This document shows positions 1-56,329 of a DNA stretch of 56,329 bases, one piece after another. The notes beneath the pieces were generated by a model. It saw nothing but the letters and a program-made list of their open reading frames with translations. It did no database searches and had not been told where the DNA came from. Source of the DNA: Armatimonadia bacterium (GTDB lineage: Bacteria; Armatimonadota; Zipacnadia; Zipacnadales; UBA11051); the NCBI GenBank assembly GCA_039683575.1, contig JBDKRC010000018.1, positions 1 to 56,329 of the forward strand. Direction: 5' to 3'. How positions within the stretch are numbered: the stretch's first letter is position 1; the number at the start of each line of letters is the position of its first letter. Position numbers and translations under genes: made by a program.

Positions 1-149
1 GTGGTGTTAGTGGCCTGCTCCCGTACCTCTATACCCAGGCCCTGCCACGCTGCTATCGCAACGACTGAGACTAACGCCAGAATCAGCGCATACTCTACGG
101 TCGTTACGCCCTCTTCGTCCTGCCATACGGACCGAAGATAGGTCAGCAT
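1..149 (-). CDS. flp: Flp/Fap family type IVb pilin (3' end runs off the window)
   Basis: Translated by hand from the ATG at 149, preceded by RBS GAGGAGG: MLTYLRSVWQDEEG|VTTVEYALILALVSVVAIAAWQGLG... This has the G|xxxxEY Flp motif followed by a hydrophobic helix. Absent from the ORF track. Confidence 0.9.
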   Translation of the reverse strand, partial: MLTYLRSVWQDEEGVTTVEYALILALVSVVAIAAWQGLGIEVREQATNT

Positions 150-707
150 CCTGCCACACCTCCTCGCCTAGATTGGGGTCTCCTCCGACTCGCAGGCCGC
201 GACCGTACTCTCCGACCGCTTGTCCGCTAGGTCTTGCGTCGGAGAGCCAGCCATACCGGTGCGCTCAGATTGAGTAGAAACCGCCATGACGCAGGAGGTG
301 CTGCTTCCCCCGTGCCCGCGAACGCCGTGACGCCTTAGCCATGTCGTCCGAGCCCAGATGCTAGTGCCCAAGTCCCCTGCCTGCTTCGGTCCCCCGTGTA
401 CTACTTGCGCATCAGTCGTCTCTACGAGTCAAGGACATGGTTTGAGCGGTCACCCGATCCCCCGGTAACTCGGATTGGGGTGATCAAGGTCAGCGCTTTA
501 GTGATGCCCCAGGCTTTGCTTAGCCTAGGAGCATAGACGACGCATGGTTGCGGTCGTTCAACCGGGCGGATGGTGATTGGGTGCCCGACACCAGCCACAC
601 TCCTGCGAATCCCTACTGCAGAGGGAAGAAGCAGATGATGATGGGGCACAGGGGCTGACAGGCCTCAGCGTGGTGGGAATTTGCGGCGCCTGTATTGGGG
701 AAACGTC

Positions 708-2225
708 TCAGGGTGTTGGCGTTTGTGCCTGTGGGTGGGCATTGGCTTCTGGGACCGATACCGCTGGAAGGCTGAGCACGAAGGTTGTGTGATCATCCCT
801 GCTGGAGACCAGGGCAAGCTCCCCGCCGTGGGCGCGGACGATCTCACGGGCGAGACTCAGTCCCAGCCCAACGCCGTCCACCGCACGGTCGCGAGCCTTG
901 TTGGCACGGTAGAAGCGCTGGAAGACCTTGTGCAGGTCCTCAGGGGGCACCCCGACGCCGGTGTTGGTGACCGTCAGCCTTGCGGTCTCCTCCTTACGCT
1001 GGAGTTGGTATCTGATCGTACCGCCGGGGCGGTTGTACTTGATCGCGTTGCTGGCCAGATTGTGCAGGACTTGTCCCAACAGTTCCGGATCGGCCAATAC
1101 CCGGACGTCAGGGGCGACGTCGCTCTCCACCGTCAGCCGTGGTGCCAGCACTTCCGTATCCTCGCGCAGCTCCAAAACGGCGGCGCTGAGGTCCAATGGG
1201 CGTGTGGTCAGCTCAAGTTGCCCGGCATCGGCGAGTGATAGCAGCAGGAGCTTGCGGATAATGGTCTTGAGGCGCTGCACTTCTTCGAGCAGTTCGCTGT
1301 AGACGCGCTGTTGCCGTGATCCGGTGGCCGCCTCCTGCAGCGCCTGCTCCAATTCCCCCTGAAGTATCGTCAGTGGTGTCTTCAGTTCATGGGCGGCATC
1401 GGCGCTGAAGCGGGTGGCCTGCTGGAAGCTCTGCTGCAGGCGTTCGAGCATGGCGTTGAAGACCCTGATAAGCCGCTCAAACTCGACGTCCTCGCCAGCA
1501 GCGGCCAGACGCTGGTCCAGACCCTTGGCGGTAATCGATTCCGCGGTCTCCGTCAGCCTGCGCACCGGGCGCAGCGCTCCTTCCGACAGCAGCCACCCGC
1601 CCACCGCGGCCAGCAGCGCCGCCAGGGGCAGGGCGGCCAGTAGGGCAAGGCCGTTCATCAGCAGGTAGCTCTGATGCGACGCCAGGCTCACACCGATGAC
1701 GACGGTGACGTGCTCGTTACCCAGGATAGCGATACGCCAGCTATCGAGGCCGTCGCGCCAGGTGTATTGCTCGGGTTGCCTGAGCCTGGCCGGTGGCGGG
1801 GGAGGCTGGGGCCGGCGGTCGTTGGTTCTCTCGGGTGGGGGCGGAGGTTGCCTGAGGCGCATGCCGCTTTCCTTGTCGCCGGGCAGCGGGAAGGCGCCGG
1901 TCTTCAGCGACTTGGGCCACGATTGGGACTGGCGGATGGTGCTGCCGTCGCGGGCCCTGACCAAGATGAACGAGGAGTTGCTCGAAGAGGCGCCGTAGGT
2001 AAACCGGAGTTCGTCCTCCAACATCCCCCAATGACGGTTGTCGGGAGCCCAGCCAAGGTGGGGCAGAGCGCGCAGGCGCACCTCGTTGTCGATGCGCTGC
2101 AAGTCGAGACGGCCGATCAGGAACCATACGGGGACGGCGAAGGCGAGCAGGGCCACGCCGGAGACCAGCAGGGAAAGCAGGGCGATGCGGGTGCGGAAGG
2201 AGTTGACCTGCAGGCGGGCGCGCAT
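708..2225 (-). CDS. Two-component sensor histidine kinase, CusS/CzcS-like (TM, periplasmic, TM, HAMP, HisKA, HATPase)
   Basis: H-box FSADAAHELKTPL, N-box NLASNAIKY, G boxes NTGVG and GVGLGL, HAMP segment LRPVRRLTETAESI, two TM segments. Abuts the response regulator gene. Confidence 0.93.
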   Translation of the reverse strand: MRARLQVNSFRTRIALLSLLVSGVALLAFAVPVWFLIGRLDLQRIDNEVRLRALPHLGWAPDNRHWGMLEDELRFTYGASSSNSSFILVRARDGSTIRQSQSWPKSLKTGAFPLPGDKESGMRLRQPPPPPERTNDRRPQPPPPPARLRQPEQYTWRDGLDSWRIAILGNEHVTVVIGVSLASHQSYLLMNGLALLAALPLAALLAAVGGWLLSEGALRPVRRLTETAESITAKGLDQRLAAAGEDVEFERLIRVFNAMLERLQQSFQQATRFSADAAHELKTPLTILQGELEQALQEAATGSRQQRVYSELLEEVQRLKTIIRKLLLLSLADAGQLELTTRPLDLSAAVLELREDTEVLAPRLTVESDVAPDVRVLADPELLGQVLHNLASNAIKYNRPGGTIRYQLQRKEETARLTVTNTGVGVPPEDLHKVFQRFYRANKARDRAVDGVGLGLSLAREIVRAHGGELALVSSRDDHTTFVLSLPAVSVPEANAHPQAQTPTP

Positions 2226-2897
2226 TCAGGGCCTCCTGAAGCGGTACCCGACCCCGCGGATGGTCTCGATCAACTGCTGTCTGCCGGAGGGATCCAGCTT
2301 CTTGCGCAGGCGCTGGATGTAGACATCTATCAGGTTGGTATTGGTGTCGAAGTCGTAGCTCCAGACGTGCTCGAGAATCTGCGTGCGGGTGTAGACCCGG
2401 CCCGGGGAACGCATCAGGTACTCGAGCAGGCTGAACTCCCGTGCCGTGAGTTCAACGACGCGCTCCCCTGCTTTCACCTCTCGCGTGATCAGGTTCACCA
2501 CGAGGTCTCCCGCCTGCAGCAGGCTGAGCTTCTCACCGGACACGCGGCGCAGCAGCGCCTGCACGCGGGCAACCAGTTCCTCCATGAAGAAGGGCTTGGT
2601 CAGGTAGTCGTCGGCACCGAGGTTCAGACCCTCAAGCCGTTCGTCGAGAGCGGAGCGGGCGGTGAGCAGAATCACCGGCACGGTATTGTGCTGCTCACGC
2701 AACCGCCGCAGGATGCTCAGCCCGTCCCGCCCCGGCAGCATGATGTCCAGTACGATCAGATCGAAACTCTGGCTCGTGGCGAGTTCGTAAGCGCGGTCAC
2801 CATCGGTGGCGAGGTCCACGGTGTAGCCCTGCTCTACGAGCGCTTTGCGTACGAAGCCGGCGATCTTCCTCTCATCTTCCGCCACGAGGATGCGCAT
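2226..2897 (-). CDS. OmpR-family response regulator, CusR/CzcR-like
   Basis: MRILVAEDE, phosphoacceptor LDIMLP, GADDYLTKPF, winged-helix end IETIRGVGY. Start reassigned to the ATG at 2897. Confidence 0.95.
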   Translation of the reverse strand: MRILVAEDERKIAGFVRKALVEQGYTVDLATDGDRAYELATSQSFDLIVLDIMLPGRDGLSILRRLREQHNTVPVILLTARSALDERLEGLNLGADDYLTKPFFMEELVARVQALLRRVSGEKLSLLQAGDLVVNLITREVKAGERVVELTAREFSLLEYLMRSPGRVYTRTQILEHVWSYDFDTNTNLIDVYIQRLRKKLDPSGRQQLIETIRGVGYRFRRP

Positions 2898-2943
2898 GGC
2901 GGAATGGTAGCAGAAGGTTCCACTGTCCGCAATGAGGTGGTGC

Positions 2944-2959
2944 ATTACAGTTTTGTAAT
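2944..2959. promoter_or_regulatory. ATTAC-N6-GTAAT palindrome (CzcR/CopR/CusR-type box) in the divergent promoter
   Basis: Sequence ATTAC agtttt GTAAT lies between the regulator start (2897) and the divergent operon (3049). A candidate -10 element CATACT is at 2993-2998. Confidence 0.7.
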
Positions 2960-3048
2960 CTCTGCCTGCTGCGACTGTTCACGTCAGGTGGGCATACTCA
3001 TAGCGTTCCGGTCAGTGTAGCTGGCCATACTCACAGGAGGTGACGGGT

Positions 3049-3339
3049 ATGAAGAAGAACACGTGGATCATACTGGCGGTGCTTCTGGTCGCGGCGCTGC
3101 TTGTGGCCTTGCCGGCCATCTGCCAGCCGCCGCCCCCCGGGGACATGGGCGGAGCGCCAGGGATGGGTGGCCCAGGAGGCCCTCCGGGAACTGCCTTGGC
3201 GGTTGGGGCACAGGGCGTCTACGTCACGGCGGGTCTGCAGGTCTTCCGCCTGGACCCGGAGACACTGAAGGTGGTGGCGAAGGTCGAATTGCCGCGCCCC
3301 GAGCGGCCGGATGATGCCGGCAAACCAGCGGGCAACTGA
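3049..3339 (+). CDS. Small secreted Pro/Gly/Met-rich hypothetical protein
   Basis: RBS AGGAGG 8 nt before the ATG at 3049. Signal peptide MKKNTWIILAVLLVAALLVALPA, then PPPPGDMGGAPGMGGPGGPP and a short beta-rich segment. Confidence 0.75.
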   Translation: MKKNTWIILAVLLVAALLVALPAICQPPPPGDMGGAPGMGGPGGPPGTALAVGAQGVYVTAGLQVFRLDPETLKVVAKVELPRPERPDDAGKPAGN

Positions 3340-3464
3340 ATGGGAAAAGGGGCGATGGGGCCCGCGGCGCCGCCCCCTGGCTCCCGGGCCCCTCGTTATA
3401 GCGGAATGTAGGTACCGCTGAGCACGTCATGCTCGTGGTGATGGGATAAAGGAGATCCGGTAAC

Positions 3465-4775
3465 ATGACAACGACAAAACAATGGCGTCTGGTTGTCTTT
3501 ATGACGGTTGCATACGGTCTGATGGGGGCAATGCTACTCACCAGTGGCTGCATCGCCGCGCCAGGACAGGGAGGACAGCGGGGCCAGGAACCGCGTCGCC
3601 CAGGTCCGCAGCGCGGTACGGGCCCGGAGGTCATGGACATGTCGCGGACGCTGTCAGAGCGCGGGCAACTCCACACCATCGCGTTCAGCGGCTTCGCCTT
3701 CCTCACTGGCAACCTCGGCGCGGATTCCTTCTTCCCGCCCGGTAAGGTCGCGGACTGGTGGGGCTTTCAGTACCTGCGGGACAATGACCCGAGCGGTTTG
3801 GGCCACAACACGGACTTCTTGACCAAGGCCGCCTACAACATGCTCTACGTACTGGACGAGCAGCAGCGGGCGCAACTCGTGGCCCTGGCGCAACAGCAGG
3901 TCAAGCCCATCAACGACTATGCCCTCCGACGCTTCCCACTGATGCAGGCCTTCCGGCGGCAGTTGACAGCCGACGTTCCGGCGGGGTCCAAGGGCCTCGA
4001 CAAGGCCGCAGTGCTGGCCTACTCGGCGGGGCTGTATAAGCTCGATGGTGAGATGAGCCTGCAGCGGGCAGAAGTGATGGGAGGCATACTCCACAGGCTG
4101 AATGCCCAGCAGCGTGCCTATCTCGACAAGCTCAAAGGCACTGGCATGGCTACATGGCCTACCCTCGACGAGCCGATAGATCGCCGCAGCCTGCCGCATG
4201 ACGTGCATGTGGCTGTAATGACCTACGCCGGAGACATGTTCAGCTGGTATATGGGCAACATCGAGGCCGACGTGTACTTCTGCCCAGAGCGGCAGGGGAC
4301 GTACTTCGGTGGTTTCTATCTCAAGGATGCGCCCGCGATGGGCAATCCCAACTATACCATCAGCAACCGTCTCACCGGTGACGTGGGGGCGACGATGCTC
4401 TCCAAGCTCGCTCCGACGCAGGCACAGCAGGTCACGAGCCTTGTGCCGGCCCAGGCTCCGGTTCTGCAGGAGATCGTCAACGCCCGGCGCGCCATTGCCA
4501 CGCAGTTGCGCCGTTATATAGCGGGCGAGGCGGTGGACAAGGCCGAGGTGCTGGCCCTGTCGGAGAAGTATGGGCAGTTGGATGGTGAGATCATCTACGG
4601 CGATGCCATGGCCTTCGCGCAGGTGGGGCAGAGTCTGAGCGCCCAGCAAAAGGCTGATTTCGCGGCGATGCGTCAGCAGATCGGCGTGGGCGTGCCGCAG
4701 GGCGCTTTCATCTACTCAACGCCAGTGCAGAGGCCGAGCATACAGAACACTGACTTCCTGTTCGGGGTGAAGTGA
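3465..4775 (+). CDS. Putative lipoprotein with two Spy/CpxP/ZraP-like helical domains
   Basis: RBS AAGGAG and lipobox-like LLTSGC. Four LTxxQ-like motifs: LDEQQ, LNAQQ, LAPTQ, LSAQQ. Internal duplication DKAAVLAYSAGLYKLDGEM / DKAEVLALSEKYGQLDGEI. Confidence 0.6.
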   Translation: MTTTKQWRLVVFMTVAYGLMGAMLLTSGCIAAPGQGGQRGQEPRRPGPQRGTGPEVMDMSRTLSERGQLHTIAFSGFAFLTGNLGADSFFPPGKVADWWGFQYLRDNDPSGLGHNTDFLTKAAYNMLYVLDEQQRAQLVALAQQQVKPINDYALRRFPLMQAFRRQLTADVPAGSKGLDKAAVLAYSAGLYKLDGEMSLQRAEVMGGILHRLNAQQRAYLDKLKGTGMATWPTLDEPIDRRSLPHDVHVAVMTYAGDMFSWYMGNIEADVYFCPERQGTYFGGFYLKDAPAMGNPNYTISNRLTGDVGATMLSKLAPTQAQQVTSLVPAQAPVLQEIVNARRAIATQLRRYIAGEAVDKAEVLALSEKYGQLDGEIIYGDAMAFAQVGQSLSAQQKADFAAMRQQIGVGVPQGAFIYSTPVQRPSIQNTDFLFGVK

Positions 4776-6241
4776 TGACCTTCCATCGGCGACGCTGGAC
4801 GTGCTATCTGCCCCAGCTCCTTGTGTTGGTGGTAGGCGTGGCGCTAGTGGTGCCTACTGGCTGGGCACAGGAGGGCGGCAAGCGTGGGCGCGGCGGATCG
4901 CGGGAGGTGGTGTTGCCCGCCGACATGGCGGCTGTGGCAGCGCTATCTGTCATTGCAGGGCGTCCCACTGACAGCTCAATCGTGATCAACGTCCTCTCCG
5001 GCACTGCCGGAGAGGGCCTGATCGAATATGGCACCTCCCCGGGCCAGTACGTGTCCAGGACGGAGACCGTAGCCTTCGCTGCGAACACGCCGGTGGAAGT
5101 CGTGCTGAGTGCCCTGCGGCCAGATACCGAGTACCTCTACCGGGTGCTGGTGGGTGACAAAGCATCGGCGGAACAGCGCTTCCATACCCAACGCGCGGCC
5201 GGTAGTGCCTTCACGTTTGAGATACAGGGCGATTCGCATCCCGAGCGACCGCAGATGTTCGACGCGACGCTGTACGCACAGACTCTGCGGGCCGCGGCGG
5301 CGGACCGTCCGGATTTCTACATCGCCATCGGTGATGACTTCAGCGTGGACACACTACAGACTGCGACTGCGGAGGCTGTGGAGGGCATCTACCGCACCCA
5401 GCGGCTATTCCTGAGCCTTGCGGGCGCCCCGGTCTTCCTGGTCAATGGCAATCATGAGCAGGCCGCCTTGTGTAACCTCGACGGCACGCCCAACAATGTC
5501 GCCATATGGGCCGGGGTCAGCCGCAACAGGTACTTCCCCCAGCCCGCGCCGGACGGTTTCTATAGCGGCGACACCCAGCCTGTTGAGCACGTAGGTCTGC
5601 TGCGAGACTACTACGCCTGGACCTGGGGCGACGCCCTGTTTGTGGTGATTGACCCCTACTGGCATTCGTCCCAGCCGGTCGACAACGTGCGTGGTAGTCG
5701 GGAGAAGGCCGCCCGAGACCTTTGGGGCGCCACCCTGGGTAATGAGCAGTACCAGTGGCTCAAGCAGACACTCGAAGGCAGTAGAGCGAAGTACAAGTTC
5801 GTCTTTGCGCATCATGTACTGGGGACCGGGCGCGGTGGGATCGAGGAGGCTGGGCTATACGAATGGGGCGGCAAGGACAGGCGTGGCGGGTCTGAATTCG
5901 CCCAGAAGCGTCCTGGCTGGCAGTTGCCCATCCACCAGTTGATGGCCAAGAACGGCGTCACGATCTTCTTCCAGGGGCATGATCACATCTTCGTCAAGCA
6001 GGAGCTCGATGGCGTGGTCTATCAGTCGCTGCCTCTGCCGGCTGACCCGTACTATGCCCTCTACAATCGCGACGCGTACCGTAGCGGCGAGGCGCTGCCG
6101 GGCTCGGGTCGATTACGGGTGAGCGTGTCTCCGGAGAAGGTTGGAGTGGCCTACGTGCGCTCGTATCTGCCCAGGGACGAGACCGCCGAGCACAAGAATG
6201 GAGAGATCGGGTACAGCTATGAAGTCCTCCCTGCTCGCTAA
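4772..6241 (+). CDS. Secreted metallophosphoesterase (FN3-like N-terminal domain plus calcineurin-like domain)
   Basis: Signal peptide, FN3 motif LRPDTEYLYRV, metal motifs GDSH, GDD, GNHE, HH and GHDH. Start overlaps the upstream stop. Confidence 0.88.
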   Translation: MMTFHRRRWTCYLPQLLVLVVGVALVVPTGWAQEGGKRGRGGSREVVLPADMAAVAALSVIAGRPTDSSIVINVLSGTAGEGLIEYGTSPGQYVSRTETVAFAANTPVEVVLSALRPDTEYLYRVLVGDKASAEQRFHTQRAAGSAFTFEIQGDSHPERPQMFDATLYAQTLRAAAADRPDFYIAIGDDFSVDTLQTATAEAVEGIYRTQRLFLSLAGAPVFLVNGNHEQAALCNLDGTPNNVAIWAGVSRNRYFPQPAPDGFYSGDTQPVEHVGLLRDYYAWTWGDALFVVIDPYWHSSQPVDNVRGSREKAARDLWGATLGNEQYQWLKQTLEGSRAKYKFVFAHHVLGTGRGGIEEAGLYEWGGKDRRGGSEFAQKRPGWQLPIHQLMAKNGVTIFFQGHDHIFVKQELDGVVYQSLPLPADPYYALYNRDAYRSGEALPGSGRLRVSVSPEKVGVAYVRSYLPRDETAEHKNGEIGYSYEVLPAR

Positions 6242-7661
6242 GCTACTGATTGCAGGCTGTGCGGTGGCGCTGGTGTTCCTCGTGCAGGCCGCGCCGGAGA
6301 CGCCATCAGGGCAGAAGCCCGCGCAGGGGCAGCAGCGAGGCCCGGCGCAGAATCTGCCGCCGTGCTTTCGCACCGAGGTGCCAGCCCACCCCTTCGACAT
6401 CATCCTCGGGCGGCCGACGGATCACTCAGGCACTGCCAGTGTGCTGTCATATGCGGACGGGGAGGCGTATGTGGAGTGGGGGACAGGGCAGGGAAGCTAC
6501 TCTGGCAGGACACAGGTGGTCAGACTGGTGGCGGGGGAGCCGAGGGAGATCGTGCTGCAGCCATTGTCACCGGACACGCAGTATTTCTACCGACTCCGCT
6601 ACCGTAACGGCACGGGCGAGTTCGCGGCCAGTGACGAGTACCGGTTCCACACTCAGCGCAAAGCAGGCGATCCCTTCACCTTCACCATCCAGGCCGATTC
6701 ACACCTGGACGAACGTACCGACACCAACCTCTATACGACCACCTTGCGCAACGCGCTGGCCGACTCGCCGGACTTCAGCGTGGACCTCGGCGATACGTTT
6801 ATGTGTGACAAAGTGCGGCCGTTGGGGCAACCGATATTGGGGATGCACCTGGCGCAGCGGTACTACCTGGGGCTGCTCAGCGCGTCTGCGCCGCTGTTCT
6901 ACGTGATCGGGAACCACGATGGCGAGACCGGTAATCAGGACCCTGAGGCGGTGGCGTTGCGACAAAAGTACCTGCCTAACCCACTGCCGGACGGAACGTA
7001 CTCCGGCAATGACAGCGAGCGGCGGGGCAACTACTACGCCTGGACCTGGGGGGATGCACTGTTCATCGTGCTTGATCCGTTTGCGTACACGACAGGGCGG
7101 ATCCGGACCGCAGACGACAATTGGAGCCGAACGCTGGGGGAGACGCAGTACCGTTGGCTGGCGCGCACGCTGGAAAGCAGCCGGACGCCTCTCAAGTTTG
7201 TGTTCATCCATCACCTCGTTGGGGGCCTGGACAAAAATGGACGAGGTGGGGCAGAGGCCGCGCCCTACTTCGAGTGGGGTGGGCACTGTCTGGACGGGTC
7301 GGAGCGGTTTGCCGCGATGCGTCCGGGCTGGGGCCTGCCGATCCACCAGTTACTCGTCAAGCACGGGGTCTCAGTCGTGTTCCACGGGCACGACCACCTG
7401 TACGCCCGGCAGGAGCTGGATGGGGTTGTGTATCAGGAAGTGCCGCAGCCCGGCTGGGTCGGTGGGGAGAGAGTGAACGAGGCGGCCAACTACGGCTATG
7501 CCAGCGGCCAGATCATCGCCAGTTCCGGGCACCTGCGTGTGCAGGTGGGGCCCACAGGCGCCACGGTGTCATATGTGCGTTCCTATCTACCCGCGAATGA
7601 GACAGGCGGGCGCAAGAACGGGCAGATCGGGTACAGCTACGAAGTCAAAGCCCGTCAGTGA
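6219..7661 (+). CDS. Second secreted FN3-metallophosphoesterase (tandem paralogue)
   Basis: Start reassigned to the ATG at 6219 (signal MKSSLLAKLLIAGCAVALV). Motifs ADSH, GDT, GNHD, HH and GHDH. Shares YYAWTWGDALF and KNGxIGYSYEV with the upstream gene. Confidence 0.88.
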   Translation: MKSSLLAKLLIAGCAVALVFLVQAAPETPSGQKPAQGQQRGPAQNLPPCFRTEVPAHPFDIILGRPTDHSGTASVLSYADGEAYVEWGTGQGSYSGRTQVVRLVAGEPREIVLQPLSPDTQYFYRLRYRNGTGEFAASDEYRFHTQRKAGDPFTFTIQADSHLDERTDTNLYTTTLRNALADSPDFSVDLGDTFMCDKVRPLGQPILGMHLAQRYYLGLLSASAPLFYVIGNHDGETGNQDPEAVALRQKYLPNPLPDGTYSGNDSERRGNYYAWTWGDALFIVLDPFAYTTGRIRTADDNWSRTLGETQYRWLARTLESSRTPLKFVFIHHLVGGLDKNGRGGAEAAPYFEWGGHCLDGSERFAAMRPGWGLPIHQLLVKHGVSVVFHGHDHLYARQELDGVVYQEVPQPGWVGGERVNEAANYGYASGQIIASSGHLRVQVGPTGATVSYVRSYLPANETGGRKNGQIGYSYEVKARQ

Positions 7662-7667
7662 AACTAG

Positions 7668-7700
7668 GCCGGGGGCGCCCGGAGTTTGGCCGCCCCCGGC
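7668..7700. terminator. GC-rich hairpin between convergent genes (probable terminator)
   Basis: Inverted repeat GCCGGGGGCG ... CGCCCCCGGC between the stops at 7661 (+) and 7714 (-). Confidence 0.55.
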
Positions 7701-7713
7701 TTGGTATTCCCTA

Positions 7714-10700
7714 TCAGTCGACTCGCACCAGCGCCACAAAGTCCATCGCCAGCCCGTCCCCCAGGTTGGTCATGCGGAGCATGTGGTCGCCTGCGGTCAG
7801 TGGCAGCGTCAGGTCTTTGCCGCCAGCGTCTTGCAGCGTCAGGTACTTCCAGTCCTGGGGACTGGCGCCGAAGCCGCCGGTGCGCGGGAAGGCTATCTCA
7901 GCGGCGGTGGGGTTTGGCACCTTGCCGTCTATCTGCAGGCTCCGGCGGGTCTTCTCGCTGAGCGTACCGTAGCGGAAGATCACGTGGTAGTTGCCGGTCT
8001 GCGGCACGGTGAACTTCCACTGCAGCCAATGACCGAGATCATTGTGCCACTTGGTGATCGCCTTTCCCCAGACCGCCTGGCGGTCTGAGACGATCTCCGC
8101 AAGGCCCTCCCCCTGTTCGGCGAAGTCCTCAGCCTGCACCACGATCAGGCGCTCTGGCGGGGTCTTCGTCAGCCATTCGGGCTTGACGAACGCCGTCAGC
8201 GCCTGCTGCCGGGCCTCGTCTATGGTCAGGCCCATGGCGGCAAGGTCCGCGAGCAGGCGCGGAGCACAGCGGTAGTACATCGAGAAGCTCTTGCCATACC
8301 CGGCGCCATTAGCGCCCAGAGCCAGACCGTTGGTCAGGGCATCGGAGAAGATCGGGTCCTTGGTCCAACGGTAGGCGCGCGCGATCCCCTCGGCCATCAG
8401 CGGCGTCACGCCTGCCGTATAGCGCATGTTGGGGCAAGGGGTATAGCGGAAGCCGTGGGTCTCCTTTGAGTACATCTCCTCGATCAGATAGCGTGCGCCC
8501 TTGATGATGCACTGCTTGACGGCGGGCTCCGCAGTCACGTCGTGGTAATAGGTGAGACCGGTGAGCAGGATGGCGATCATGAAGTTGGCATTGCCGCGAT
8601 GGCGGGGCTCGCAAGTGCAGTGGCCCGGTACCATCATGCGCGTCCAGCCGCCATTCTGATGGGTGTGGCCGGGCTCCTGCTGGTATCTGGGTAGTTCGCG
8701 CGGTTCGGGGTCCTGGGCTTCCAGGGTCCGGTCCACGACGATCCGCGAGGCGTTGAGGTAGTACGGGTCGTTGGTGGCCGCCAGCGCGGAGGCAAGCATG
8801 ATCAGGTGCCAGCCGGGCTCACGGGCGCTCAGCCAATCGTAGGGCCGGGACATTTCCTTGTCGGTGAAGTAGTCCACCAGTGCCATTCCAGTTTCCAGTG
8901 AGCGTGGGTCGCCGGTGAGGTAATAGTGGTCGAAGTGGCCCTCTGTCCAGGCATGGGTGACTGAGCCGCCACCGCTGGGGATGCCGAGGGTACCTGGCAC
9001 TGACTCGGTGTAGTAGCCGCCGACATGCCCCATCTGGTGTACCCAGGCGAGGCCGACGCCGTGCGGGTCGGGTGCCCACTGCACGGTGTCTACGTCCCGG
9101 TTGTGCTTCTCGGTGGCATCGCCCAGGAAGAAAGCGTCGGGGTTGCCGGAGCGGATGTATTCCAGGAAGAAAGCGTGCTGGGTGTCATATTCGATGTTCC
9201 CCCAGTTTGCTCCGCGCTCTCCATACCAGTCGCCATAGTTCATGAGACCGTAGTCATGCTGGCGCTCGCAAGCGGCCTGGTATTCCTTGAGGTTGCGGTC
9301 CACCGCTTGCTCGTATGCCGCAAACAGCTTCTCGTTGCGCGGGGCCACATTGTAGAAGACCATGCTGCCGGTGTACCACTCGGGCGCGGCAGTCAGCAGC
9401 AGCGGCCTCTGGAAGATCTGGGAGTTGGCCGCTGCCCCGGAGCCAAAGTCGAGCAGCAGGTCGTGGGTCTTGCTCATGCCCTGCTTGAAGCGGTAGTGGC
9501 CGTCGAGCAGGTAGTAGTAGAGGTGATGGCCCTCCTTCTCAAAGGGGAAGGCGTCGTACTTGCCCTTCTCAAAGTCGGGGGCCAGGTCCACCCGCAGGCC
9601 CTCGTCCGTCACGGCGAAGCCCTTGGGATAGTTCTGCCAGCAGTCGCGCACCGTGACGGCCAACGAGCCGTCGGCGGCAGAGACGCCCCCAGCCAGGCGC
9701 CCCTTGGCCCCTGCGTCCGCTCCACGCACGTACTCCTGATCAAAGCGCTGCCAGACGGCGTCTCCGGAAGCCAATGCCAGCGGCTCCCCCTCGGCCAGGG
9801 CGGCCTTCCAGCCGACGCGACCGGCGGGGATCGCGAAGCTGAGGCTCTCGATATTGGTGTAGGGCGTCTCTCGATCGTTGATGAACGTGTGCTGAACCTG
9901 CACGAAGGGCTGGCCCCGCCACGCTGTGATGCGTTGTTCGATGCGGAAGGACTTGCTGCCGTCGTCGGCTTGCAGGTTGGTGACGGTCTTGACGACCGCG
10001 CGCACTGGACCGGCTTCTTCGATGGTCGCCGTGGCAGGTCCCGGCTTGGTGGTGAATACCTTGCCACCCTCGCCAACCAGCCGGGTCTCACAGCGCCCGT
10101 TCGGGCCCCAGAGTTCGCCGTTAGCGTCAACCTTGAACTGCGTTGCGCCGGTGTCAATACGGATGCCGTCGGCGCCTGCTACTGCTAAGGGTGCGCCACT
10201 GAGTTGCCGCTTGACGCCGCGGCCGAACTCGAGAGTGTAGTTCGCGCTCTCTCCCTTGCGAACGTCGGCCAGTAGAGTTACCAGAACCCACTTCAGGCTG
10301 CCGTCGGCCCACGTGCCCAAGGGTTTGAACTGCGCTGGAACTTCCTTGCCGTCGCGGGTGAGGCGCAGGTCGTTCTCGCTGCCGAGAGCCCCCTGCGGGA
10401 AGGGGATGCCGCTGGTGACGGGGGAGCCGACTGCATCTACGTTGTGCCAGTTGCGCACGGTCAGCGGCACTTTGGTGACGCCCTGACGGGTGAGCGGCGC
10501 GGGAACGCCGTCGGCGGTGAAGGTCACGTCTGGGCCGTAGTACAGGTTGCCGTCGGGCCTGGTACCCACACCGCGGCCGTGATAGGTAACGCCGGGGCGC
10601 AGGCCGCTGAGGTAGGCACGGTGGACGAGGCGGTTGCACTGTTCCGTCGCGACTTCCCCGTACTTGGCGGTGGTCCCGTATTCGAAGCGGCTGGCGGAGG

Positions 10701-11880
10701 GCCAGGCGGTCGTCCAGGAGATACTGACCTTGCCCTTGGTGCCAACTGGGGCGATCCAGTGGGTGTTCTGGACGTTGTACTCGATCTGGCGAACCTTCGG
10801 CGCCTGAGCCATGAAGAGGATGTTGCAGATGCCGTGCTTGCCAGTCCCCATCCCTTCCAGGGCCACCTCGTCCCCTGCCTTCAGGTCGCGCGGCTCGGTG
10901 AGATAATAGATCCACGTGCGGTTGTTGTTGCCGTCAACGACAGCCAGGCCGGCAAACTCGTTGTTCACGTAGAGGCCGATGCGGTCGGGGGTACTGTCAT
11001 CGTAGATCATGAAGCCAAGGTAGTATTTACCAGCCTTGGGGGCGGTCGTCGAGACCTTCCCGCCGCGCCGGTCCATCTTCAGGTGCCCATAGCGGTTCTG
11101 GGTGAACAGGTCCACGGAGAAGCCGTCCGTCTTCAGCTCATCGTAGTTGACGACCAGGTTGCGGGGATCTTTCAGCATCGGGCGGATGATGTCCAGCCCA
11201 TAGGTGCCGGTTACGTTCATGCTGGCCTTCATATCCTGTATCCGTATGATCTTGTCCCGGTTGTTGAGGGGGATGTTCTGGACCAGGAAGGTAGGCACCG
11301 ACTTGCTCATGGTGGGCTTTTCGGTGGCGGTATGGCAGAGCACATACATGCTGAAGATTGCGCCCTGCTCGTTGCGCCCAAGCTGCAGATCGGCGGTTAC
11401 CAGGAGCGAGTTTCCCTCGGTCACGAAGTTGACGCCCGGCCCGCTGCCGGATGAGCCATCAGGATTGTAGAACGTGGAGGTTGAACCGCCGCCGACGAGG
11501 CTGAGCATGTACTCCACGCCGCGTCCCTCGCGTCCGGTCTTGGGGTTGTTATCCGCGTCTATGTAATAGTGGTGGACGGTGTCCTCCAGGCGCGGCGGCG
11601 CCGCGAAGGTGGTGCGGAAGAGGTAGCGGTCCTCTGCCACGTGAGCAAACTCTACGCGGACCACGTCCTTGGTGGCGTCGTAACCCGGGCCGCGCTTGCC
11701 TTCCGGCACTGCGCCGGGCTCGCTGACCGTCACGAGCTTTTCGGGTAGCTTGGGATCCGTTCCCAAAGCCTGCTCGTGTTCGTCGGTGATGCCGTCGCCG
11801 TCTGTGTCGGCGGCGAAGGCTGGGGTGAACAGGGCGATTGCGACGATTATTGCGGCGAACAGCAGAAACACGCGATTCAT
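7714..11880 (-). CDS. Large secreted PcRGLX/YetA (PL26-like) lyase-family protein with TSP3-like Ca loop, FN3 and C-terminal CBM-like domain
   Basis: RBS GGAGG before the ATG at 11880, signal peptide, DTDGDGITDEHEQALGTDP, RIFT-barrel motif VTSGIPFPQGAL...WADGSLKWVLV, core YGLMNYGDW...NIEYD...HNRDVD, and a C-terminal QAEDF...W beta-sandwich. Confidence 0.7.
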   Translation of the reverse strand: MNRVFLLFAAIIVAIALFTPAFAADTDGDGITDEHEQALGTDPKLPEKLVTVSEPGAVPEGKRGPGYDATKDVVRVEFAHVAEDRYLFRTTFAAPPRLEDTVHHYYIDADNNPKTGREGRGVEYMLSLVGGGSTSTFYNPDGSSGSGPGVNFVTEGNSLLVTADLQLGRNEQGAIFSMYVLCHTATEKPTMSKSVPTFLVQNIPLNNRDKIIRIQDMKASMNVTGTYGLDIIRPMLKDPRNLVVNYDELKTDGFSVDLFTQNRYGHLKMDRRGGKVSTTAPKAGKYYLGFMIYDDSTPDRIGLYVNNEFAGLAVVDGNNNRTWIYYLTEPRDLKAGDEVALEGMGTGKHGICNILFMAQAPKVRQIEYNVQNTHWIAPVGTKGKVSISWTTAWPSASRFEYGTTAKYGEVATEQCNRLVHRAYLSGLRPGVTYHGRGVGTRPDGNLYYGPDVTFTADGVPAPLTRQGVTKVPLTVRNWHNVDAVGSPVTSGIPFPQGALGSENDLRLTRDGKEVPAQFKPLGTWADGSLKWVLVTLLADVRKGESANYTLEFGRGVKRQLSGAPLAVAGADGIRIDTGATQFKVDANGELWGPNGRCETRLVGEGGKVFTTKPGPATATIEEAGPVRAVVKTVTNLQADDGSKSFRIEQRITAWRGQPFVQVQHTFINDRETPYTNIESLSFAIPAGRVGWKAALAEGEPLALASGDAVWQRFDQEYVRGADAGAKGRLAGGVSAADGSLAVTVRDCWQNYPKGFAVTDEGLRVDLAPDFEKGKYDAFPFEKEGHHLYYYLLDGHYRFKQGMSKTHDLLLDFGSGAAANSQIFQRPLLLTAAPEWYTGSMVFYNVAPRNEKLFAAYEQAVDRNLKEYQAACERQHDYGLMNYGDWYGERGANWGNIEYDTQHAFFLEYIRSGNPDAFFLGDATEKHNRDVDTVQWAPDPHGVGLAWVHQMGHVGGYYTESVPGTLGIPSGGGSVTHAWTEGHFDHYYLTGDPRSLETGMALVDYFTDKEMSRPYDWLSAREPGWHLIMLASALAATNDPYYLNASRIVVDRTLEAQDPEPRELPRYQQEPGHTHQNGGWTRMMVPGHCTCEPRHRGNANFMIAILLTGLTYYHDVTAEPAVKQCIIKGARYLIEEMYSKETHGFRYTPCPNMRYTAGVTPLMAEGIARAYRWTKDPIFSDALTNGLALGANGAGYGKSFSMYYRCAPRLLADLAAMGLTIDEARQQALTAFVKPEWLTKTPPERLIVVQAEDFAEQGEGLAEIVSDRQAVWGKAITKWHNDLGHWLQWKFTVPQTGNYHVIFRYGTLSEKTRRSLQIDGKVPNPTAAEIAFPRTGGFGASPQDWKYLTLQDAGGKDLTLPLTAGDHMLRMTNLGDGLAMDFVALVRVD

Positions 11881-12021
11881 CCAAAGACCTCCAGATTCAT
11901 GCGCAATGGCGCATCCCCCATTTCCCCAACGGGCGAGTCGAACCTGCCCGAGACAGAAGTTCGGCAACAGCCACCGGTATAGCCGCGCAGGTGAGCGCCG
12001 ACTGCTGGGCGAACTCGCTGA

Positions 12022-15000
12022 GTGAGTAGTGACCTTTCAGGGCTTCCGAAGTTCCGCCGCCGTATCAGAAGCCGTGCCAGGGAGTGTGCCAAGTTGCTGA
12101 AACCAGCGCTGCTGACTCTGCCCCTGCCCTTGCTGCTGCTACTGGCCTCATCAGTCCTTGCGGCCGGCACCGCCGGCAAGCCTTCCCGGCCGTCGGTGCG
12201 CCCGTCCCCGCAGGGCCTCATCCTCGAGAATGCGACCTGCCGGTACGAAATCGGAGCCAATGGCCGCAACCTTAGCTTCGGCCCTCCGGGAGGCCGCAAC
12301 TACTGCGAGCCAGACAAGCCCGCTATGCTCGTCTCGGTCAATGGGAAGACGTCTGAGGCCACGCAGGTCTCTCTGTCTGGTGACACGGCTACCGTTCGGT
12401 TCGGTGAGGGCGGGCCTACCGCGAAAGTCCGGCTGCAGGCCATGCCGACGCATCTGGCGATGACAGTCACCGAGGTGCAGGGAGAAGGCGTGCAGTGGCT
12501 GCAGGTCTGCAACCTGCGGCTGCAGCTATCCGAGAGCGTCGGCACCCTTGTCAACGCGGCCTGGGATAGCAGCTACGGGGCCTGCGTCATGGCCTGCAAT
12601 GACCTAAGCGAGGCCTATGGCGCGGACCAGGCCCAAGCGGCGTTATGTGCCCGTTGCCACGCCGAATATGGGATGGTAGGCGCGCGCTTCGCCATCATTG
12701 GTGTACCTACTGGCAAAACGGACCCGGATGTGAAGGTGCTGGAAGCCATCGGCAAGATGGAGTTGGCCGAGGGCCTGCCCCATCCGCTGGTCAACGGTGT
12801 CTGGCTCAAGCAGTCGCCGGAGCGCTTCCGGTCGTATCTGATGGTGCATGATCTGTCGGAGGCGAACGTGGATCAGGTGGTGGAGGCGGCCAGGGGCGGC
12901 TTTGGCTGCATCGAGTTCTATCCCTGGCGCTCCACTCCCTCCTACCAGCTCAACCCCAAGGCCTTCCCACACGGTATGGACGGCCTGAAGGCCGTATGCG
13001 ACAAGATTCACGCGGCGGGGATGCAGGTGGGGCTGCATGCTATGCAGAGCATGGTTGGCTGGGGGCCAAAAGATGATCCAGCCATCTCGCCCAAGGCCGA
13101 TGCGCGGTTGCTCCAGGACAAACGGGGGACGCTGGGGGCCGCGCTGGACGAGAAGACTACCACTTTGGTGGTGCAAGAGGGCACGAAAGGCTGGCCGGAG
13201 CACGGCGTGCTTTTCGCCGAGGGCGAGCTCATCGGCTATGAAAAGCGCACCGACAGCGGCTTTGAGGGCGTGAAGCGCGGGTTGTATGGTACGACGATCA
13301 CCGCTCACCCCGCAGGCGCGAGCGTTGGCAACCTGGTCAACTGCTTCCCCATCTGGGGCAACACCGTCTTCTGCCCTGACCTGAAGACAAACATGGTGGA
13401 CGAGGTCTGCCAGCGGATCGCCGACCTTTTCAACGCCGTCGGCTGCGACATGTCATACTTCGACGCCGGTGAGGAACTGGCCAAGCAACCGCCGGCATGG
13501 CACAACCAGGGCGTTGTGGCCCTGGGCGTCACAAAGCGCCTGAACAAGCCAATAGTGCTCGAAGGCAACGCGCTCTATACCAACCTGTCGTGGCATGTCA
13601 TCACCCGCGGCAGCCCCCACTTTGACCCGATTTCCTTCGGGCGACGAGAGTACACCTTGCGGTTCAAAGGCATCAACCCCGCGGGCTGGCGCAAAAACCT
13701 CCTGACCGGCGACGTGGGTTGGTTCGCCCCCCATGGCTGGTCGCCGGCCACGGACGCGGTCACGCCCGATGAAGTGATGCTCCTGTGCCTCAAGGCCACG
13801 GGCGGCAAGGCGCCCATCTCCTTCAGCATCTCCGCCGCGGCGGTGAAGAACAATCCGCGGATGCCTGAGATGCTGGAGATCATCCGGGCCTGCGATGAAC
13901 TCAAGCGCACCGACTACTTCACTCCCGAGGCCCGCGCGGAGCTAACCCGCCCGCGCACTGAGTGGTCGCTCGAGCAGACGCCGCGGGGGGACTGGAACCT
14001 CCGGCCAATGCAGTTTGGGCCCCCGCAGGTGGTCAACGCCGCAGAGTCCGGCCAGGGCGGCTCGGAGTGCAACAACCCCTACCCGTCGCAGCAGCCCTTT
14101 GTCCGCCTACGCGCCCGCCCGAAGCTGGCAGCCTATGGCGACGCAGGCAACAAGGTGCTGGCTGACTTTGCCAAAGGTGAGCTGTTCAAGCCTGAAGCGA
14201 CGGCTTCCGCCGACCTGACGCAGTCGGTGGGCCTCTCCGGCGAGAAAGCCCCCGACGGCAGTCCGGCGTTGTGCTACCGTGTCGAGAACAAGGCGGCGCA
14301 GACCTCAAAGTGGACGAAGATCAGCTACCCTCTACCTGCGCAGGTTGACCTGAGCCAGCACCGGCGGCTGGGCCTGTGGCTCAAGGCCAACGGCTGCGGC
14401 GGCATAGCGAACCTGCAACTGGTCGGCAAGGACGCACGGCGCGACCACTACATACCGTTGAGCTTCAGCGACTGGCGGTACATTGAGCTGACTGTCCCCG
14501 AAGAGACTCGTTTCTGGGACTATTCATGGCCGTACCCCTGGACCGACCTCTTCTATACCTGCTGGTCCATCTACAACGCCACCAAACAACTGGACATATA
14601 CCTCAATGCGCTACCGGCCGGGGCGAAGGCCGAGTGCCTGATCGGGCGGATCGAGGCCCTCAAGGAGATCCCGGCGGCAGTCAAGTCGCCCACGCTGGAG
14701 GCCTCTGGTAGCAAAGTGGTGTTCCCGGTGTCCCTGCAGCCGGAGGAGTACCTGGAAATGGACTTCTACGGCCGCTGCCGGCAGTTTGACCGCAATGGCA
14801 AGGTGCTCGCCGACGTAACGCCACAGGGAGCACTCGAACTTGGCAGCGGGAACAACAAAGTGCTGTTCTCCTGCACTACTGAAGATGGTGGCTCAGCCCG
14901 TGCTGAGGTGACGCTGATGCTGCGCGGCGAGCCGTTGAAGAACGCGCATCGTGCGAAGGTGAAGACCGCGAAGTACGAGGGGCTCACTGCGCCGCAATAG
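12022..15000 (+). CDS. Secreted hypothetical protein, glycoside-hydrolase-like (beta/alpha)8 core with CBM-like domain
   Basis: Leu-rich signal. Motif FPHGMDGLKAVCDKIHAAGMQVGLH and YFDAGE resemble GH36/GH27-clan barrels. DLSQHRRLGLWLK is CBM11-like. The start codon is uncertain and may lie further downstream. Confidence 0.55.
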   Translation: MSSDLSGLPKFRRRIRSRARECAKLLKPALLTLPLPLLLLLASSVLAAGTAGKPSRPSVRPSPQGLILENATCRYEIGANGRNLSFGPPGGRNYCEPDKPAMLVSVNGKTSEATQVSLSGDTATVRFGEGGPTAKVRLQAMPTHLAMTVTEVQGEGVQWLQVCNLRLQLSESVGTLVNAAWDSSYGACVMACNDLSEAYGADQAQAALCARCHAEYGMVGARFAIIGVPTGKTDPDVKVLEAIGKMELAEGLPHPLVNGVWLKQSPERFRSYLMVHDLSEANVDQVVEAARGGFGCIEFYPWRSTPSYQLNPKAFPHGMDGLKAVCDKIHAAGMQVGLHAMQSMVGWGPKDDPAISPKADARLLQDKRGTLGAALDEKTTTLVVQEGTKGWPEHGVLFAEGELIGYEKRTDSGFEGVKRGLYGTTITAHPAGASVGNLVNCFPIWGNTVFCPDLKTNMVDEVCQRIADLFNAVGCDMSYFDAGEELAKQPPAWHNQGVVALGVTKRLNKPIVLEGNALYTNLSWHVITRGSPHFDPISFGRREYTLRFKGINPAGWRKNLLTGDVGWFAPHGWSPATDAVTPDEVMLLCLKATGGKAPISFSISAAAVKNNPRMPEMLEIIRACDELKRTDYFTPEARAELTRPRTEWSLEQTPRGDWNLRPMQFGPPQVVNAAESGQGGSECNNPYPSQQPFVRLRARPKLAAYGDAGNKVLADFAKGELFKPEATASADLTQSVGLSGEKAPDGSPALCYRVENKAAQTSKWTKISYPLPAQVDLSQHRRLGLWLKANGCGGIANLQLVGKDARRDHYIPLSFSDWRYIELTVPEETRFWDYSWPYPWTDLFYTCWSIYNATKQLDIYLNALPAGAKAECLIGRIEALKEIPAAVKSPTLEASGSKVVFPVSLQPEEYLEMDFYGRCRQFDRNGKVLADVTPQGALELGSGNNKVLFSCTTEDGGSARAEVTLMLRGEPLKNAHRAKVKTAKYEGLTAPQ

Positions 15001-15033
15001 CCCCCAAGCGCCATAGCAGTTGCTATACAGGGA

Positions 15034-16053
15034 ATGAGTACCATGCTTACATCCGCAGACGTGAAGGCTTTTGCTCGTAGTTGTGGCGCCGATCTGGTGG
15101 GAATTGGGGATCTCAGCCGCTTTGAGGGGGCGCCGCCGGAGATGGACGCGCGCCACCTCTTTCCCGACGCCAAGGCCATCGTCGGGCTGGCTTTCCGGAT
15201 TCCGCGCGGCTATCTGCGTGGGATCGAGGAAGGCACGAACTTCTACCAGTACCCTTCGATGGGCTATGCCAACATCAACGAGGTCTACGCGCCGAGTGTG
15301 CTGCACGAACTGTCGTGTTTCCTCGAAGATCACGGGTACGAGGGCGCAGCCTACCGCAACACCGGCGGACGCATGGCCTCGTCGGACATGACCGGCGACT
15401 ACGACGAGTCCCCGGACTATGGCCGGCGTATTCGCCACTCGGAGCCAGTCGCGCCAGGCCGGCCGGCGCCCGACGTGATGTTCAGCTTCCGCATCGCGGC
15501 CTTCATCTGCGGACTGGGGGAAATCGGGTACAGCAAGATGTTCCTGACGCCCGAGTTTGGCCCCCGCCAGCGCTTTGCCTTCCTGCTCACTGACGCGCCC
15601 CTGGAGCCCGACCCGCTCTTCGAGGGCGCCATCTGCGACCGGTGCCAGGCCTGTGTCCGCGATTGCCCAATCGGAGCGATCAGTGGGACGGAGACGGTGA
15701 AGATCACGGTGGCGGGGCGCGAACTGGAGTGGGGGCGGCTGGCGGAGTGGCAGTGCTTCCACGCCTACATGGGCAGCGTGAAGGAGATCAACCCCTTCCT
15801 GCCGCTGGATGCCTTCGCGGAACTACCCGACGGTGAGAAGATCCTGCGGGGTGAGAAGGCCCTGACGCCCGCGGAGGTCCTGCAGGTGCAGGCCATTCTG
15901 CGGCGGTACTACGGATCGGCGTGCGGCTACAACTCCGCGGTGTGCGGCGGACGTGGGTGCCTGCGCGCCTGCATGGTGCATCTTGAGCAACGCGGGACGC
16001 TGACCCGCGGCTTCGAGTCGCCCTTCCGCAAGCGCCCTCCATGGCGGCTTTGA
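15034..16053 (+). CDS. Epoxyqueuosine reductase (QueG)/reductive dehalogenase-like cobalamin and 4Fe-4S protein
   Basis: GADLVGIG, AAFICGLGEIG, LTPEFGPRQRF...LTDAPLEPD, ferredoxin motif CDRCQACVRDCP and C-terminal CGGRGCLRAC. No Tat signal. Confidence 0.75.
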   Translation: MSTMLTSADVKAFARSCGADLVGIGDLSRFEGAPPEMDARHLFPDAKAIVGLAFRIPRGYLRGIEEGTNFYQYPSMGYANINEVYAPSVLHELSCFLEDHGYEGAAYRNTGGRMASSDMTGDYDESPDYGRRIRHSEPVAPGRPAPDVMFSFRIAAFICGLGEIGYSKMFLTPEFGPRQRFAFLLTDAPLEPDPLFEGAICDRCQACVRDCPIGAISGTETVKITVAGRELEWGRLAEWQCFHAYMGSVKEINPFLPLDAFAELPDGEKILRGEKALTPAEVLQVQAILRRYYGSACGYNSAVCGGRGCLRACMVHLEQRGTLTRGFESPFRKRPPWRL

Positions 16054-16264
16054 GCAGGTAAGTCCCTCTCTGAACCCTCTGCTTTGCCTCGTCTCAGCCC
16101 CAGTGCCGACGCCTCCCGCGGCACCGCAGTCCCCTGCCGGCACCGTTATCGACACAAAACATAGGATGCGTCGCTCTCGTCAATCTGTTTGAGATGCTGG
16201 AGTATTCCAGGAGTGTTGTGTGTCGGGGCGTCCGGTCAATTATCTGCCGACTGGGGATTTCACA

Positions 16265-19200
16265 ATGAGGCCGCACAGTGACAGCGGGAGGGCGGCGGTC
16301 GTCTGGGCAGAGGGCAGTCAACTCCGGTCGACTGAGGCATGGTCAGGAACCGCTCCTGCCTCGTCCGCTCAAGAGCGCCTGTGGTTCATGAGCCGTTACC
16401 ATGGTGGCGGCCCGGCGTATACCACAGTCGCTGCTGTGCGCCTGAAGGGACCCCTGAATGTGGTGGCGCTGGAGGCGGCTCTGAACGCCCTGCGCAGGCG
16501 CCACGATATCCTCCGGACGTCCTTCTCCGACACCGGCGCCGGCCTGCTGCAGAGCATCGCCCCGGCGCTGGATCAGCCCCTGTCATTGACCGATCTGCAG
16601 TGCCTCCCACCCGAAGCGCGCGAGCCTCAGGCGTTGGAACTGGCAACGGTCCTCTCTGAACTTCGCTTTGACCTTGATTGTGGCCCACTCATGGCTACAG
16701 ACCTGTTGCGTCTGGACAATACGCACCACCTGCTACTGACTGCCTGCCACCACTCGATCTTTGACGGCCCCTCCTGCGACCTGATGATGCAGGAACTCGC
16801 CGAGGCCTACGAAGCTTTCGAGCTGGGCGAGGTTCCGGATTTCGAGCCGCTGCCAGTGCAATACCACGATCTTGCGGTCTGGGAGCGGGAGCAACTGCAT
16901 GGCTCACACTTTCAGAGACTGCTGGACTTCTGGCGGCAGGAGCTCGCTGGGACGCCCCCGCTGGGGTTGCCCACGGACTTCTCCCGCCCCTCGGTCCGTA
17001 GTATGACTGGAAGCGTCACCCGTCACTTGCTTCCCTATAGGCTGGCCGACGCGCTGGATGAATTCTCCCGCAGCCACAATATGCCCCTGTTCGCAGTCCT
17101 GATGAGCGGTCTGCAGGTGTTGCTCCACCGCTACACCGGCCAGGACGACCTTGCCGTGGGCTTCCCCGTTGACATTCGAACGTGCCCGGAGTTCGAGAGG
17201 CTGATCGGCCCGTGCACCAATAGCCTGGTGCTTCGCGCCAGCCTGGATGGGAACCCAAGCTTTGCGGAGTTGCTGAACCGTCAGCAGCAGCGCCTGCTGG
17301 AAGTCTACGCCCACCAGAACATGCCATTCGCGCGGCTGGTCGACGAACTTGATCAACGTCACGATCCAGCCCGGTCGCCGCTGTTCGACGTGTCCCTGCA
17401 GTTGCGCCATGTGCCGTGCTCGCTCGAAAGGGGAGGACTAGAGTGGCAGCCAGTGGCAGTCGAGACGCTCGGCGCGCAGGTTGACCTGGCACTCGACATG
17501 ACCCAGACGGGGGACGGGCTGGCCATAGGTTGCCGATACAATGCGGGTCTCTTCACCGAGGACACGGTCTCGCGCCTGCTCGGCCACTACGAGAACCTCC
17601 TGGGAGACCTTGTCCAAAGCCCGCACAAGCGAGTGTCGGAGTTGGCGCTCCTGAGTGAGACCGAGTGCCGGCAGATACTCGTCGAGTGGAACGAGACCGC
17701 GCACCAATACCCTTCAGAGCAGTGCATCCACGAGCTCTTCATGGTTCGGGCACGCGAGAAGCCAGACGCGCTTGCGGCGGCGTACCGGACGCAGGCGCTG
17801 ACCTACGGGCAACTGGACGAGATCACTGACAAGCTTGCGGCCCACCTCGCGAGCCTCGGCGCCGGTCCGGGCCGGGCCGTCGGCATGTATACCACACCGG
17901 GGCTGGACATCCCTATTGCGTTCATGGGCGTGCTCAAAACTGGTGCCGCTTGCTTGCCGCTCGACCCCGCGCATCCCATGGAACGCGTGAGCTTTATGAT
18001 CGAGGACAGCGAGGCTGCGCTGGTGGTCGCCTCGTCTCGACTGGCAGAGACGCTGCAGGTAAGGCCCGGCGTGCGCGTAGTGCCCCTGGACCCTGTACTG
18101 TGGAAGCCCCCACAGACAGCGGAGCCATGCCCCGCTACACCAGACGACATCGCTTACATCACCTACACCTCCGGCTCGACCGGTAAGCCCAAAGGGGTCG
18201 CTGTGCGGCACCGCGGCATGGTCTCCCTGATGGCGCGGGGACATGATGTCCACTCGCCCGAGGTCCTGTCAGGCACTCTCCTTGCTACCTCGACCTCTTT
18301 TGACGCCGGAGTTGGCTCGGTCTTCATGGCACTCACGGGCGGGGGCTGCCTGATCCTGATAGACAACATCCTCGATCCGCACCTCTCCCTGCCGGTGCCA
18401 GTGACGCTGCTGGACGCCGTCCCGTCTGTCGTGTCGCAACTGGTGAGGCAGGGCACGCTCCCCGACACGGTGCACACGGTGGTCCTGAGCGGCGAGCCCG
18501 CTCCCGGCCCGCTGGTACGACGCCTGTATGAGAACCATGGGGTCAAGCGCGTCTTCAACGAGTACGGTCCGACAGAGACTACCCTGACGAGCACGGTGGC
18601 GCTCATCCCGCCTGACGCGGAAGAGCACCCGCCCATCGGGCGTCCCGTCTGGAATACGCGCGTGTATGTTCTGGACGAGTATCGCAACCCGGTACCAGTT
18701 GGCGTGTATGGCGAGCTGTATATCGCGGGTGTCGGAGTGGCCGCAGGCTATGTCAACGCTCCCGATCTGACCGAGCAGCGTTTCCTTCCGGATCCATTTG
18801 ACGCTGACGGAGGCGGGCGCATGTACCGCACGGGGGACCTCGTGCGGTACGATGCCGGCGGCAACCTGCACTTCCTGGGCCGCGCTGACAGTCAGGTCAA
18901 GATTCGCGGCTGTCGCATCGAACTTGGAGAAGTGGAGCGCGTGCTGTTGGAACACCCGGCGGTGCAGCGTGCTGTAGTCAGGGCGGTACCCGACGCCGCT
19001 GGCGGCCAGGCCCTTGCGGCCCATGTCATGCTCTGGCCGCGAGCCACTTTGACGCGAGAGCGCCTGAGGGAGCATCTTAAGGGACACTTGCCCGAGGTCA
19101 TGATCCCAACGCTGGTCACCTTCCTCGACAGCCTGCCCCTGCTGCCCTGCGGCAAGATAGACATAGATGCTCTGCCCGCTCCGCTAGCGGTGCCCCCCGT

Positions 19201-20266
19201 GGTTTCCGCTGGCGAGAAGACCCCTGAGCCCCTTGAAGCCCAGTTGCAGCGCCTGTGGGCTGAGGCCCTGGGAACAGAGCAGGTAGGGCTCGACGACAGC
19301 TTCTTTGACCTGGGCGGCCATTCGCTCACAGCGGCACGCCTGCTGGCAAGCATTCGCGAAGCGGTCGGGGGCAATCCACCGCTGCCCCTTCTCTTTCGTG
19401 CACCGACGGTCAGGCAGTTCGCTCGGGCGATCCTGGCCGGCGAGACGCTCGCCGCCGGCGATTGCCTCGTCCCCGTACAGCCCCAGGGCGACCGCCCACC
19501 CCTCTTCGCCGCCCACCACGAGACCGGTGAAGCCTTCTGCTATGTGCGGCTCAGCAAGTACCTGCCACCAGATCAGCCACTATATGGCCTGCGCGCCGAG
19601 GAAGAGCGTCTCTCGCCTTGTGACCTGACGCTGGCTGACCTGGCGGCTGACTACGTCGCGGCGATACGACAGCGTCAGCCTGTCGGGCCGTATTACCTCC
19701 TGGGCTACTCCCAGGCCGCGATGCTCGCCTGGGAACTCGCCCGGCAGTTGCGTGACCAGGGGCAGGAGATAGGCCTGCTGGCACTTATCGACTATCCGGC
19801 GGACTATGATGACTACATGCCCCCGTGTGGGCTGCCCCGGCTGCGTGACCCATGGCAGTTGCTGCGCGACCTCCCATTCACCTGGGCCTACGACTGGCGC
19901 CTGACGTGGGGTGAGCGGCGAGCGGAATGGGTCAATCGTCTGCGCCAACTGAGCGCCGCCTGTGGCTGCGGCACCTTCGATCCGCAACCAGATATCGTCG
20001 CCGATCCCATACGGCGCGGGCGGCTCGATAGCATGCTGCGAGCCTACCGGCCAGAACCATACGATGGTGACGTGGTCCTGTTTCGGGCGCGTCAACAGTG
20101 TCTATTCTGCTCCCATGACCGGGCGATGGGATGGCGCAGACTCGTGCAGGGCCGCCTGGACACTGTCAGCATTCCCGGCATCCATGCCCGCATGATGCAT
20201 GATCCGGCGGTAGAGAGCATAGCGAAACACCTGTCAAAGCGGCTGCAGGAGCCGCGGTTCCAATAG
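16265..20266 (+). CDS. Single-module non-ribosomal peptide synthetase (C-A-T-TE)
   Basis: C domain SSAQERLWF and HHSIFDG. A domain YTSGSTGKPKG, YGPTE, YRTGDL, GRADSQVKIRG and GKID. Carrier FFDLGGHSL. TE GYSQA and IPGIH. Alternative GTG start at 16220. Confidence 0.95.
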   Translation: MRPHSDSGRAAVVWAEGSQLRSTEAWSGTAPASSAQERLWFMSRYHGGGPAYTTVAAVRLKGPLNVVALEAALNALRRRHDILRTSFSDTGAGLLQSIAPALDQPLSLTDLQCLPPEAREPQALELATVLSELRFDLDCGPLMATDLLRLDNTHHLLLTACHHSIFDGPSCDLMMQELAEAYEAFELGEVPDFEPLPVQYHDLAVWEREQLHGSHFQRLLDFWRQELAGTPPLGLPTDFSRPSVRSMTGSVTRHLLPYRLADALDEFSRSHNMPLFAVLMSGLQVLLHRYTGQDDLAVGFPVDIRTCPEFERLIGPCTNSLVLRASLDGNPSFAELLNRQQQRLLEVYAHQNMPFARLVDELDQRHDPARSPLFDVSLQLRHVPCSLERGGLEWQPVAVETLGAQVDLALDMTQTGDGLAIGCRYNAGLFTEDTVSRLLGHYENLLGDLVQSPHKRVSELALLSETECRQILVEWNETAHQYPSEQCIHELFMVRAREKPDALAAAYRTQALTYGQLDEITDKLAAHLASLGAGPGRAVGMYTTPGLDIPIAFMGVLKTGAACLPLDPAHPMERVSFMIEDSEAALVVASSRLAETLQVRPGVRVVPLDPVLWKPPQTAEPCPATPDDIAYITYTSGSTGKPKGVAVRHRGMVSLMARGHDVHSPEVLSGTLLATSTSFDAGVGSVFMALTGGGCLILIDNILDPHLSLPVPVTLLDAVPSVVSQLVRQGTLPDTVHTVVLSGEPAPGPLVRRLYENHGVKRVFNEYGPTETTLTSTVALIPPDAEEHPPIGRPVWNTRVYVLDEYRNPVPVGVYGELYIAGVGVAAGYVNAPDLTEQRFLPDPFDADGGGRMYRTGDLVRYDAGGNLHFLGRADSQVKIRGCRIELGEVERVLLEHPAVQRAVVRAVPDAAGGQALAAHVMLWPRATLTRERLREHLKGHLPEVMIPTLVTFLDSLPLLPCGKIDIDALPAPLAVPPVVSAGEKTPEPLEAQLQRLWAEALGTEQVGLDDSFFDLGGHSLTAARLLASIREAVGGNPPLPLLFRAPTVRQFARAILAGETLAAGDCLVPVQPQGDRPPLFAAHHETGEAFCYVRLSKYLPPDQPLYGLRAEEERLSPCDLTLADLAADYVAAIRQRQPVGPYYLLGYSQAAMLAWELARQLRDQGQEIGLLALIDYPADYDDYMPPCGLPRLRDPWQLLRDLPFTWAYDWRLTWGERRAEWVNRLRQLSAACGCGTFDPQPDIVADPIRRGRLDSMLRAYRPEPYDGDVVLFRARQQCLFCSHDRAMGWRRLVQGRLDTVSIPGIHARMMHDPAVESIAKHLSKRLQEPRFQ

Positions 20267-20332
20267 GGGATGATCCGGCCGCTGACCCACACAGTGGGGA
20301 GGCGGAGCCTGACCGAGGGAGAGGAAGTAGTA

Positions 20333-21481
20333 ATGGTGGATATATTCGACAGACGACGGCTGGCTCACGTTACCGCCTTGCATCTGTACAAGGAGACACA
20401 GAACGCGGCTTTGCTGGTGCAGGCCTCTTGTACGGAGGCGGCCTGCTCGCAGATCCGTGAGTTCTACCTGGACGGTGGGTGCTGCGAACGCGTGATCATC
20501 TACCTGCACTCGCCCGGCTGCCGGTGGGCGGCGCAGAGCGACGGCGGGTGCTACATGTGCGGCCACTGGGCCGGGACCAAGCAGGGACAGACCATTCCCA
20601 GCAGCCTCATCGTCGAACAGGTTCACAGTGAGCTGGCGAAGTACGACTGGGCCAAGTACCCCGTCTTGTGTGTCTACAACGCCGGCAGCTTCACCTGCGA
20701 TCGTGAGATCACCCCGCAGGCCCGCCGCGAGATACTCCAGGCGATTGGGGCTGTGCCGGAGTTGAAGCTGCTCATCGTCGAGAGCCGTCCCGAGTTCATC
20801 ACGCCGCCGATGGCAGAGCAGTTCGCGTCCCTCGTCCCCTTCCATGTCCAGGTCGGCGTGGGCCTGGAGAGCGCCTCGGATCGCGTCCGCAGGCTCTGCA
20901 TCAACAAGGGCTTTGAGCGCGAGGACTTTGAGTTGGCCATCGCTACGTTGAACCAGGCCGGGGTCGGCTCCCTGGCTTACGTGCTGCTCAAGCCGCCTTT
21001 CCTGACCGAGATCGAAGCTATCGAGGACGCTGTGGACAGCATCCGCTATGCCTTCGAGGTCGGGGTAGAGGCCGTATCACTCGAACCGGTCTCCGTCCAG
21101 CCCCATACTCTTATCGAGCGTCTTCATGACGCGGGGGTGTACAGAGTCCCATGGACATGGTCAGTGCGTGAGGTCATCCGCGCCACGGCGCACCTGGGCG
21201 ACGTTCGCATCGGCGGTTTCGAGTACCATCCGGCACCCTACACCATCGTCCACAACTGTCCCGACTGCGACGAAGCCGCCTACAATGCCATCGCTCACTA
21301 CAATGCGACCAAGGACCTTGGGCCGCTCAATGCACTGGACTGCAGTTGTATCGGCGCCTGGGAGGCAGAGTGCGGGCTGTCGACCGAGCCCCTCGAGCAG
21401 CGGATCATCTCAGATTGCCTGGCCGTGCATGATGCATCCCGGCAATCCCACTGGGGAGTGACAGTGCCATGCGTCTCGTGA
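20333..21481 (+). CDS. Radical SAM protein of the TIGR01210/RaSEA (archaeosine-synthesis, Elp3-like) family
   Basis: GCRW....GGCYMCG (CX9CX2C), YNAGSF, VESRPEFI, VGLES...CINKGF, AYVLLKPPFLTE.EAIEDAV.SI, TLIERL...G.YR.PW.WSV and C-terminal HNC..CD...DC.C...W. These motifs match the RaSEA family. RBS GAGGGAGAGG before the ATG at 20333. Confidence 0.85.
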   Translation: MVDIFDRRRLAHVTALHLYKETQNAALLVQASCTEAACSQIREFYLDGGCCERVIIYLHSPGCRWAAQSDGGCYMCGHWAGTKQGQTIPSSLIVEQVHSELAKYDWAKYPVLCVYNAGSFTCDREITPQARREILQAIGAVPELKLLIVESRPEFITPPMAEQFASLVPFHVQVGVGLESASDRVRRLCINKGFEREDFELAIATLNQAGVGSLAYVLLKPPFLTEIEAIEDAVDSIRYAFEVGVEAVSLEPVSVQPHTLIERLHDAGVYRVPWTWSVREVIRATAHLGDVRIGGFEYHPAPYTIVHNCPDCDEAAYNAIAHYNATKDLGPLNALDCSCIGAWEAECGLSTEPLEQRIISDCLAVHDASRQSHWGVTVPCVS

Positions 21482-22188
21482 TCGCGCCGGAGATCGCTGC
21501 GGCCTATCCTGATCTGCGGATTGGAGTACTGGTGGGAACAGGGGCTGCCAACGACGGTGGGGCCGATGCCGCGGCTTTGGAGACGCTCAAGGCCGAGGCA
21601 GCCCAACACGCGCGGGCTCAGGGCTACACGACCGAGATGCTGTCCGAGCATCCCTTCATGTCTGCGTGGCGTGAAACCTACCGGAGTTTCGGAACCAAGC
21701 CCGGCAAATACCGCCCTACTGCCGAAGCGCTCGTGCGCCGCGTGCTCCAGGGAGACGGCATTCCGAGCATCTCGCCGTTGGTCGATGCATACCTGGCGGT
21801 CGAGGCGCGCTGGTGGCTTCCGGTCGGAGGGTATGACCTCGATCTGGTGAAGGGGGACGTAGTGCTGCGGTTCTCGGGCGGGGGAGAGGCCTTTCGGGGC
21901 ATAGGCGCCGACGAGGATGAATATACGGACCAGGGGGAAGTGATCTACTGTGACGATGAACGCGTCCTGACCCGGCGCTGGAACTACAAGGACGCCGACG
22001 CGACAAAAGTCACGCCCCAGAGCGTCAACGTCGTGCTGTGCGTCGAGGCCCCGACGGCGGCGATCCCTTCCGAAGCGGTGGCAGGATGCGTGGAAGCGAT
22101 GGCGGAGGGGCTAGAGGCCGTCTGCCACGGGAACTGGCGCACGATGATCTGCGATGCCACTGCCCCTGCGGTTCCGTTGACGGAGTAG
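21469..22188 (+). CDS. Standalone B3/4 (PheRS beta-type) tRNA-editing domain protein
   Basis: AWRETYRSFGTKPGKYRPTAEALVRR, ISPLVDAY, PVGGYDLD, GEVIYCDD...LTRRWNYK. Overlaps the radical SAM gene by 13 nt. Confidence 0.9.
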   Translation: MRLVIAPEIAAAYPDLRIGVLVGTGAANDGGADAAALETLKAEAAQHARAQGYTTEMLSEHPFMSAWRETYRSFGTKPGKYRPTAEALVRRVLQGDGIPSISPLVDAYLAVEARWWLPVGGYDLDLVKGDVVLRFSGGGEAFRGIGADEDEYTDQGEVIYCDDERVLTRRWNYKDADATKVTPQSVNVVLCVEAPTAAIPSEAVAGCVEAMAEGLEAVCHGNWRTMICDATAPAVPLTE

Positions 22189-22221
22189 CCCGGTGGTTCC
22201 TCCGGTTCTCCTGGTAAGGAC

Positions 22222-23886
22222 TTAGTGGCCGTTGCCGCCGTCTGCGTGGCGGATCTGCACCCGGCGGATCTTGCCGCTGATGGTCTTGGGCAGTTCGTCC
22301 ACGAACTCAACTACACGCGGGTACTTGTAGGGCGCCGTCACACGCTTGACGTGGTCCTGCAGTTCCTTTACCAGGGCGTCCGAGGCAGTGTAGCCCTTAG
22401 CCAGGATCACGGTCGCTTTCACGATCTGGCCCCGCACTGGATCCGGAGCGCCGGTGATTGCACACTCAATCACCGCTGGATGCTCCACGAGGGCGCTCTC
22501 CACTTCGAAGGGGCCGATACGGTAGCCGGAACTCTTGATCAAGTCATCGGCCCGGCCAACGAACCAGTAGTAGCCATCCTCATCACGCCAGGCCATGTCT
22601 CCGGTGTGGTAGATACCGTCATGCCACGCCCGTTTGGTCAAGTCTTCATCGCGATAGTAGCCCGCGAACATTCCCGGTGGGCGCGTGTCGCCGGTGCGGA
22701 TCACGATCTCGCCCTCAACGCCGACTTCGCAGGACTCGCCGTTGTCGTCCAGCAGGTCAACAGCGTACCCGGGAGTGGGCTTACCCATCGAGCCGGGACG
22801 TGGCTCAAGCCAGGGATACGTCGCGAGCGCCACGATCATCTCCGTCTGCCCATAGCCTTCCATGATCTTCATGTTGGTGCCAGCGAGGAAGTTGTCGAAA
22901 ACCTCCGGGTTCAGCGGCTCGCCGGCGACCACGCAGTACTCCAGGCCTGACAGATCGTATTTTGACACGTCTTCCTTGATCAGGAAGCGGTAGATGGTGG
23001 GCGGGGCGCAGAAGGTCTTCACCTTGTAGTCCTGGATCACCCGCAGCAGGTCTGCCGGCACGAACTTCTCATAGTCATACACGAAGACCTGGGCACCGCA
23101 AATCCACTGACCGTACATTTTGCCCCAGACGGCCTTTGCCCAGCCGGTGTCGGCGACCGTCAGATGCAGACCGTCTTTCCGAACGTTCTGCCAGTACGCT
23201 GCCGTCAGGATGTGCCCCAGCGGGTATGTGAAGTCGTGCTGCACCATCTTGGGCATCCCGGTCGTGCCCGAGGTGAAGTAGATCAGCATCATGTCTTCGT
23301 TCTGGGAAGCCTCATCGCCGGAAGGGCGTTCGAACTCCGCCGGCGCCTCGCTCAGGCCTTGCGCAAAGTCCAGCCAGCCCTCACGATGTCCGTCAACGAT
23401 CGCCTTGAGCTGCAGAGTCGGCGATTCCTCTTGCGCCTCGTCTACGTGGTGCAGCACCCACTCGTCATCGATGGTGATGATCATCTTGATGTCGGCGGAG
23501 TTGCAGCGGTAGACGATATCATGGGTGCTCAGCAGGTGGGTCGCAGGGACGGCCACCGCCCCGAGCTTGTGCAGGCCCAGCAGACAGAACCAGAACTGGT
23601 AGCGGCGCTTGAGGATCAGCATCACGCGGTCGCCACGCCCGATGCCGAGCGAGCGCAGGTAGTTGGCGGCCTTGTCGCTGTAGAGCTTCATCTCGCCGAA
23701 GGTGAAGCTGGCGCTGTCACCGGCCTCGTCGCACCAGACCAGCGCCACCTTGTCAGGATCGGTGGCGGCAATCTCGTCTACAACGTCAAAGGCGAAGTTG
23801 AAGTTCTCGGGGACGTCTATCCGGAAATCCCGCGTGAACTCTTCATAGGAAGCAAAAGATGTTTGCGGCAGAAAGCGATCGAGCAT
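22222..23886 (-). CDS. Acyl-CoA synthetase (acetate/medium-chain acid-CoA ligase, AMP-forming)
   Basis: [69 protein letters not shown] before the ATG at 23886. Confidence 0.92.
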
Positions 23887-23953
23887 CTGCAAAGACTCCT
23901 CATGTATCTGGGGCTCTGGCCCCCGATACGATAGCACTTCTGGGGGGACTATT

Positions 23954-24505
23954 TCAAAGGATAATGGCCAGGAACTGCGCCCGAGTGCCCCCGAGAGCGA
24001 TCATACCATGTTTCAGGCTTGAATCGAAATACAGCGAATCCCCGGCGTTCAGGATCAGTTCGTGGCCATCCAGAACGAGCTTGAGCGTGCCCTCGAGAAC
24101 ATAGTTGAACTCCTGCCCCGGATGCGAGTTGAGATGTATCTCCTCGTCGGGGTGCGGCTCGACAGTCACCAGGAACGGTTCTGCTTTCTTGTGGCTGAAG
24201 TTGTAGGCCAAGCTCTGGTAAGCATACTCCTGGCGCCGCTCGACCGCCACGCCCTTGCGCTGGCGAACCAGACAGTACGAGTGCAGCCGCGGCTCCTCTC
24301 CGGTCAGAAGGGCGGTGAGTTCCACACCAAAGCGGCCAGCTATCTGGTACAGCACGCTGACAGGGATATCACTGTTGCCGCTCTCATAGGCGGCGTACGT
24401 CTCAAGCGGGATACCGACATCCGCCGCGACCTGCTCCTGGGTTACGCCAGCGATATCGCGCAGGTCCTGAACGCGAGCGGCAATCTCTTTGAGTTGATCG
24501 GACAT
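23954..24505 (-). CDS. XRE-family HTH plus cupin transcriptional regulator
   Basis: N-terminal HTH ([23 protein letters not shown]) and cupin [12 protein letters not shown]...[10 protein letters not shown]. Commonly paired with the adjacent ligase. Confidence 0.9.
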
Positions 24506-24669
24506 CGCATATACACCCTTGCCATCGGACGACGATGGTCATGATTGCGGGGCACAAGATGCACATTTCGACACGGGGGACAGAATCGCCTTCTAGGGGT
24601 CAACACGTCTGCGCAGCACAAGGTCCGCCTGGCCGCTACTTGCTGTAGCTTTGGCTGCCATGGGCTACG

Positions 24670-24707
24670 TTGACAGAAGACAGCTAATTGGTTATATTGC
24701 CAAATAG
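24670..24707 (+). promoter_or_regulatory. Sigma70 promoter with overlapping imperfect palindrome (ArsR operator)
   Basis: TTGACA (24670-24675), 17-bp spacer, TATATT (24693-24698). Inverted repeat CTAATTGG-N8-CCAAATAG (24684-24707) spans the -10 element. Confidence 0.75.
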
Positions 24708-24708
24708 T

Positions 24709-25026
24709 ATGAGCCCACACGACGAATACAAACAGAAAGCCAAAATCATCAAGGCGATGGGACACCCGAGCCGCTTGATGATGATCGACGCCCTGGCCCA
24801 AAGCGAGAAGTGCGTCTGTGAGTTACGGGAACTCGTTGGCGCGGACATGTCCACGGTGTCAAAGCACCTGTCCGTGCTGCGCAACGCAGGCCTCGTGACC
24901 GACCGTAAGCAAGGGCTGCAGGTATTTTACACCTTGCGGGTGCCTTGTATCACCAGATTCTTCGGTTGTGTAGAGGCGGTTATGACCGAATCCCCGGAGG
25001 CCACGGGCGTCTCCGGTGACGAGTGA
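24709..25026 (+). CDS. arsR: ArsR/SmtB family repressor
   Basis: KAMGHPSRL, KCVCEL metal site, STVSKHLSVLRNAGLV. Directly upstream of arsC. Confidence 0.88.
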   Translation: MSPHDEYKQKAKIIKAMGHPSRLMMIDALAQSEKCVCELRELVGADMSTVSKHLSVLRNAGLVTDRKQGLQVFYTLRVPCITRFFGCVEAVMTESPEATGVSGDE

Positions 25027-25068
25027 AGAGCGGGCTCTTTTCCGCAACCGTTCCTGAAGCCACCCACC

Positions 25069-25503
25069 ATGAGCAAGCTGAAAGTACTGTTCCTGTGTAC
25101 CGGCAATTCCTGCCGCAGCCAGATGGCCGAGGGCTGGACGCGCGCGCTCAAGGGCGACGTCATCGAGCCGTACTCGGCGGGCGTTGAGATACACGGTATG
25201 AACCCCAGGGCCGTACAGGTGATGGCCGAGGCCGGGGTGGACATCTCAAGCCAGCGCTCGAAGCATGTGGATGAACTGGCGGGTATCGAGTTCGATTACG
25301 TGGTCACCGTGTGCGACCGTGCTAACGAATCCTGTCCGCTGTTCCCCGGCAAGACGAAGATCGTGCATGTCGGCTTCGACGATCCGCCCAAACTGGCCGC
25401 CACGGCCAAAACCGAGGAAGAAGCCCTCAACCACTACCGGCGGGTACGAGACGAGATCAAGGCATTCATCGAAAAGCTGCCTGAAGCCCTCACTCAGAAG
25501 TAA
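25069..25503 (+). CDS. arsC: Arsenate reductase (LMW-PTP/thioredoxin type)
   Basis: LFLCTGNSCRSQMAEG, VTVCD.ANESCP, FDDP. Confidence 0.92.
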   Translation: MSKLKVLFLCTGNSCRSQMAEGWTRALKGDVIEPYSAGVEIHGMNPRAVQVMAEAGVDISSQRSKHVDELAGIEFDYVVTVCDRANESCPLFPGKTKIVHVGFDDPPKLAATAKTEEEALNHYRRVRDEIKAFIEKLPEALTQK

Positions 25504-25642
25504 GCCCCCCAAAGCCCCCACCTCGCTTTCCGCAGGGAGGATCACCCCGGCGGAAGGAGAAGTCAACATGCGCGCGAGCGCGCGGCCGGAACCGCTGCGC
25601 AGGCGCCCTTGTCTGCATCTCCTGAAAGGTGACGTGGCAATC

Positions 25643-26884
25643 ATGCTCCTCGGTACCGCCTCCATCGATATTACACCTTCTATAGGCACTCTCATGGCCG
25701 GCGCTCTGCGGCCCCGAGCCTCGGTTGGCGTTGACGACCCGCTGTTGTGCAAAGCCATGGTACTCGGCAATGATGACACCCGTATTGCGCTCGTGACCCT
25801 CGATCTCATCGCCTGGACCAGAAAGCGCTCTGATCGTGCCCGCGCCACCATCGCCGCCCAGGCCGGGATACCCTCCGACCATGTGCTGGTCAACTGCTCC
25901 CACACTCACTCCGGACCGTATACTGATGAAAGCTTGTATCTGGCGGACGGAGATCTCGATGATGAGTACCTGGCGCGGGTCGAGACGGCGATTGGCGAGG
26001 CCGTCTGCAAGGCCGCGGCCGATATGAAGCCTGTCAGCGTTGGCACTGTGAAGACCAGCTTCGGGGGCGTGGCCCGCAATAGGCGGTTGCTACGGCCGGA
26101 TGGTTCGGCCATCAACGCATGGCTGGTCGGAGTCGAAGAGCGAGAGATTATGTCCCTTGCCGGGCCTACCGACGAGGACCTGATGGCGTGGGTGTTCTTC
26201 GCGGACAGCAAGCCAGTCGCAACCCTGTGGAACTACACCGTGCATGTGAACTCCCACTTCGGAACGAGCTTCTCGGCCGACTACCCCGGTCGCGTGGCAG
26301 CTGCCCTGCAGGAGACCTATGGCGCAGACTTCTTCACGCTATTCCTGCCGGGAACTTGCGGTGACATCAACCACACCGTGGGCTTTGAGCAGATAAGCCA
26401 GCGCCTCTCCGAAGCGATGAGGAACGTGGTGGCCCAGGCCAAGCCGGGCGACAGCGACGCCCTGGGGGCTTCCTGGCGGGAAGTCACCCTCGGGGTGCGT
26501 GACCGAGAGCCGTTCCAGGAGGCTGAGATTCGCGACAAGTGGCCAGACGGCTTTGATGTCTTTGAGAAAGAGGACAAACTGCTCAAAGCCGATCCGCAGG
26601 ATGAGGTCGTCACGGTCGTTCAGGCGCTGCGGATCGGTGACGGTGCCGTCGCGGGCACACCGGGCGAGACCTTCGCCCAGCTTGGGATCGACATCAAGCA
26701 GCGTTCACCCTTCGCGGTGACGGCCGCGGCGGAGCTCTGCAACGACATAGTCGGCTACATCCCAACTCTCGAAGCTTTCAAGCAGGGCGGATACGAGACT
26801 TTCCGCTCGCGCTGGGTCAGGGTCAAACCAGGCTCTGGCGAGAAGCTTGTCGATGAACTAGTGGATATGCTGGGCGACCTCTGA
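25643..26884 (+). CDS. Neutral/alkaline non-lysosomal ceramidase-like amidohydrolase
   Basis: Start reassigned to the ATG at 25643. Motifs IDITP, DPLLCKAMV, NCSHTHSGP, FSADYPG, GTCGDIN, PGETF, GYIPT...GGYE. Confidence 0.8.
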   Translation: MLLGTASIDITPSIGTLMAGALRPRASVGVDDPLLCKAMVLGNDDTRIALVTLDLIAWTRKRSDRARATIAAQAGIPSDHVLVNCSHTHSGPYTDESLYLADGDLDDEYLARVETAIGEAVCKAAADMKPVSVGTVKTSFGGVARNRRLLRPDGSAINAWLVGVEEREIMSLAGPTDEDLMAWVFFADSKPVATLWNYTVHVNSHFGTSFSADYPGRVAAALQETYGADFFTLFLPGTCGDINHTVGFEQISQRLSEAMRNVVAQAKPGDSDALGASWREVTLGVRDREPFQEAEIRDKWPDGFDVFEKEDKLLKADPQDEVVTVVQALRIGDGAVAGTPGETFAQLGIDIKQRSPFAVTAAAELCNDIVGYIPTLEAFKQGGYETFRSRWVRVKPGSGEKLVDELVDMLGDL

Positions 26885-26960
26885 CCGCCACCGAGGCGGC
26901 GAATAGGGGAGAGCAACGCCCCGTGCCGCCGCTCTGAATGACTTTCAATAAGGACCAACC

Positions 26961-29900
26961 ATGCGCCGACTCGCCTTGCTCCTGATAGCTCTCAGCCTCT
27001 CTCTGCTGGCCCGTGCCGCCTCGCCGGCCCTTGACGGCACTTCGGCGGCGGCCTGGAAGCCCGCTACCGGTTGGGTCTCCAAGGCCCCAGCCAGTTACGG
27101 GGTTACCAACGAGAACGGCGCCCTGGTCTTCTCAGCCGAAGGCGCCGGAACCGAGATGCCCTGGCTGATCAACCTCGACAATCTGGGCATCAGCGGGGAC
27201 GAGCGCTACGTACTCGTGCGCTACAAGGCCAAGGGTCTGTCCACCGGCCCCGGCATCTACTTCCTGCATGGGGAAGAGGGCACGAGGGGCGGTTTGGCCT
27301 ACGCGCTGGCCAGCGACCTCAAGCCCGATGGAGAATGGCACACGCTCGCCGTGGACCTGCTGGCTGTCGGCCCACTCGAAGTGACCCACAACCTCGCGCT
27401 CAAGGTCTTTGTGGACGCCAGCGGCAGCACGCGCCTTGAGATCAGCAAGCTGTGGTTCGCCAACGAACTCCCCGCCGACGCGACGATGGCGCGAGCGCCC
27501 AGTCAGCGCCCGCTGGAGACTGTGCAGGTGAACTGGCCGAGCCGCAACGTGGCGCCCCAGACCGGGTGGACGACCTCGCCCGCTGACGACTACTCCGCCA
27601 CGCTGGACGGCAAAACGATGACCTTCACCGTCCGCGGGCATGCAAAGGGCATGCGCTGGCTGACTGCTCTACCGAAACCGCTCGATCTGGGTAGGATGCC
27701 GTACCTTTCTCTACGCTACAAGGCCAGCGGCAGCCTCGCCCCGACCACGTACGCTATCTGGCTCGGCGACCGGGAGAGCGGCAGCGGCGGGAATTCGGTG
27801 GTCGCCCTGCCTCCCACCGCCCTCAAAGCTGACGGCGCATGGCACACCGTCACTGTTAAGCTGCAGAAGACCTTCACCGCCACCCATCTCGCGGTGGGTA
27901 TCGACAGTTCGGGAGACGCCGCCAGTCTGACCTTTGACACCGTCACCTTCGGCTCGCGGCCGCCTCGCTGGTCGCTGGCCGAGGTGTTGGACTTCAGGTA
28001 TGGCACCGACCGATGGCCCGGCGGTCAGGGACCCCATGCCATCACCGGCGGTAGCGCCTCGCCCTTCCTGGGCCAGCGCCTGGGCCTCAGCGACTGGTTC
28101 ACCCAGTCGCAGGTCACGGTCCAGGGCATACCCTTTACAGTCCCCACCGATCCATCCCGTGTCTCCCAGACCTCGACCTCCAATTTCGACGAGCTCTCGC
28201 TGAAAGTGGCGCCGGGAGTGCGTGAGATCTACCTCCTGACCGCCTGCGCCGCACCAGCAGGGGAGCCCTGGGGCGTGGACTGGCAGACGCCAAGGCCGAT
28301 GGAGATACTCGACGTACCTGAGAAGGTGTACTACGAGATTCGCTACACCAGCGGCCCGCCGGACCAGGTCCTGCCTCTCGACTTGGCGAGCGGCAAATGG
28401 GGCATGCGGCGGGGTCTGAGCGTGAATGTAGTCCACCCCGACCCGGCGCGGCAGGTATCTGAACTGGTGCTGTGTGATCGCATGCAGACGGCCGGCTTTG
28501 CCATAGTCGGAGTAACGATGCTGAAGGAGAAGCCACGTGTGGTCGAGCCCTCGTGGCAGGCGCTGACATACCCAACCCCGCCCGCGAAGGCATTGGCGGG
28601 CACGCGGCCCGCGGCGCAGCCCTCTGCTGCCGAGCCCGTTGTCGCTGCTGACGTCCTGCAGGCCTCTTTCAGCGCCAAGAGCGGCCTGACGTGGGCCACT
28701 CTCGGCATTCCCAGCCTCAGTAATGCCCTGACGTGCGCTGCCGGACCGGTCTTCGAGGTTCGCTCTGGCGGTAAGCTATTGCCTGCGGCGGACTGGACGC
28801 TCGAGAAGATGGAGCCGACCGGCAAGGGCCGACGCTTTGTGCTGCATAACCAGGCCGCCAGCCTCGGCGCCGAGGTCGAATGTGTCCCCGGCAAGGGCAA
28901 CGAGTTGCTCCTGCGCATGAGTCTGACCAACGAGGGCACTGCCCCGACCACCGCGACGTTGATGTTCCCGGTCCTGCGGGGGCTATGCCTGGGCAGCGCC
29001 GAAGACACCTGGTACCTGAGCGGCAAACGCGGCGGCATCATCAACTCCGCGAACGCCAGCTTCCGCGATGCCCTCGGCGAAAACCACCCCCTGCAGATGG
29101 ATGGCTTCTTCAACCCGAAGTCCGGCGTGGCCCTCGCCTGCTTGACCCACGATACTGTCGCCCAGCACCATTTCCGCAACCTTGCCAAGGGCAACGAGGG
29201 CGGCTCCTGGTCGATTGAGTATCTTGACCGCGACCTCGCGCCGGGGAAAGGCTTCACCGCCACTGAGGCGGCTCTGGTGCTGCGTGAGGGCGACTGGCGG
29301 GCGATTTTCGCCGCCTACGATGAGTGGTTGCAGACGTGGTTCAAGCCCGCCGCCCCGCGCAAGCCCTGGTTCGAGAAGACCTTCGCTACGGTCAGCGGCA
29401 ATGCCCATTACGACGTCGTCGCCGATCCCAAGGTGCGGGGCAACGTCCAGCGCCTCGTGGACACCATGAACAAGTACATCGGCCCCTGCGACTATGTGCA
29501 TCTGTTTGGGTGGGGAGCCTCGAAGCAATACGGAGACTGGGGCGACTACATCCACTACGAGGAAGTCGGCGGGCTTGAGTACTTCCGCGGCAACATCCAG
29601 AAGATGCAGCAGCGGGGCCCGGCCGTCAGCCTCTACCTCGACGGTTTCCTGAGCAGTGAGAAGGGGCAAGTGGCGGGTGCGCATGCCAAAGAATGGGCCA
29701 TGAAGCGCCCTGACGGCTCGCCACAGTTCGTGCCGGAGTACCAGTCCTACGATGAGTGTCCCTACATGGAGGGCTGGCGCAAGCATCTGGCGGATACCTA
29801 TGCTAAGGTCCAGAAGGACCTTAGTCCGAAGATCATGTACATCGATGAGATCGGGGCGACCGACGGGCGGTGGACGTGCTGGGCCAAGGATCACGGCCAC

Positions 29901-30578
29901 AACGGGCATGAGATCCCGTACGCGGGCGAAGTGGAGTTGCTGAAGGGCATTCGCCAGGCGGTTGGCCCGGACGTCGTGCTCTACACCGAATACCCGCCCG
30001 CTGAGGTCAGCCGCCAGTACACGGACGGCTCGATCACCTACCAGGCGCTCTGGAGCGCCGACCAGGAGCCCCTGGCCCCGCACTTCATCGATCTGCCGCG
30101 TTTCGCCTTCCCCGACTTCAAGCAGCTCCACATCATCTACTACGTCGGGACCCGAGCGGGGAACTGGTGGCTGCTGAAGTACCCATTCTTCAACGGCGAA
30201 GTGTACCGGATCGGCGAGCCGAACCTGCCGGGCATGGACGCTCCTTCCCATGAGTTTCTGAAGCGCGCAGTGCTAACCCAGTGCGCCCACCGCGAGGCCT
30301 TTGCCTCGCCCAACGTGCAGCCGCTCGTGCCGACCGAGGTCGCCGGCGTCTTCGCCAACCGCTTCTCGTCGGCGGGGGAGAACCTCTGGACGCTGTACAA
30401 CGCCAATGGGCGCAGCGTCCGCACACCCGTGCTGAGCGTCAAGCATGCTCCGGGCGCAACCTACGAAGACGCCTGGAACGGCCGGAAGCTGACGCCGAAG
30501 ATCGTTGACGGCCGCGCAGAGCTGGCCGTCGAACTAGGCCCCAAGGGCGTCGGCTGCGTGGTGCAGAAGCTGCGGTAG
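26961..30578 (+). CDS. Large secreted glycoside-hydrolase-like protein (tandem CBM-like N-terminal domains, DUF6259-like barrel)
   Basis: Signal peptide, duplicated N-terminal module (PDGEWHTLAVDL / ADGAWHTVTVKL), barrel with GDWR....Y..W, MYIDEIG and LYTEYP. The family assignment is from memory of motifs only. Confidence 0.6.
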   Translation: MRRLALLLIALSLSLLARAASPALDGTSAAAWKPATGWVSKAPASYGVTNENGALVFSAEGAGTEMPWLINLDNLGISGDERYVLVRYKAKGLSTGPGIYFLHGEEGTRGGLAYALASDLKPDGEWHTLAVDLLAVGPLEVTHNLALKVFVDASGSTRLEISKLWFANELPADATMARAPSQRPLETVQVNWPSRNVAPQTGWTTSPADDYSATLDGKTMTFTVRGHAKGMRWLTALPKPLDLGRMPYLSLRYKASGSLAPTTYAIWLGDRESGSGGNSVVALPPTALKADGAWHTVTVKLQKTFTATHLAVGIDSSGDAASLTFDTVTFGSRPPRWSLAEVLDFRYGTDRWPGGQGPHAITGGSASPFLGQRLGLSDWFTQSQVTVQGIPFTVPTDPSRVSQTSTSNFDELSLKVAPGVREIYLLTACAAPAGEPWGVDWQTPRPMEILDVPEKVYYEIRYTSGPPDQVLPLDLASGKWGMRRGLSVNVVHPDPARQVSELVLCDRMQTAGFAIVGVTMLKEKPRVVEPSWQALTYPTPPAKALAGTRPAAQPSAAEPVVAADVLQASFSAKSGLTWATLGIPSLSNALTCAAGPVFEVRSGGKLLPAADWTLEKMEPTGKGRRFVLHNQAASLGAEVECVPGKGNELLLRMSLTNEGTAPTTATLMFPVLRGLCLGSAEDTWYLSGKRGGIINSANASFRDALGENHPLQMDGFFNPKSGVALACLTHDTVAQHHFRNLAKGNEGGSWSIEYLDRDLAPGKGFTATEAALVLREGDWRAIFAAYDEWLQTWFKPAAPRKPWFEKTFATVSGNAHYDVVADPKVRGNVQRLVDTMNKYIGPCDYVHLFGWGASKQYGDWGDYIHYEEVGGLEYFRGNIQKMQQRGPAVSLYLDGFLSSEKGQVAGAHAKEWAMKRPDGSPQFVPEYQSYDECPYMEGWRKHLADTYAKVQKDLSPKIMYIDEIGATDGRWTCWAKDHGHNGHEIPYAGEVELLKGIRQAVGPDVVLYTEYPPAEVSRQYTDGSITYQALWSADQEPLAPHFIDLPRFAFPDFKQLHIIYYVGTRAGNWWLLKYPFFNGEVYRIGEPNLPGMDAPSHEFLKRAVLTQCAHREAFASPNVQPLVPTEVAGVFANRFSSAGENLWTLYNANGRSVRTPVLSVKHAPGATYEDAWNGRKLTPKIVDGRAELAVELGPKGVGCVVQKLR

Positions 30579-30604
30579 GCCCCCTCTCTGATCCAGAATA
30601 GTGC

Positions 30605-30650
30605 TTGACATGTTTCGATGTTGTATTATGATATACGCATATTCGGATAT
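30605..30650 (+). promoter_or_regulatory. Sigma70 promoter and downstream palindromic ArsR-type operator
   Basis: TTGACA (30605-30610), 16-bp spacer, TATGAT (30627-30632). Palindrome ATATACGCAT|ATTCGGATAT (30631-30650) matches at 8 of 10 positions. Confidence 0.7.
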
Positions 30651-30669
30651 AAGAATATGGAGGCCTGTG

Positions 30670-31017
30670 ATGTCGCAGGTGGAGAAAGCGGCGGAACTGC
30701 TGCAGGCGGTATCAGATGTGAATCGCCTGCGGATCCTCAAGTGTCTGCAAGCGCGGTCGGCTTGCGTCTGTGAGCTTGTGCAGGCTACCGGCATCCCGCA
30801 GCCGCGGGTGTCGCGGCACCTGGGGATCTTGCGCAATGCTGGTCTGGTGAGAACTTCGCGGGACGGGCAGTGGGTTGAGTGTGCGTGCGTGGGAGACGAG
30901 GCCTCGCCGCAGGTGCGGGCGTTGCTGGATTTCGTGGTGAACTGGGTGGAAGACACGGATGAGGTGGTGCTCGATCGGCAGCGGCTCGATCGGGCCACCC
31001 GCCAGGCGGCGAGCTAG
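30670..31017 (+). CDS. arsR: Second ArsR/SmtB family repressor
   Basis: RBS GGAGG before the ATG at 30670. AVSDVNRLRIL, ACVCEL, QPRVSRHLGILRNAGLV. Confidence 0.85.
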   Translation: MSQVEKAAELLQAVSDVNRLRILKCLQARSACVCELVQATGIPQPRVSRHLGILRNAGLVRTSRDGQWVECACVGDEASPQVRALLDFVVNWVEDTDEVVLDRQRLDRATRQAAS

Positions 31018-31030
31018 AAGGTGATCTGCA

Positions 31031-32122
31031 GTGGATAAGGATGCTGAAAAGAGCTGTTGCTGTGCCACGAGTTGCTGCAAGGGGGAGCAGAGCCAAGCCA
31101 ATGGCGACCTGTGGCGGCGACAGCTGTTGATGATAGGGATTGGCCTGCCTCTGTGGGTGCTGCTGTACTGGCAACTGCGGAATCTGGCCAACCTCTTTGT
31201 CTTTGGAGTGCTGGGGCTGCAGCCAAACACGCACCTGGGCGAGGCGGTCGCCTTCTTCGTGTTCGACGCCCCCAAGGTGCTCATGCTCCTGACGCTGATC
31301 GTCTTCGCGATCGGCATCGTGAACACGTTCTTCACCCCGGAGCGTACACGGGCGATGCTCGCGGGTAAGCGCGAGTCGGTGGGCAACGTGCTGGCGGCGT
31401 GTCTTGGCATCGTGACGCCGTTTTGTAGTTGCTCGGCGGTGCCGCTGTTCATCGGCTTCGTGCAGGTTGGCGTCCCGCTTGGCGTAACGCTCTCCTTCCT
31501 GATCGCCGCGCCTATGGTCAATGAGGTGGCGCTGGTGTTGCTGTTCGGGCTGGTGGGTTGGCAAGTGGCGCTCGCCTACCTGATTACCGGACTGGTGATA
31601 GCCATCGTCTCAGGCTGGGTCATCGGTCGTCTGCATCTGGAGAAGTGGGTGGAGGACTGGGTCTATGAACTGCAGGTAGGGGCTGGTGAGGCTGAGGAGC
31701 GCCTGACATGGTCTGGGCGCGTTCAGCAGGGCCTTGAAGCCGTGCGTGACATCGTGGGACGGGTGTGGCCGTACGTTGTGATCGGTGTGGGCGTCGGTGC
31801 AGGCATCCACGGCTATGTGCCTGAAGGCGCTCTGGCGGCCATCATGGGTCGCGGGGCATGGTGGTCAGTGCCGCTGGCGGTACTACTGGGCATTCCGATG
31901 TACTCCAATGCCGCCGGTATCATCCCGGTGGTGGAGACGCTGCTGGCCAAGGGAGCGGCGCTCGGTACCGTCCTCGCCTTCATGATGGCCGTAATCGGCC
32001 TGTCATTACCGGAGGGGATCATCCTGCGGAAAGTCCTCAAGCCCAAGCTGATCGCAGTCTTTTTCGGGGTGGTCGGCGGCGGCATTCTGCTCGTGGGCTT
32101 GCTGTTCAACGCCATCTGGTAG
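31031..32122 (+). CDS. arsP: ArsP (DUF318) family permease
   Basis: Multiple TM helices, TPFCSCSAVPLF, GIPMYSNAAG, LSLPEGIILRKV. Cys-rich N-terminus. Confidence 0.85.
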   Translation: MDKDAEKSCCCATSCCKGEQSQANGDLWRRQLLMIGIGLPLWVLLYWQLRNLANLFVFGVLGLQPNTHLGEAVAFFVFDAPKVLMLLTLIVFAIGIVNTFFTPERTRAMLAGKRESVGNVLAACLGIVTPFCSCSAVPLFIGFVQVGVPLGVTLSFLIAAPMVNEVALVLLFGLVGWQVALAYLITGLVIAIVSGWVIGRLHLEKWVEDWVYELQVGAGEAEERLTWSGRVQQGLEAVRDIVGRVWPYVVIGVGVGAGIHGYVPEGALAAIMGRGAWWSVPLAVLLGIPMYSNAAGIIPVVETLLAKGAALGTVLAFMMAVIGLSLPEGIILRKVLKPKLIAVFFGVVGGGILLVGLLFNAIW

Positions 32123-32201
32123 CCCACAGCGAGGGGAAAGCCGCGCCACTGCCGAACCTCCAGCCTCGTCTGCGAATGGGTCATGTCTGGAGGAACCGTC
32201 C

Positions 32202-33986
32202 GTGAGTACGCGAGAAGCGTCTGCCGCTATAGCCCGCCCCAAGGCACTTGTAGTTCTCGCGGTGAACCCAGTGGTCCTCACCCCCGCCGCTGAGGGCCAC
32301 TGGTTCCTGGATTTTGGCCGCGCCGCTTTCGGCACCATTGAGCTGGACGTGGAATGCCCGTCTGCGACCGTGCTGGAAGTAGACCTTGGGGAGCGGCTCT
32401 CATCCCCCGGTGTCATAGACCGCGACCCTCCCGGCTGTGTCCGCTACCGGCATCTGAAGGTATCCGTGTCAGCCGGACGCCAGACGGTTCGCGTCGTAAT
32501 CCCTCCAGATGCCCAGAACACCGCTCCCGCGGCCATCCGCATGCCTGCGGACCTGTTTGAAGTCCTCCCCTTCAGGTATGCCGAAGTCCATGCCCCCGAC
32601 GCCTCGGTCAAGCTGCACGCCGCCACGCAGTTGGCTGTCAACTACCCCTTCGACGAGACCGCCGCCGCTTTCAGTTGCTCCGACGACCGCCTCAACCGCG
32701 TCTGGGAGCTGTGCCGCTATAGCATCCAGGCCACCTCGTTTTGCGGCGTATATGTGGACGGCGACCGCGAGCGCATCCCCTACGAGGGCGACGCCTACCT
32801 CAACCAGCTAAGCCACTATGCTGTGGACAGCGAGTACGAACTCGCCCGGCACTCGCTGGAATATCTGCTGTTCCACCCCACCTGGCCGACCGAGTGGGCG
32901 CTGCACTGCGTTCCAATGGCGTGGGCCGACTACGAGTACACTGGGGACACGGCCTTGCTGGAGACGTACTACGAGGTATTGCGGGAGAAGACGCTGCTTG
33001 CCCTGGCCCGCGAGGATGGCCTGATAAGTACCATGACCGGCCTCGTCACCGATGACTTCCTGCGCCGAATGCGGCTGAGCACCATGCAGGACCTCGTGGA
33101 CTGGCCCCCTGCCAATCCCGCCGCGGGCGTTCCCGGCGAGCGTGATGGCTACGACATGGTGCCGGTGAAGACCGTCGTGAATGCCTTTCACTGCTGGAAT
33201 CTCGACCTATTCGCGCGCGTTGCCGGGGTGCTGGGCCGCGAAGAGGACCGTATCTTTTTCACGCGGCGGCACCGACAGGTGGCAGAGAACCTGCAGCGCG
33301 TGTGTTTCGACGCCAGTCGTGGGATTTACGTGGACGGCGAAGGTTCAGAGCACGCCTCGCTGCATGCCAACATGCTGCCGGCGGCGTTCGGGCTGGTCTC
33401 GCCCGAGCATCGGGCCACGGTGACCGCCTTCCTGCGCTCCCGGGGCATGGCCTGTAGCGTCTACGGCGCGCAGTTCCTGCTGGAGGCCCTTTACCGCCTC
33501 GGGGACGCCAGTCACGCTCTATCTCTCATGACCGCGGAACGCGACCGCGGCTGGCTGCACATGCTTGAACTGGGCTCCACCATCACCCTCGAGGCCTGGG
33601 ATGTGCGCTACAAGGCCAACCTGGACTGGAATCACGCCTGGGGGGCGGCCCCGGCCAACATCATCCCCCGGTGCCTGATGGGAGTGCGCCCGGCAGAGCC
33701 CGGCTTCCGCTCAATACTCATCGCTCCCCAACCGGCAGACCTGCAGTGGGCCAAGTCCAGAGTTCCGACGCCGCATGGCCCTGTGCTCGTTGAGATCGAG
33801 CAGCAACCCTCCCACGCGCAGGTAAAAGTGACCGTCCCGGGCGGCTGCAAAGCTACTGTAGACCTCACAGGGATGGTCCCCGCTGACTGCGCTGTCACCG
33901 TGGATGGTAAGCCGCAGACCGTGCAGGCTTTGCGCGACAGCTCGCTCGAAGCAGGCCTGCACCATCTAGAAACCAAGGGCAGATGA
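32202..33986 (+). CDS. GH78-like alpha-L-rhamnosidase
   Basis: DFGRAAFG, VDGDRERIPYEGDAY, LVDWP, TITLEAW, WNHAWGAAP, VPTPHGPV. RBS GGAGG before a GTG start. No obvious signal peptide. Confidence 0.85.
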   Translation: MSTREASAAIARPKALVVLAVNPVVLTPAAEGHWFLDFGRAAFGTIELDVECPSATVLEVDLGERLSSPGVIDRDPPGCVRYRHLKVSVSAGRQTVRVVIPPDAQNTAPAAIRMPADLFEVLPFRYAEVHAPDASVKLHAATQLAVNYPFDETAAAFSCSDDRLNRVWELCRYSIQATSFCGVYVDGDRERIPYEGDAYLNQLSHYAVDSEYELARHSLEYLLFHPTWPTEWALHCVPMAWADYEYTGDTALLETYYEVLREKTLLALAREDGLISTMTGLVTDDFLRRMRLSTMQDLVDWPPANPAAGVPGERDGYDMVPVKTVVNAFHCWNLDLFARVAGVLGREEDRIFFTRRHRQVAENLQRVCFDASRGIYVDGEGSEHASLHANMLPAAFGLVSPEHRATVTAFLRSRGMACSVYGAQFLLEALYRLGDASHALSLMTAERDRGWLHMLELGSTITLEAWDVRYKANLDWNHAWGAAPANIIPRCLMGVRPAEPGFRSILIAPQPADLQWAKSRVPTPHGPVLVEIEQQPSHAQVKVTVPGGCKATVDLTGMVPADCAVTVDGKPQTVQALRDSSLEAGLHHLETKGR

Positions 33987-34004
33987 CCCAAACGCCCACA
34001 CGCC

Positions 34005-34044
34005 CAAAACAAGAACGCTCCCAACTGGGAGCGTTCTTGTTTTG
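34005..34044. terminator. Bidirectional rho-independent terminator
   Basis: Perfect 18-bp inverted repeat CAAAACAAGAACGCTCCC-AACT-GGGAGCGTTCTTGTTTTG with A/T tracts on both sides, between convergent genes. Confidence 0.88.
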
Positions 34045-34066
34045 TACCTGAGAAGCCTCGAGACAG

Positions 34067-34705
34067 CTACTGCAGCGTAGCGGGCTGGGCGGTCCAGCCG
34101 CTCCAGGACCGGTCCCTCATCTGGCTGGTCTTGACCCACTTGGCGTGGCCGTCGCAGAAGCCAACGTTGTTGCCTTCGTTGTGGCGTCCGGGAGTGGGAA
34201 TGCAGTTGTTTACATAGGGTGCTGGCTGCGAGCCGAGGTTGATGCACCGCAGTGAATACATGAAGTGCGTCCACTGGCCATCGTCGCGCTCCGCCTCGGC
34301 GAACATCAGGGCCTCGGAGGGCTGCTGAATGGACCCGAGGGACGCGCCGCGAGGACCGGTACCGCTGTCGGTGAAGAGGTTGTTCCAACTGACGCCATAG
34401 CCGATAGTATTGGGGCTGCTGGGGCAGCGGAAGATCTGCGTGTTCTTCACGTAAGGAGAGATGAAGTCATACCATAGGTAGTCGGATACGCCTGCGGTGT
34501 AGACGCGGTCCGGACACAGGCGCTCGTCATAGTCCTGCGCGTACTGCAGGAACGCCAAGAGCATCTGCTTCTCGTTGGATAGACAACTAGACTGCCGTGC
34601 CTTCTCACGGGCCTTGGCGAACACTGGGAACAGGATCGCGGCCAAAATGGCGATGATGGCGATGACAACCAGCAACTCGATCAGCGTGAACCCTCTTGTC
34701 CTCAT
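34067..34705 (-). CDS. Prepilin-type N-terminal cleavage/methylation protein with DUF1559 and H-X9-DG motif
   Basis: [71 protein letters not shown]. Confidence 0.93.
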
Positions 34706-34858
34706 CTATTGCACCTCCGGTGGTTGGCGGCGTATATGGCCGTACCATTGTATTTCGGCGTGCGCGTGTGTTCTTCCTGTGCCTTGCATGAGCAATTGCC
34801 GCCATTTGTGGGCCATTGATGTCTTGCCAGTCAGACCGGCTTGATGAAGAACTGGGCC

Positions 34859-37303
34859 CTACAACCGGCTAAGCTTCTCCAGCATATCCAGCGCCTGCAG
34901 CCGCACGGTATCCATGACAGTGCGGTCCTTGGGCTGTGCCCATTTCTGCGCCTCGCCACCCATGATCGCTACAGCCTGCTCGGGTCCCGTCACGAGCAGA
35001 GCCTTAGCCTGGGCCACAAGCTTGCTCTGCACGCCCTTGCCCTCTAGCTCCGCCACACGCGCCCGCAGCATCACAAAGTACTCATAGTCCTCGGCGCCCT
35101 CGCGGATCGCCTCCATCTGTTTGGCGTCTGTGACCTCAGCCCTGCCCAGAAACAGGGGCGAGAACGAGGCTCGTGCCTGCAGATAGGCGTTCCACGAGTT
35201 GCCGCCCTCGTCCCCAAAGGCCCAGTAGCACGATCCTTTGCCGCCGTACTTGAGGTTCAGCCAGAACTGCCCGCGCCAATATGACGCTGGGTCGAGCAGC
35301 TTGGCGGGCCCGGAGCACGAGTAGAACCAAAGCTCCCGCCCCGCCCGCTGCTGCTCCACGAAAACGTCCTGATAGGGCTTGCCGCCTCTCAGGAACAGCG
35401 TTGCATTGGGAGACAGCACATCGCTTGTAGTGTAGAGCTCCGCCTCGGCCTTGCTCGGGTCGGCATGGGTGGGGTCATTCCAGATCACGATCCCTGGTTC
35501 AGCGGCATGGATTGCCTTTGCCCACGCGATGATGATCTTGTCCTGTTCAGCCGCGTGAGGTTCGTCCACGAGCAGCAGCTTGATCTGGCCCGGCTTGAGG
35601 CCCTGCGCCTCCGCGTGCTGCACCCATGCCCTCGTCCACGCGCCGACCATCTTGTTGAAGCGCGGAGTGCCCATGGGCTCGTTGTTGAAGCTATTGCGGA
35701 CATTGGCAAAGACGCCCCAATGCTGCGCTCCCGGCCACCTGCCGACCCACTCATCCCAGGTGCTGAAGTTCAACGGGGCGATGAGGTTCCCCTCGGCATC
35801 ATACTGCCCGCCAAAGGGCACGGCCCGCGGGTTGTTCCACGGCATGTTGACGCCATGCTCGCGCAGGTTCCTGATGAGCGCCGCCATGTTGTCCATGGTG
35901 ACGTCGTAACTACCCTTGCCATTGGTCTCATCCCAGCTGCCGATGGCCACGCTGAACTCCGGCGGCATGACGGGGCTGGCGACGTGCAGGCTGATCGGTA
36001 CGGTCGCTTTCGCCTGTCCGGGACATGCCACGTCGAGCGTTGCCCGGTAGCCTCCGGCCGGAAGGTTCTGCGAGCTGAAGTCCAGCCACACCTGACTGGT
36101 GGTGCCGGCCGGAACCGTTACCTGCAGGCCCCGCTCCCCAGGCTCACCCCGCGATAGTGCCGCTCCAACCGGTGTTCCCTCTCGCGTATCGGTGAACATG
36201 ACCTCATGCAAAGTCAAGCATCCAGGCCGCAACCCAGAAGCCTTCACAGCCGCCACCACCGGGCCTTCCGTGGCGTTCGTGAGGTTCAGAACCTCCGCAC
36301 GGTGCTCGTTGCGCATCATGCGCACGTTCAGCGGCGAGGGCCTGCCTGGCTTCCCAGGAGCGTCCAAAGGCTGCAGTGGGTCATACCGGTACCCACCCCA
36401 GGCCGTCAGGCCCTTATAGCCCCTGTCGCGCAATATGGGGGCGTTGAGCGCGTAGATCTGCTGGTGCAGGTCGTTCAGCGGCAGCAGGGTGGTGAAGCCC
36501 TCCGGCACGTCCTCATACGCCTCAATCCCCACCCCCAGCTTCTCCGCACGGTTCAGCAACTGCGCCTTCTGAGCCTCGCTCAGCTTCGCCTTGCCGAGGC
36601 CCTCGCGCACTTGGGCCAGGTCTGCGCGCAGGCGCGACTGGATCATGTCCACGACTTTCCTGGACTTCCAGTATTCCAGCGGCGCCTGTGTCACCTGTTT
36701 GCCCCGCGGCGCCTGGGTCAGCAGCGACTGCGGGCCCTGGTAGATCTCGATCTCATCTACGACGGCATACGGAGTCTGGTCCACGATCAGCGCGACATAG
36801 CGCCCCCGCGCCTGCAAGTCCCCTGTGGCAAAGCGGTGGACGCTATAGGGCTTCGGAGCGGGTGCCCAGCGCTTGTTCGACATCACCACCAGGTCCCCAA
36901 CTACCGTCCACTGCTTACGGTCATCGCTGACCATGATCCGCAGGCTCGCCGGCCACACAACGCCCGCGACCCCGGCGGCGGTGTTGAATGAGAGCCCCGC
37001 GATTGGCTCCACCTGCCCCAGATCGAACACAATGGCAATTGGTTGTTTGTTCACCCATCCCACGGAGGTCTTCTGGACCCAGAAGTACCCCTTGGTGTAC
37101 TCACCGTCGGTCAGGAGAACGCGCTTTTCATCCAGGCTGCAATCGCCATAGTTCGGAGCGGGGTCGAGCGTGTACGGCTTGTGCAGCGCAATGTTGGGCC
37201 CCGGTGGGACAAACGGCGGCTGCGTCGCCTCATCTGCTGCCAGGCACATACTCGCCGCCAGCGTAAGCGCAACTGTCATGGCAATCGTCATTCGCATGAG
37301 CAT
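34859..37303 (-). CDS. Secreted discoidin (F5/8) plus DUF4091/GH123-like glycoside hydrolase
   Basis: Signal peptide, NIALHKPYT...LLTDG...DLGQV...GRYV...DEIEIY, LVDEP, ELWFYSC and C-terminal AIREGAEDYEY. Confidence 0.65.
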   Translation of the reverse strand: MLMRMTIAMTVALTLAASMCLAADEATQPPFVPPGPNIALHKPYTLDPAPNYGDCSLDEKRVLLTDGEYTKGYFWVQKTSVGWVNKQPIAIVFDLGQVEPIAGLSFNTAAGVAGVVWPASLRIMVSDDRKQWTVVGDLVVMSNKRWAPAPKPYSVHRFATGDLQARGRYVALIVDQTPYAVVDEIEIYQGPQSLLTQAPRGKQVTQAPLEYWKSRKVVDMIQSRLRADLAQVREGLGKAKLSEAQKAQLLNRAEKLGVGIEAYEDVPEGFTTLLPLNDLHQQIYALNAPILRDRGYKGLTAWGGYRYDPLQPLDAPGKPGRPSPLNVRMMRNEHRAEVLNLTNATEGPVVAAVKASGLRPGCLTLHEVMFTDTREGTPVGAALSRGEPGERGLQVTVPAGTTSQVWLDFSSQNLPAGGYRATLDVACPGQAKATVPISLHVASPVMPPEFSVAIGSWDETNGKGSYDVTMDNMAALIRNLREHGVNMPWNNPRAVPFGGQYDAEGNLIAPLNFSTWDEWVGRWPGAQHWGVFANVRNSFNNEPMGTPRFNKMVGAWTRAWVQHAEAQGLKPGQIKLLLVDEPHAAEQDKIIIAWAKAIHAAEPGIVIWNDPTHADPSKAEAELYTTSDVLSPNATLFLRGGKPYQDVFVEQQRAGRELWFYSCSGPAKLLDPASYWRGQFWLNLKYGGKGSCYWAFGDEGGNSWNAYLQARASFSPLFLGRAEVTDAKQMEAIREGAEDYEYFVMLRARVAELEGKGVQSKLVAQAKALLVTGPEQAVAIMGGEAQKWAQPKDRTVMDTVRLQALDMLEKLSRL

Positions 37304-37331
37304 TCACCTATCTTCTTGGGCTACAGCGCAC

Positions 37332-40300
37332 CTACGGCAGTTCGGCCGCGTCTACCAGCTTCTTGCCTGCCAGCAGCTTGACGCACGCCCGCTCCCCCGC
37401 CACTGTCAGCTTGCTCAGGTCTAAAGTGTTGCTCCCCGTCTTGGCTGTCTGCGCCAGCAGTATGCGTCCGTCCTTGTCCGCAACCGCCAGACGGCATCCC
37501 GTCGGTAGCTTGCTGATCTGCACGGTCAGTCTGCTTTCATCGCCGCTGAGCGTCATTCGCCGGGTCAGCCGCGCCACGCACCCCACATCCTCCCGCGCCA
37601 GATACAGCCTCGCATACACCTGTGGCTTGCCCGGAAGGGTCGTGTACTCAACCTCGCGGCATCCCAGAAGATCGAACAGGTGCTGACCCGGAGCCAGGCT
37701 GACCGCCATCGCCACCCCGTCGAAGGTGAAGCCGCTGGCGTTGAAGAGATGGAAGAGGGTCTTGTCGCCAGCCGCGGAACCGCGGTCAGCGAAGCGGTTG
37801 ATGTATACCCCCGGCGCATTCCCCGGCGTGTATAGCAGCGCCGTGCAGTCCCGCCCCTGGTATGCATCCTCGCTCTCGGTCAGGATCGTGTAGAACGGCA
37901 GCGGGTAGTAGCGCCCAAACGATTCCACCGCATTCCAGAACTTCTTGCGATCCTTCGGATCTACCGTCATGTGATCCAGTTCATATGCCTTGCACTCCGG
38001 GAAGTAGAACCGCTGCAGGTTGCATTCCAGCGGCCGCAGCGGCGTCGCCATCAGCGTGAGATCGTAGGTAATGGCGCCCTCGAGGTTCGGCATCATGTAG
38101 TCATAGCCAGGGAACTCGGTGGTCAGCACCAGGCCCGGTCGCACCTTGTCCATCTCCGCATGGACCATCTTGGCCATCTCGGCAGCGCCCTTCTGCCACT
38201 GGCTGATCCCCGGCTCCTGGTACGTATGTTTGTGGGTATCGCTATAGCAAGCCCAGCCGGCGTGCCCCACTTCGTCCAGACGCACGCCGTCCGCCCCGGT
38301 CTCGCGCATCACCCGGCCAACAGTCTTTGCGATCCACTCTCGCGGCTCTGGCAATTGGTAGCACGGGTTGAAGACGTTGTAGTTCGTCGATAGCACACCC
38401 TTTTGAGTGATCACGCACCATTCCTTGCCGTGAGCCTTCCCGGTTGGGCAATTCTCGTCGAGGCGGTACGGATCGGTGTACAGCGTCGTCAAAGCGCCCA
38501 TCTTCTGGTATGTCTTGATCGCCTCACGGAACGCCGGCAAGCCTCCGAACCGCTCGTTGTAGCCGGAGTAGTCTCCCGGCTGGTTGTTCCACATGAGTTG
38601 CCCGGTCACCGGGTCTTTCACATAGTACGGCTTCCACATCTCATACACGGCCGTGCCGTACTTCTCCGCCACCTTGTCCAGCGGCGTCATGAACGGCCCC
38701 AGCGGCGACCAATCCCACCACGACATCAGCTCGGTGCAATCCGTCGTAGTGTGCCCGATGCCGGGATCAACCGGCTTGATGAAGTCGGTGCGGTACTTGC
38801 CGTCCTTGAACAGGATGCCCTGTGCCCAGCCTGCGTCAATCATGTTACGCACCGATTTGAGGCGCGAGGGATAGGGGCGCCACTTCCACACCTTGTGCGC
38901 CCAGTCCGCATAGGCGCTGACCGCGGTGTGCCAGTCGCCGGTATGGGCGCTCAGCACCGCATCAGCCGGCACGAAGCTGCCGCCGGGGGCGCGGGTGCGC
39001 CGCAGGTACTCGGTTGACAGTCCAGTCCCCTCCACAGCCGGCAGAGTGTTGGCCACCCTGTACTCCTCGCGCACTCGGTAGTTCACCCCCGGCGCATCCC
39101 CGCCGACCTCGCCCTGACCCGGTATGTACTTGCGCAGGGACAGCAGCTTGTGCCAGCCCTCGCTGTCGTCCAGCCGCAGGTACATCCCGCCGCCTTTGGC
39201 CGGGCTATATAGGTCCATGAGCTGATACAGCGCCTCATAGTCGCCGTAGCCGCGCCGGATCACGGCAGGCTGATCGCTGAAGATACCCCCGCCCCACGGG
39301 TAGTAGTAGTAGTCCTGTGCTGGCTTGTCCGAGACCGCCAGACCGGCCAGGTGCGGAAACGCGAGCTTGAAGTCCACGTCGCCTTTCCCGGCGTTAGTCA
39401 GCTTGAGGCCCATTCGCAGGCCCTCGGTCTCCATGCTCGCTGTAAGTGTCGCCCGCAGCGCCGGTGCGGGCAGCGCCAACTCCGCCGTGAAGCCCGTCTT
39501 GGTGGGCTTGAGGGACGTCAGGCCAAAGTCGCGGCTCCCGGCATAGTCCTTGTCACCCACCTGCACCCAAAACAGCCACACTGCCTCAGGCTGCCGCACC
39601 ATTTCGGTGCGAGTGATGTTGTTCGTGAGCGACACCAGCCGCAGTCGTCCGCCGGTCTCGAAGCGCGCCCGCAGTCGCCCGTTGTCCAGCGTCAGGGCCT
39701 TACCGCTGACCGTGCAGGAGGGCGCCTTCGTCGGGAGCTTGCTCCCACAGGCGGGCGGAGCAATCGCGGGACACATATTGGCCTGTACCGTCTTGGGGTG
39801 ATACGAGCGGCTGCCGCTGATCGTCACGTTGCTGACCACCACCGGCCCCTGCACCGGCCGCACAATGAGCCCGCGCGTACCGAACTTGCTCGTGGCAACC
39901 AGCTTCACCGCACCCTCGCCTTTGACCAACCCGGCCGGCTCGTCCTTCTCGTTCAGCCACGCCACCTCCGCCTGTCCCGCCACCGTCGCAGTAGCTTCCA
40001 GCCCCGCCGCCGCGTCTATGTCCCCGGCGGCCCACTCCAGCCGCAGGCTCTGCCCCGGCTCCAAAGTCATGCCCGCGTCGCTCTTCTTCGCTCCCCGGGC
40101 CCCCACGTACCGCAGCAGGTGGATCGGGTCATCCAAAGACGGCTGCTTCCCCGGGCTGTACTGTACCGTGAAGTTCGCGCTCTTCTGCAGCAGGTACAGG
40201 CGGACCATGTATTCGCCATTGCCGCCGGGGATGGTGAGCTTGTCCTGCGTCCAGGTCTGGCCGTCAAAGGCCACCGCGCTGTTGCCGCGCTTGATGGTGT

Positions 40301-40811
40301 TGTCTATCCCCAGATACAGGTAGTCGTCACCCTTGGAGTTCGGAGCCTTGTGCACCAGGATCTCATTGGGACCGCGCCGCAGTTCCTCGCGGCTGACCGG
40401 GAAGTCATACCAGGCGATGGCTGGCTGCTGGCCCTGTATGTACACCGGCGCCCCGCCGTTGGTCGGGTACTGGTGCGCCTTGCCGTTGATGATGATCTCA
40501 TACGCTTCGTCGAGACCGTTGATCTTCGGCAGATCGTGCCAGGAGTAGTCATGGACCATGAAGTACAGCGAAAGCCGGATCTCCCTGGCGCTGTCCCATA
40601 CGGCGGCGGGGACGTCGCTCAGGTCCAGCATCTTGCGGGCCGTGTAGTCGCCCGTGTTCATGTGCGTGATGCCGTTGGTCATCCCGCCCCAGTTGCCGAG
40701 GTCATCCCGCACGACGGTCACCCCGTCGGCGACCTGCTCTACGCTTGAGGGCACAGCCAGGGCGGGTGAGAACGCAATCAGCAGCAACGATAGTACAAAG
40801 ACGGGTTTCAT
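37332..40811 (-). CDS. Large secreted glycoside-hydrolase-like protein (DUF6259-like barrel)
   Basis: Start reassigned to the ATG at 40811 (signal MKPVFVLSLLLIAFSPALA). Motifs GDWH....Y..W, VRLDEVG and LTTEFP are homologous to the barrel of 26961..30578. Confidence 0.6.
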   Translation of the reverse strand: MKPVFVLSLLLIAFSPALAVPSSVEQVADGVTVVRDDLGNWGGMTNGITHMNTGDYTARKMLDLSDVPAAVWDSAREIRLSLYFMVHDYSWHDLPKINGLDEAYEIIINGKAHQYPTNGGAPVYIQGQQPAIAWYDFPVSREELRRGPNEILVHKAPNSKGDDYLYLGIDNTIKRGNSAVAFDGQTWTQDKLTIPGGNGEYMVRLYLLQKSANFTVQYSPGKQPSLDDPIHLLRYVGARGAKKSDAGMTLEPGQSLRLEWAAGDIDAAAGLEATATVAGQAEVAWLNEKDEPAGLVKGEGAVKLVATSKFGTRGLIVRPVQGPVVVSNVTISGSRSYHPKTVQANMCPAIAPPACGSKLPTKAPSCTVSGKALTLDNGRLRARFETGGRLRLVSLTNNITRTEMVRQPEAVWLFWVQVGDKDYAGSRDFGLTSLKPTKTGFTAELALPAPALRATLTASMETEGLRMGLKLTNAGKGDVDFKLAFPHLAGLAVSDKPAQDYYYYPWGGGIFSDQPAVIRRGYGDYEALYQLMDLYSPAKGGGMYLRLDDSEGWHKLLSLRKYIPGQGEVGGDAPGVNYRVREEYRVANTLPAVEGTGLSTEYLRRTRAPGGSFVPADAVLSAHTGDWHTAVSAYADWAHKVWKWRPYPSRLKSVRNMIDAGWAQGILFKDGKYRTDFIKPVDPGIGHTTTDCTELMSWWDWSPLGPFMTPLDKVAEKYGTAVYEMWKPYYVKDPVTGQLMWNNQPGDYSGYNERFGGLPAFREAIKTYQKMGALTTLYTDPYRLDENCPTGKAHGKEWCVITQKGVLSTNYNVFNPCYQLPEPREWIAKTVGRVMRETGADGVRLDEVGHAGWACYSDTHKHTYQEPGISQWQKGAAEMAKMVHAEMDKVRPGLVLTTEFPGYDYMMPNLEGAITYDLTLMATPLRPLECNLQRFYFPECKAYELDHMTVDPKDRKKFWNAVESFGRYYPLPFYTILTESEDAYQGRDCTALLYTPGNAPGVYINRFADRGSAAGDKTLFHLFNASGFTFDGVAMAVSLAPGQHLFDLLGCREVEYTTLPGKPQVYARLYLAREDVGCVARLTRRMTLSGDESRLTVQISKLPTGCRLAVADKDGRILLAQTAKTGSNTLDLSKLTVAGERACVKLLAGKKLVDAAELP

Positions 40812-41028
40812 GGTGGGTTCTCTCTGGAGTTGGCGTTTTGCGATTACCGGCAAAGGTGCGCCCCTCATCATCTGGATTCCTCCTGCGCACACGCGCACGG
40901 CGGCTTGGAGGTGACTGGCACTTGTGGGGCGAACATGGACCCACTGCGGCTCGCGTGTTGTCTTACAGGTGTGTTGCCGCCGTTGCACATTCGGTTGCCC
41001 GGCGCCGTGAGCGCAGCAGGAGGGGGAC

Positions 41029-43431
41029 ATGCCGATCCAGGTTACCTGTCAGCAGTGTGGAAAGCGGTACGCGCTTCCCAACGACATGGCCGGGCAGACC
41101 GGCGCCTGCTCCTGCGGCGCCAGCATCCCCATCCCCGAACTCCCCCCGCGCCGCCCCGCCGTCAGTCCCCTCGCCGCCACCTCCATGGCATCTCTGTGGC
41201 GGTCCGCTGCGGCACAATGGCCTGTGTTGAGGCGCAACGCTCTCCCCTTCCTGAGACTGACCCTCAGGCGTCCCTCAGTGCCCGCGGCCCTGGCAGCGTG
41301 GCTGTCGTCATTCCTCCTCATCGCCTTGCATAGCACGGTCTACTCGTCCAATCGCTGGCCGGATAGCATGATGCCGCTGCTGGCCGATGTGTGGCTCTAC
41401 GCCGCCGTGGCGACGCTGGCGGTCATCCTCTACCGCCGTCTCACCCCGCGCCCTGTCATGCCGGTTGCCGGTCTCCTGGCAGGATACGCCATCGGTCTAC
41501 TGGTGCTGGTTGTCCATGGCCTGTCAGTCGAATTCCGGGCTTTTCATTGGCTGGCCGGGCCCTTCCCTGGTTACCTCGCTCTGAGGCGCTTCACGGCCTT
41601 CCTCGTGGGCGTGGTGGCCGGTGAGGCTGCGGTCTGGGACCCGTACCAGTTCGCCGACCCTCCGCTCTTGCGCCCAACCGCCAAGCGTGTGCTCACCGCT
41701 CTCCGGCCCCTGGCCAGAATCGGCATCCTCGTGGCATGGCTGGCGCCCACGATGCTGGTGGTATGGCTGTACACGCGGTTTGCCGCGCTGCCGGCCACGC
41801 CCTGGACCATCCCCTCGCAAGCCTGGGCTTACTGGCTCACGCTCCTGCTGGTACCGGCGCTCTTTGGCCTCTGGGCTGCCTGGCAGTGGCGACGTCCCCG
41901 GCGCCTGGCCTGCGCCCCGGCCTTCTCGTTCGTCGGGGTGCAGTTGGGCTTGCTGGTAGCTCTCGTGGTGTGGAGATACCCCTCATGGCAGCGTGAAACC
42001 GCCGTTGCCCTCTCCGCCTTCCTGGGCCTGCTCGGCGTCGGGTTAGCCGTGGTCTTCGTCGCGCACCCTCCTGACGTCGTCTCCGGGCGCACTCGCAGGG
42101 CCACAGCGACCGCGCTGGCCGCCGTGGGCCTGGTGGTTTGCACCGTTGTCACCGGCTTTGCCGTAAGGCCCGACCTGCAGGCCATGCTCTGGCGTCGCGC
42201 GGCTGTGACCACGGACCTGGATAGCTTTGCCACGGCCAGACTGGCTGCGGTGCATGGCGCGAAGGCAGCCCCCATCTTGATCGCGACGCTGGGCGACGAG
42301 CATCAGTACGTCCGCGAAGCTGCAGCGAAAGCCCTGGCGCACCCGGGCAAGCGCAGTGTGAACGCACTCAACGCCATGCTGCCTCAGGCGCCCGTGCGGC
42401 ACCGGTGCTGGGCGGCCTACTTTCTCGGCGAGAGCAAGCGGCCTGAGGCCGTGCCGCCCCTGTTGGCTCTGCTCAGGAACCAACTCCCCCCGCCCCCACC
42501 TGACGTTGAGTTGGAAGAGCGGCAGATGCTCCAAAATGCCCGGGGGTACATGCCCGGCGATCTCACCCTCAAGGCCTGGGAGGCGAGGAAGAGGCAACTC
42601 CCGCGCTTCCGTCGCCGCTATGAGTACAGCTCCACGATGTTCTTTCCTCATGGCATGCCTGTAGAAGACAGGGCGATGCGGGCCTGGGAACGGGAGCAGC
42701 GGGAGCTTGCGCGTTACCACAACCCTCCCGAGCCGCGGCGCGGCCTGCCGGCGGAGTACGCCTTCTTCGACTACACCGGCGAGAGCTCCCGTGTCGCGGC
42801 AGTTGTCGCCCTGGCGAAGATCGACGATCCCGCAGTTGGCCCGGCTCTGGCGGCAGTGCTGGACGATCCGGCACTCTCAGTGCGTCAGGCGTCGCTGGCG
42901 GCCTTGGCGACTGTGAAGTACCAGGCTGCGATTCCGGCGCTACGGGCTATCCTCGATAGGGCGAGCGTCCCGGAGCGTGCTCTGGCAGCCGAGGCGCTGG
43001 CGGCCATGGGCGACCGTGAGATCGTGCTGCCGCTGATCAGGCTGCTGCAGACGGGCGATTCCAGAGCCGTGAAGGCTGCGACACCCGCTCTGGCGCAGAC
43101 TGGGGACAAACGGGCCCTGCAGCCGCTGGCACAGGCGCTGGCGCGCGGCTCGGACACTGATGGCCTCAACATGCTGCTCACGGCCTATCAGGGCCTGGGT
43201 GGCAACACTCTACAGCCGCTCTTGGCTGCCGCAAGCAACCCGGACCCGTGGGTGCGCGACTTTGCCGCCCATAAGCTGCGGGAGCAGCACCCGGCCGAGG
43301 GTGTGGCTCATTTCAGCAAGCTATTGGCTATCCCAGAGCGTGCCGAACAGGCCGCGCTGGTACTGCGGCGCATGGCGACCGACGAGGCGAAGGCCGCGCT
43401 GCGGGCTCGCGGATGGCCGGAAGACTGGTAG
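41029..43431 (+). CDS. Zinc-ribbon, multi-pass membrane, HEAT-repeat protein
   Basis: N-terminal CQQCGKRY...CSCG, roughly ten hydrophobic segments, then HEAT repeats (VREAAAKALA, VRQASLAALA, ERALAAEALA, VRDFAAHKL). Confidence 0.75.
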   Translation: MPIQVTCQQCGKRYALPNDMAGQTGACSCGASIPIPELPPRRPAVSPLAATSMASLWRSAAAQWPVLRRNALPFLRLTLRRPSVPAALAAWLSSFLLIALHSTVYSSNRWPDSMMPLLADVWLYAAVATLAVILYRRLTPRPVMPVAGLLAGYAIGLLVLVVHGLSVEFRAFHWLAGPFPGYLALRRFTAFLVGVVAGEAAVWDPYQFADPPLLRPTAKRVLTALRPLARIGILVAWLAPTMLVVWLYTRFAALPATPWTIPSQAWAYWLTLLLVPALFGLWAAWQWRRPRRLACAPAFSFVGVQLGLLVALVVWRYPSWQRETAVALSAFLGLLGVGLAVVFVAHPPDVVSGRTRRATATALAAVGLVVCTVVTGFAVRPDLQAMLWRRAAVTTDLDSFATARLAAVHGAKAAPILIATLGDEHQYVREAAAKALAHPGKRSVNALNAMLPQAPVRHRCWAAYFLGESKRPEAVPPLLALLRNQLPPPPPDVELEERQMLQNARGYMPGDLTLKAWEARKRQLPRFRRRYEYSSTMFFPHGMPVEDRAMRAWEREQRELARYHNPPEPRRGLPAEYAFFDYTGESSRVAAVVALAKIDDPAVGPALAAVLDDPALSVRQASLAALATVKYQAAIPALRAILDRASVPERALAAEALAAMGDREIVLPLIRLLQTGDSRAVKAATPALAQTGDKRALQPLAQALARGSDTDGLNMLLTAYQGLGGNTLQPLLAAASNPDPWVRDFAAHKLREQHPAEGVAHFSKLLAIPERAEQAALVLRRMATDEAKAALRARGWPEDW

Positions 43432-43462
43432 GGGACTCATCAACAGAGGGGGTAGTACTCAG

Positions 43463-45679
43463 ATGGACGATCAGGGCAACGGTCCACGCGAAAACGAGCC
43501 GCAACCAGTTCCGCTGGCGCAATGGGAGGCCACACCTGCCCATGCGGCGTCGTCGCGGGTTGCCCAGGCACTGCTCCTGGGCGCATGGCATGGCGACGGT
43601 GTGCCCTCGGCCAATGGTATGCGCGTCGGCGGGCTGGCCTGGGGGCTGCTGCTGGCGGCGGTCTGCCTTGTCGTCTACCTCTTGCAGCCTGCAGACGCGG
43701 TCTGGGGGGCCATTGTCCGCGACACTCCGGTGGGAAAGTCACTGCTGCTGCTCGTGGTGCTGGTGGGCTTCCTGGTCGGCAATGTAACCCTCCAGGCGCG
43801 CCAGCGTCGCAACCTCTCACCGTCAGTGAGCCGCACAGTCCTGCTGGCGCTGCTGATCGGCGGCATCGTGGCCCAGTGGAGCTGGCGGGCCAGCCCGGTC
43901 TGGGTAGCGGCACTCATCCTCACTCCGCTGCTCGCGGCCATCTGGGCCTATGTGGCTGCCTCCCTGATCGAGCAGGGCCGCAACCCCATTCTGGTGATCG
44001 GAGGAACGTGGCTGGGGCTGGCGATGATCCTGACCGCCGTGACAATGCTGCTGCCGCCACAAGCCGGGGCCATGGTTGTGATGTCTGTCAACCCCCAGGG
44101 GCCGCTGGCCGGCATAGCGCGTGCGCTACCGGGCCAGGGGCTCGCGGCGTTGCCCCAGCTTATCGATGACCTGGGCAGCAGCGACTGGAAGGTAGCACGG
44201 GAGGCCGCGAACGCCATTGTGAAGCTCAACGACCCCGCCAGCATTGAGCCCCTGCGCGAGGTGGCGCTGGACCGGCAGGTCGGCAATCAGAGAATGTTCG
44301 CGCTGTACGCGCTGGGGCGGATTGATGATCCACGCGCCAGGCAGGTGTTGGCCGAACTGTCTCGGACCGAGTTTGGCATGGCCTACCGCGAAACTCGCGA
44401 AGCGGCCACCGAAGCGGCGAAGCAGAAGATGGCTCAGGCCCTGTCTGACCTGCAGAGCCCGGACGCCAGCAAGCGCAAAGAAGCGATGGGGGTTCTCGAA
44501 CTCGCGGCCACCAAGGCGCACCTGCCGGTACTGTTAGGTGCGCTGAGGGACCCCGATGCGGAGATCCGGACTGGAGCTTGCCGGACGTTGGAGCGGCTGG
44601 AGGACCCACGAGCGTTAGAGGGGCTCGTGGTGGCTGCGCGGGACAGTGACAGAAGCGTGCGGAATTGTGCGGTCGGGGCCCTCGCCGAGTTGGGAGACCC
44701 GCGGGCCATACCCGTGCTGTACGAGGCCGCCGTGAGTGGCAAGGAAGATGACCGGCAATGGCAGGCCTTCCGCGGGTTATCGAGGCTACCCGACCAGCGC
44801 TCGGCACGAGCGATGATCCGCTGGATGGTCAGGGAAGAGAATGCGAAGCCAAATTGGGGTCGGGAGGCGCTGGTGCGGATGAAGAGTTGCGCGCGCGTGC
44901 CGCTGATCGAGGCCGCCACGAGCAGTGACTACAAGACCCGGCGCAATGCCATTCCCTTGCTGGGAGAGCTCTACCCCGGCGACGCGCAGGTCAAAGCGGC
45001 AATCAAGCGCGGAGAGGCTATCTTCGATGCGCAGACGCTGACGGTGCAGTTCAAAGAGCGCTATGGCCCCGCCGTCAAGGCTGACCTGCTGTTACGTGCC
45101 GCCAAGAGCAGTGACCCGGCCGTGCAGGCAGTGGCCCGGGATTTCACCGATGACGTATCTGGCGATGCCAACGAAGAGATCCTGATGAAGGCGCGCAAGG
45201 ACCCGGACCCGCGCGTGCGGGCAATGGCAATCAGGACGCTCGGTGAGCGGTATTCTGGCAGCGATGCCGAGAAAGCGGTGCAGGAGGCGCTGAAGGACAA
45301 GAGCCCGCTGGTACGGCGAGTGGCGATCGAGAAGGCGGAGCATACTTTCGGCCAAGGGGTAGTCGATATCGTCGTGCAACACATGCGCAACGATCCCGAC
45401 GTGCAGGTGCGGCTGCTGGCGACGAAGCGCTTTGAAGAGTACGGCGCCTCAGAAGACGACGAACCGCTGATCTATAACACGCTACTCCACGACAAAGACC
45501 CGCGAGTGCGGGCAGCCGTGCCACACGTCATTGAACGCAGTTGCAGGAAATACGAGTGGGCGCATGACGCCCTGATGAAGGCGCGGCAGGACCCCAATCC
45601 GGCGGTGCGCGAGGCAGTGCAGAAGGCCCTCAAGGTCATCGACGAGCATAGGCGGGCCTACGGAGGGTCGCAGCGGTAG
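43463..45679 (+). CDS. Membrane-anchored HEAT-repeat protein
   Basis: Start reassigned to the ATG at 43463 after RBS GAGGGGG. About five TM segments, then many HEAT/PBS-lyase repeats (DPDAEIRTGACRTL, DPDPRVRAMAIRTL, DPNPAVREAVQKAL). Confidence 0.8.
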   Translation: MDDQGNGPRENEPQPVPLAQWEATPAHAASSRVAQALLLGAWHGDGVPSANGMRVGGLAWGLLLAAVCLVVYLLQPADAVWGAIVRDTPVGKSLLLLVVLVGFLVGNVTLQARQRRNLSPSVSRTVLLALLIGGIVAQWSWRASPVWVAALILTPLLAAIWAYVAASLIEQGRNPILVIGGTWLGLAMILTAVTMLLPPQAGAMVVMSVNPQGPLAGIARALPGQGLAALPQLIDDLGSSDWKVAREAANAIVKLNDPASIEPLREVALDRQVGNQRMFALYALGRIDDPRARQVLAELSRTEFGMAYRETREAATEAAKQKMAQALSDLQSPDASKRKEAMGVLELAATKAHLPVLLGALRDPDAEIRTGACRTLERLEDPRALEGLVVAARDSDRSVRNCAVGALAELGDPRAIPVLYEAAVSGKEDDRQWQAFRGLSRLPDQRSARAMIRWMVREENAKPNWGREALVRMKSCARVPLIEAATSSDYKTRRNAIPLLGELYPGDAQVKAAIKRGEAIFDAQTLTVQFKERYGPAVKADLLLRAAKSSDPAVQAVARDFTDDVSGDANEEILMKARKDPDPRVRAMAIRTLGERYSGSDAEKAVQEALKDKSPLVRRVAIEKAEHTFGQGVVDIVVQHMRNDPDVQVRLLATKRFEEYGASEDDEPLIYNTLLHDKDPRVRAAVPHVIERSCRKYEWAHDALMKARQDPNPAVREAVQKALKVIDEHRRAYGGSQR

Positions 45680-45690
45680 GGCTATGGACA

Positions 45691-45724
45691 GGCCGCCCGC
45701 CCGGCCAGAGCCGGGTGGGCGGCC
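45691..45724. terminator. GC-rich hairpin between convergent genes
   Basis: GGCCGCCCGCCCGGC-CAGA-GCCGGGTGGGCGGCC, a 15-bp stem with one G-U pair. Confidence 0.65.
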
Positions 45725-45731
45725 CATGTCG

Positions 45732-47045
45732 CTACCTAAGCAGGTCTTCCAGGCCCGCGACGGCCGTATCCGCCCACAGCTTGCCTGTCCCCATGGGGGC
45801 GCGGACGTGACGGCAAAGGCGGGTCTCATAGCTGCCCTCTCCCAGAGCCTTATCCGTCGCCACATAGCCCACGGTGGCATTGGCAATGCCGATATTCATC
45901 GTCTGCGCAAATGGCGACCGCTGCTTGATGTCCAGGCCGATCTCCGTGAAAACCTCGCCCGGCAGCCCGACGACGCCCAAATCGCCAAAGCGCATGGTGT
46001 GGATCGGAACTGTCCATTCCCTCGGCATGTCGGCACAGAGCGTGAGCTCGCGCGCGTAGATCCACTCGCTGTCCTCCCACTTCTCGCCAGCCTCATATAA
46101 GATGCGCGCTCCAGCAATCTCCTCTGGGGAGGGATATCTGGCCTCGAACTTGGTTTGCGATATTGTCGCACTAAGTGCGATATTGTCGCGGAAGTCATCT
46201 CCGCGCAGGCTGCTCCATATCTTCCACGCCTCGGCAGCCACCACGTTTGCGACGCGTTCGATCTGGTCGGTCGGCCCGCCGGTCTCGCGTGCCGGGCTGG
46301 CGGCATCAATGTTGTTGACATCGCCGAAGGTGCCGTTGGCGAGTGGGGAGACAAACTGCGCGCCCGCGCAGCGGTTCAGCGAGCGCCCGAAGGCTGCAAA
46401 GTAGTCGGCGCAGATGACATTACCGTCGCCCCTCACACCCACGTAGTGCAGGGCCAGATTGCCCAGGGCGGCAATCGGCGCGCCTGCGGGGGTGCGCAGG
46501 ACCATCAGCCCCAGTTGCGGGTCGGTCGGCCCCGCGGGCTCCACTGCCTCAGGATTCTGATGCCCCGGGTTCATCCTGACGGAGCCGTCCTTCATGCGCC
46601 AGCGCCGGTTGTGGACCTCTCCGGGGCAGGAACCTGCCGCATGGGCCATCTGCGCGGGCTGCAGGCGCTTGAGCGCCAGCATGAAGGCATCAGCAATCCG
46701 CGGCGCGACCCACTCGCCATATCCCTCCTCTTTGGGCGTCCCCAGCGCCTCGGTGATGGAGGGACCGGTGTGGGTGTGGGTGCCGGCGATCAGGATGTTC
46801 TCAGGTGCGATTCCCGCGCGCTGAGTGATGATGGCCTTGGCAGCGTCCACAACCTCTCCGGGTATTGCGATCAGGTCGCAGATCACGAAGCCCTGCGTGG
46901 TAGTGCCATCGGAGACGGCGATGGCCTTGGCGTGCAGCGGATCGAGTATGTCCACAGCCTGGCGGTCGTTGAAGTAGCCGCAGATATGCGCGCCCAATCC
47001 CGGCGTGATGTCAATCTGCGCGGCTCCGGCGGTTAGCTTTGACAT
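45732..47045 (-). CDS. Neutral/alkaline ceramidase-like amidohydrolase
   Basis: Start at the ATG at 47045 with RBS GAGGAG. Motifs IDITP, DPLHAKAI, GTHTHTGP, ADYF, GTFGDVN, LPGEVF, GYV...GSYE. Confidence 0.8.
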   Translation of the reverse strand: MSKLTAGAAQIDITPGLGAHICGYFNDRQAVDILDPLHAKAIAVSDGTTTQGFVICDLIAIPGEVVDAAKAIITQRAGIAPENILIAGTHTHTGPSITEALGTPKEEGYGEWVAPRIADAFMLALKRLQPAQMAHAAGSCPGEVHNRRWRMKDGSVRMNPGHQNPEAVEPAGPTDPQLGLMVLRTPAGAPIAALGNLALHYVGVRGDGNVICADYFAAFGRSLNRCAGAQFVSPLANGTFGDVNNIDAASPARETGGPTDQIERVANVVAAEAWKIWSSLRGDDFRDNIALSATISQTKFEARYPSPEEIAGARILYEAGEKWEDSEWIYARELTLCADMPREWTVPIHTMRFGDLGVVGLPGEVFTEIGLDIKQRSPFAQTMNIGIANATVGYVATDKALGEGSYETRLCRHVRAPMGTGKLWADTAVAGLEDLLR

Positions 47046-47076
47046 TGTCCTCTCCTCAAACACTTTGAGTTTGCGT

Positions 47077-48909
47077 CTATTGCGCCGACAGTGTGCTGCT
47101 GCCATAGCCCGGCAGCGTCACCTTGATAACGCGGTCCACAACCTGAGCCTCCGCATCCCCATGCAGGCACTTGCAGATGGTCACTTCGCGGGCCAGCTTC
47201 AAGGTCGCGGTCTGGGGAGTGGGGGTCGGGTTGGTCACCAGTATCTGCGTCTGCCCGGCCAGTCGCCACGCAGCCGCTTGCACGTCCTTGTTATCGACCG
47301 CGACGGGCGGAAGCGGCTCGCCGGTGGTGACGAGTGTGCCCATGCGCAGCGTCTCGGCATTCAGTTCCTTCATGCGCGCCCACAGCGGGGTCTTGCTCAG
47401 GTCCCAGCCGGGATCGTGCATCGAGTACCAGAAGATGCCCTTGGCGCCATTGATCAGCGACAGGTACACCATCGAGAGCGCCTGGTCGTAGGTCGGCTGG
47501 TTGGCCGGCTTGTCCCTGTCCATGACCCAGCCACACTGCAGCACCGCGGTCAGGTGCTGCCACGGCAGCAGCACGGCCTTCGCCGCCTTGACCGTGTCGG
47601 AGACCTGCGTAAGCGGGTTGCGGGGCAGCGGGTACGGGTCTACCTGCAGCATGTCGCAGAAGTTGACCCAGAACGGGAAGCTGGGCGGGCTGGCGATGGT
47701 CAGCAGCACCGGGTGCGCTGGATCGGCTTCGCGGATCTTGCGGTAGGCATTGGCGACCTCGTCAATGATCTCCGGCCGCAGATCAGGTTCATCAATGATC
47801 TTCCAGTTGAGCACGGCAGGGTGGTCCTTGCATGCCGCGACCTTCTGCAGCGTGTCAGGCAGGTTTGCCCCCACCTTGCCCCCGGTATAGAAGGGCACGT
47901 CCATCATGATGCCGGTGCGCTGGCCCTCATCCAGCAGCTCGCGGAAAGCTGCCACACCTGCCGGATTGCCGCCCTGCACGCAGTTGAAGCCAGTGTCGGC
48001 CAGCAACTGGTACTCCGAGGTCCCCACATGGTAGGCGCCGATGGGGAAGAAGGGCTTCCCGCCCACGAGGATCGTGCCGGTGTCAGTAAGGTTCGTCGGC
48101 TTGCGCAGGTCATAGCTGAAGACTTTCATCGAGCCGGAGCCTGAGGCGAAGGTGAGCTTGAGCGCATAGTCATCGGCGGGTAGAGCCGGAAGCTTGACAG
48201 TCACTGCCAGCAGGCCATCCGGCCGCGCCTCGACTTGCGCCGAGCCGCCCGGGATCGTCTCGCCAGCCTGGTTCGTCAGCGTCACCTGCGGCTGCTGGTT
48301 GTTCCAGGCCTCGCGCAGGCGCACATCGGCCTTCACAGTAGCGGCCTTGCCTGCCTCAACCGCCGCGCGAATCGGGTTGAAGGTGACCTCCGCCGGCTCT
48401 TTCGTCATCGTGAAGGTCACATCGTCAAACCACGCCTCGCCGGCTGACATCAGACGCAGCAGAATGCTGCACCGCACGGTGTCAGGGTCTGCCACCGGCT
48501 CCAGCGTGATCTGCTGCCATTCCTCACTGTTGAGGGTCACCGAGTTCGAATACATCCCCTTGGTATTCTCACCCTTGGCGTTGTAGTACTCGATCTTCAG
48601 CGTAGCCTGCGCCTTGCCGCCCTTGACGCCGCGCGCCCACACCTTCAGCGCGTACGTCGCGCCACCCAGCAGCTCCTTGACGCCCTGGGCCACGTAGGGG
48701 TGGAACTGGTCTTCCGCGGCAAGCTTCAGTGAAGTGACCCCGGTGTGGCTGACTGCCTTGTCAGCGGACGCATTTTCGGCTTTGACTGCTGCCCAGCCCT
48801 GCAAGCCCTGCTCAAACCCCGGATTGGCCACCGGCCATTCCTTCGGCACCTGCGCACAGCAGACTGACGCCAGCAGCACAGCAAACAACGTGACTGACAG
48901 TAGACGCAT
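47077..48909 (-). CDS. Secreted CBM4/9-like domain plus clan-A-like glycoside hydrolase
   Basis: Signal peptide, NPGFEQG...W...WFDDV beta-sandwich, catalytic region PFFPIGAYH, HPAVLNWKIIDEPD, VDPYP and GAKGIFWY. Confidence 0.7.
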   Translation of the reverse strand: MRLLSVTLFAVLLASVCCAQVPKEWPVANPGFEQGLQGWAAVKAENASADKAVSHTGVTSLKLAAEDQFHPYVAQGVKELLGGATYALKVWARGVKGGKAQATLKIEYYNAKGENTKGMYSNSVTLNSEEWQQITLEPVADPDTVRCSILLRLMSAGEAWFDDVTFTMTKEPAEVTFNPIRAAVEAGKAATVKADVRLREAWNNQQPQVTLTNQAGETIPGGSAQVEARPDGLLAVTVKLPALPADDYALKLTFASGSGSMKVFSYDLRKPTNLTDTGTILVGGKPFFPIGAYHVGTSEYQLLADTGFNCVQGGNPAGVAAFRELLDEGQRTGIMMDVPFYTGGKVGANLPDTLQKVAACKDHPAVLNWKIIDEPDLRPEIIDEVANAYRKIREADPAHPVLLTIASPPSFPFWVNFCDMLQVDPYPLPRNPLTQVSDTVKAAKAVLLPWQHLTAVLQCGWVMDRDKPANQPTYDQALSMVYLSLINGAKGIFWYSMHDPGWDLSKTPLWARMKELNAETLRMGTLVTTGEPLPPVAVDNKDVQAAAWRLAGQTQILVTNPTPTPQTATLKLAREVTICKCLHGDAEAQVVDRVIKVTLPGYGSSTLSAQ

Positions 48910-48942
48910 TTTCTGAACTCCTTGATATGGTCAGCGGCTTTC

Positions 48943-50790
48943 CTAAAACACCCGTGCGGCGCTCGCCAGCGCCCTGTAACTGAGCCACCTCTCTGGCAGA
49001 TAGGCGCCGCGGGCAGAATGTTCAAACTCGGCGATAGTATCGATCTCGCCCGCCAGGTACTCGCCCAGGCGCTGCTCAAGTTCGCGGTAGCGCGCGGCCT
49101 GTCCTGCGAGGCGAATCTGTATTACCTCCAGGCCAAACGGCTGGCAGCAGGCCAGCCAGCGGCGCCTGAAGGAGGCGGCGAGGCTCTCTATCGAATCCAC
49201 CACGTAGGTGATACGTTCCTTAGCGGCCGCGAGAGCGATACGGTCATTGGCGGCATAGGCATCGAACAGTCGCGCCGCGAGGCTGGTCTTGTCTGCCAGC
49301 ACGTATGCCACCATCGCTGCGTGGCCCAGATCGCCGGCGGCAGTGTCAGTCTCGTAGTGCTCGAGGGCTTCGGCCACCTCAGAATAATGCGCCGCGGCCT
49401 CCCGCAGGACGTCAGTGCCGTCCTGGGCGATGTGACGCAGATATAGGGCTTGTAGCGGGTCGTCCCACAGCACACTGCAGACCTGCAGCCGGTCGTTGAG
49501 GCGCGAAGCGGTGCGGTGTGCGGCCAGATTCGACCCACAGATGGCGGAGAACCGTCGCGAGAGCGCGCTATCATTGACAATGCCGTCGCCATGGCACCGT
49601 TCGGCCATCAGTGCAACCCCCGCCAGGTTCGAGTCCACGTCCCAGTACCCTCCATCATCCGACCAGAGAGCGAAGATCATCTCTTTCAGGCCTGCCTCGC
49701 GGCAGGCGTCGACGCAGGCTCCGCCAAACTCCTCCGTGCGCTGCCAATGGTGCCACGGCGTCGGCCAGCTCCAGATGCCGGAGGCCATGACCGGCTCGTA
49801 GCCCAGGGTCCGATGCGCCGCAATGCGGTCGCGGTAGTGGCCGGGATCGCCGCTGTAGTAGTCCCAGTACGCCAGATCGACGTTCCGGGGCAGCTTCTCA
49901 CGGACCTCATCGGGGATGTGGCTGTCCTGTGAGTAGTGCCCCCCGCTGCCCGCCAGCCGGAACAGCACGTCCGACCACACCATCGGTCGCACCCCGTGCC
50001 GCTCGCAGGTCTCGGCGACGAGTTGCAGGTGTTCGGTGTAGATCTCAAGGCCCTTGCGGTACCCGTGCTGGTCGAGGAACCGCCCCCGCCCCAGGTCGTA
50101 GGTCTCATCCATCCCGACATGCAGCCGCCGGCTCCGGCAGGCCTCGGCCCAGAAGGCGACCATCTTGTCCACGAGTTCCGCCGCCGCCGGGTCCCCGACC
50201 AGCAGCGTATGCTCCGTATCGCGCAATCCCGTATACGGCGGCCACTTCAGCGCCTGCTCCAGATGCCCCAGCGCCTGAATGCTGCCGATCATCTCGATCC
50301 CCAGCGACCCCGCGTAGCGATCCAGCTCCTGCATTTCCTCAAGCGTATAGGCGCCTCGCTGGTAACCAAACGCGGGCTCATCCGGCAGCAGGTACCCGGC
50401 CTCGGTGTAGACCATGGCGGTGTCGTAGCCGAACAGGGCCAACCGCCGCAGCCACTTACGGAAGTGCTCGCTGGTGACAGTGGCGTTGTGGCCGCAGTCG
50501 AGAAGAATGCCCAGCGTCGTGAACGCCGGGGCGGAGCCTGTATCATCATCCAACCCAGCCAGTAGGGACCCCAGGGCCCTGCCCGCCTGTGAGAGCTTGC
50601 CATAGCGCACGGTGGCTACGTCTCCGGCGCGCTCGATCGCATAGCCCTCGCGGTCCGCTTCATGGACGAAGCGCAGACTAGCTTCCGCTGCGCCGGCCTC
50701 CCGCAGCGGGTACTCCTCAGCCAGGCACCGCAGCATTGCGGCGATATTGGCGGGCGTGCCCTCAGCCGCCCAACTCAGTGAGATACTCAT
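48943..50790 (-). CDS. GH20 beta-N-acetylhexosaminidase (cytoplasmic, HexD-like)
   Basis: RGAYTLEEMQELDRYA, IQALGHLE, catalytic HVGMDE, WSDVLF, YWDYY, WSDDG. Confidence 0.88.
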   Translation of the reverse strand: MSISLSWAAEGTPANIAAMLRCLAEEYPLREAGAAEASLRFVHEADREGYAIERAGDVATVRYGKLSQAGRALGSLLAGLDDDTGSAPAFTTLGILLDCGHNATVTSEHFRKWLRRLALFGYDTAMVYTEAGYLLPDEPAFGYQRGAYTLEEMQELDRYAGSLGIEMIGSIQALGHLEQALKWPPYTGLRDTEHTLLVGDPAAAELVDKMVAFWAEACRSRRLHVGMDETYDLGRGRFLDQHGYRKGLEIYTEHLQLVAETCERHGVRPMVWSDVLFRLAGSGGHYSQDSHIPDEVREKLPRNVDLAYWDYYSGDPGHYRDRIAAHRTLGYEPVMASGIWSWPTPWHHWQRTEEFGGACVDACREAGLKEMIFALWSDDGGYWDVDSNLAGVALMAERCHGDGIVNDSALSRRFSAICGSNLAAHRTASRLNDRLQVCSVLWDDPLQALYLRHIAQDGTDVLREAAAHYSEVAEALEHYETDTAAGDLGHAAMVAYVLADKTSLAARLFDAYAANDRIALAAAKERITYVVDSIESLAASFRRRWLACCQPFGLEVIQIRLAGQAARYRELEQRLGEYLAGEIDTIAEFEHSARGAYLPERWLSYRALASAARVF

Positions 50791-50859
50791 GATCGCTCCC
50801 AGAATGCATAGGTCTATGGTGATGATCGGCCGGCAAGCTCATGCCGCTGCGCTCGCCTC

Positions 50860-52635
50860 TCACTGCTTCAGTCGCTGCACCGTGATGGCCACAGGCGAGA
50901 CGCGGGCTTGCCCCGGCACCGCCGTAGCCTGCTGCTCGGCGATGGTGCGGTGCAGTTCGAGGCAGGCGGTCTCATAGTCGAGACCGGTCAGCTCAACTAC
51001 CAGCCGTGTCCCGCGGTCAATGAGCTTCTTGTTGGAGCACTCCACGTTTGCCATCCAGTTGCTCACCAGCCGCCCCAGCTTGCCCATGGTCGCGGTAGAG
51101 ACTGTGTTCAGCACCAACTTCGCCGCCAGCCGGTCCCACAGCCCTAGCGGCGTGGAGGTCAGACGGCAGGGCACATGCAGCGTCTTCCCGGCGCCCTTCA
51201 CGGCAGCACTCGTCTCCCCGATCACGACCGCCAGCCGCTGTTCATAGGCTTCTGCGGCCGTCGCGAAAGCGTTCTGCCACGCCTCCGCTTCCAGTCCAGC
51301 CAACTCATGCGTGAGCAGCACTGCCATCGCCGCATTTGGCTCAACCTCGGTGCGCGAGGCGTCAGTCTCCGAACCGATCAGGAACTTCATCAGATCCCCG
51401 CTCCCTAACGCCGGCTGGTTGGCGATGATCCGTTCCGACGCGCCCAACCTCTGATACAGCGCTGTGTCCCAGTCCAGGCAGCGGGAGGTTCGCCCCAGTA
51501 CCCGCCGCCACGCCTCAGGCGTGGTTCGCGTCGGGTCCTTGACGAAAGCCCACGACGGCGGCGAGACCTGATCATCGGACTTGCGGAAGGGCGGGAGCAT
51601 GAAGGTCGGCGCGCGTTCCGTAGTGTCGGTGAAGATGTCCAGCAGACACTCGCCCGCGTAGTAGGTAATCCGCCCCCCTGCGGCGTATAGCGCATGCTCG
51701 GTGCCGATCCACTCCACTGTTGCAGCCACAGCCTCCGGGCGGGCGAGGTCTGCCAGCAGCGCCTCGAACTTCGCTACCCCGTCCATGGGCGCCAGCCACT
51801 CCGACGGCAGGGCCGCCAGCGCCTCAGCCGGGAGCACCTGCGGCAGCAGACGGGCCAGCGCCTGCTCAAGCGCCGTGCCGACCGCCAGTAGCTCCGAGGT
51901 GGTAGCCTGCATGCGCGTCGAGCCGGTGAGCCCCATCGGACCAGAGGCCAGATCGAGAACCGTAACCGCCGGGTCCTGGATGACGGCCCGCGAGCGCTCG
52001 ATGTGCTCAGAGAGTATCTCCGCGGGGTTGTTGAACACAAAGAACAGCTTCAACCCCCGCTCTTTGCCCTCCAGCAGCGTCCCGATGACCGACGAGGTCT
52101 CCCCGCCCTCGCTGATGGCCACCAGCACGTCGCCAGCGCCCAGCCCACCCTCGATGACCTGCTGCCGGCCAAATGATATGTAATCCTCAAACCCCTCCAC
52201 GGAGCGGATCAGGGCATAGTCGCCGCCGGTCATGATGCTGACGACCTGATCCCCCAGCTTCGCCGCCACCTCTGCCTGCGCGGGCTGCTGCTCGGCCAGC
52301 GTCAGCCAGAACCGGCGCCACATGGCCTCCAGCATGATGCTGAGCCGCCCGGTAGCCCCGCAGCCGGAGAAGCACACGCGACGGCCGGCCGTAAGGGCCT
52401 CAACAAGCGTGGAGACCAGCCGCTCCATCTCCTCGCTGACCAGTACCCGGCGCGCCAGCACCGCAACGTCCTGGTCAACCTCCTGCAGCATCCGCACACC
52501 TGCGGCACAGTCCCGCTGCAGCGTCTCCGCCAACCCCCGGGTCTTCGGGTGCGGCTGCTCGGTGGGCAGCATGCCCAGATGGAACTGGGTTTCCTCGGTC
52601 AGAAAATGCTGTGCTTGACGGCGATAGTCGTCCAC
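50860..52635 (-). CDS. MurQ/glucokinase-regulatory-protein-like double SIS-domain sugar-phosphate protein
   Basis: TEQPHPKT..L, SGCGATGRL, SVEGFED, GSTRMQAT, KLVLNTVSTATMGKLG...SNKKLIDR. GTG start at 52635 after RBS GAGGAG. Confidence 0.8.
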   Translation of the reverse strand: MDDYRRQAQHFLTEETQFHLGMLPTEQPHPKTRGLAETLQRDCAAGVRMLQEVDQDVAVLARRVLVSEEMERLVSTLVEALTAGRRVCFSGCGATGRLSIMLEAMWRRFWLTLAEQQPAQAEVAAKLGDQVVSIMTGGDYALIRSVEGFEDYISFGRQQVIEGGLGAGDVLVAISEGGETSSVIGTLLEGKERGLKLFFVFNNPAEILSEHIERSRAVIQDPAVTVLDLASGPMGLTGSTRMQATTSELLAVGTALEQALARLLPQVLPAEALAALPSEWLAPMDGVAKFEALLADLARPEAVAATVEWIGTEHALYAAGGRITYYAGECLLDIFTDTTERAPTFMLPPFRKSDDQVSPPSWAFVKDPTRTTPEAWRRVLGRTSRCLDWDTALYQRLGASERIIANQPALGSGDLMKFLIGSETDASRTEVEPNAAMAVLLTHELAGLEAEAWQNAFATAAEAYEQRLAVVIGETSAAVKGAGKTLHVPCRLTSTPLGLWDRLAAKLVLNTVSTATMGKLGRLVSNWMANVECSNKKLIDRGTRLVVELTGLDYETACLELHRTIAEQQATAVPGQARVSPVAITVQRLKQ

Positions 52636-52808
52636 GCGATCACTCCTCAATCGTACGGCCAGATGGTGCCCTCTTCCACGGCCCCTCGCTCGATCCCTCG
52701 CTGTCCGGCGGATTCGGGGGAGGAAGCATGGGGCAGAGGGGGAACACCTACCACAGGTCGGGCAAACTCACCAACGATGCTCTCACTCACGCCGGAGGTC
52801 GGCAGAAG

Positions 52809-55800
52809 ATGCTCAATTGCTCACGGTTAGTGAAGTTGGCCGCTGTGGCTGTAGTCTTCGCCCATCTGTCCCTGGCGGCCTTCGCACAGGACGATCTGCA
52901 CGCCAAAATCGAGGCCGCCTTCGCCAAGATCCGGCCCTATGGCCTGTACGGCAACGAGGGCGCCTCCAATGCCCTCCTCGCCATGGCCCCGCAGATGCAC
53001 ACGGCCCGGCCGGAGTTCATCGCCGCCCTCGGCGAGTCGCACATGGTCGTGCGGTGGAGCGCCGCCCGGGTCCTCGGCACCATCGGCCCCGAAGCCCGCG
53101 AGGCCGTGCCCGCCCTCGCCACGGCCCTGCCCACCAGCGAGTGGTACGCCCAGGTCATGATTGCCTGGGCGATCAGGCGTATGGGCCCGGCGGGCAAAGA
53201 AGCTGTCCCCGCGCTCGGGGAGGTCCTGGGGAAATCCAAGGATGTCTGGGTGAAGCGTGAAGTAGCTGCGACACTCGGCGAGATCGGCCCTGAAGCCCGC
53301 GCGGCCCTGCCGCAGCTTACCGCCGCGCTCAAAGACCCCAATGGCTTCGTGCGCGTGGCCGCCGCCAAGTCCCTGTACCAGATCGACCGCGACGCCAGTG
53401 GCGTGCCCCTGCTCATCGAGGCACTCAAGAACTACGACATCGTCGGACCGCGCATCGCGGCTGACGCCCTGGCCGAGATGGGCGAGGGCGCCAGGCCCGC
53501 CTTGCCCGCCCTCGTCACCACTCTGAAAGACCCCGCTCCCTGCGCGCAGGTGGCCGCCGCACGCGCCTTGTGGCTGATAGACAAGAGCACCCAGGGCGTC
53601 CCGATGCTGATTGCCGCGCTGAGCGACGAAGTGACGGAAGTGCGCGAACGCGCCTCGGCGACCCTGAAACTGATCTCGGCCGCTACCGGGAAGACCTTCC
53701 CCGAGCCTCCCGCCCCGCCCGCTGCCGCTAAGCCACTGGTCTTCAACGCGGAGGAGTGGACTGGCCCCACCGAGGCCATCCTCAAGAACCGCGGGGCCGC
53801 GGACAAATGGAACCTCTGGAGCGAGGGCGCGCCTGCGTGGTCACGTGGCGTGATACTCTGCGCCCCCAGCGTCCCCAAAGACCGCACCACGTCCGAAGAA
53901 GGCGCCCCCGTCCTGCACACCCACCTCACCGGCATCCCCGCTGGCACCTATGACGTGACGGTGCAGCAGCAACGCCCCCTGGGCGTCTCGTTGGACGAGG
54001 GGAAGACCTGGCGCAAAGTGGACGGCGCAAGCCTTCTGGGGACCTTTACCATCAAAGACGGTGTCTTCGACCTCTGGGTCGATGACCGCTACGCCGCCAC
54101 CGGCTCGCCCGGCCCGCACTACTACAACACTATTACCCTCACGCCGTCAGTCGTCCGCCCCGCGCCGCCTCCCCGCACTCCCGTGCGCGGCTGGGCCACC
54201 CAGCGAGTACGCGAGCGCCTCAGCCGCGGCCTCACCGCCATTCGCACCGCCGACGGCGTCTACCTCAGTTGGCGCCTGCTGGCCGAGGACCCCAAAGACA
54301 TTGCCTTCAACGTCTATCGCGCCGATGGCGCGGGCAAGGGACAACTGCTGAACACCGCGCCCATCACCGCCACCACCGACTTCCTCGACCGCACTGCCCC
54401 CACTGGCAGCGCCAGCCGCTACAACGTCGTCCCAGCCGGGAAAGTCACGAGCAAGGTCCCGTCAACCGCCGTTGCCCTCCCTGGCACGGACCTGCCCTAC
54501 CTGCCGATCAAGCTGCAGGGCGACTACAAAGCGACGACGGTCGGAGTCGGCGACCTCGATGGCGACGGGCGGATGGACTATGTTGTCAAGCAGCCCGACA
54601 CCCAGATCTGGGGCTTCCTGTATACCTGGTACCGCAGCCCCGGCACCTACAAGCTCGAAGCATACAACGCCGATGGCAAGTTCCTGTGGCGGCACAGCAT
54701 GGGCTGGGGCATTGAGCTAGGGGTATGGTTCTCGACCTACGTCGTGTACGACCTCGATGGCGATGGCTGCGCGGAGGTCGCCTACAAGGGCACCGACGCC
54801 GATCCCCGTGACGCCGAGGGGGTCGTCAACGAGGGCCGGGAGTATGTCGTCGTCCTCGACGGGCGCACGGGCGATGAGATCAGCCGTGCAGAATTCCCCA
54901 ACCGCGACAACTTCGGGAGCGCGGGCAGGCCTGGCGATGTAGCCGCCCGCAACCAACTCGCTATCGCCTACCTCGACGGCAAAACCCCGTGTGTCATCGC
55001 CGAGCGCGGCACCTATGGCCTGCAGAAGGTCATGGCGTACCAGCTCAAGTCCGGCAAGTTGGAAATCCTCTGGCGCTGGGACAACGCCGACGGCGAGAGC
55101 AAGTTCTACGGCCAGGGCGCCCACACGCTTCACGCCGCCGACGTGGACGGCGATGGCCGCGACGAAGTCATCCTCGGCTCCTCGGTGCTGGATGACACCG
55201 GCGCGCCGCTGTGGTCCACCGGCAGGGGCCACCCGGACGTCTGCTGTGTAGGCGACTTCGTCCCCTCCAATCCCGGTCTCGAGATCTTCTACACGCTCGA
55301 AAACCCTCAGAAAGACAATGGCACCTGCATAGTCTACGCGCGCACGGGACAGTTCCTGTGGGGCCACCCCGGCCAAACCTACCACGTGGGCTCCGGCCAG
55401 GTCTCCGACGTTGATCCCGCCCATCCCGGCTGCGAGGCCTGGGCCGCCGAGGACCCCAAGAGCGGCGCCTTCGGTGGCGGCCCCGCCCCCCGCTGGATGT
55501 ACTCTGCCGCTGGCGAACTGCTGGCTGAGGGCAAAGACGTGCCTCAGGCGACCTCCGTGCTCTACTGGGATGGCGACATTCAGCGCGAGTTGCTCCGCGG
55601 CGGGCAGCCCCGCGACCTGCAGGGAGCGACCTACCCGCCCGCCATCCAGGGCACCGTGCTCGCCATAGCGGACGTGACCGGCGACTGGCGCGAGGAGATC
55701 ATCACCGCGCTCCCCGGCGAGATTCGCATTTATGCCACCACCACGCCCGCCACCGACCGCCGCCCCTGCCTGCTGCAGGACCCGACCTACCGGCTGTCGC

Positions 55801-56329
55801 TCACCGATGTCTCCTCCGGCTACTACTCCCAGCCCATGCTCGGCCACACGCTCACCTCGGAGACGAGCAGCTCCCTGATCTCCGGCCCGCAGGACGGTCT
55901 CTCCGCCCGCGGCGCGAGCCCCTGCGCGGTCACCGTGATGGCCTCAGCGCAAACACCACTCATCGGCGACCTGCGCCTCACCACCGGCCCAGACGCCACT
56001 GTCGAACCCGCCAGCTTCCCGGTCTCCGTCGCGGCCGGTCAGGTCGTGAAGCTCCCTTTTGCGGTCCGTCTGACCCACCCGCCCTCGCCGCTATCGGGCC
56101 GCGTGAACGTGTCGGTCACCGCCACCCTCAAGCCCCAGTCCGGCGAAGCCCTTGAAGCCCGCGCTTCCCTGCCTGTGACGGATGAGCCCATGACCGGCGT
56201 GGCAGTGATCGGCGCGGGCGATTTCGTCGAACAGATCGGGGGAGAGGGGAGACTGCGCACTGACAAGCCGAACTCGGCAGGGCGTGCGTTCTCTCACTGG
56301 AACTGGAAGGGCCACCGCGTCTCGTGGGA
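52809..56329 (+). CDS. Secreted HEAT-repeat / PL11 (YesW-like rhamnogalacturonan lyase family) fusion, truncated by the window end
   Basis: Hand translation from the ATG at 52809 (RBS GGAGG) shows a reading frame that stays in register to the window end (more than 1170 aa). Signal peptide, HEAT repeats, ERLSRGL...GVYLSWRLL..D....FNVYR, GDLDGDG, YDLDGDGCAEV, AIAYLDG, GQGAH...DVDGDGRDEV, GDWREEII. Absent from the ORF track. Confidence 0.85.
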   Translation, partial: MLNCSRLVKLAAVAVVFAHLSLAAFAQDDLHAKIEAAFAKIRPYGLYGNEGASNALLAMAPQMHTARPEFIAALGESHMVVRWSAARVLGTIGPEAREAVPALATALPTSEWYAQVMIAWAIRRMGPAGKEAVPALGEVLGKSKDVWVKREVAATLGEIGPEARAALPQLTAALKDPNGFVRVAAAKSLYQIDRDASGVPLLIEALKNYDIVGPRIAADALAEMGEGARPALPALVTTLKDPAPCAQVAAARALWLIDKSTQGVPMLIAALSDEVTEVRERASATLKLISAATGKTFPEPPAPPAAAKPLVFNAEEWTGPTEAILKNRGAADKWNLWSEGAPAWSRGVILCAPSVPKDRTTSEEGAPVLHTHLTGIPAGTYDVTVQQQRPLGVSLDEGKTWRKVDGASLLGTFTIKDGVFDLWVDDRYAATGSPGPHYYNTITLTPSVVRPAPPPRTPVRGWATQRVRERLSRGLTAIRTADGVYLSWRLLAEDPKDIAFNVYRADGAGKGQLLNTAPITATTDFLDRTAPTGSASRYNVVPAGKVTSKVPSTAVALPGTDLPYLPIKLQGDYKATTVGVGDLDGDGRMDYVVKQPDTQIWGFLYTWYRSPGTYKLEAYNADGKFLWRHSMGWGIELGVWFSTYVVYDLDGDGCAEVAYKGTDADPRDAEGVVNEGREYVVVLDGRTGDEISRAEFPNRDNFGSAGRPGDVAARNQLAIAYLDGKTPCVIAERGTYGLQKVMAYQLKSGKLEILWRWDNADGESKFYGQGAHTLHAADVDGDGRDEVILGSSVLDDTGAPLWSTGRGHPDVCCVGDFVPSNPGLEIFYTLENPQKDNGTCIVYARTGQFLWGHPGQTYHVGSGQVSDVDPAHPGCEAWAAEDPKSGAFGGGPAPRWMYSAAGELLAEGKDVPQATSVLYWDGDIQRELLRGGQPRDLQGATYPPAIQGTVLAIADVTGDWREEIITALPGEIRIYATTTPATDRRPCLLQDPTYRLSLTDVSSGYYSQPMLGHTLTSETSSSLISGPQDGLSARGASPCAVTVMASAQTPLIGDLRLTTGPDATVEPASFPVSVAAGQVVKLPFAVRLTHPPSPLSGRVNVSVTATLKPQSGEALEARASLPVTDEPMTGVAVIGAGDFVEQIGGEGRLRTDKPNSAGRAFSHWNWKGHRVSW

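Follow-up and report, generated by a model that had tools for sequence, protein, structure and literature searches.

A RaSEA-family radical SAM enzyme and a CtdA-type B3/4 protein form a conserved gene pair that lies behind an NRPS module in a bacterial genome

The stretch of DNA that we analyzed (the window) is 56,329 nucleotides long. Between positions 16265 and 22188 it carries genes for an NRPS, a radical SAM enzyme and a standalone B3/4 protein, all on the + strand (Table 1). Open reading frame calls and translations bore out the layout given in the initial annotation: the three genes are co-oriented and linked, with a 66-nt gap after the NRPS gene and a 13-nt overlap between the radical SAM stop and the B3/4 start, and they end at a convergent gene, which begins 33 nt beyond the B3/4 stop. 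A GGAGAGGAAG-type ribosome site stands upstream of the radical SAM ATG at 20333, and a start there gives exactly the 66-nt gap. The family names assigned to the three proteins were likewise correct by Pfam and NCBIfam scores. The product of the convergent gene is acyl-CoA synthetase-like and scored 486 bits against NF047394 (NCBIfam), under the equivalog cut-off of 850. In the neighborhoods of the loci that we fetched for comparison, this gene was not kept beside the radical SAM and B3/4 genes.

Table 1. Genes and NRPS domains at the locus, in window coordinates
Feature	Position	Strand	Remarks
NRPS, single C-A-T-TE module	16265-20266	+	1333 aa from ATG 16265; longest ORF from GTG 16220
NRPS C domain	16346-17680	+	Pfam
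NRPS A domain	17747-18751 + 18929-19156	+	Pfam
NRPS T domain	19241-19432	+	Pfam
NRPS TE domain	19499-19804	+	Pfam
Radical SAM enzyme, TIGR01210 (RaSEA) family, bacterial B3/4-linked group	20333-21481	+	382 aa; alternative ATG 20270
Standalone B3/4 protein, CtdA family, "LGYTD" pocket type	21469-22188	+	239 aa; PF03483
Acyl-CoA synthetase-like gene (MbcS-like), convergent; candidate neighbor only	22222-23937	-	Pfam AMP-binding
HTH + cupin regulator-like gene; candidate neighbor only	23954-24505	-	Pfam HTH_19/HTH_3 + Cupin_2

A simple scan of the + strand found no terminator-like site between the three genes. The greater part of all three genes is covered by RNA-library contigs that are identical to the window and stem from a single sample of one study. 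The radical SAM/B3/4 junction is spanned by one contig and the NRPS stop by two, a contig that spans two genes not being proof of a single transcript. Cover is scant or absent in the flanks (15000-16200 and 23667-24600) and in one part of the NRPS gene (18210-18530), which is not a sign of silence. The NRPS gene and the radical SAM + B3/4 pair are probably co-transcribed.

The Condensation, AMP-binding, AMP-binding_C, PP-binding and Thioesterase domains of the NRPS all scored far over their Pfam cut-offs, and a conserved C-terminal extension follows the TE domain. The C (HHxxxDG), A core and T (GGHS) motifs are all intact, and the TE motif reads GYSQA, which is GxSxG-like. Among solved structures, the C domain is nearest to the elongation C domains of Txo1/Txo2 and TycC; the CDA starter C domain was a weak match. 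We found no A-T (loading) gene, aryl carrier or PPTase around the NRPS. Another contig of the same genome (C277) encodes a complete set, comprising an A-T protein, a PPTase and a second C-A-T-TE protein that is 53% identical to the window NRPS over 1327 residues; the window NRPS is paralogous to this set's terminal module. The initial annotation had described a minimal NRPS. With an elongation-type C domain, neither loading module nor PPTase in the cluster, and a paralogue that ends another assembly line, it is not self-contained.

The domain order of the window NRPS is shared with its C277 paralogue and with EntF-type C-A-T-TE synthetases; EntF and MxcG are among its best full-length NCBIfam alignments, both far under their cut-offs. 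Unlike these proteins, the window NRPS has no loading module, aryl carrier or PPTase adjoining it, carries a specificity code of its own, and has the radical SAM/B3/4 pair behind it. Putative codes, read by hand from motif positions rather than from an alignment to GrsA, are DAGDVLELT for the window NRPS and DVWDVLQVV for the C277 paralogue. An Asp at position 278 is common to both, and because the paralogue has it too, it is a weak pointer to a basic substrate. LgrA, the top solved-structure match at 537 bits, was set aside as a substrate guide: its score adds up two ordinary A-domain matches (259 and 278 bits).

The radical SAM enzyme scored 231.7 bits against the NCBIfam model TIGR01210 (cut-off, 212.15), and its second-best NCBIfam match was TIGR01212, the MnmL model. 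The TIGR01210 family presumably also includes QueL. The Cx9Cx2C cysteines and four more C-terminal cysteines are invariant in relatives of the window enzyme, and its closest named homologue is labelled "archaeosine biosynthesis radical SAM protein RaSEA." RaSEA makes archaeosine from preQ0-Lys and is active only when complexed with its tRNA-binding partner, ArcS (PMC11298593). QueL converts queuine to preQ1, and in mnm5U synthesis MnmL replaces the FAD-dependent cmnm5(s2)U deacetylase of E. coli (PMC12632869), filling in B. subtilis the role of MnmC(o), the cmnm5(s2)U "deacetylase" (PMC12632869, PMC11130926). As far as the available text of the sources goes, the characterized relatives are thus all C-N-cleaving, unmasking or salvage enzymes (PMC11298593, PMC12632869). 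Radical SAM removal of an N-substituent, as in QueL and MnmL (PMC12632869, PMC11130926), is also the chemistry that we would expect of the window enzyme. Its substrate would nevertheless differ: QueL acts on a deazapurine base and MnmL on a tRNA nucleoside, whereas the window enzyme may act on an amino-acid-type substrate. The literature that we searched nowhere mentioned TIGR01210 and held nothing relevant that joins RaSEA radical SAM enzymes to biosynthetic gene clusters.

Might the enzyme have a deazapurine role like RaSEA or QueL and act on nucleic acids or bases by archaeosine-like or queuosine-salvage chemistry? A score over the curated TIGR01210 cut-off and the name of the closest homologue speak for this. 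However, an ArcS-like query found no ArcS in the 96.4%-complete genome, an empty answer that is weak, coming as it does from a single query protein of an archaeal locus (L034) that itself scored 398 bits against NF040592, under the cut-off of 440. In a FastTree phylogeny of 132 rows, moreover, the archaeal, ArcS-linked enzymes form a clade of their own (27 rows, support 100) that excludes the window enzyme. Among the recurring neighbor families, a minority of which were scanned with Pfam, we saw no gene of a Q or deazapurine pathway. The ArcS-RaSEA system of Thermococcus kodakarensis does share the TIGR01210 model and the Cx9Cx2C motif with the window enzyme, and in both cases the enzyme is tightly paired with a protein from a tRNA-related family. 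It differs in being archaeal and in having a TGT/PUA protein as the partner; the window enzyme is bacterial, is paired with a B3/4 protein and belongs to another clade. Judging from its sequence relationships, the window enzyme is not an archaeosine RaSEA, since ArcS was not found and the enzyme lies outside the archaeal clade, and we regard any deazapurine role as very improbable.

In the same tree, a bacterial group (54 rows, support 87) takes in the window enzyme, on a long branch (1.29), together with all 25 B3/4-linked rows. The B3/4 label needs 8 changes on this tree, against a mean of 23.2 when shuffled, and a count as low was reached in 0 of 500 shuffles. We examined 160 other loci that had been fetched by the radical SAM protein alone. 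A B3/4 gene adjoins the radical SAM gene in 26 of them, in several bacterial phyla, and these 26 loci represent 21 other clusters at 90% identity. Hosts are Lachnospiraceae, other Clostridia, Pseudomonadota, Desulfobacterales, Planctomycetota and metagenomes, and in 14 of the 26 loci the intergenic gap is between -26 and +55 nt. Because of this recurrence, the adjacency of radical SAM and B3/4 genes is not due to chance. The trio behaves otherwise: NRPS, radical SAM and B3/4 genes occur together in none of the 160 other loci. The synteny that the initial annotation proposed to check is therefore a property of the pair; the trio was found in the window only, so that operon structure is what links the pair to the NRPS.

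The B3/4 protein scored 80.9 bits against Pfam PF03483 (cut-off, 29.3). The likeness to CtdA that had been noted earlier is one of true homology by both sequence and fold. The best PDB sequence matches are two CtdA structures, 9f7e from P. canavaninivorans (E = 3.1e-26) and 9mkl from S. enterica (6.9e-19). The AlphaFold model (pLDDT 96) matched 9f7e chain A in Foldseek with an E value of 1.4e-20, TMq of 0.85 and rmsd of 2.4 over 231 columns, and 9mkl with TMq of 0.83. The predicted model has the B3/B4 fold with the CtdA-specific helical insert, in a standalone protein. Both CtdA and the window protein are encoded beside an enzyme acting on a small molecule, although the partner of CtdA is a PLP canavanine-gamma-lyase and that of the window protein a radical SAM enzyme. 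Characterized CtdA genes adjoin canavanine degradation operons, not biosynthetic ones, in the available text of PMC10018355.

Natural fusions point to the amino acids concerned. In one protein (P0244; one cluster, one member), a B3/4 domain of the LGYTDF type precedes an ArgRS (TIGR00456, 420 bits versus 261.65), and fusions to class II and class I LysRS occur among the sister pocket types. These fusions support a link of the B3/4 subfamily to basic-amino-acid tRNA systems, a point in favor of the initial annotation. That the window protein itself works on tRNA(Arg) is suggested by the one ArgRS fusion protein and by analogy with CtdA. A scan of viral contigs with the B3/4 alignment found no relatives.

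The pocket tells a different story from the fold. CtdA residues N105, G116, E118, C166, Q173 and I189 (S. enterica numbering; PMC12449066) align to L109, G120, Y122, T168, D175 and C191 of the window protein, so that the Gly is kept and five of six positions are changed. The signature L109-G120-Y122-T168-D175 is common to all 16 homologues encoded downstream of a radical SAM gene. It recurs in 104 of 121 database homologues, these carriers being distinct 90%-identity clusters, and the CtdA Asn is likewise replaced by Leu in 104 of 121. CtdA N105A is inactive (PMC12449066). With Leu in place of an Asn essential to CtdA, the window protein might lack hydrolysis altogether. Clearance of mischarged tRNA, as proposed in the initial annotation, is thus backed by homology and fold and weakened by the pocket; deacylase activity would follow by analogy with CtdA.

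A B3/4 protein without the catalytic Asn could alternatively hold aminoacyl-tRNA(Arg) unhydrolyzed while the radical SAM enzyme modifies the esterified amino acid. Besides the widespread Asn-to-Leu change, the dependence of RaSEA on a tRNA-binding partner (PMC11298593), the overlap of the two genes, which suggests translational coupling, and the aminoacyl-tRNA synthetase genes or fusions nearby are in keeping with such tRNA-templated chemistry. Against it, the PheRS editing mutant N254A retains almost full activity, and the Asn is hence not universally required (PMC12449066); the ArgRS fusion of the same pocket type has a classic cis-editing architecture; and no radical SAM-B3/4 fusion occurs among the eight longer homologues. 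A prediction of the radical SAM + B3/4 complex (two alignments) scored 0.00, had no controls and carries no weight for or against. We consider tRNA-templated chemistry quite improbable. If the B3/4 protein nonetheless acted as a clamp that offers arginyl- or analogue-tRNA to the radical SAM enzyme, with the product passed to the NRPS or released, for which we see only a slim chance, the pair would produce a non-canonical amino acid by a tRNA-templated radical route and would be a bacterial functional analogue of ArcS-RaSEA made from an aminoacyl-tRNA synthetase editing domain.

Rather than a clamp, we favor a two-layer guard, in which a lyase and a tRNA(Arg) editor together shield translation against an arginine-like analogue, the pair being attached here to an NRPS. 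We prefer it because the pair is conserved, the B3/4 protein is CtdA-like, relatives are fused to ArgRS and LysRS, CtdA lies beside canavanine degradation genes, and the relatives of the radical SAM enzyme cleave C-N bonds. In addition, a sister radical SAM clade has as its neighbor an aldehyde dehydrogenase of the AstD equivalog type (602.5 bits versus 579.3), as would suit an aldehyde product with an arginine/ornithine skeleton, and one relative carries a fused class I/II aminotransferase, a tie of the family to the chemistry of amino acids. We hold the guard tentatively, as a serious possibility short of a probable one. The core is a mobile, conserved module of two genes, a RaSEA-family radical SAM enzyme followed by a CtdA-type B3/4 protein. 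The B3/4 protein would clear mischarged tRNA(Arg) of the arginine-like analogue. Acting, like its characterized relatives, as a radical lyase of C-N (or C-heteroatom) bonds, the radical SAM enzyme would cut the free analogue next to its guanidino or amidino group, leaving a carbonyl fragment and a guanidine-type fragment, and would thereby destroy rather than make the analogue. The window NRPS, a duplicated terminal module with a re-specified adenylation pocket, must take its donor from elsewhere, the only other A-T protein found being that on C277. The operon may then make a small peptide with the same amino acid, the pair serving for self-protection. An arginine-like amino acid is suggested by analogy; Rfam at gathering thresholds gave no match in the whole window or in seven pair loci, and hence no T-box or guanidine riboswitch to name it. 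A functional link between the pair and the NRPS strikes us as rather probable.

Could the pair instead work by itself to detoxify or catabolize an analogue from the environment, its adjacency to the NRPS being fortuitous and the NRPS serving the C277 system? Pair-only loci are common, the pair is usually without any NRPS, and many pairs lie amid unrelated genes (for example, DNA methylase, protease or AFOR genes), so that the pair looks self-sufficient. CtdA itself goes with a degradation operon (PMC10018355). In a sample of the phylum, the pair is missing outside this genome: the radical SAM gene was found in 2 of 201 genomes, this one and one with a weak 32% match, versus 23 of 201 for NRPS homologues, which suggests separate histories. 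However, apart from a ribosome site the 66-nt gap is empty, the scan detected nothing terminator-like, and RNA contigs cross the NRPS stop. The NRPS code has also changed relative to its paralogue, as expected if the module was recruited for a new substrate. We judge a fortuitous adjacency unlikely.

The guard that we favor must also be weighed against a biosynthetic role, in which the radical SAM enzyme makes or remodels a non-canonical (basic) amino acid that the NRPS loads and the B3/4 protein is a self-resistance deacylase. The principle that a deacylase marks such a cluster, invoked in the initial annotation, is in print for the AlaX family: AlaX-type tRNA deacylases mark non-canonical-amino-acid clusters, and NRPS and radical SAM neighbors have been noted (PMC13149037). 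AlaX-marked clusters (BesG, fluorothreonine deacylase; Millar et al., Nat Chem 2026, PMC13149037) are small and combine a deacylase-type gene with NRPS and radical SAM neighbors, as in the window, where the B3/4 gene comes right after the radical SAM and NRPS genes and a deacylase-family gene thus stands beside biosynthetic enzymes. The deacylase family, its pocket and the radical SAM partner all differ, and CtdA and B3/4 are absent from the available main text of PMC13149037. Other loci lend themselves to a biosynthetic reading as well. In three of them (L008-L010), the pair lies amid a B12 radical SAM enzyme, a methyltransferase, a PaaK-like ligase and a PLP enzyme, followed by an extra TrpRS; with a TrpRS and not an ArgRS, they also fit a biosynthetic role and an aromatic substrate. 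A PaaK-like ligase and an ATP-grasp protein stand beside the pair in another (L091), and in a further one (L094) the radical SAM enzyme has an aminotransferase fused to it. A separate radical SAM clade adjoins an A-T protein with one conserved A-domain code in 10 loci and is clearly tied to NRPS building-block supply. In the window, moreover, the 66-nt gap leaves the pair no space for a promoter of its own.

Several observations weigh against this role. None of the characterized relatives of the radical SAM enzyme builds; they cleave, unmask and salvage. Most pair loci have no other biosynthetic gene and no exporter, and the window enzyme lies outside the NRPS-linked clade (support 100). From arginine or lysine, a C-N lyase would produce an aldehyde, which is no obvious ArgRS substrate. 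We think a biosynthetic role somewhat unlikely, though to be taken seriously. The initial annotation was right about the family and its cleaving relatives; as to the biosynthetic part assigned to the enzyme, a protective or catabolic one is at least as likely, given that CtdA lies beside degradation operons and that all characterized relatives are cleaving or salvage enzymes. Its interpretation as a whole is partly supported.

If the two-layer guard is correct, "RaSEA" labels in bacteria conceal radical lyases that act on amino-acid-type substrates and possibly cleave guanidino or amidino amino acids, guanidine-type products being freed under anoxia. The CtdA family would then hold a large second specificity class of at least 104 90%-identity clusters with one invariant pocket, and with this LGYTD class tRNA(Arg) would gain a new trans-editing activity. 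Domains of the CtdA type also occur as natural cis-editing-like appendages on ArgRS and LysRS; we found no mention of such fusions in the available main text of two CtdA papers. The deacylase-guided search for non-canonical-amino-acid pathways could be extended from AlaX to B3/4, with the NRPS-linked window as a direct test, and simple assays would follow, namely, E. coli resistance to arginine analogues and an anaerobic assay of the radical SAM enzyme.

PADLOC matched none of the three proteins of the locus and neither of two recurrent partner proteins. For a partner protein of 593 aa, Atlas leads with scores below 0.9 suggest a prenyltransferase-like toroid at the N terminus and a CHAT-like domain at the C terminus.

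The three genes that the initial annotation had described as co-oriented and tightly linked are so arranged in open reading frames, translations, and Pfam assignments. A purine-rich ribosome site 5' of the ATG at 20333 gives a gap of 66 nt between the NRPS and radical SAM genes, and the radical SAM stop and B3/4 start overlap by 13 nt. Against TIGR01210, the radical SAM protein scored 231.7 bits (NCBIfam cut-off, 212.15). Metatranscriptome contigs from X1 and X2, two libraries made from a single sample in one study, matched most of the three genes at full identity; one contig spanned the radical SAM/B3/4 junction and two crossed the NRPS stop. These matches are compatible with expression of the trio as one unit; since the sequences are assembled contigs, their coverage does not prove a single transcript. 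Downstream of the B3/4 gene lie a convergent acyl-CoA-synthetase-like gene and then an HTH-cupin gene. The 339-aa gene immediately upstream of the NRPS gene matched reductive dehalogenase and QueG only weakly, in their Fe-S region, with scores (44 and 24 bits) well short of the cut-offs, and the 992-aa gene preceding it matched no family. The remaining neighbors encode large proteins that are glycosidase-like or without assignment. The closest named homologs belong to an Armatimonadia MAG.

Locations of the window genes and of related features in the source genome and in the loci (L numbers) fetched for comparison
Feature	Location	Strand	Assignment or source
NRPS gene	ATG 16265-20266; longest ORF from GTG 16220	+	Pfam Condensation, AMP-binding, AMP-binding_C, PP-binding, Thioesterase
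Radical SAM gene	20333-21481; alternative ATG 20270	+	Pfam Radical_SAM; NCBIfam TIGR01210
B3/4 gene	21469-22188	+	Pfam B3_4
339-aa gene	15034-16053	+	
C277 NRPS set	about 35.7-42.2 kb of contig C277 (L192:7681-14220)	-	G000 (source genome)
283-aa/AstD/radical SAM/414-434-aa module	L040, L041, L055, L081, L126, L137, L141, L146 (and L035, L043)		
NRPS-embedded radical SAM clade	L012, L015-L018, L021, L025, L104, L105, L111, L113		
Biosynthetic-type cluster around the pair	L008:4275-13691 (likewise L009, L010)		Clostridia
Pair followed by ~90-aa and ~590-aa proteins	L007:12379-14501; also L011, L014, L088, L092/L093, L097		
Aminotransferase-radical SAM fusion	L094:507-3176		
B3/4 with canonical CtdA-like pocket	L023:8818-11488, L049:9086-11472		Clostridia
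Split B3/4 gene	L039 / L172, L175 (G204:C49:296909-297600)		Desulfobacterales MAG

Is this linkage found elsewhere? Among 160 other loci (80 from genomes and 80 from metagenomes), fetched with the radical SAM protein family alone, a B3/4 gene adjoined the radical SAM gene in 26, nearly always immediately downstream and in 14 of the 26 with a gap of -26 to +55 nt. Clustering at 90% identity groups these loci and the window into 22 clusters. An NRPS or adenylating-family gene lay within three genes of the radical SAM gene in 23 of 160 labeled rows, the window included (L135, whose radical SAM frame is split, was left out), and only the window combined such a gene with a B3/4 gene. Hence, the proposed linkage recurs for the radical SAM/B3/4 pair, whereas the trio with the NRPS was found in none of the 160 other loci. 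That the NRPS adjoins the pair fortuitously we consider improbable.

In a FastTree phylogeny of 132 rows (13 of 41 archaeal ArcS-type rows kept, 28 dropped for thinning), the archaeal radical SAM enzymes formed one clade and the NRPS-linked enzymes a separate clade of 33 rows, each with a support of 100. The window enzyme fell outside both, in a loose 54-row group (support, 87) that includes all 25 B3/4-linked rows; the length of the window branch (1.29) makes its precise position uncertain. The radical SAM gene occurred in 2 of 201 genomes of a phylum sample (the source genome and a weak 32% match) versus 23 of 201 for NRPS homologs, and the pair therefore looks horizontally acquired.

The best solved relatives of the window B3/4 protein were two structures of the canavanyl-tRNA(Arg) deacylase CtdA (E values of 3.1e-26 and 6.9e-19), on which its AlphaFold model (pLDDT 96) superposed over the whole chain (TMq of 0.85 and 0.83). 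The CtdA pocket is described as N105, G116, E118, C166, Q173, and I189; the N105A, G116H/W, and Q173G mutants lack activity, and C166 modulates specificity (PMC12449066). The aligned window residues are L109, G120, Y122, T168, D175, and C191. The L-G-Y-T-D pocket was common to all 16 aligned homologs encoded downstream of a radical SAM gene and to 104 of 121 sequences (the window protein and the best 120 of 262 database matches); 15 had N-G-F-T-D and 2 had other types. Given this conservation, we judge from the sequences that the pocket is no product of drift. A reverse check in one Clostridia order found a standalone B3/4 protein in 13 of 301 genomes and, within 1.5 kb on either side of it, a radical SAM gene only in the genome with L-Y-T-D; the search pattern, which assigned a pocket type to that protein alone, did not match the other 12 (by a single letter in one).

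In two Clostridia loci, L023 and L049, the B3/4 protein has instead the pocket of canonical CtdA (N, E, C, E); its gene is transcribed away from a RaSEA-like radical SAM gene, behind which lies a gene for a 140-aa EamA-type membrane protein. This arrangement may be a module for handling canavanine under anaerobic conditions; a scan at Rfam gathering thresholds detected no guanidine riboswitch there. In a Desulfobacterales MAG, the radical-SAM-adjacent B3/4 gene is split over two frames, with parts covering profile positions 1-71 and 72-231; the cause is a frameshift or else a fault in the assembly.

Which tRNA might the B3/4 protein serve? A synthetase that carries an editing-type domain in the same chain is the classic cis-editing architecture. 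A B3/4 search restricted to longer proteins returned eight matches. In an 849-aa fusion, residues 1-227 form a B3/4 domain with an L-G-Y-T-D-F pocket and residues 300-849 score above the cut-off of the ArgRS equivalog model (420 bits versus 261.65). Five proteins carry an N-terminal B3/4 domain (pocket N-G-[DE]-[CT]-E-V) fused to class II LysRS, another joins a class I LysRS to a B3/4 domain at its C terminus, and the last (468 aa; N-terminal B3/4, pocket N-G-Y-C-D-F) had no NCBIfam match; the tally over the fusion hits P0244-P0250 is one ArgRS, five class II LysRS, and one class I LysRS cluster. Through these fusions, the CtdA-like family is tied to two basic-amino-acid systems, and a single fusion protein would link the pocket type of the window protein to arginine. 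No mention of this architecture was found in the main texts of three CtdA papers. Chemistry templated on tRNA, a further reading of the pair, strikes us as quite unlikely.

The window radical SAM enzyme retains the Cx9Cx2C motif and four more cysteines, all invariant. We take QueL to be a member of TIGR01210 as well. Among characterized relatives, RaSEA cleaves lysine off preQ0-Lys (PMC11298593), QueL converts queuine to preQ1 (PMC12632869), and MnmL stands in for the cmnm5(s2)U "deacetylase" (PMC12632869; PMC11130926); the reaction is in each case removal of an N-substituent. An ArcS-like query found no match in the source genome (96% complete), and the name "archaeosine biosynthesis protein RaSEA" therefore does not apply to the window enzyme; a true deazapurine role is scarcely credible.

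The contexts of the radical SAM gene in other loci, the A-T neighbors of the NRPS-linked clade among them, fit amino-acid chemistry giving an aldehyde. An aldehyde dehydrogenase beside one radical SAM clade passes the AstD equivalog cut-off (602.5 versus 579.3), and its family occurs in eight loci with 414-aa and 283-aa proteins. This conserved module has four members: the 283-aa protein, the AstD-passing (succinylglutamate-semialdehyde dehydrogenase) enzyme, the radical SAM enzyme, and a protein of 414-434 aa that had no Pfam or NCBIfam match. At L094, an 889-aa protein combines a class I/II aminotransferase domain with a radical SAM domain of TIGR01210 type, which scores 208 bits, slightly below the cut-off; a B12 radical SAM gene follows it.

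An arginine-like amino acid as the pair's substrate is suggested by three lines of evidence: CtdA homology together with the ArgRS fusion, a family chemistry of C-N cleavage on N-alkyl-amidine-type substrates, and the AstD neighbor in a sister clade. Two precedents pull different ways: CtdA genes adjoin canavanine degradation operons (PMC10018355), while AlaX-type deacylases mark biosynthetic clusters (PMC13149037). We tentatively favor a protection module, because the pair stands on its own in many settings of unrelated genes and the known radical SAM relatives are all cleaving enzymes. The radical SAM lyase would destroy the free arginine-like analog, the B3/4 editor would clear it from tRNA(Arg), and in the window the module would be attached to an NRPS handling that same compound. 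Perhaps the pair is instead biosynthetic? This we find doubtful, although a Clostridia cluster, present twice in one genome, speaks for it: there the pair, whose B3/4 protein is of L-G-Y-T-D type, sits amid genes for an unassigned protein of 543 aa, a PLP enzyme of Ala_racemase_N type, a PaaK-like ligase, an ApyD-like B12 radical SAM enzyme, and a SAM methyltransferase (encoded between the RaSEA-like enzyme and the B3/4 protein), with an extra TrpRS gene 14 nt downstream (TIGR00233, 276 bits versus 176.75). The TrpRS cautions against fixing the substrate class of the pair.

Elsewhere, genes for two further proteins often come after the pair: one of ~90 aa, thioredoxin-like with a WCPAC motif, and one of ~590 aa with a prenyltransferase-type alpha/alpha toroid (Pfam), for which a C-terminal CHAT/caspase-like domain in the ESM Atlas is a lead only.

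That a tRNA-editing gene may guard a cluster is already known. In the main texts of three CtdA papers and of a 2026 deacylase-mining paper (PMC13149037), no mention was found of the radical SAM/B3/4 pair, the invariant L-G-Y-T-D pocket, the synthetase fusions, or this NRPS-linked instance, and CtdA occurs nowhere in the main text of the latter.

The genome encodes one further C-domain protein, in a head-to-tail set on contig C277: A-T (588 aa), C-A-T-TE (1,337 aa), and an Sfp-type PPTase (267 aa). Its C-A-T-TE member shares 53% identity with the window NRPS across 1,327 residues; the best match elsewhere in the phylum sample reaches 40%. Hence, the window NRPS is a lineage-specific duplicate, likely derived, to go by the sequences, from the C277 protein. 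Among solved C domains, those of elongation type resemble its C domain most (a starter C domain matched only weakly), so it would need a carrier-bound donor; none is encoded near it, and the genome yielded no candidate donor module other than the C277 set. With pocket positions assigned by a numbering that we assume to hold, the nine hand-read A-domain residues are DAGDVLELT in the window and DVWDVLQVV in the paralog, differing at five positions; the changes include Trp to Gly at the pocket floor and Gln to Glu. They possibly reflect re-specification to a longer, perhaps cationic side chain.

The separate NRPS-linked radical SAM clade sits inside NRPS or hybrid clusters. An unusual hand-read A-domain code, DPQN[IV][LM]I[IV]N, is shared by the nearby A domain in 10 of its loci, and in 9 of the 10 the gene for this A domain (in an A-T protein) comes immediately after the radical SAM gene, which suggests a dedicated building block.

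What the first reader, a model, noticed from the sequence alone, without database searches (positions are those of the whole stretch)
20333..21481. Archaeal-type RaSEA radical SAM enzyme in a bacterial secondary-metabolism context
The full RaSEA/TIGR01210 motif set is visible, including an elongated CX9CX2C cluster motif and C-terminal HNC..C/C.C cysteines. Archaeosine is an archaeal tRNA modification, and its partner enzymes ArcTGT and ArcS are not in this window. The neighbour here is an NRPS. Inference: the NRPS may take the role of ArcS as lysine-attaching partner, giving the same ligate-then-cleave logic for nitrogen transfer onto a small molecule.
Basis: partly seen in the sequence, partly recalled or inferred. 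Interest (0 to 1): 0.75.

Follow-up and report, generated by a model that had tools for sequence, protein, structure and literature searches.

The report
RaSEA-like radical SAM plus tRNA deacylase
A bacterial cousin of the archaeal archaeosine enzyme RaSEA sits here without any archaeosine machinery, and its regular partner across bacteria is a specialised tRNA-editing-type protein rather than the neighbouring NRPS, which points to an unknown arginine- or lysine-like amino acid.

Summary
ORF 20333-21481 (+) scores above the curated TIGR01210/RaSEA cut-off and carries CX9CX2C plus the HNCxxC...CxC cysteines. The genome has no ArcS domain and only one bacterial-type TGT.

In a 99-row tree the protein falls on a bacterial side, split at support 100 from all 7 named archaeal RaSEAs. 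ArcS lies next to the gene in 8 archaeal-side loci and in no bacterial one. The recurrent bacterial neighbour is the gene overlapping its stop (21469-22188), a stand-alone B3/4 protein related to the canavanyl-tRNA(Arg) deacylase CtdA. It is adjacent in 21 of 97 loci, and all 20 such tree rows sit in the window's 31-row clade. An NRPS flanks the gene in only 3 other loci.

The linked B3/4 proteins carry a remodelled pocket (N105L, E118Y, C166T, Q173D) that 0 of 29 unlinked Clostridia copies have. Related B3/4 domains are fused to ArgRS (15) or LysRS (6).

Best reading: the enzyme makes or processes a basic non-canonical amino acid, the deacylase guards translation, and here a five-gene accessory island adds the NRPS. 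The substrate and the reaction direction are unknown.

The parts
16220..20266 (+). Single-module NRPS (C-A-T-TE, 1348 aa). It ends 66 nt before the radical SAM start, with no terminator-like site between them.
   Evidence: Pfam Condensation 43-487, AMP-binding 510-844, AMP-binding_C 904-979, PP-binding 1008-1071, Thioesterase 1094-1195. No promoter- or terminator-like site between 20266 and 20333. Motif-anchored pocket residues are D A G D V S E L T K; the positions are recalled from the Stachelhaus scheme and read off.
20317..20325 (+). Shine-Dalgarno-like GGGAGAGGA, 7 nt before ATG 20333
   Evidence: Read directly from the sequence
20333..21481 (+). TIGR01210-family (RaSEA-like) radical SAM protein, 382 aa, bacterial clade. 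An alternative upstream ATG lies at 20270.
   Evidence: AlphaFold2 model mean pLDDT 88.3. The PDB holds only generic radical SAM folds, TM (query) at most 0.50.
21469..22188 (+). Stand-alone B3/4 protein (239 aa), CtdA-like with a remodelled pocket. Its start overlaps the radical SAM stop by 13 nt.
   Evidence: Pfam B3_4 80.9 bits. PDB 9f7e CtdA E 3.1e-26 and 9mkl E 6.9e-19. Signature T84/L109/Y122/T168/Y173/D175 at CtdA positions S80/N105/E118/C166/W171/Q173.
22222..23937 (-). Acyl-CoA synthetase (571 aa), convergent with the B3/4 gene. A possible supplier of an acyl donor for the NRPS C domain (inference).
   Evidence: Pfam AMP-binding and AMP-binding_C. Best NCBIfam match is MbcS, 486 bits, below its cut-off of 850.
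23954..24505 (-). HTH-cupin transcription regulator (183 aa), at the edge of the island
   Evidence: Pfam Cupin_2, HTH_19, HTH_3. Window 16220-24500 has no DNA match in 5 same-family genomes apart from 56 bp, while the flanks do match.

Best explanation
The gene encodes a member of a bacterial offshoot of the RaSEA (TIGR01210) radical SAM family that no longer works in archaeosine synthesis. I propose that it makes or processes a free, basic (arginine- or lysine-like) non-canonical amino acid. Archaeal RaSEA acts on the lysine moiety of preQ0-lysine, which is an N-substituted amidine on a lysine side chain.

The translationally coupled B3/4 protein would be a dedicated trans-editing aminoacyl-tRNA deacylase of the CtdA kind. 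It would stop that amino acid from entering proteins through tRNA(Arg) or tRNA(Lys). In this genome the pair is part of a five-gene accessory island. There the one-module NRPS, possibly with an acyl-CoA from the neighbouring synthetase, would take the amino acid into an N-acyl or peptidyl product, under the HTH-cupin regulator.

Shown: family membership, absence of ArcS, the bacterial clade, the conserved pairing, the special pocket signature, the ArgRS/LysRS fusions, and the island's sporadic distribution. Inferred: the substrate class, the deacylase activity, biosynthesis rather than breakdown, and the NRPS as consumer.
For: (1) TIGR01210 scores above its cut-off and all cysteine motifs are present.
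(2) No ArcS domain was found and there is a single bacterial TGT in a 96%-complete genome.
(3) In the tree of 99 rows, a split at SH-aLRT 100 separates a 51-row side holding all 7 named archaeal RaSEAs from a 48-row bacterial side. The window lies in a 31-row clade (support 95) that holds all 20 B3/4-adjacent rows.
(4) As a control for the method, ArcS (DUF5591+TGT_C2+PUA) is adjacent in 8 archaeal-side loci and in 0 bacterial-side loci.
(5) B3/4 is adjacent in 9 of 17 genome loci and in 21 of 97 loci overall. In the window the two genes overlap by 13 nt.
(6) The partner is homologous to CtdA.
(7) 15 of 17 linked B3/4 proteins share [TS]-L-Y-T-x-D at CtdA positions 80/105/118/166/171/173. None of 29 unlinked Clostridia stand-alone B3/4 proteins has L105 or Y118. 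This indicates a partner-specific pocket.
(8) Of 28 long proteins among the 150 best B3/4 representatives, 15 are fused to ArgRS, 6 to LysRS and 0 to a radical SAM domain. The one fusion that carries the linked signature (P0122, TLYTWD) is to ArgRS.
(9) There is precedent: stand-alone tRNA deacylases co-localise with gene clusters for host-made non-canonical amino acids (PMC13149037, abstract and passages).
(10) Biosynthetic or export genes lie beside the pair elsewhere. L010/L011 carry a B12 radical SAM, a methyltransferase, a PaaK-like ligase and an extra TrpRS. A small EamA transporter follows the gene in 7 loci. NRPS genes flank it in L035, L037 and L041.
(11) The enzyme was found in 1 of 301 genomes sampled from its own phylum and in 1 of 399 Clostridia. 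The island is missing from 5 same-family genomes.
(12) The A-domain pocket has two acidic residues, D at 278 and E at 322 (the positions are recalled). This fits a cationic substrate.
Against: No substrate or product is known for any bacterial member.

The linked B3/4 proteins have Leu at the position of CtdA N105, and an N105A mutant of CtdA was inactive (PMC12449066). Hydrolase activity is therefore not assured. The same Leu does persist in the ArgRS-fused P0122, which argues for retained function.

Five genomes carry the enzyme but no stand-alone B3/4 gene anywhere at E<=1e-5. The partner is therefore dispensable.

Many loci hold only the pair, with no other biosynthetic gene.

The characterised CtdA genes sit beside canavanine degradation operons, not biosynthetic ones (PMC10018355).

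NRPS adjacency is rare, and the NRPS A-domain pockets differ between loci.

The extra aaRS in L010/L011 is a TrpRS. That does not fit an Arg/Lys analogue in that locus.

No riboswitch or T-box was found that would name a ligand.
Confidence: 0.45

Rival explanations
1. Detoxification or catabolism. The pair defends against an exogenous arginine antimetabolite such as canavanine or a relative. The radical SAM enzyme cleaves the C-N or C-O bond next to the guanidino/amidino group of the free toxin, as RaSEA cleaves lysine from an amidine. The B3/4 protein clears mischarged tRNA(Arg). The NRPS is an unrelated neighbour.
For: The only characterised stand-alone B3/4 proteins sit directly upstream of canavanine degradation operons (PMC10018355). 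L018 and L021 carry a B3/4 with the canonical CtdA-type signature (SNECWE) divergent from the enzyme, followed by a small EamA transporter. Several carriers are gut or rumen anaerobes by record title. Many loci hold only the pair.
Against: In the window the pair is co-directional and tightly packed with an NRPS, inside an island that also holds an acyl-CoA synthetase. Other loci hold B12 radical SAM, methyltransferase and ligase genes. No guanidine riboswitch was found at gathering scores in 17 sources. 15 of 17 linked partners do not have the canavanine-type pocket.
Confidence: 0.2
2. Adaptor model. The B3/4 protein has lost hydrolysis (N105 to Leu). It holds the aminoacyl end of a charged tRNA(Arg) or tRNA(Lys), or an aminoacyl-adenylate-like ligand, and presents it to the radical SAM enzyme. 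The enzyme then modifies the amino acid while it is bound, which is the bacterial counterpart of the ArcS-RaSEA pair.
For: Archaeal RaSEA works only in complex with a tRNA-binding partner, ArcS (PMC11298593). The B3/4 gene occupies the adjacent, overlapping position. The linked partners have replaced N105, E118, C166 and Q173. In L010/L011 an extra TrpRS lies beside the pair.
Against: Five genomes have the enzyme without any stand-alone B3/4 gene. 0 of 28 long B3/4 proteins are fused to a radical SAM domain. The same L-Y-T-D signature occurs in a B3/4 domain fused to ArgRS, where an editing role is the simpler reading.
Confidence: 0.12
3. The NRPS stands in for ArcS and attaches lysine to a small-molecule acceptor. 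The radical SAM enzyme then cleaves the lysine carbon skeleton away and leaves its nitrogen on the product (ligate then cleave).
For: The NRPS and the enzyme are 66 nt apart on one strand inside one accessory island. NRPS-like genes flank the enzyme in 3 further loci. The motif-anchored A-domain pocket has two acidic residues, which is compatible with a basic amino acid. An N-epsilon-substituted lysine intermediate would be an arginine mimic and would explain the need for a tRNA-editing partner.
Against: NRPS adjacency is seen in 3 of the 33 other bacterial-side loci and in 0 of 17 genome loci. The A-domain pockets differ between loci. Most loci with the pair have no candidate lysine-attaching enzyme. 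An NRPS activates the carboxyl group, whereas ArcS adds the epsilon-amine of lysine to a nitrile, so the chemistry is not equivalent (established knowledge of NRPS; PMC11298593 for ArcS).
Confidence: 0.08
4. Genuine archaeosine-type chemistry. The enzyme makes G+ (or dG+) in bacterial tRNA or DNA with an unrecognised partner.
For: TIGR01210 is an equivalog model and the score passes its cut-off. QueC is present, so preQ0 is available. Public annotation names the 98%-identical protein RaSEA.
Against: No ArcS domain, no ArcTGT and no second TGT-like gene were found. The protein lies on the bacterial side of the tree, where no locus has ArcS. The enzyme occurs in 1 of 301 genomes sampled from the phylum, which does not fit a housekeeping tRNA modification.
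Confidence: 0.03

Closest known systems
RaSEA of Thermococcus kodakarensis (TIGR01210), the radical SAM enzyme for archaeosine formation
   Same: Same sequence family: it scores above the curated cut-off. It has the same extended CX9CX2C motif and the same four C-terminal cysteines, which are invariant across both clades. By analogy it probably handles a lysine- or arginine-like side chain.
   Different: It lies on a separate bacterial side of the tree (support 100). No ArcS or ArcTGT was found in the genome, whereas RaSEA is active only as an ArcS complex on preQ0-Lys15 in tRNA (PMC11298593, passages). Clade-specific changes include MCGH after the cluster motif, against MC[SG]Y in archaea, and an IGGFE[FY] segment before HNC. 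The neighbour is a B3/4 protein or an NRPS, not ArcS.
CtdA, canavanyl-tRNA(Arg) deacylase (PDB 9f7e, 9mkl)
   Same: Stand-alone B3/4 protein of the same length, with E 3.1e-26 to 9f7e. G116, N170 and the S/T at position 80 are kept. Relatives are fused to ArgRS and LysRS.
   Different: N105 is Leu, E118 is Tyr, C166 is Thr, W171 is Tyr and Q173 is Asp. In CtdA the N105A, C166G and Q173G mutants were inactive, and C166 is described as strictly conserved (PMC12449066, section 27 and passages). [quoted passage not shown] I could not see its supplementary alignments.
tRNA-deacylase-marked gene clusters for non-canonical amino acids (FthB for 4-fluorothreonine, BesG for beta-ethynylserine; Nat Chem 2026, PMC13149037)
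   Same: A stand-alone tRNA-editing homologue is co-localised and co-evolved with biosynthetic genes, sometimes with NRPS genes, as a self-protection marker.
   Different: That work mined the AlaX family. The term CtdA has 0 occurrences in its main text. The B3/4 family paired with a RaSEA-like radical SAM enzyme is not described in the parts I read; the supplements were not available to me.
Radical SAM enzymes acting on free lysine (PylB, lysine 2,3-aminomutase)
   Same: The fold search lists them among generic radical SAM matches: 3t7v at rank 38 and 2a5h at rank 42. They show that free basic amino acids are radical SAM substrates.
   Different: Similarity is weak and generic: TM (query) 0.41-0.46 with 11-12% identity. 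They are no closer than TsrM, HydE, Elp3 or MiaB.

Membership tests
RaSEA / TIGR01210 | Score above the curated equivalog cut-off | tested here: met
   231.9 bits against 212.15; 232.1 bits in the genome search
RaSEA / TIGR01210 | Radical SAM cluster motif and conserved C-terminal cysteines | tested here: met
   C63, C73, C76, C309, C312, C337 and C339 are invariant in 38 sequences
RaSEA / TIGR01210 | ArcS partner (DUF5591/PUA protein) encoded in the genome | tested here: not met
   PF17884 gave 0 matches in a 96%-complete genome, and the control rang in 3 euryarchaea. tblastn with ArcS found nothing in the window and hit 0 bacterial-side loci.
RaSEA / TIGR01210 | ArcTGT to place preQ0 at tRNA position 15 | tested here: not met
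   The only PF01702 match is one 386-aa-frame, bacterial-type TGT
RaSEA / TIGR01210 | Groups with characterised or named archaeal RaSEA in a tree | tested here: not met
   A split at SH-aLRT 100 places all 7 named archaeal proteins on the other side. The tree was a quick IQ-TREE run with LG+G4 and the midpoint root is for drawing only.
RaSEA / TIGR01210 | Converts preQ0-Lys in tRNA to G+ | not testable with these tools
   This needs biochemistry
CtdA-type B3/4 aminoacyl-tRNA deacylase | Stand-alone B3/4 fold with sequence homology to CtdA | tested here: met
   Pfam B3_4 80.9 bits; 9f7e E 3.1e-26 and 9mkl E 6.9e-19
CtdA-type B3/4 aminoacyl-tRNA deacylase | Pocket residues N105, E118, C166 and Q173 (or E173) | tested here: not met
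   L109, Y122, T168 and D175 in the window protein, and the same in 15 of 17 linked proteins. G116 is kept.
CtdA-type B3/4 aminoacyl-tRNA deacylase | Hydrolyses a mischarged tRNA(Arg) | not testable with these tools
   The only indirect support is that the same signature occurs in a B3/4 domain fused to ArgRS (P0122)
tRNA-deacylase-marked non-canonical amino acid gene cluster | Stand-alone deacylase homologue co-localised with biosynthetic enzymes and absent from close relatives | tested here: met
   Operon-like NRPS, radical SAM and B3/4 genes. The island is absent from 5 same-family genomes. The enzyme occurs in 1 of 301 phylum genomes.
tRNA-deacylase-marked non-canonical amino acid gene cluster | Deacylase specific for the host-made amino acid | not testable with these tools
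   This needs the product and deacylation assays
NRPS | Complete module with release domain | tested here: met
   C, A, T and TE domains are all above their Pfam cut-offs

The most novel reading that the evidence does not exclude
The bacterial RaSEA clade carries out radical C-N chemistry on amidino- or guanidino-substituted lysine/ornithine-type amino acids. It either uses lysine as a sacrificial nitrogen donor to install an amidine on a small molecule, or it makes an unknown arginine antimetabolite. The L-Y-T-D B3/4 proteins would then be a new, dedicated class of tRNA(Arg) editing factors that co-evolved with it. In the boldest version the enzyme works on the amino acid while it is esterified to tRNA and held by the B3/4 protein.
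Probability: 0.2. Interest if true: 0.85.

Novelty: new variant of a known kind. Interest (0 to 1): 0.6.

Why it matters
Only one TIGR01210 enzyme has a known reaction, and public pipelines name its bacterial relatives 'archaeosine biosynthesis protein RaSEA'. For this clade that name is very likely wrong.

The pairing with a pocket-remodelled CtdA-like protein gives a concrete, testable handle on what these enzymes do. It also extends the 'tRNA deacylase as a marker of non-canonical amino acid metabolism' idea to the B3/4 family, with about 50 clusters of the L-Y-T-D type among the 150 best representatives. It may lead to a new arginine/lysine antimetabolite and new radical SAM chemistry.

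I found nothing in print on this pairing. The searches were: 'RaSEA'+'archaeosine' (4 papers, 3 listed, none about bacterial homologues by title and abstract start); 'TIGR01210' (0 papers); 'b3 4 domain'+'radical SAM' (0 papers); and 'canavanine'+'radical SAM' (4 papers, of which only PMC13149037 is relevant, and it mined AlaX).

Tried and rejected
- Complex prediction of the radical SAM enzyme with the B3/4 protein (alignments A2 and A3): verdict 'no answer', score 0.00. It gives no evidence either way.
- Rfam at gathering scores over 17 sources, including the window: no riboswitch or T-box. The only matches were 4 tRNA genes in L028.
- PDB sequence search with the enzyme: no hit at E<=0.01. 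Fold search of a confident model (pLDDT 88.3): only generic radical SAM folds, TM (query) at most 0.50.
- Search for radical SAM-B3/4 fusions: none among 8 'longer' homologues or 28 long representatives. The C-terminal extension of the 582-aa L016 homologue does not resemble B3/4 (hhalign probability 0.14%). Pfam found no extra domain in 7 of 8 extended homologues; the exception is a TIR fusion.
- Test for a shared NRPS specificity: the A-domain pocket residues of L037 and L041 resemble each other but not the window's.
- The top PDB hit of the A domain (LgrA, 537 bits) is the sum of two ordinary domain matches and says nothing about specificity. 1amu ranked 23rd, so its alignment could not be printed. 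The pocket positions therefore rest on recalled motif anchoring.
- Earlier notes of this scan: nothing found by sequence, place or words.
- Supplementary files of PMC12449066 and PMC13149037 were not available. They may hold alignments or lists that already include L-Y-T-D-type B3/4 proteins or radical SAM neighbours.
Full report
**1. The observation**

ORF 20270..21481 (+) contains the gene. NCBIfam TIGR01210, the equivalog model for 'archaeosine biosynthesis radical SAM protein RaSEA', scores 231.9 bits against a cut-off of 212.15. Pfam Radical_SAM just passes, at 30 bits against 29.5.

In a 38-sequence alignment of bacterial and archaeal homologues the cluster cysteines C63, C73 and C76 (CX9CX2C) are invariant. 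So are C309 and C312 (HNCPDC) and C337 and C339. The left neighbour is a one-module NRPS with C-A-T-TE domains.

**2. No archaeosine machinery**

The genome is 6.23 Mb in 352 contigs and 96% complete. It has one TIGR01210 match above the cut-off and one PF01702 match, a bacterial-type TGT. It has QueC. It has no DUF5591, the ArcS-specific domain, while that control rang in three euryarchaea. An ArcS taken from locus L061 finds nothing in the window.

**3. Where the protein belongs**

I collected 17 loci from species genomes and the best 80 of 433 metagenome relatives. I then built a tree of 99 rows with a quick IQ-TREE run under LG+G4. Six loci with matches under 270 aa and four duplicate sequences were left out.

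A branch with SH-aLRT 100 separates two sides. The 51-row side contains all 7 proteins named as archaeal RaSEA. The 48-row side contains the bacterial ones. The window's protein lies in a 31-row clade (support 95) on the bacterial side.

As a control on neighbourhood reading, I looked for ArcS. An ArcS gene (DUF5591, TGT_C2, PUA) is next to the enzyme in 8 archaeal-side loci and in none of the bacterial-side loci.

The enzyme is sporadic. It was found in 1 of 301 genomes sampled from its own phylum, a sample that included 2 same-genus and 4 same-family genomes. It was found in 1 of 399 sampled Clostridia.

**4. The conserved partner**

The gene that overlaps the enzyme's stop by 13 nt (21469..22188) is a stand-alone B3/4 protein. 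tblastn finds its homologue beside the enzyme in 9 of 17 genome loci and in 21 of 97 loci overall. All 20 such tree rows lie in the window's 31-row clade. The other rows of that clade are 7 without B3/4 despite adequate flanks, 3 with short flanks, and 1 protein without context.

The window's NRPS, acyl-CoA synthetase and regulator had no counterpart in the 17 genome loci. NRPS-like ORFs flank the enzyme in L035, L037 and L041 only.

**5. What the partner is**

Its nearest solved relatives are CtdA, the canavanyl-tRNA(Arg) deacylase: 9f7e at E 3.1e-26 and 9mkl at E 6.9e-19. CtdA's pocket residues and mutant data come from PMC12449066, of which I read section 27 and passages. N105A, G116H/W, C166G and Q173G were inactive, and C166 is described as strictly conserved.

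I mapped these positions through the printed alignment and my own alignments. The window protein has T, L, Y, T, Y and D at CtdA positions 80, 105, 118, 166, 171 and 173. Fifteen of 17 enzyme-linked B3/4 proteins share [TS]-L-Y-T-x-D. The two exceptions, L018 and L021, have the canonical SNECWE.

Stand-alone B3/4 genes occur in 43 of 399 sampled Clostridia. Of the 29 fetched from genomes without the enzyme, none has L105 or Y118. The linked partners are therefore a distinct, co-evolved subfamily.

In an exhaustive profile search, 51 of the 150 best representatives have L-Y-T-D at positions 105/118/166/173.

**6. A link to arginine and lysine**

Among the 28 representatives longer than 300 aa, 15 carry an ArgRS part and 6 a LysRS part. 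Seven matched none of my four references, and none carried a radical SAM part. Pfam confirms the B3/4-ArgRS, B3/4-LysRS class II and LysRS class I-B3/4 architectures. The only fusion with the linked signature (P0122, TLYTWD) is to ArgRS.

This ties the partner family to tRNA(Arg) and tRNA(Lys). It agrees with what RaSEA handles, a lysine joined through its side-chain nitrogen to an amidine carbon (PMC11298593, passages).

**7. Is the partner obligatory?**

It is not. Five genomes that carry the enzyme without an adjacent B3/4 gene have no stand-alone B3/4 gene anywhere at E<=1e-5. This favours an accessory, protective role over a catalytic subunit.

**8. Other contexts**

- The enzyme, B3/4, a CPAC thioredoxin-like protein and a 593-aa alpha/alpha toroid protein occur together in 8 loci.
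- The enzyme followed by a 140-aa EamA transporter occurs in 7 loci.
- L010/L011 add a B12 radical SAM, a methyltransferase, a PaaK-like ligase, a PLP enzyme and an extra TrpRS, which scores 276 bits on TIGR00233 against a cut-off of 176.75.

These contexts look like small-molecule or amino-acid pathways with export and self-protection.

**9. The window's island**

A DNA search of window 11000-27000 was run against 5 same-family genomes. It matched the flanking genes at window 12452-14810, 15033-16049 and 25624-26885. It matched nothing in 16220-24500 apart from 56 bp. The NRPS, the enzyme, B3/4, the acyl-CoA synthetase and the HTH-cupin regulator therefore form an accessory island. No terminator-like or promoter-like site separates the NRPS from the enzyme.

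By motif anchoring the A-domain pocket reads D A G D V S E L T K. The positions are recalled from the Stachelhaus scheme, not computed against 1amu. The two acidic residues would suit a cationic side chain, but this is weak evidence.

**10. Explanation and rivals**

A published paradigm states that stand-alone tRNA deacylases specific for host-made non-canonical amino acids mark their gene clusters (PMC13149037, abstract and passages). On that basis I favour the following (0.45). The enzyme makes or processes a basic non-canonical amino acid. The B3/4 protein keeps it out of proteins. The NRPS uses it.

The main rival (0.2) is detoxification of an exogenous arginine analogue, because the characterised CtdA genes sit beside canavanine degradation operons (PMC10018355, passages). 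An adaptor model, in which B3/4 presents an aminoacyl-tRNA to the enzyme, keeps 0.12. It draws on the loss of N105 and on the ArcS precedent.

**11. Limits**

No substrate is known, and the direction of the reaction is open. The tree is a quick search with a midpoint root; only the unrooted split is used here. Metagenome loci are the best 80 of 433, so the counts are not frequencies in nature. Adjacency was scored by tblastn with the window's proteins and by ORF clustering. The complex prediction gave no answer. Supplementary files of the CtdA and deacylase-mining papers were not available.

**12. Verdict**

The proposed mechanism is not supported as stated. What is there is an undescribed pairing of a bacterial RaSEA-like radical SAM enzyme with a pocket-remodelled CtdA-like B3/4 protein, here embedded in an NRPS island. 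I rate it a new variant of a known kind, with interest 0.6.

Noticed in passing
L009, L013, L014, L026, L030/L031, L032, L033 (enzyme C-termini and the two or three genes downstream): In all 7 distinct loci whose operon also encodes a PF00432-like alpha/alpha toroid protein of about 593 aa, the radical SAM enzyme ends in a conserved tail. The tail has a cysteine six or seven residues from the end (for example ...GGCGxYxL). In 6 of these loci a small CPAC thioredoxin-like protein is also present. Other clade members lack this tail. The window's protein ends ...PCVS and has no toroid gene. The tail may be a substrate or anchor site for the toroid enzyme.
   Followed up: partly
L109 (G006:C24:1-16000), ORF 2180..6748 and ORF 9240..10406: The Lachnospiraceae genome that holds L009 has a second cluster. 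It encodes a 1522-aa protein combining a UvrA-like ABC ATPase with two TIGR01210-like radical SAM domains, and a separate 388-aa TIGR01210-like protein. Around them lie an Orn/DAP/Arg decarboxylase, a PALP enzyme, an NAD-synthase-like protein, an AMP-binding enzyme, a BtrH_N protein and KAS III-like genes.
   Followed up: partly
Proteins P0122, P0133, P0165, P0184, P0204 and others: CtdA-like B3/4 domains are repeatedly fused to ArgRS (15 representatives) and to class I or class II LysRS (6). They look like built-in editing domains for basic amino acid analogues. I did not find these fusions mentioned in the parts of the CtdA papers I read.
   Followed up: partly
Protein P0073 (656 aa): A TIGR01210-like radical SAM domain is fused to an N-terminal TIR domain.
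   Followed up: no
L028:118-4448: Four tRNA genes surround one enzyme-B3/4 pair: Ala-GGC, Arg-CCT, His-GTG and Arg-TCT. This is a single locus and may be chance.
   Followed up: no
window 15034..16053 (+): A 339-aa ORF just upstream of the island has a weak reductive-dehalogenase/QueG-like Fe-S segment (TIGR02486 44 bits, TIGR00276 23.7 bits, both far below their cut-offs). It has many DNA-level paralogues in a same-genus genome.
   Followed up: no
L045-L056, L090 (13-row clade): A separate bacterial-side clade, which includes a Berkelbacteria protein, never has B3/4. It is always followed on the opposite strand by a conserved protein of about 238 aa with no Pfam match. Histidine kinase, sigma-54 activator and sigma-54-like genes lie nearby.
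   Followed up: partly
window 34067..34705 (-) and elsewhere: The window encodes a DUF1559/N-terminal-methylation protein, large DUF6259 proteins, HEAT-repeat proteins and PcRGLX-like and rhamnosidase glycoside hydrolases. The nearest public homologue of the enzyme is labelled Armatimonadia.
   Followed up: no
Public annotations of P0001, P0039, P0041, P0088: Bacterial members of this clade are named 'archaeosine biosynthesis radical SAM protein RaSEA' by the annotation pipeline. This genome lacks ArcS, and no bacterial-side locus has ArcS beside the gene. The name is probably an over-extension of the equivalog model.
   Followed up: yes
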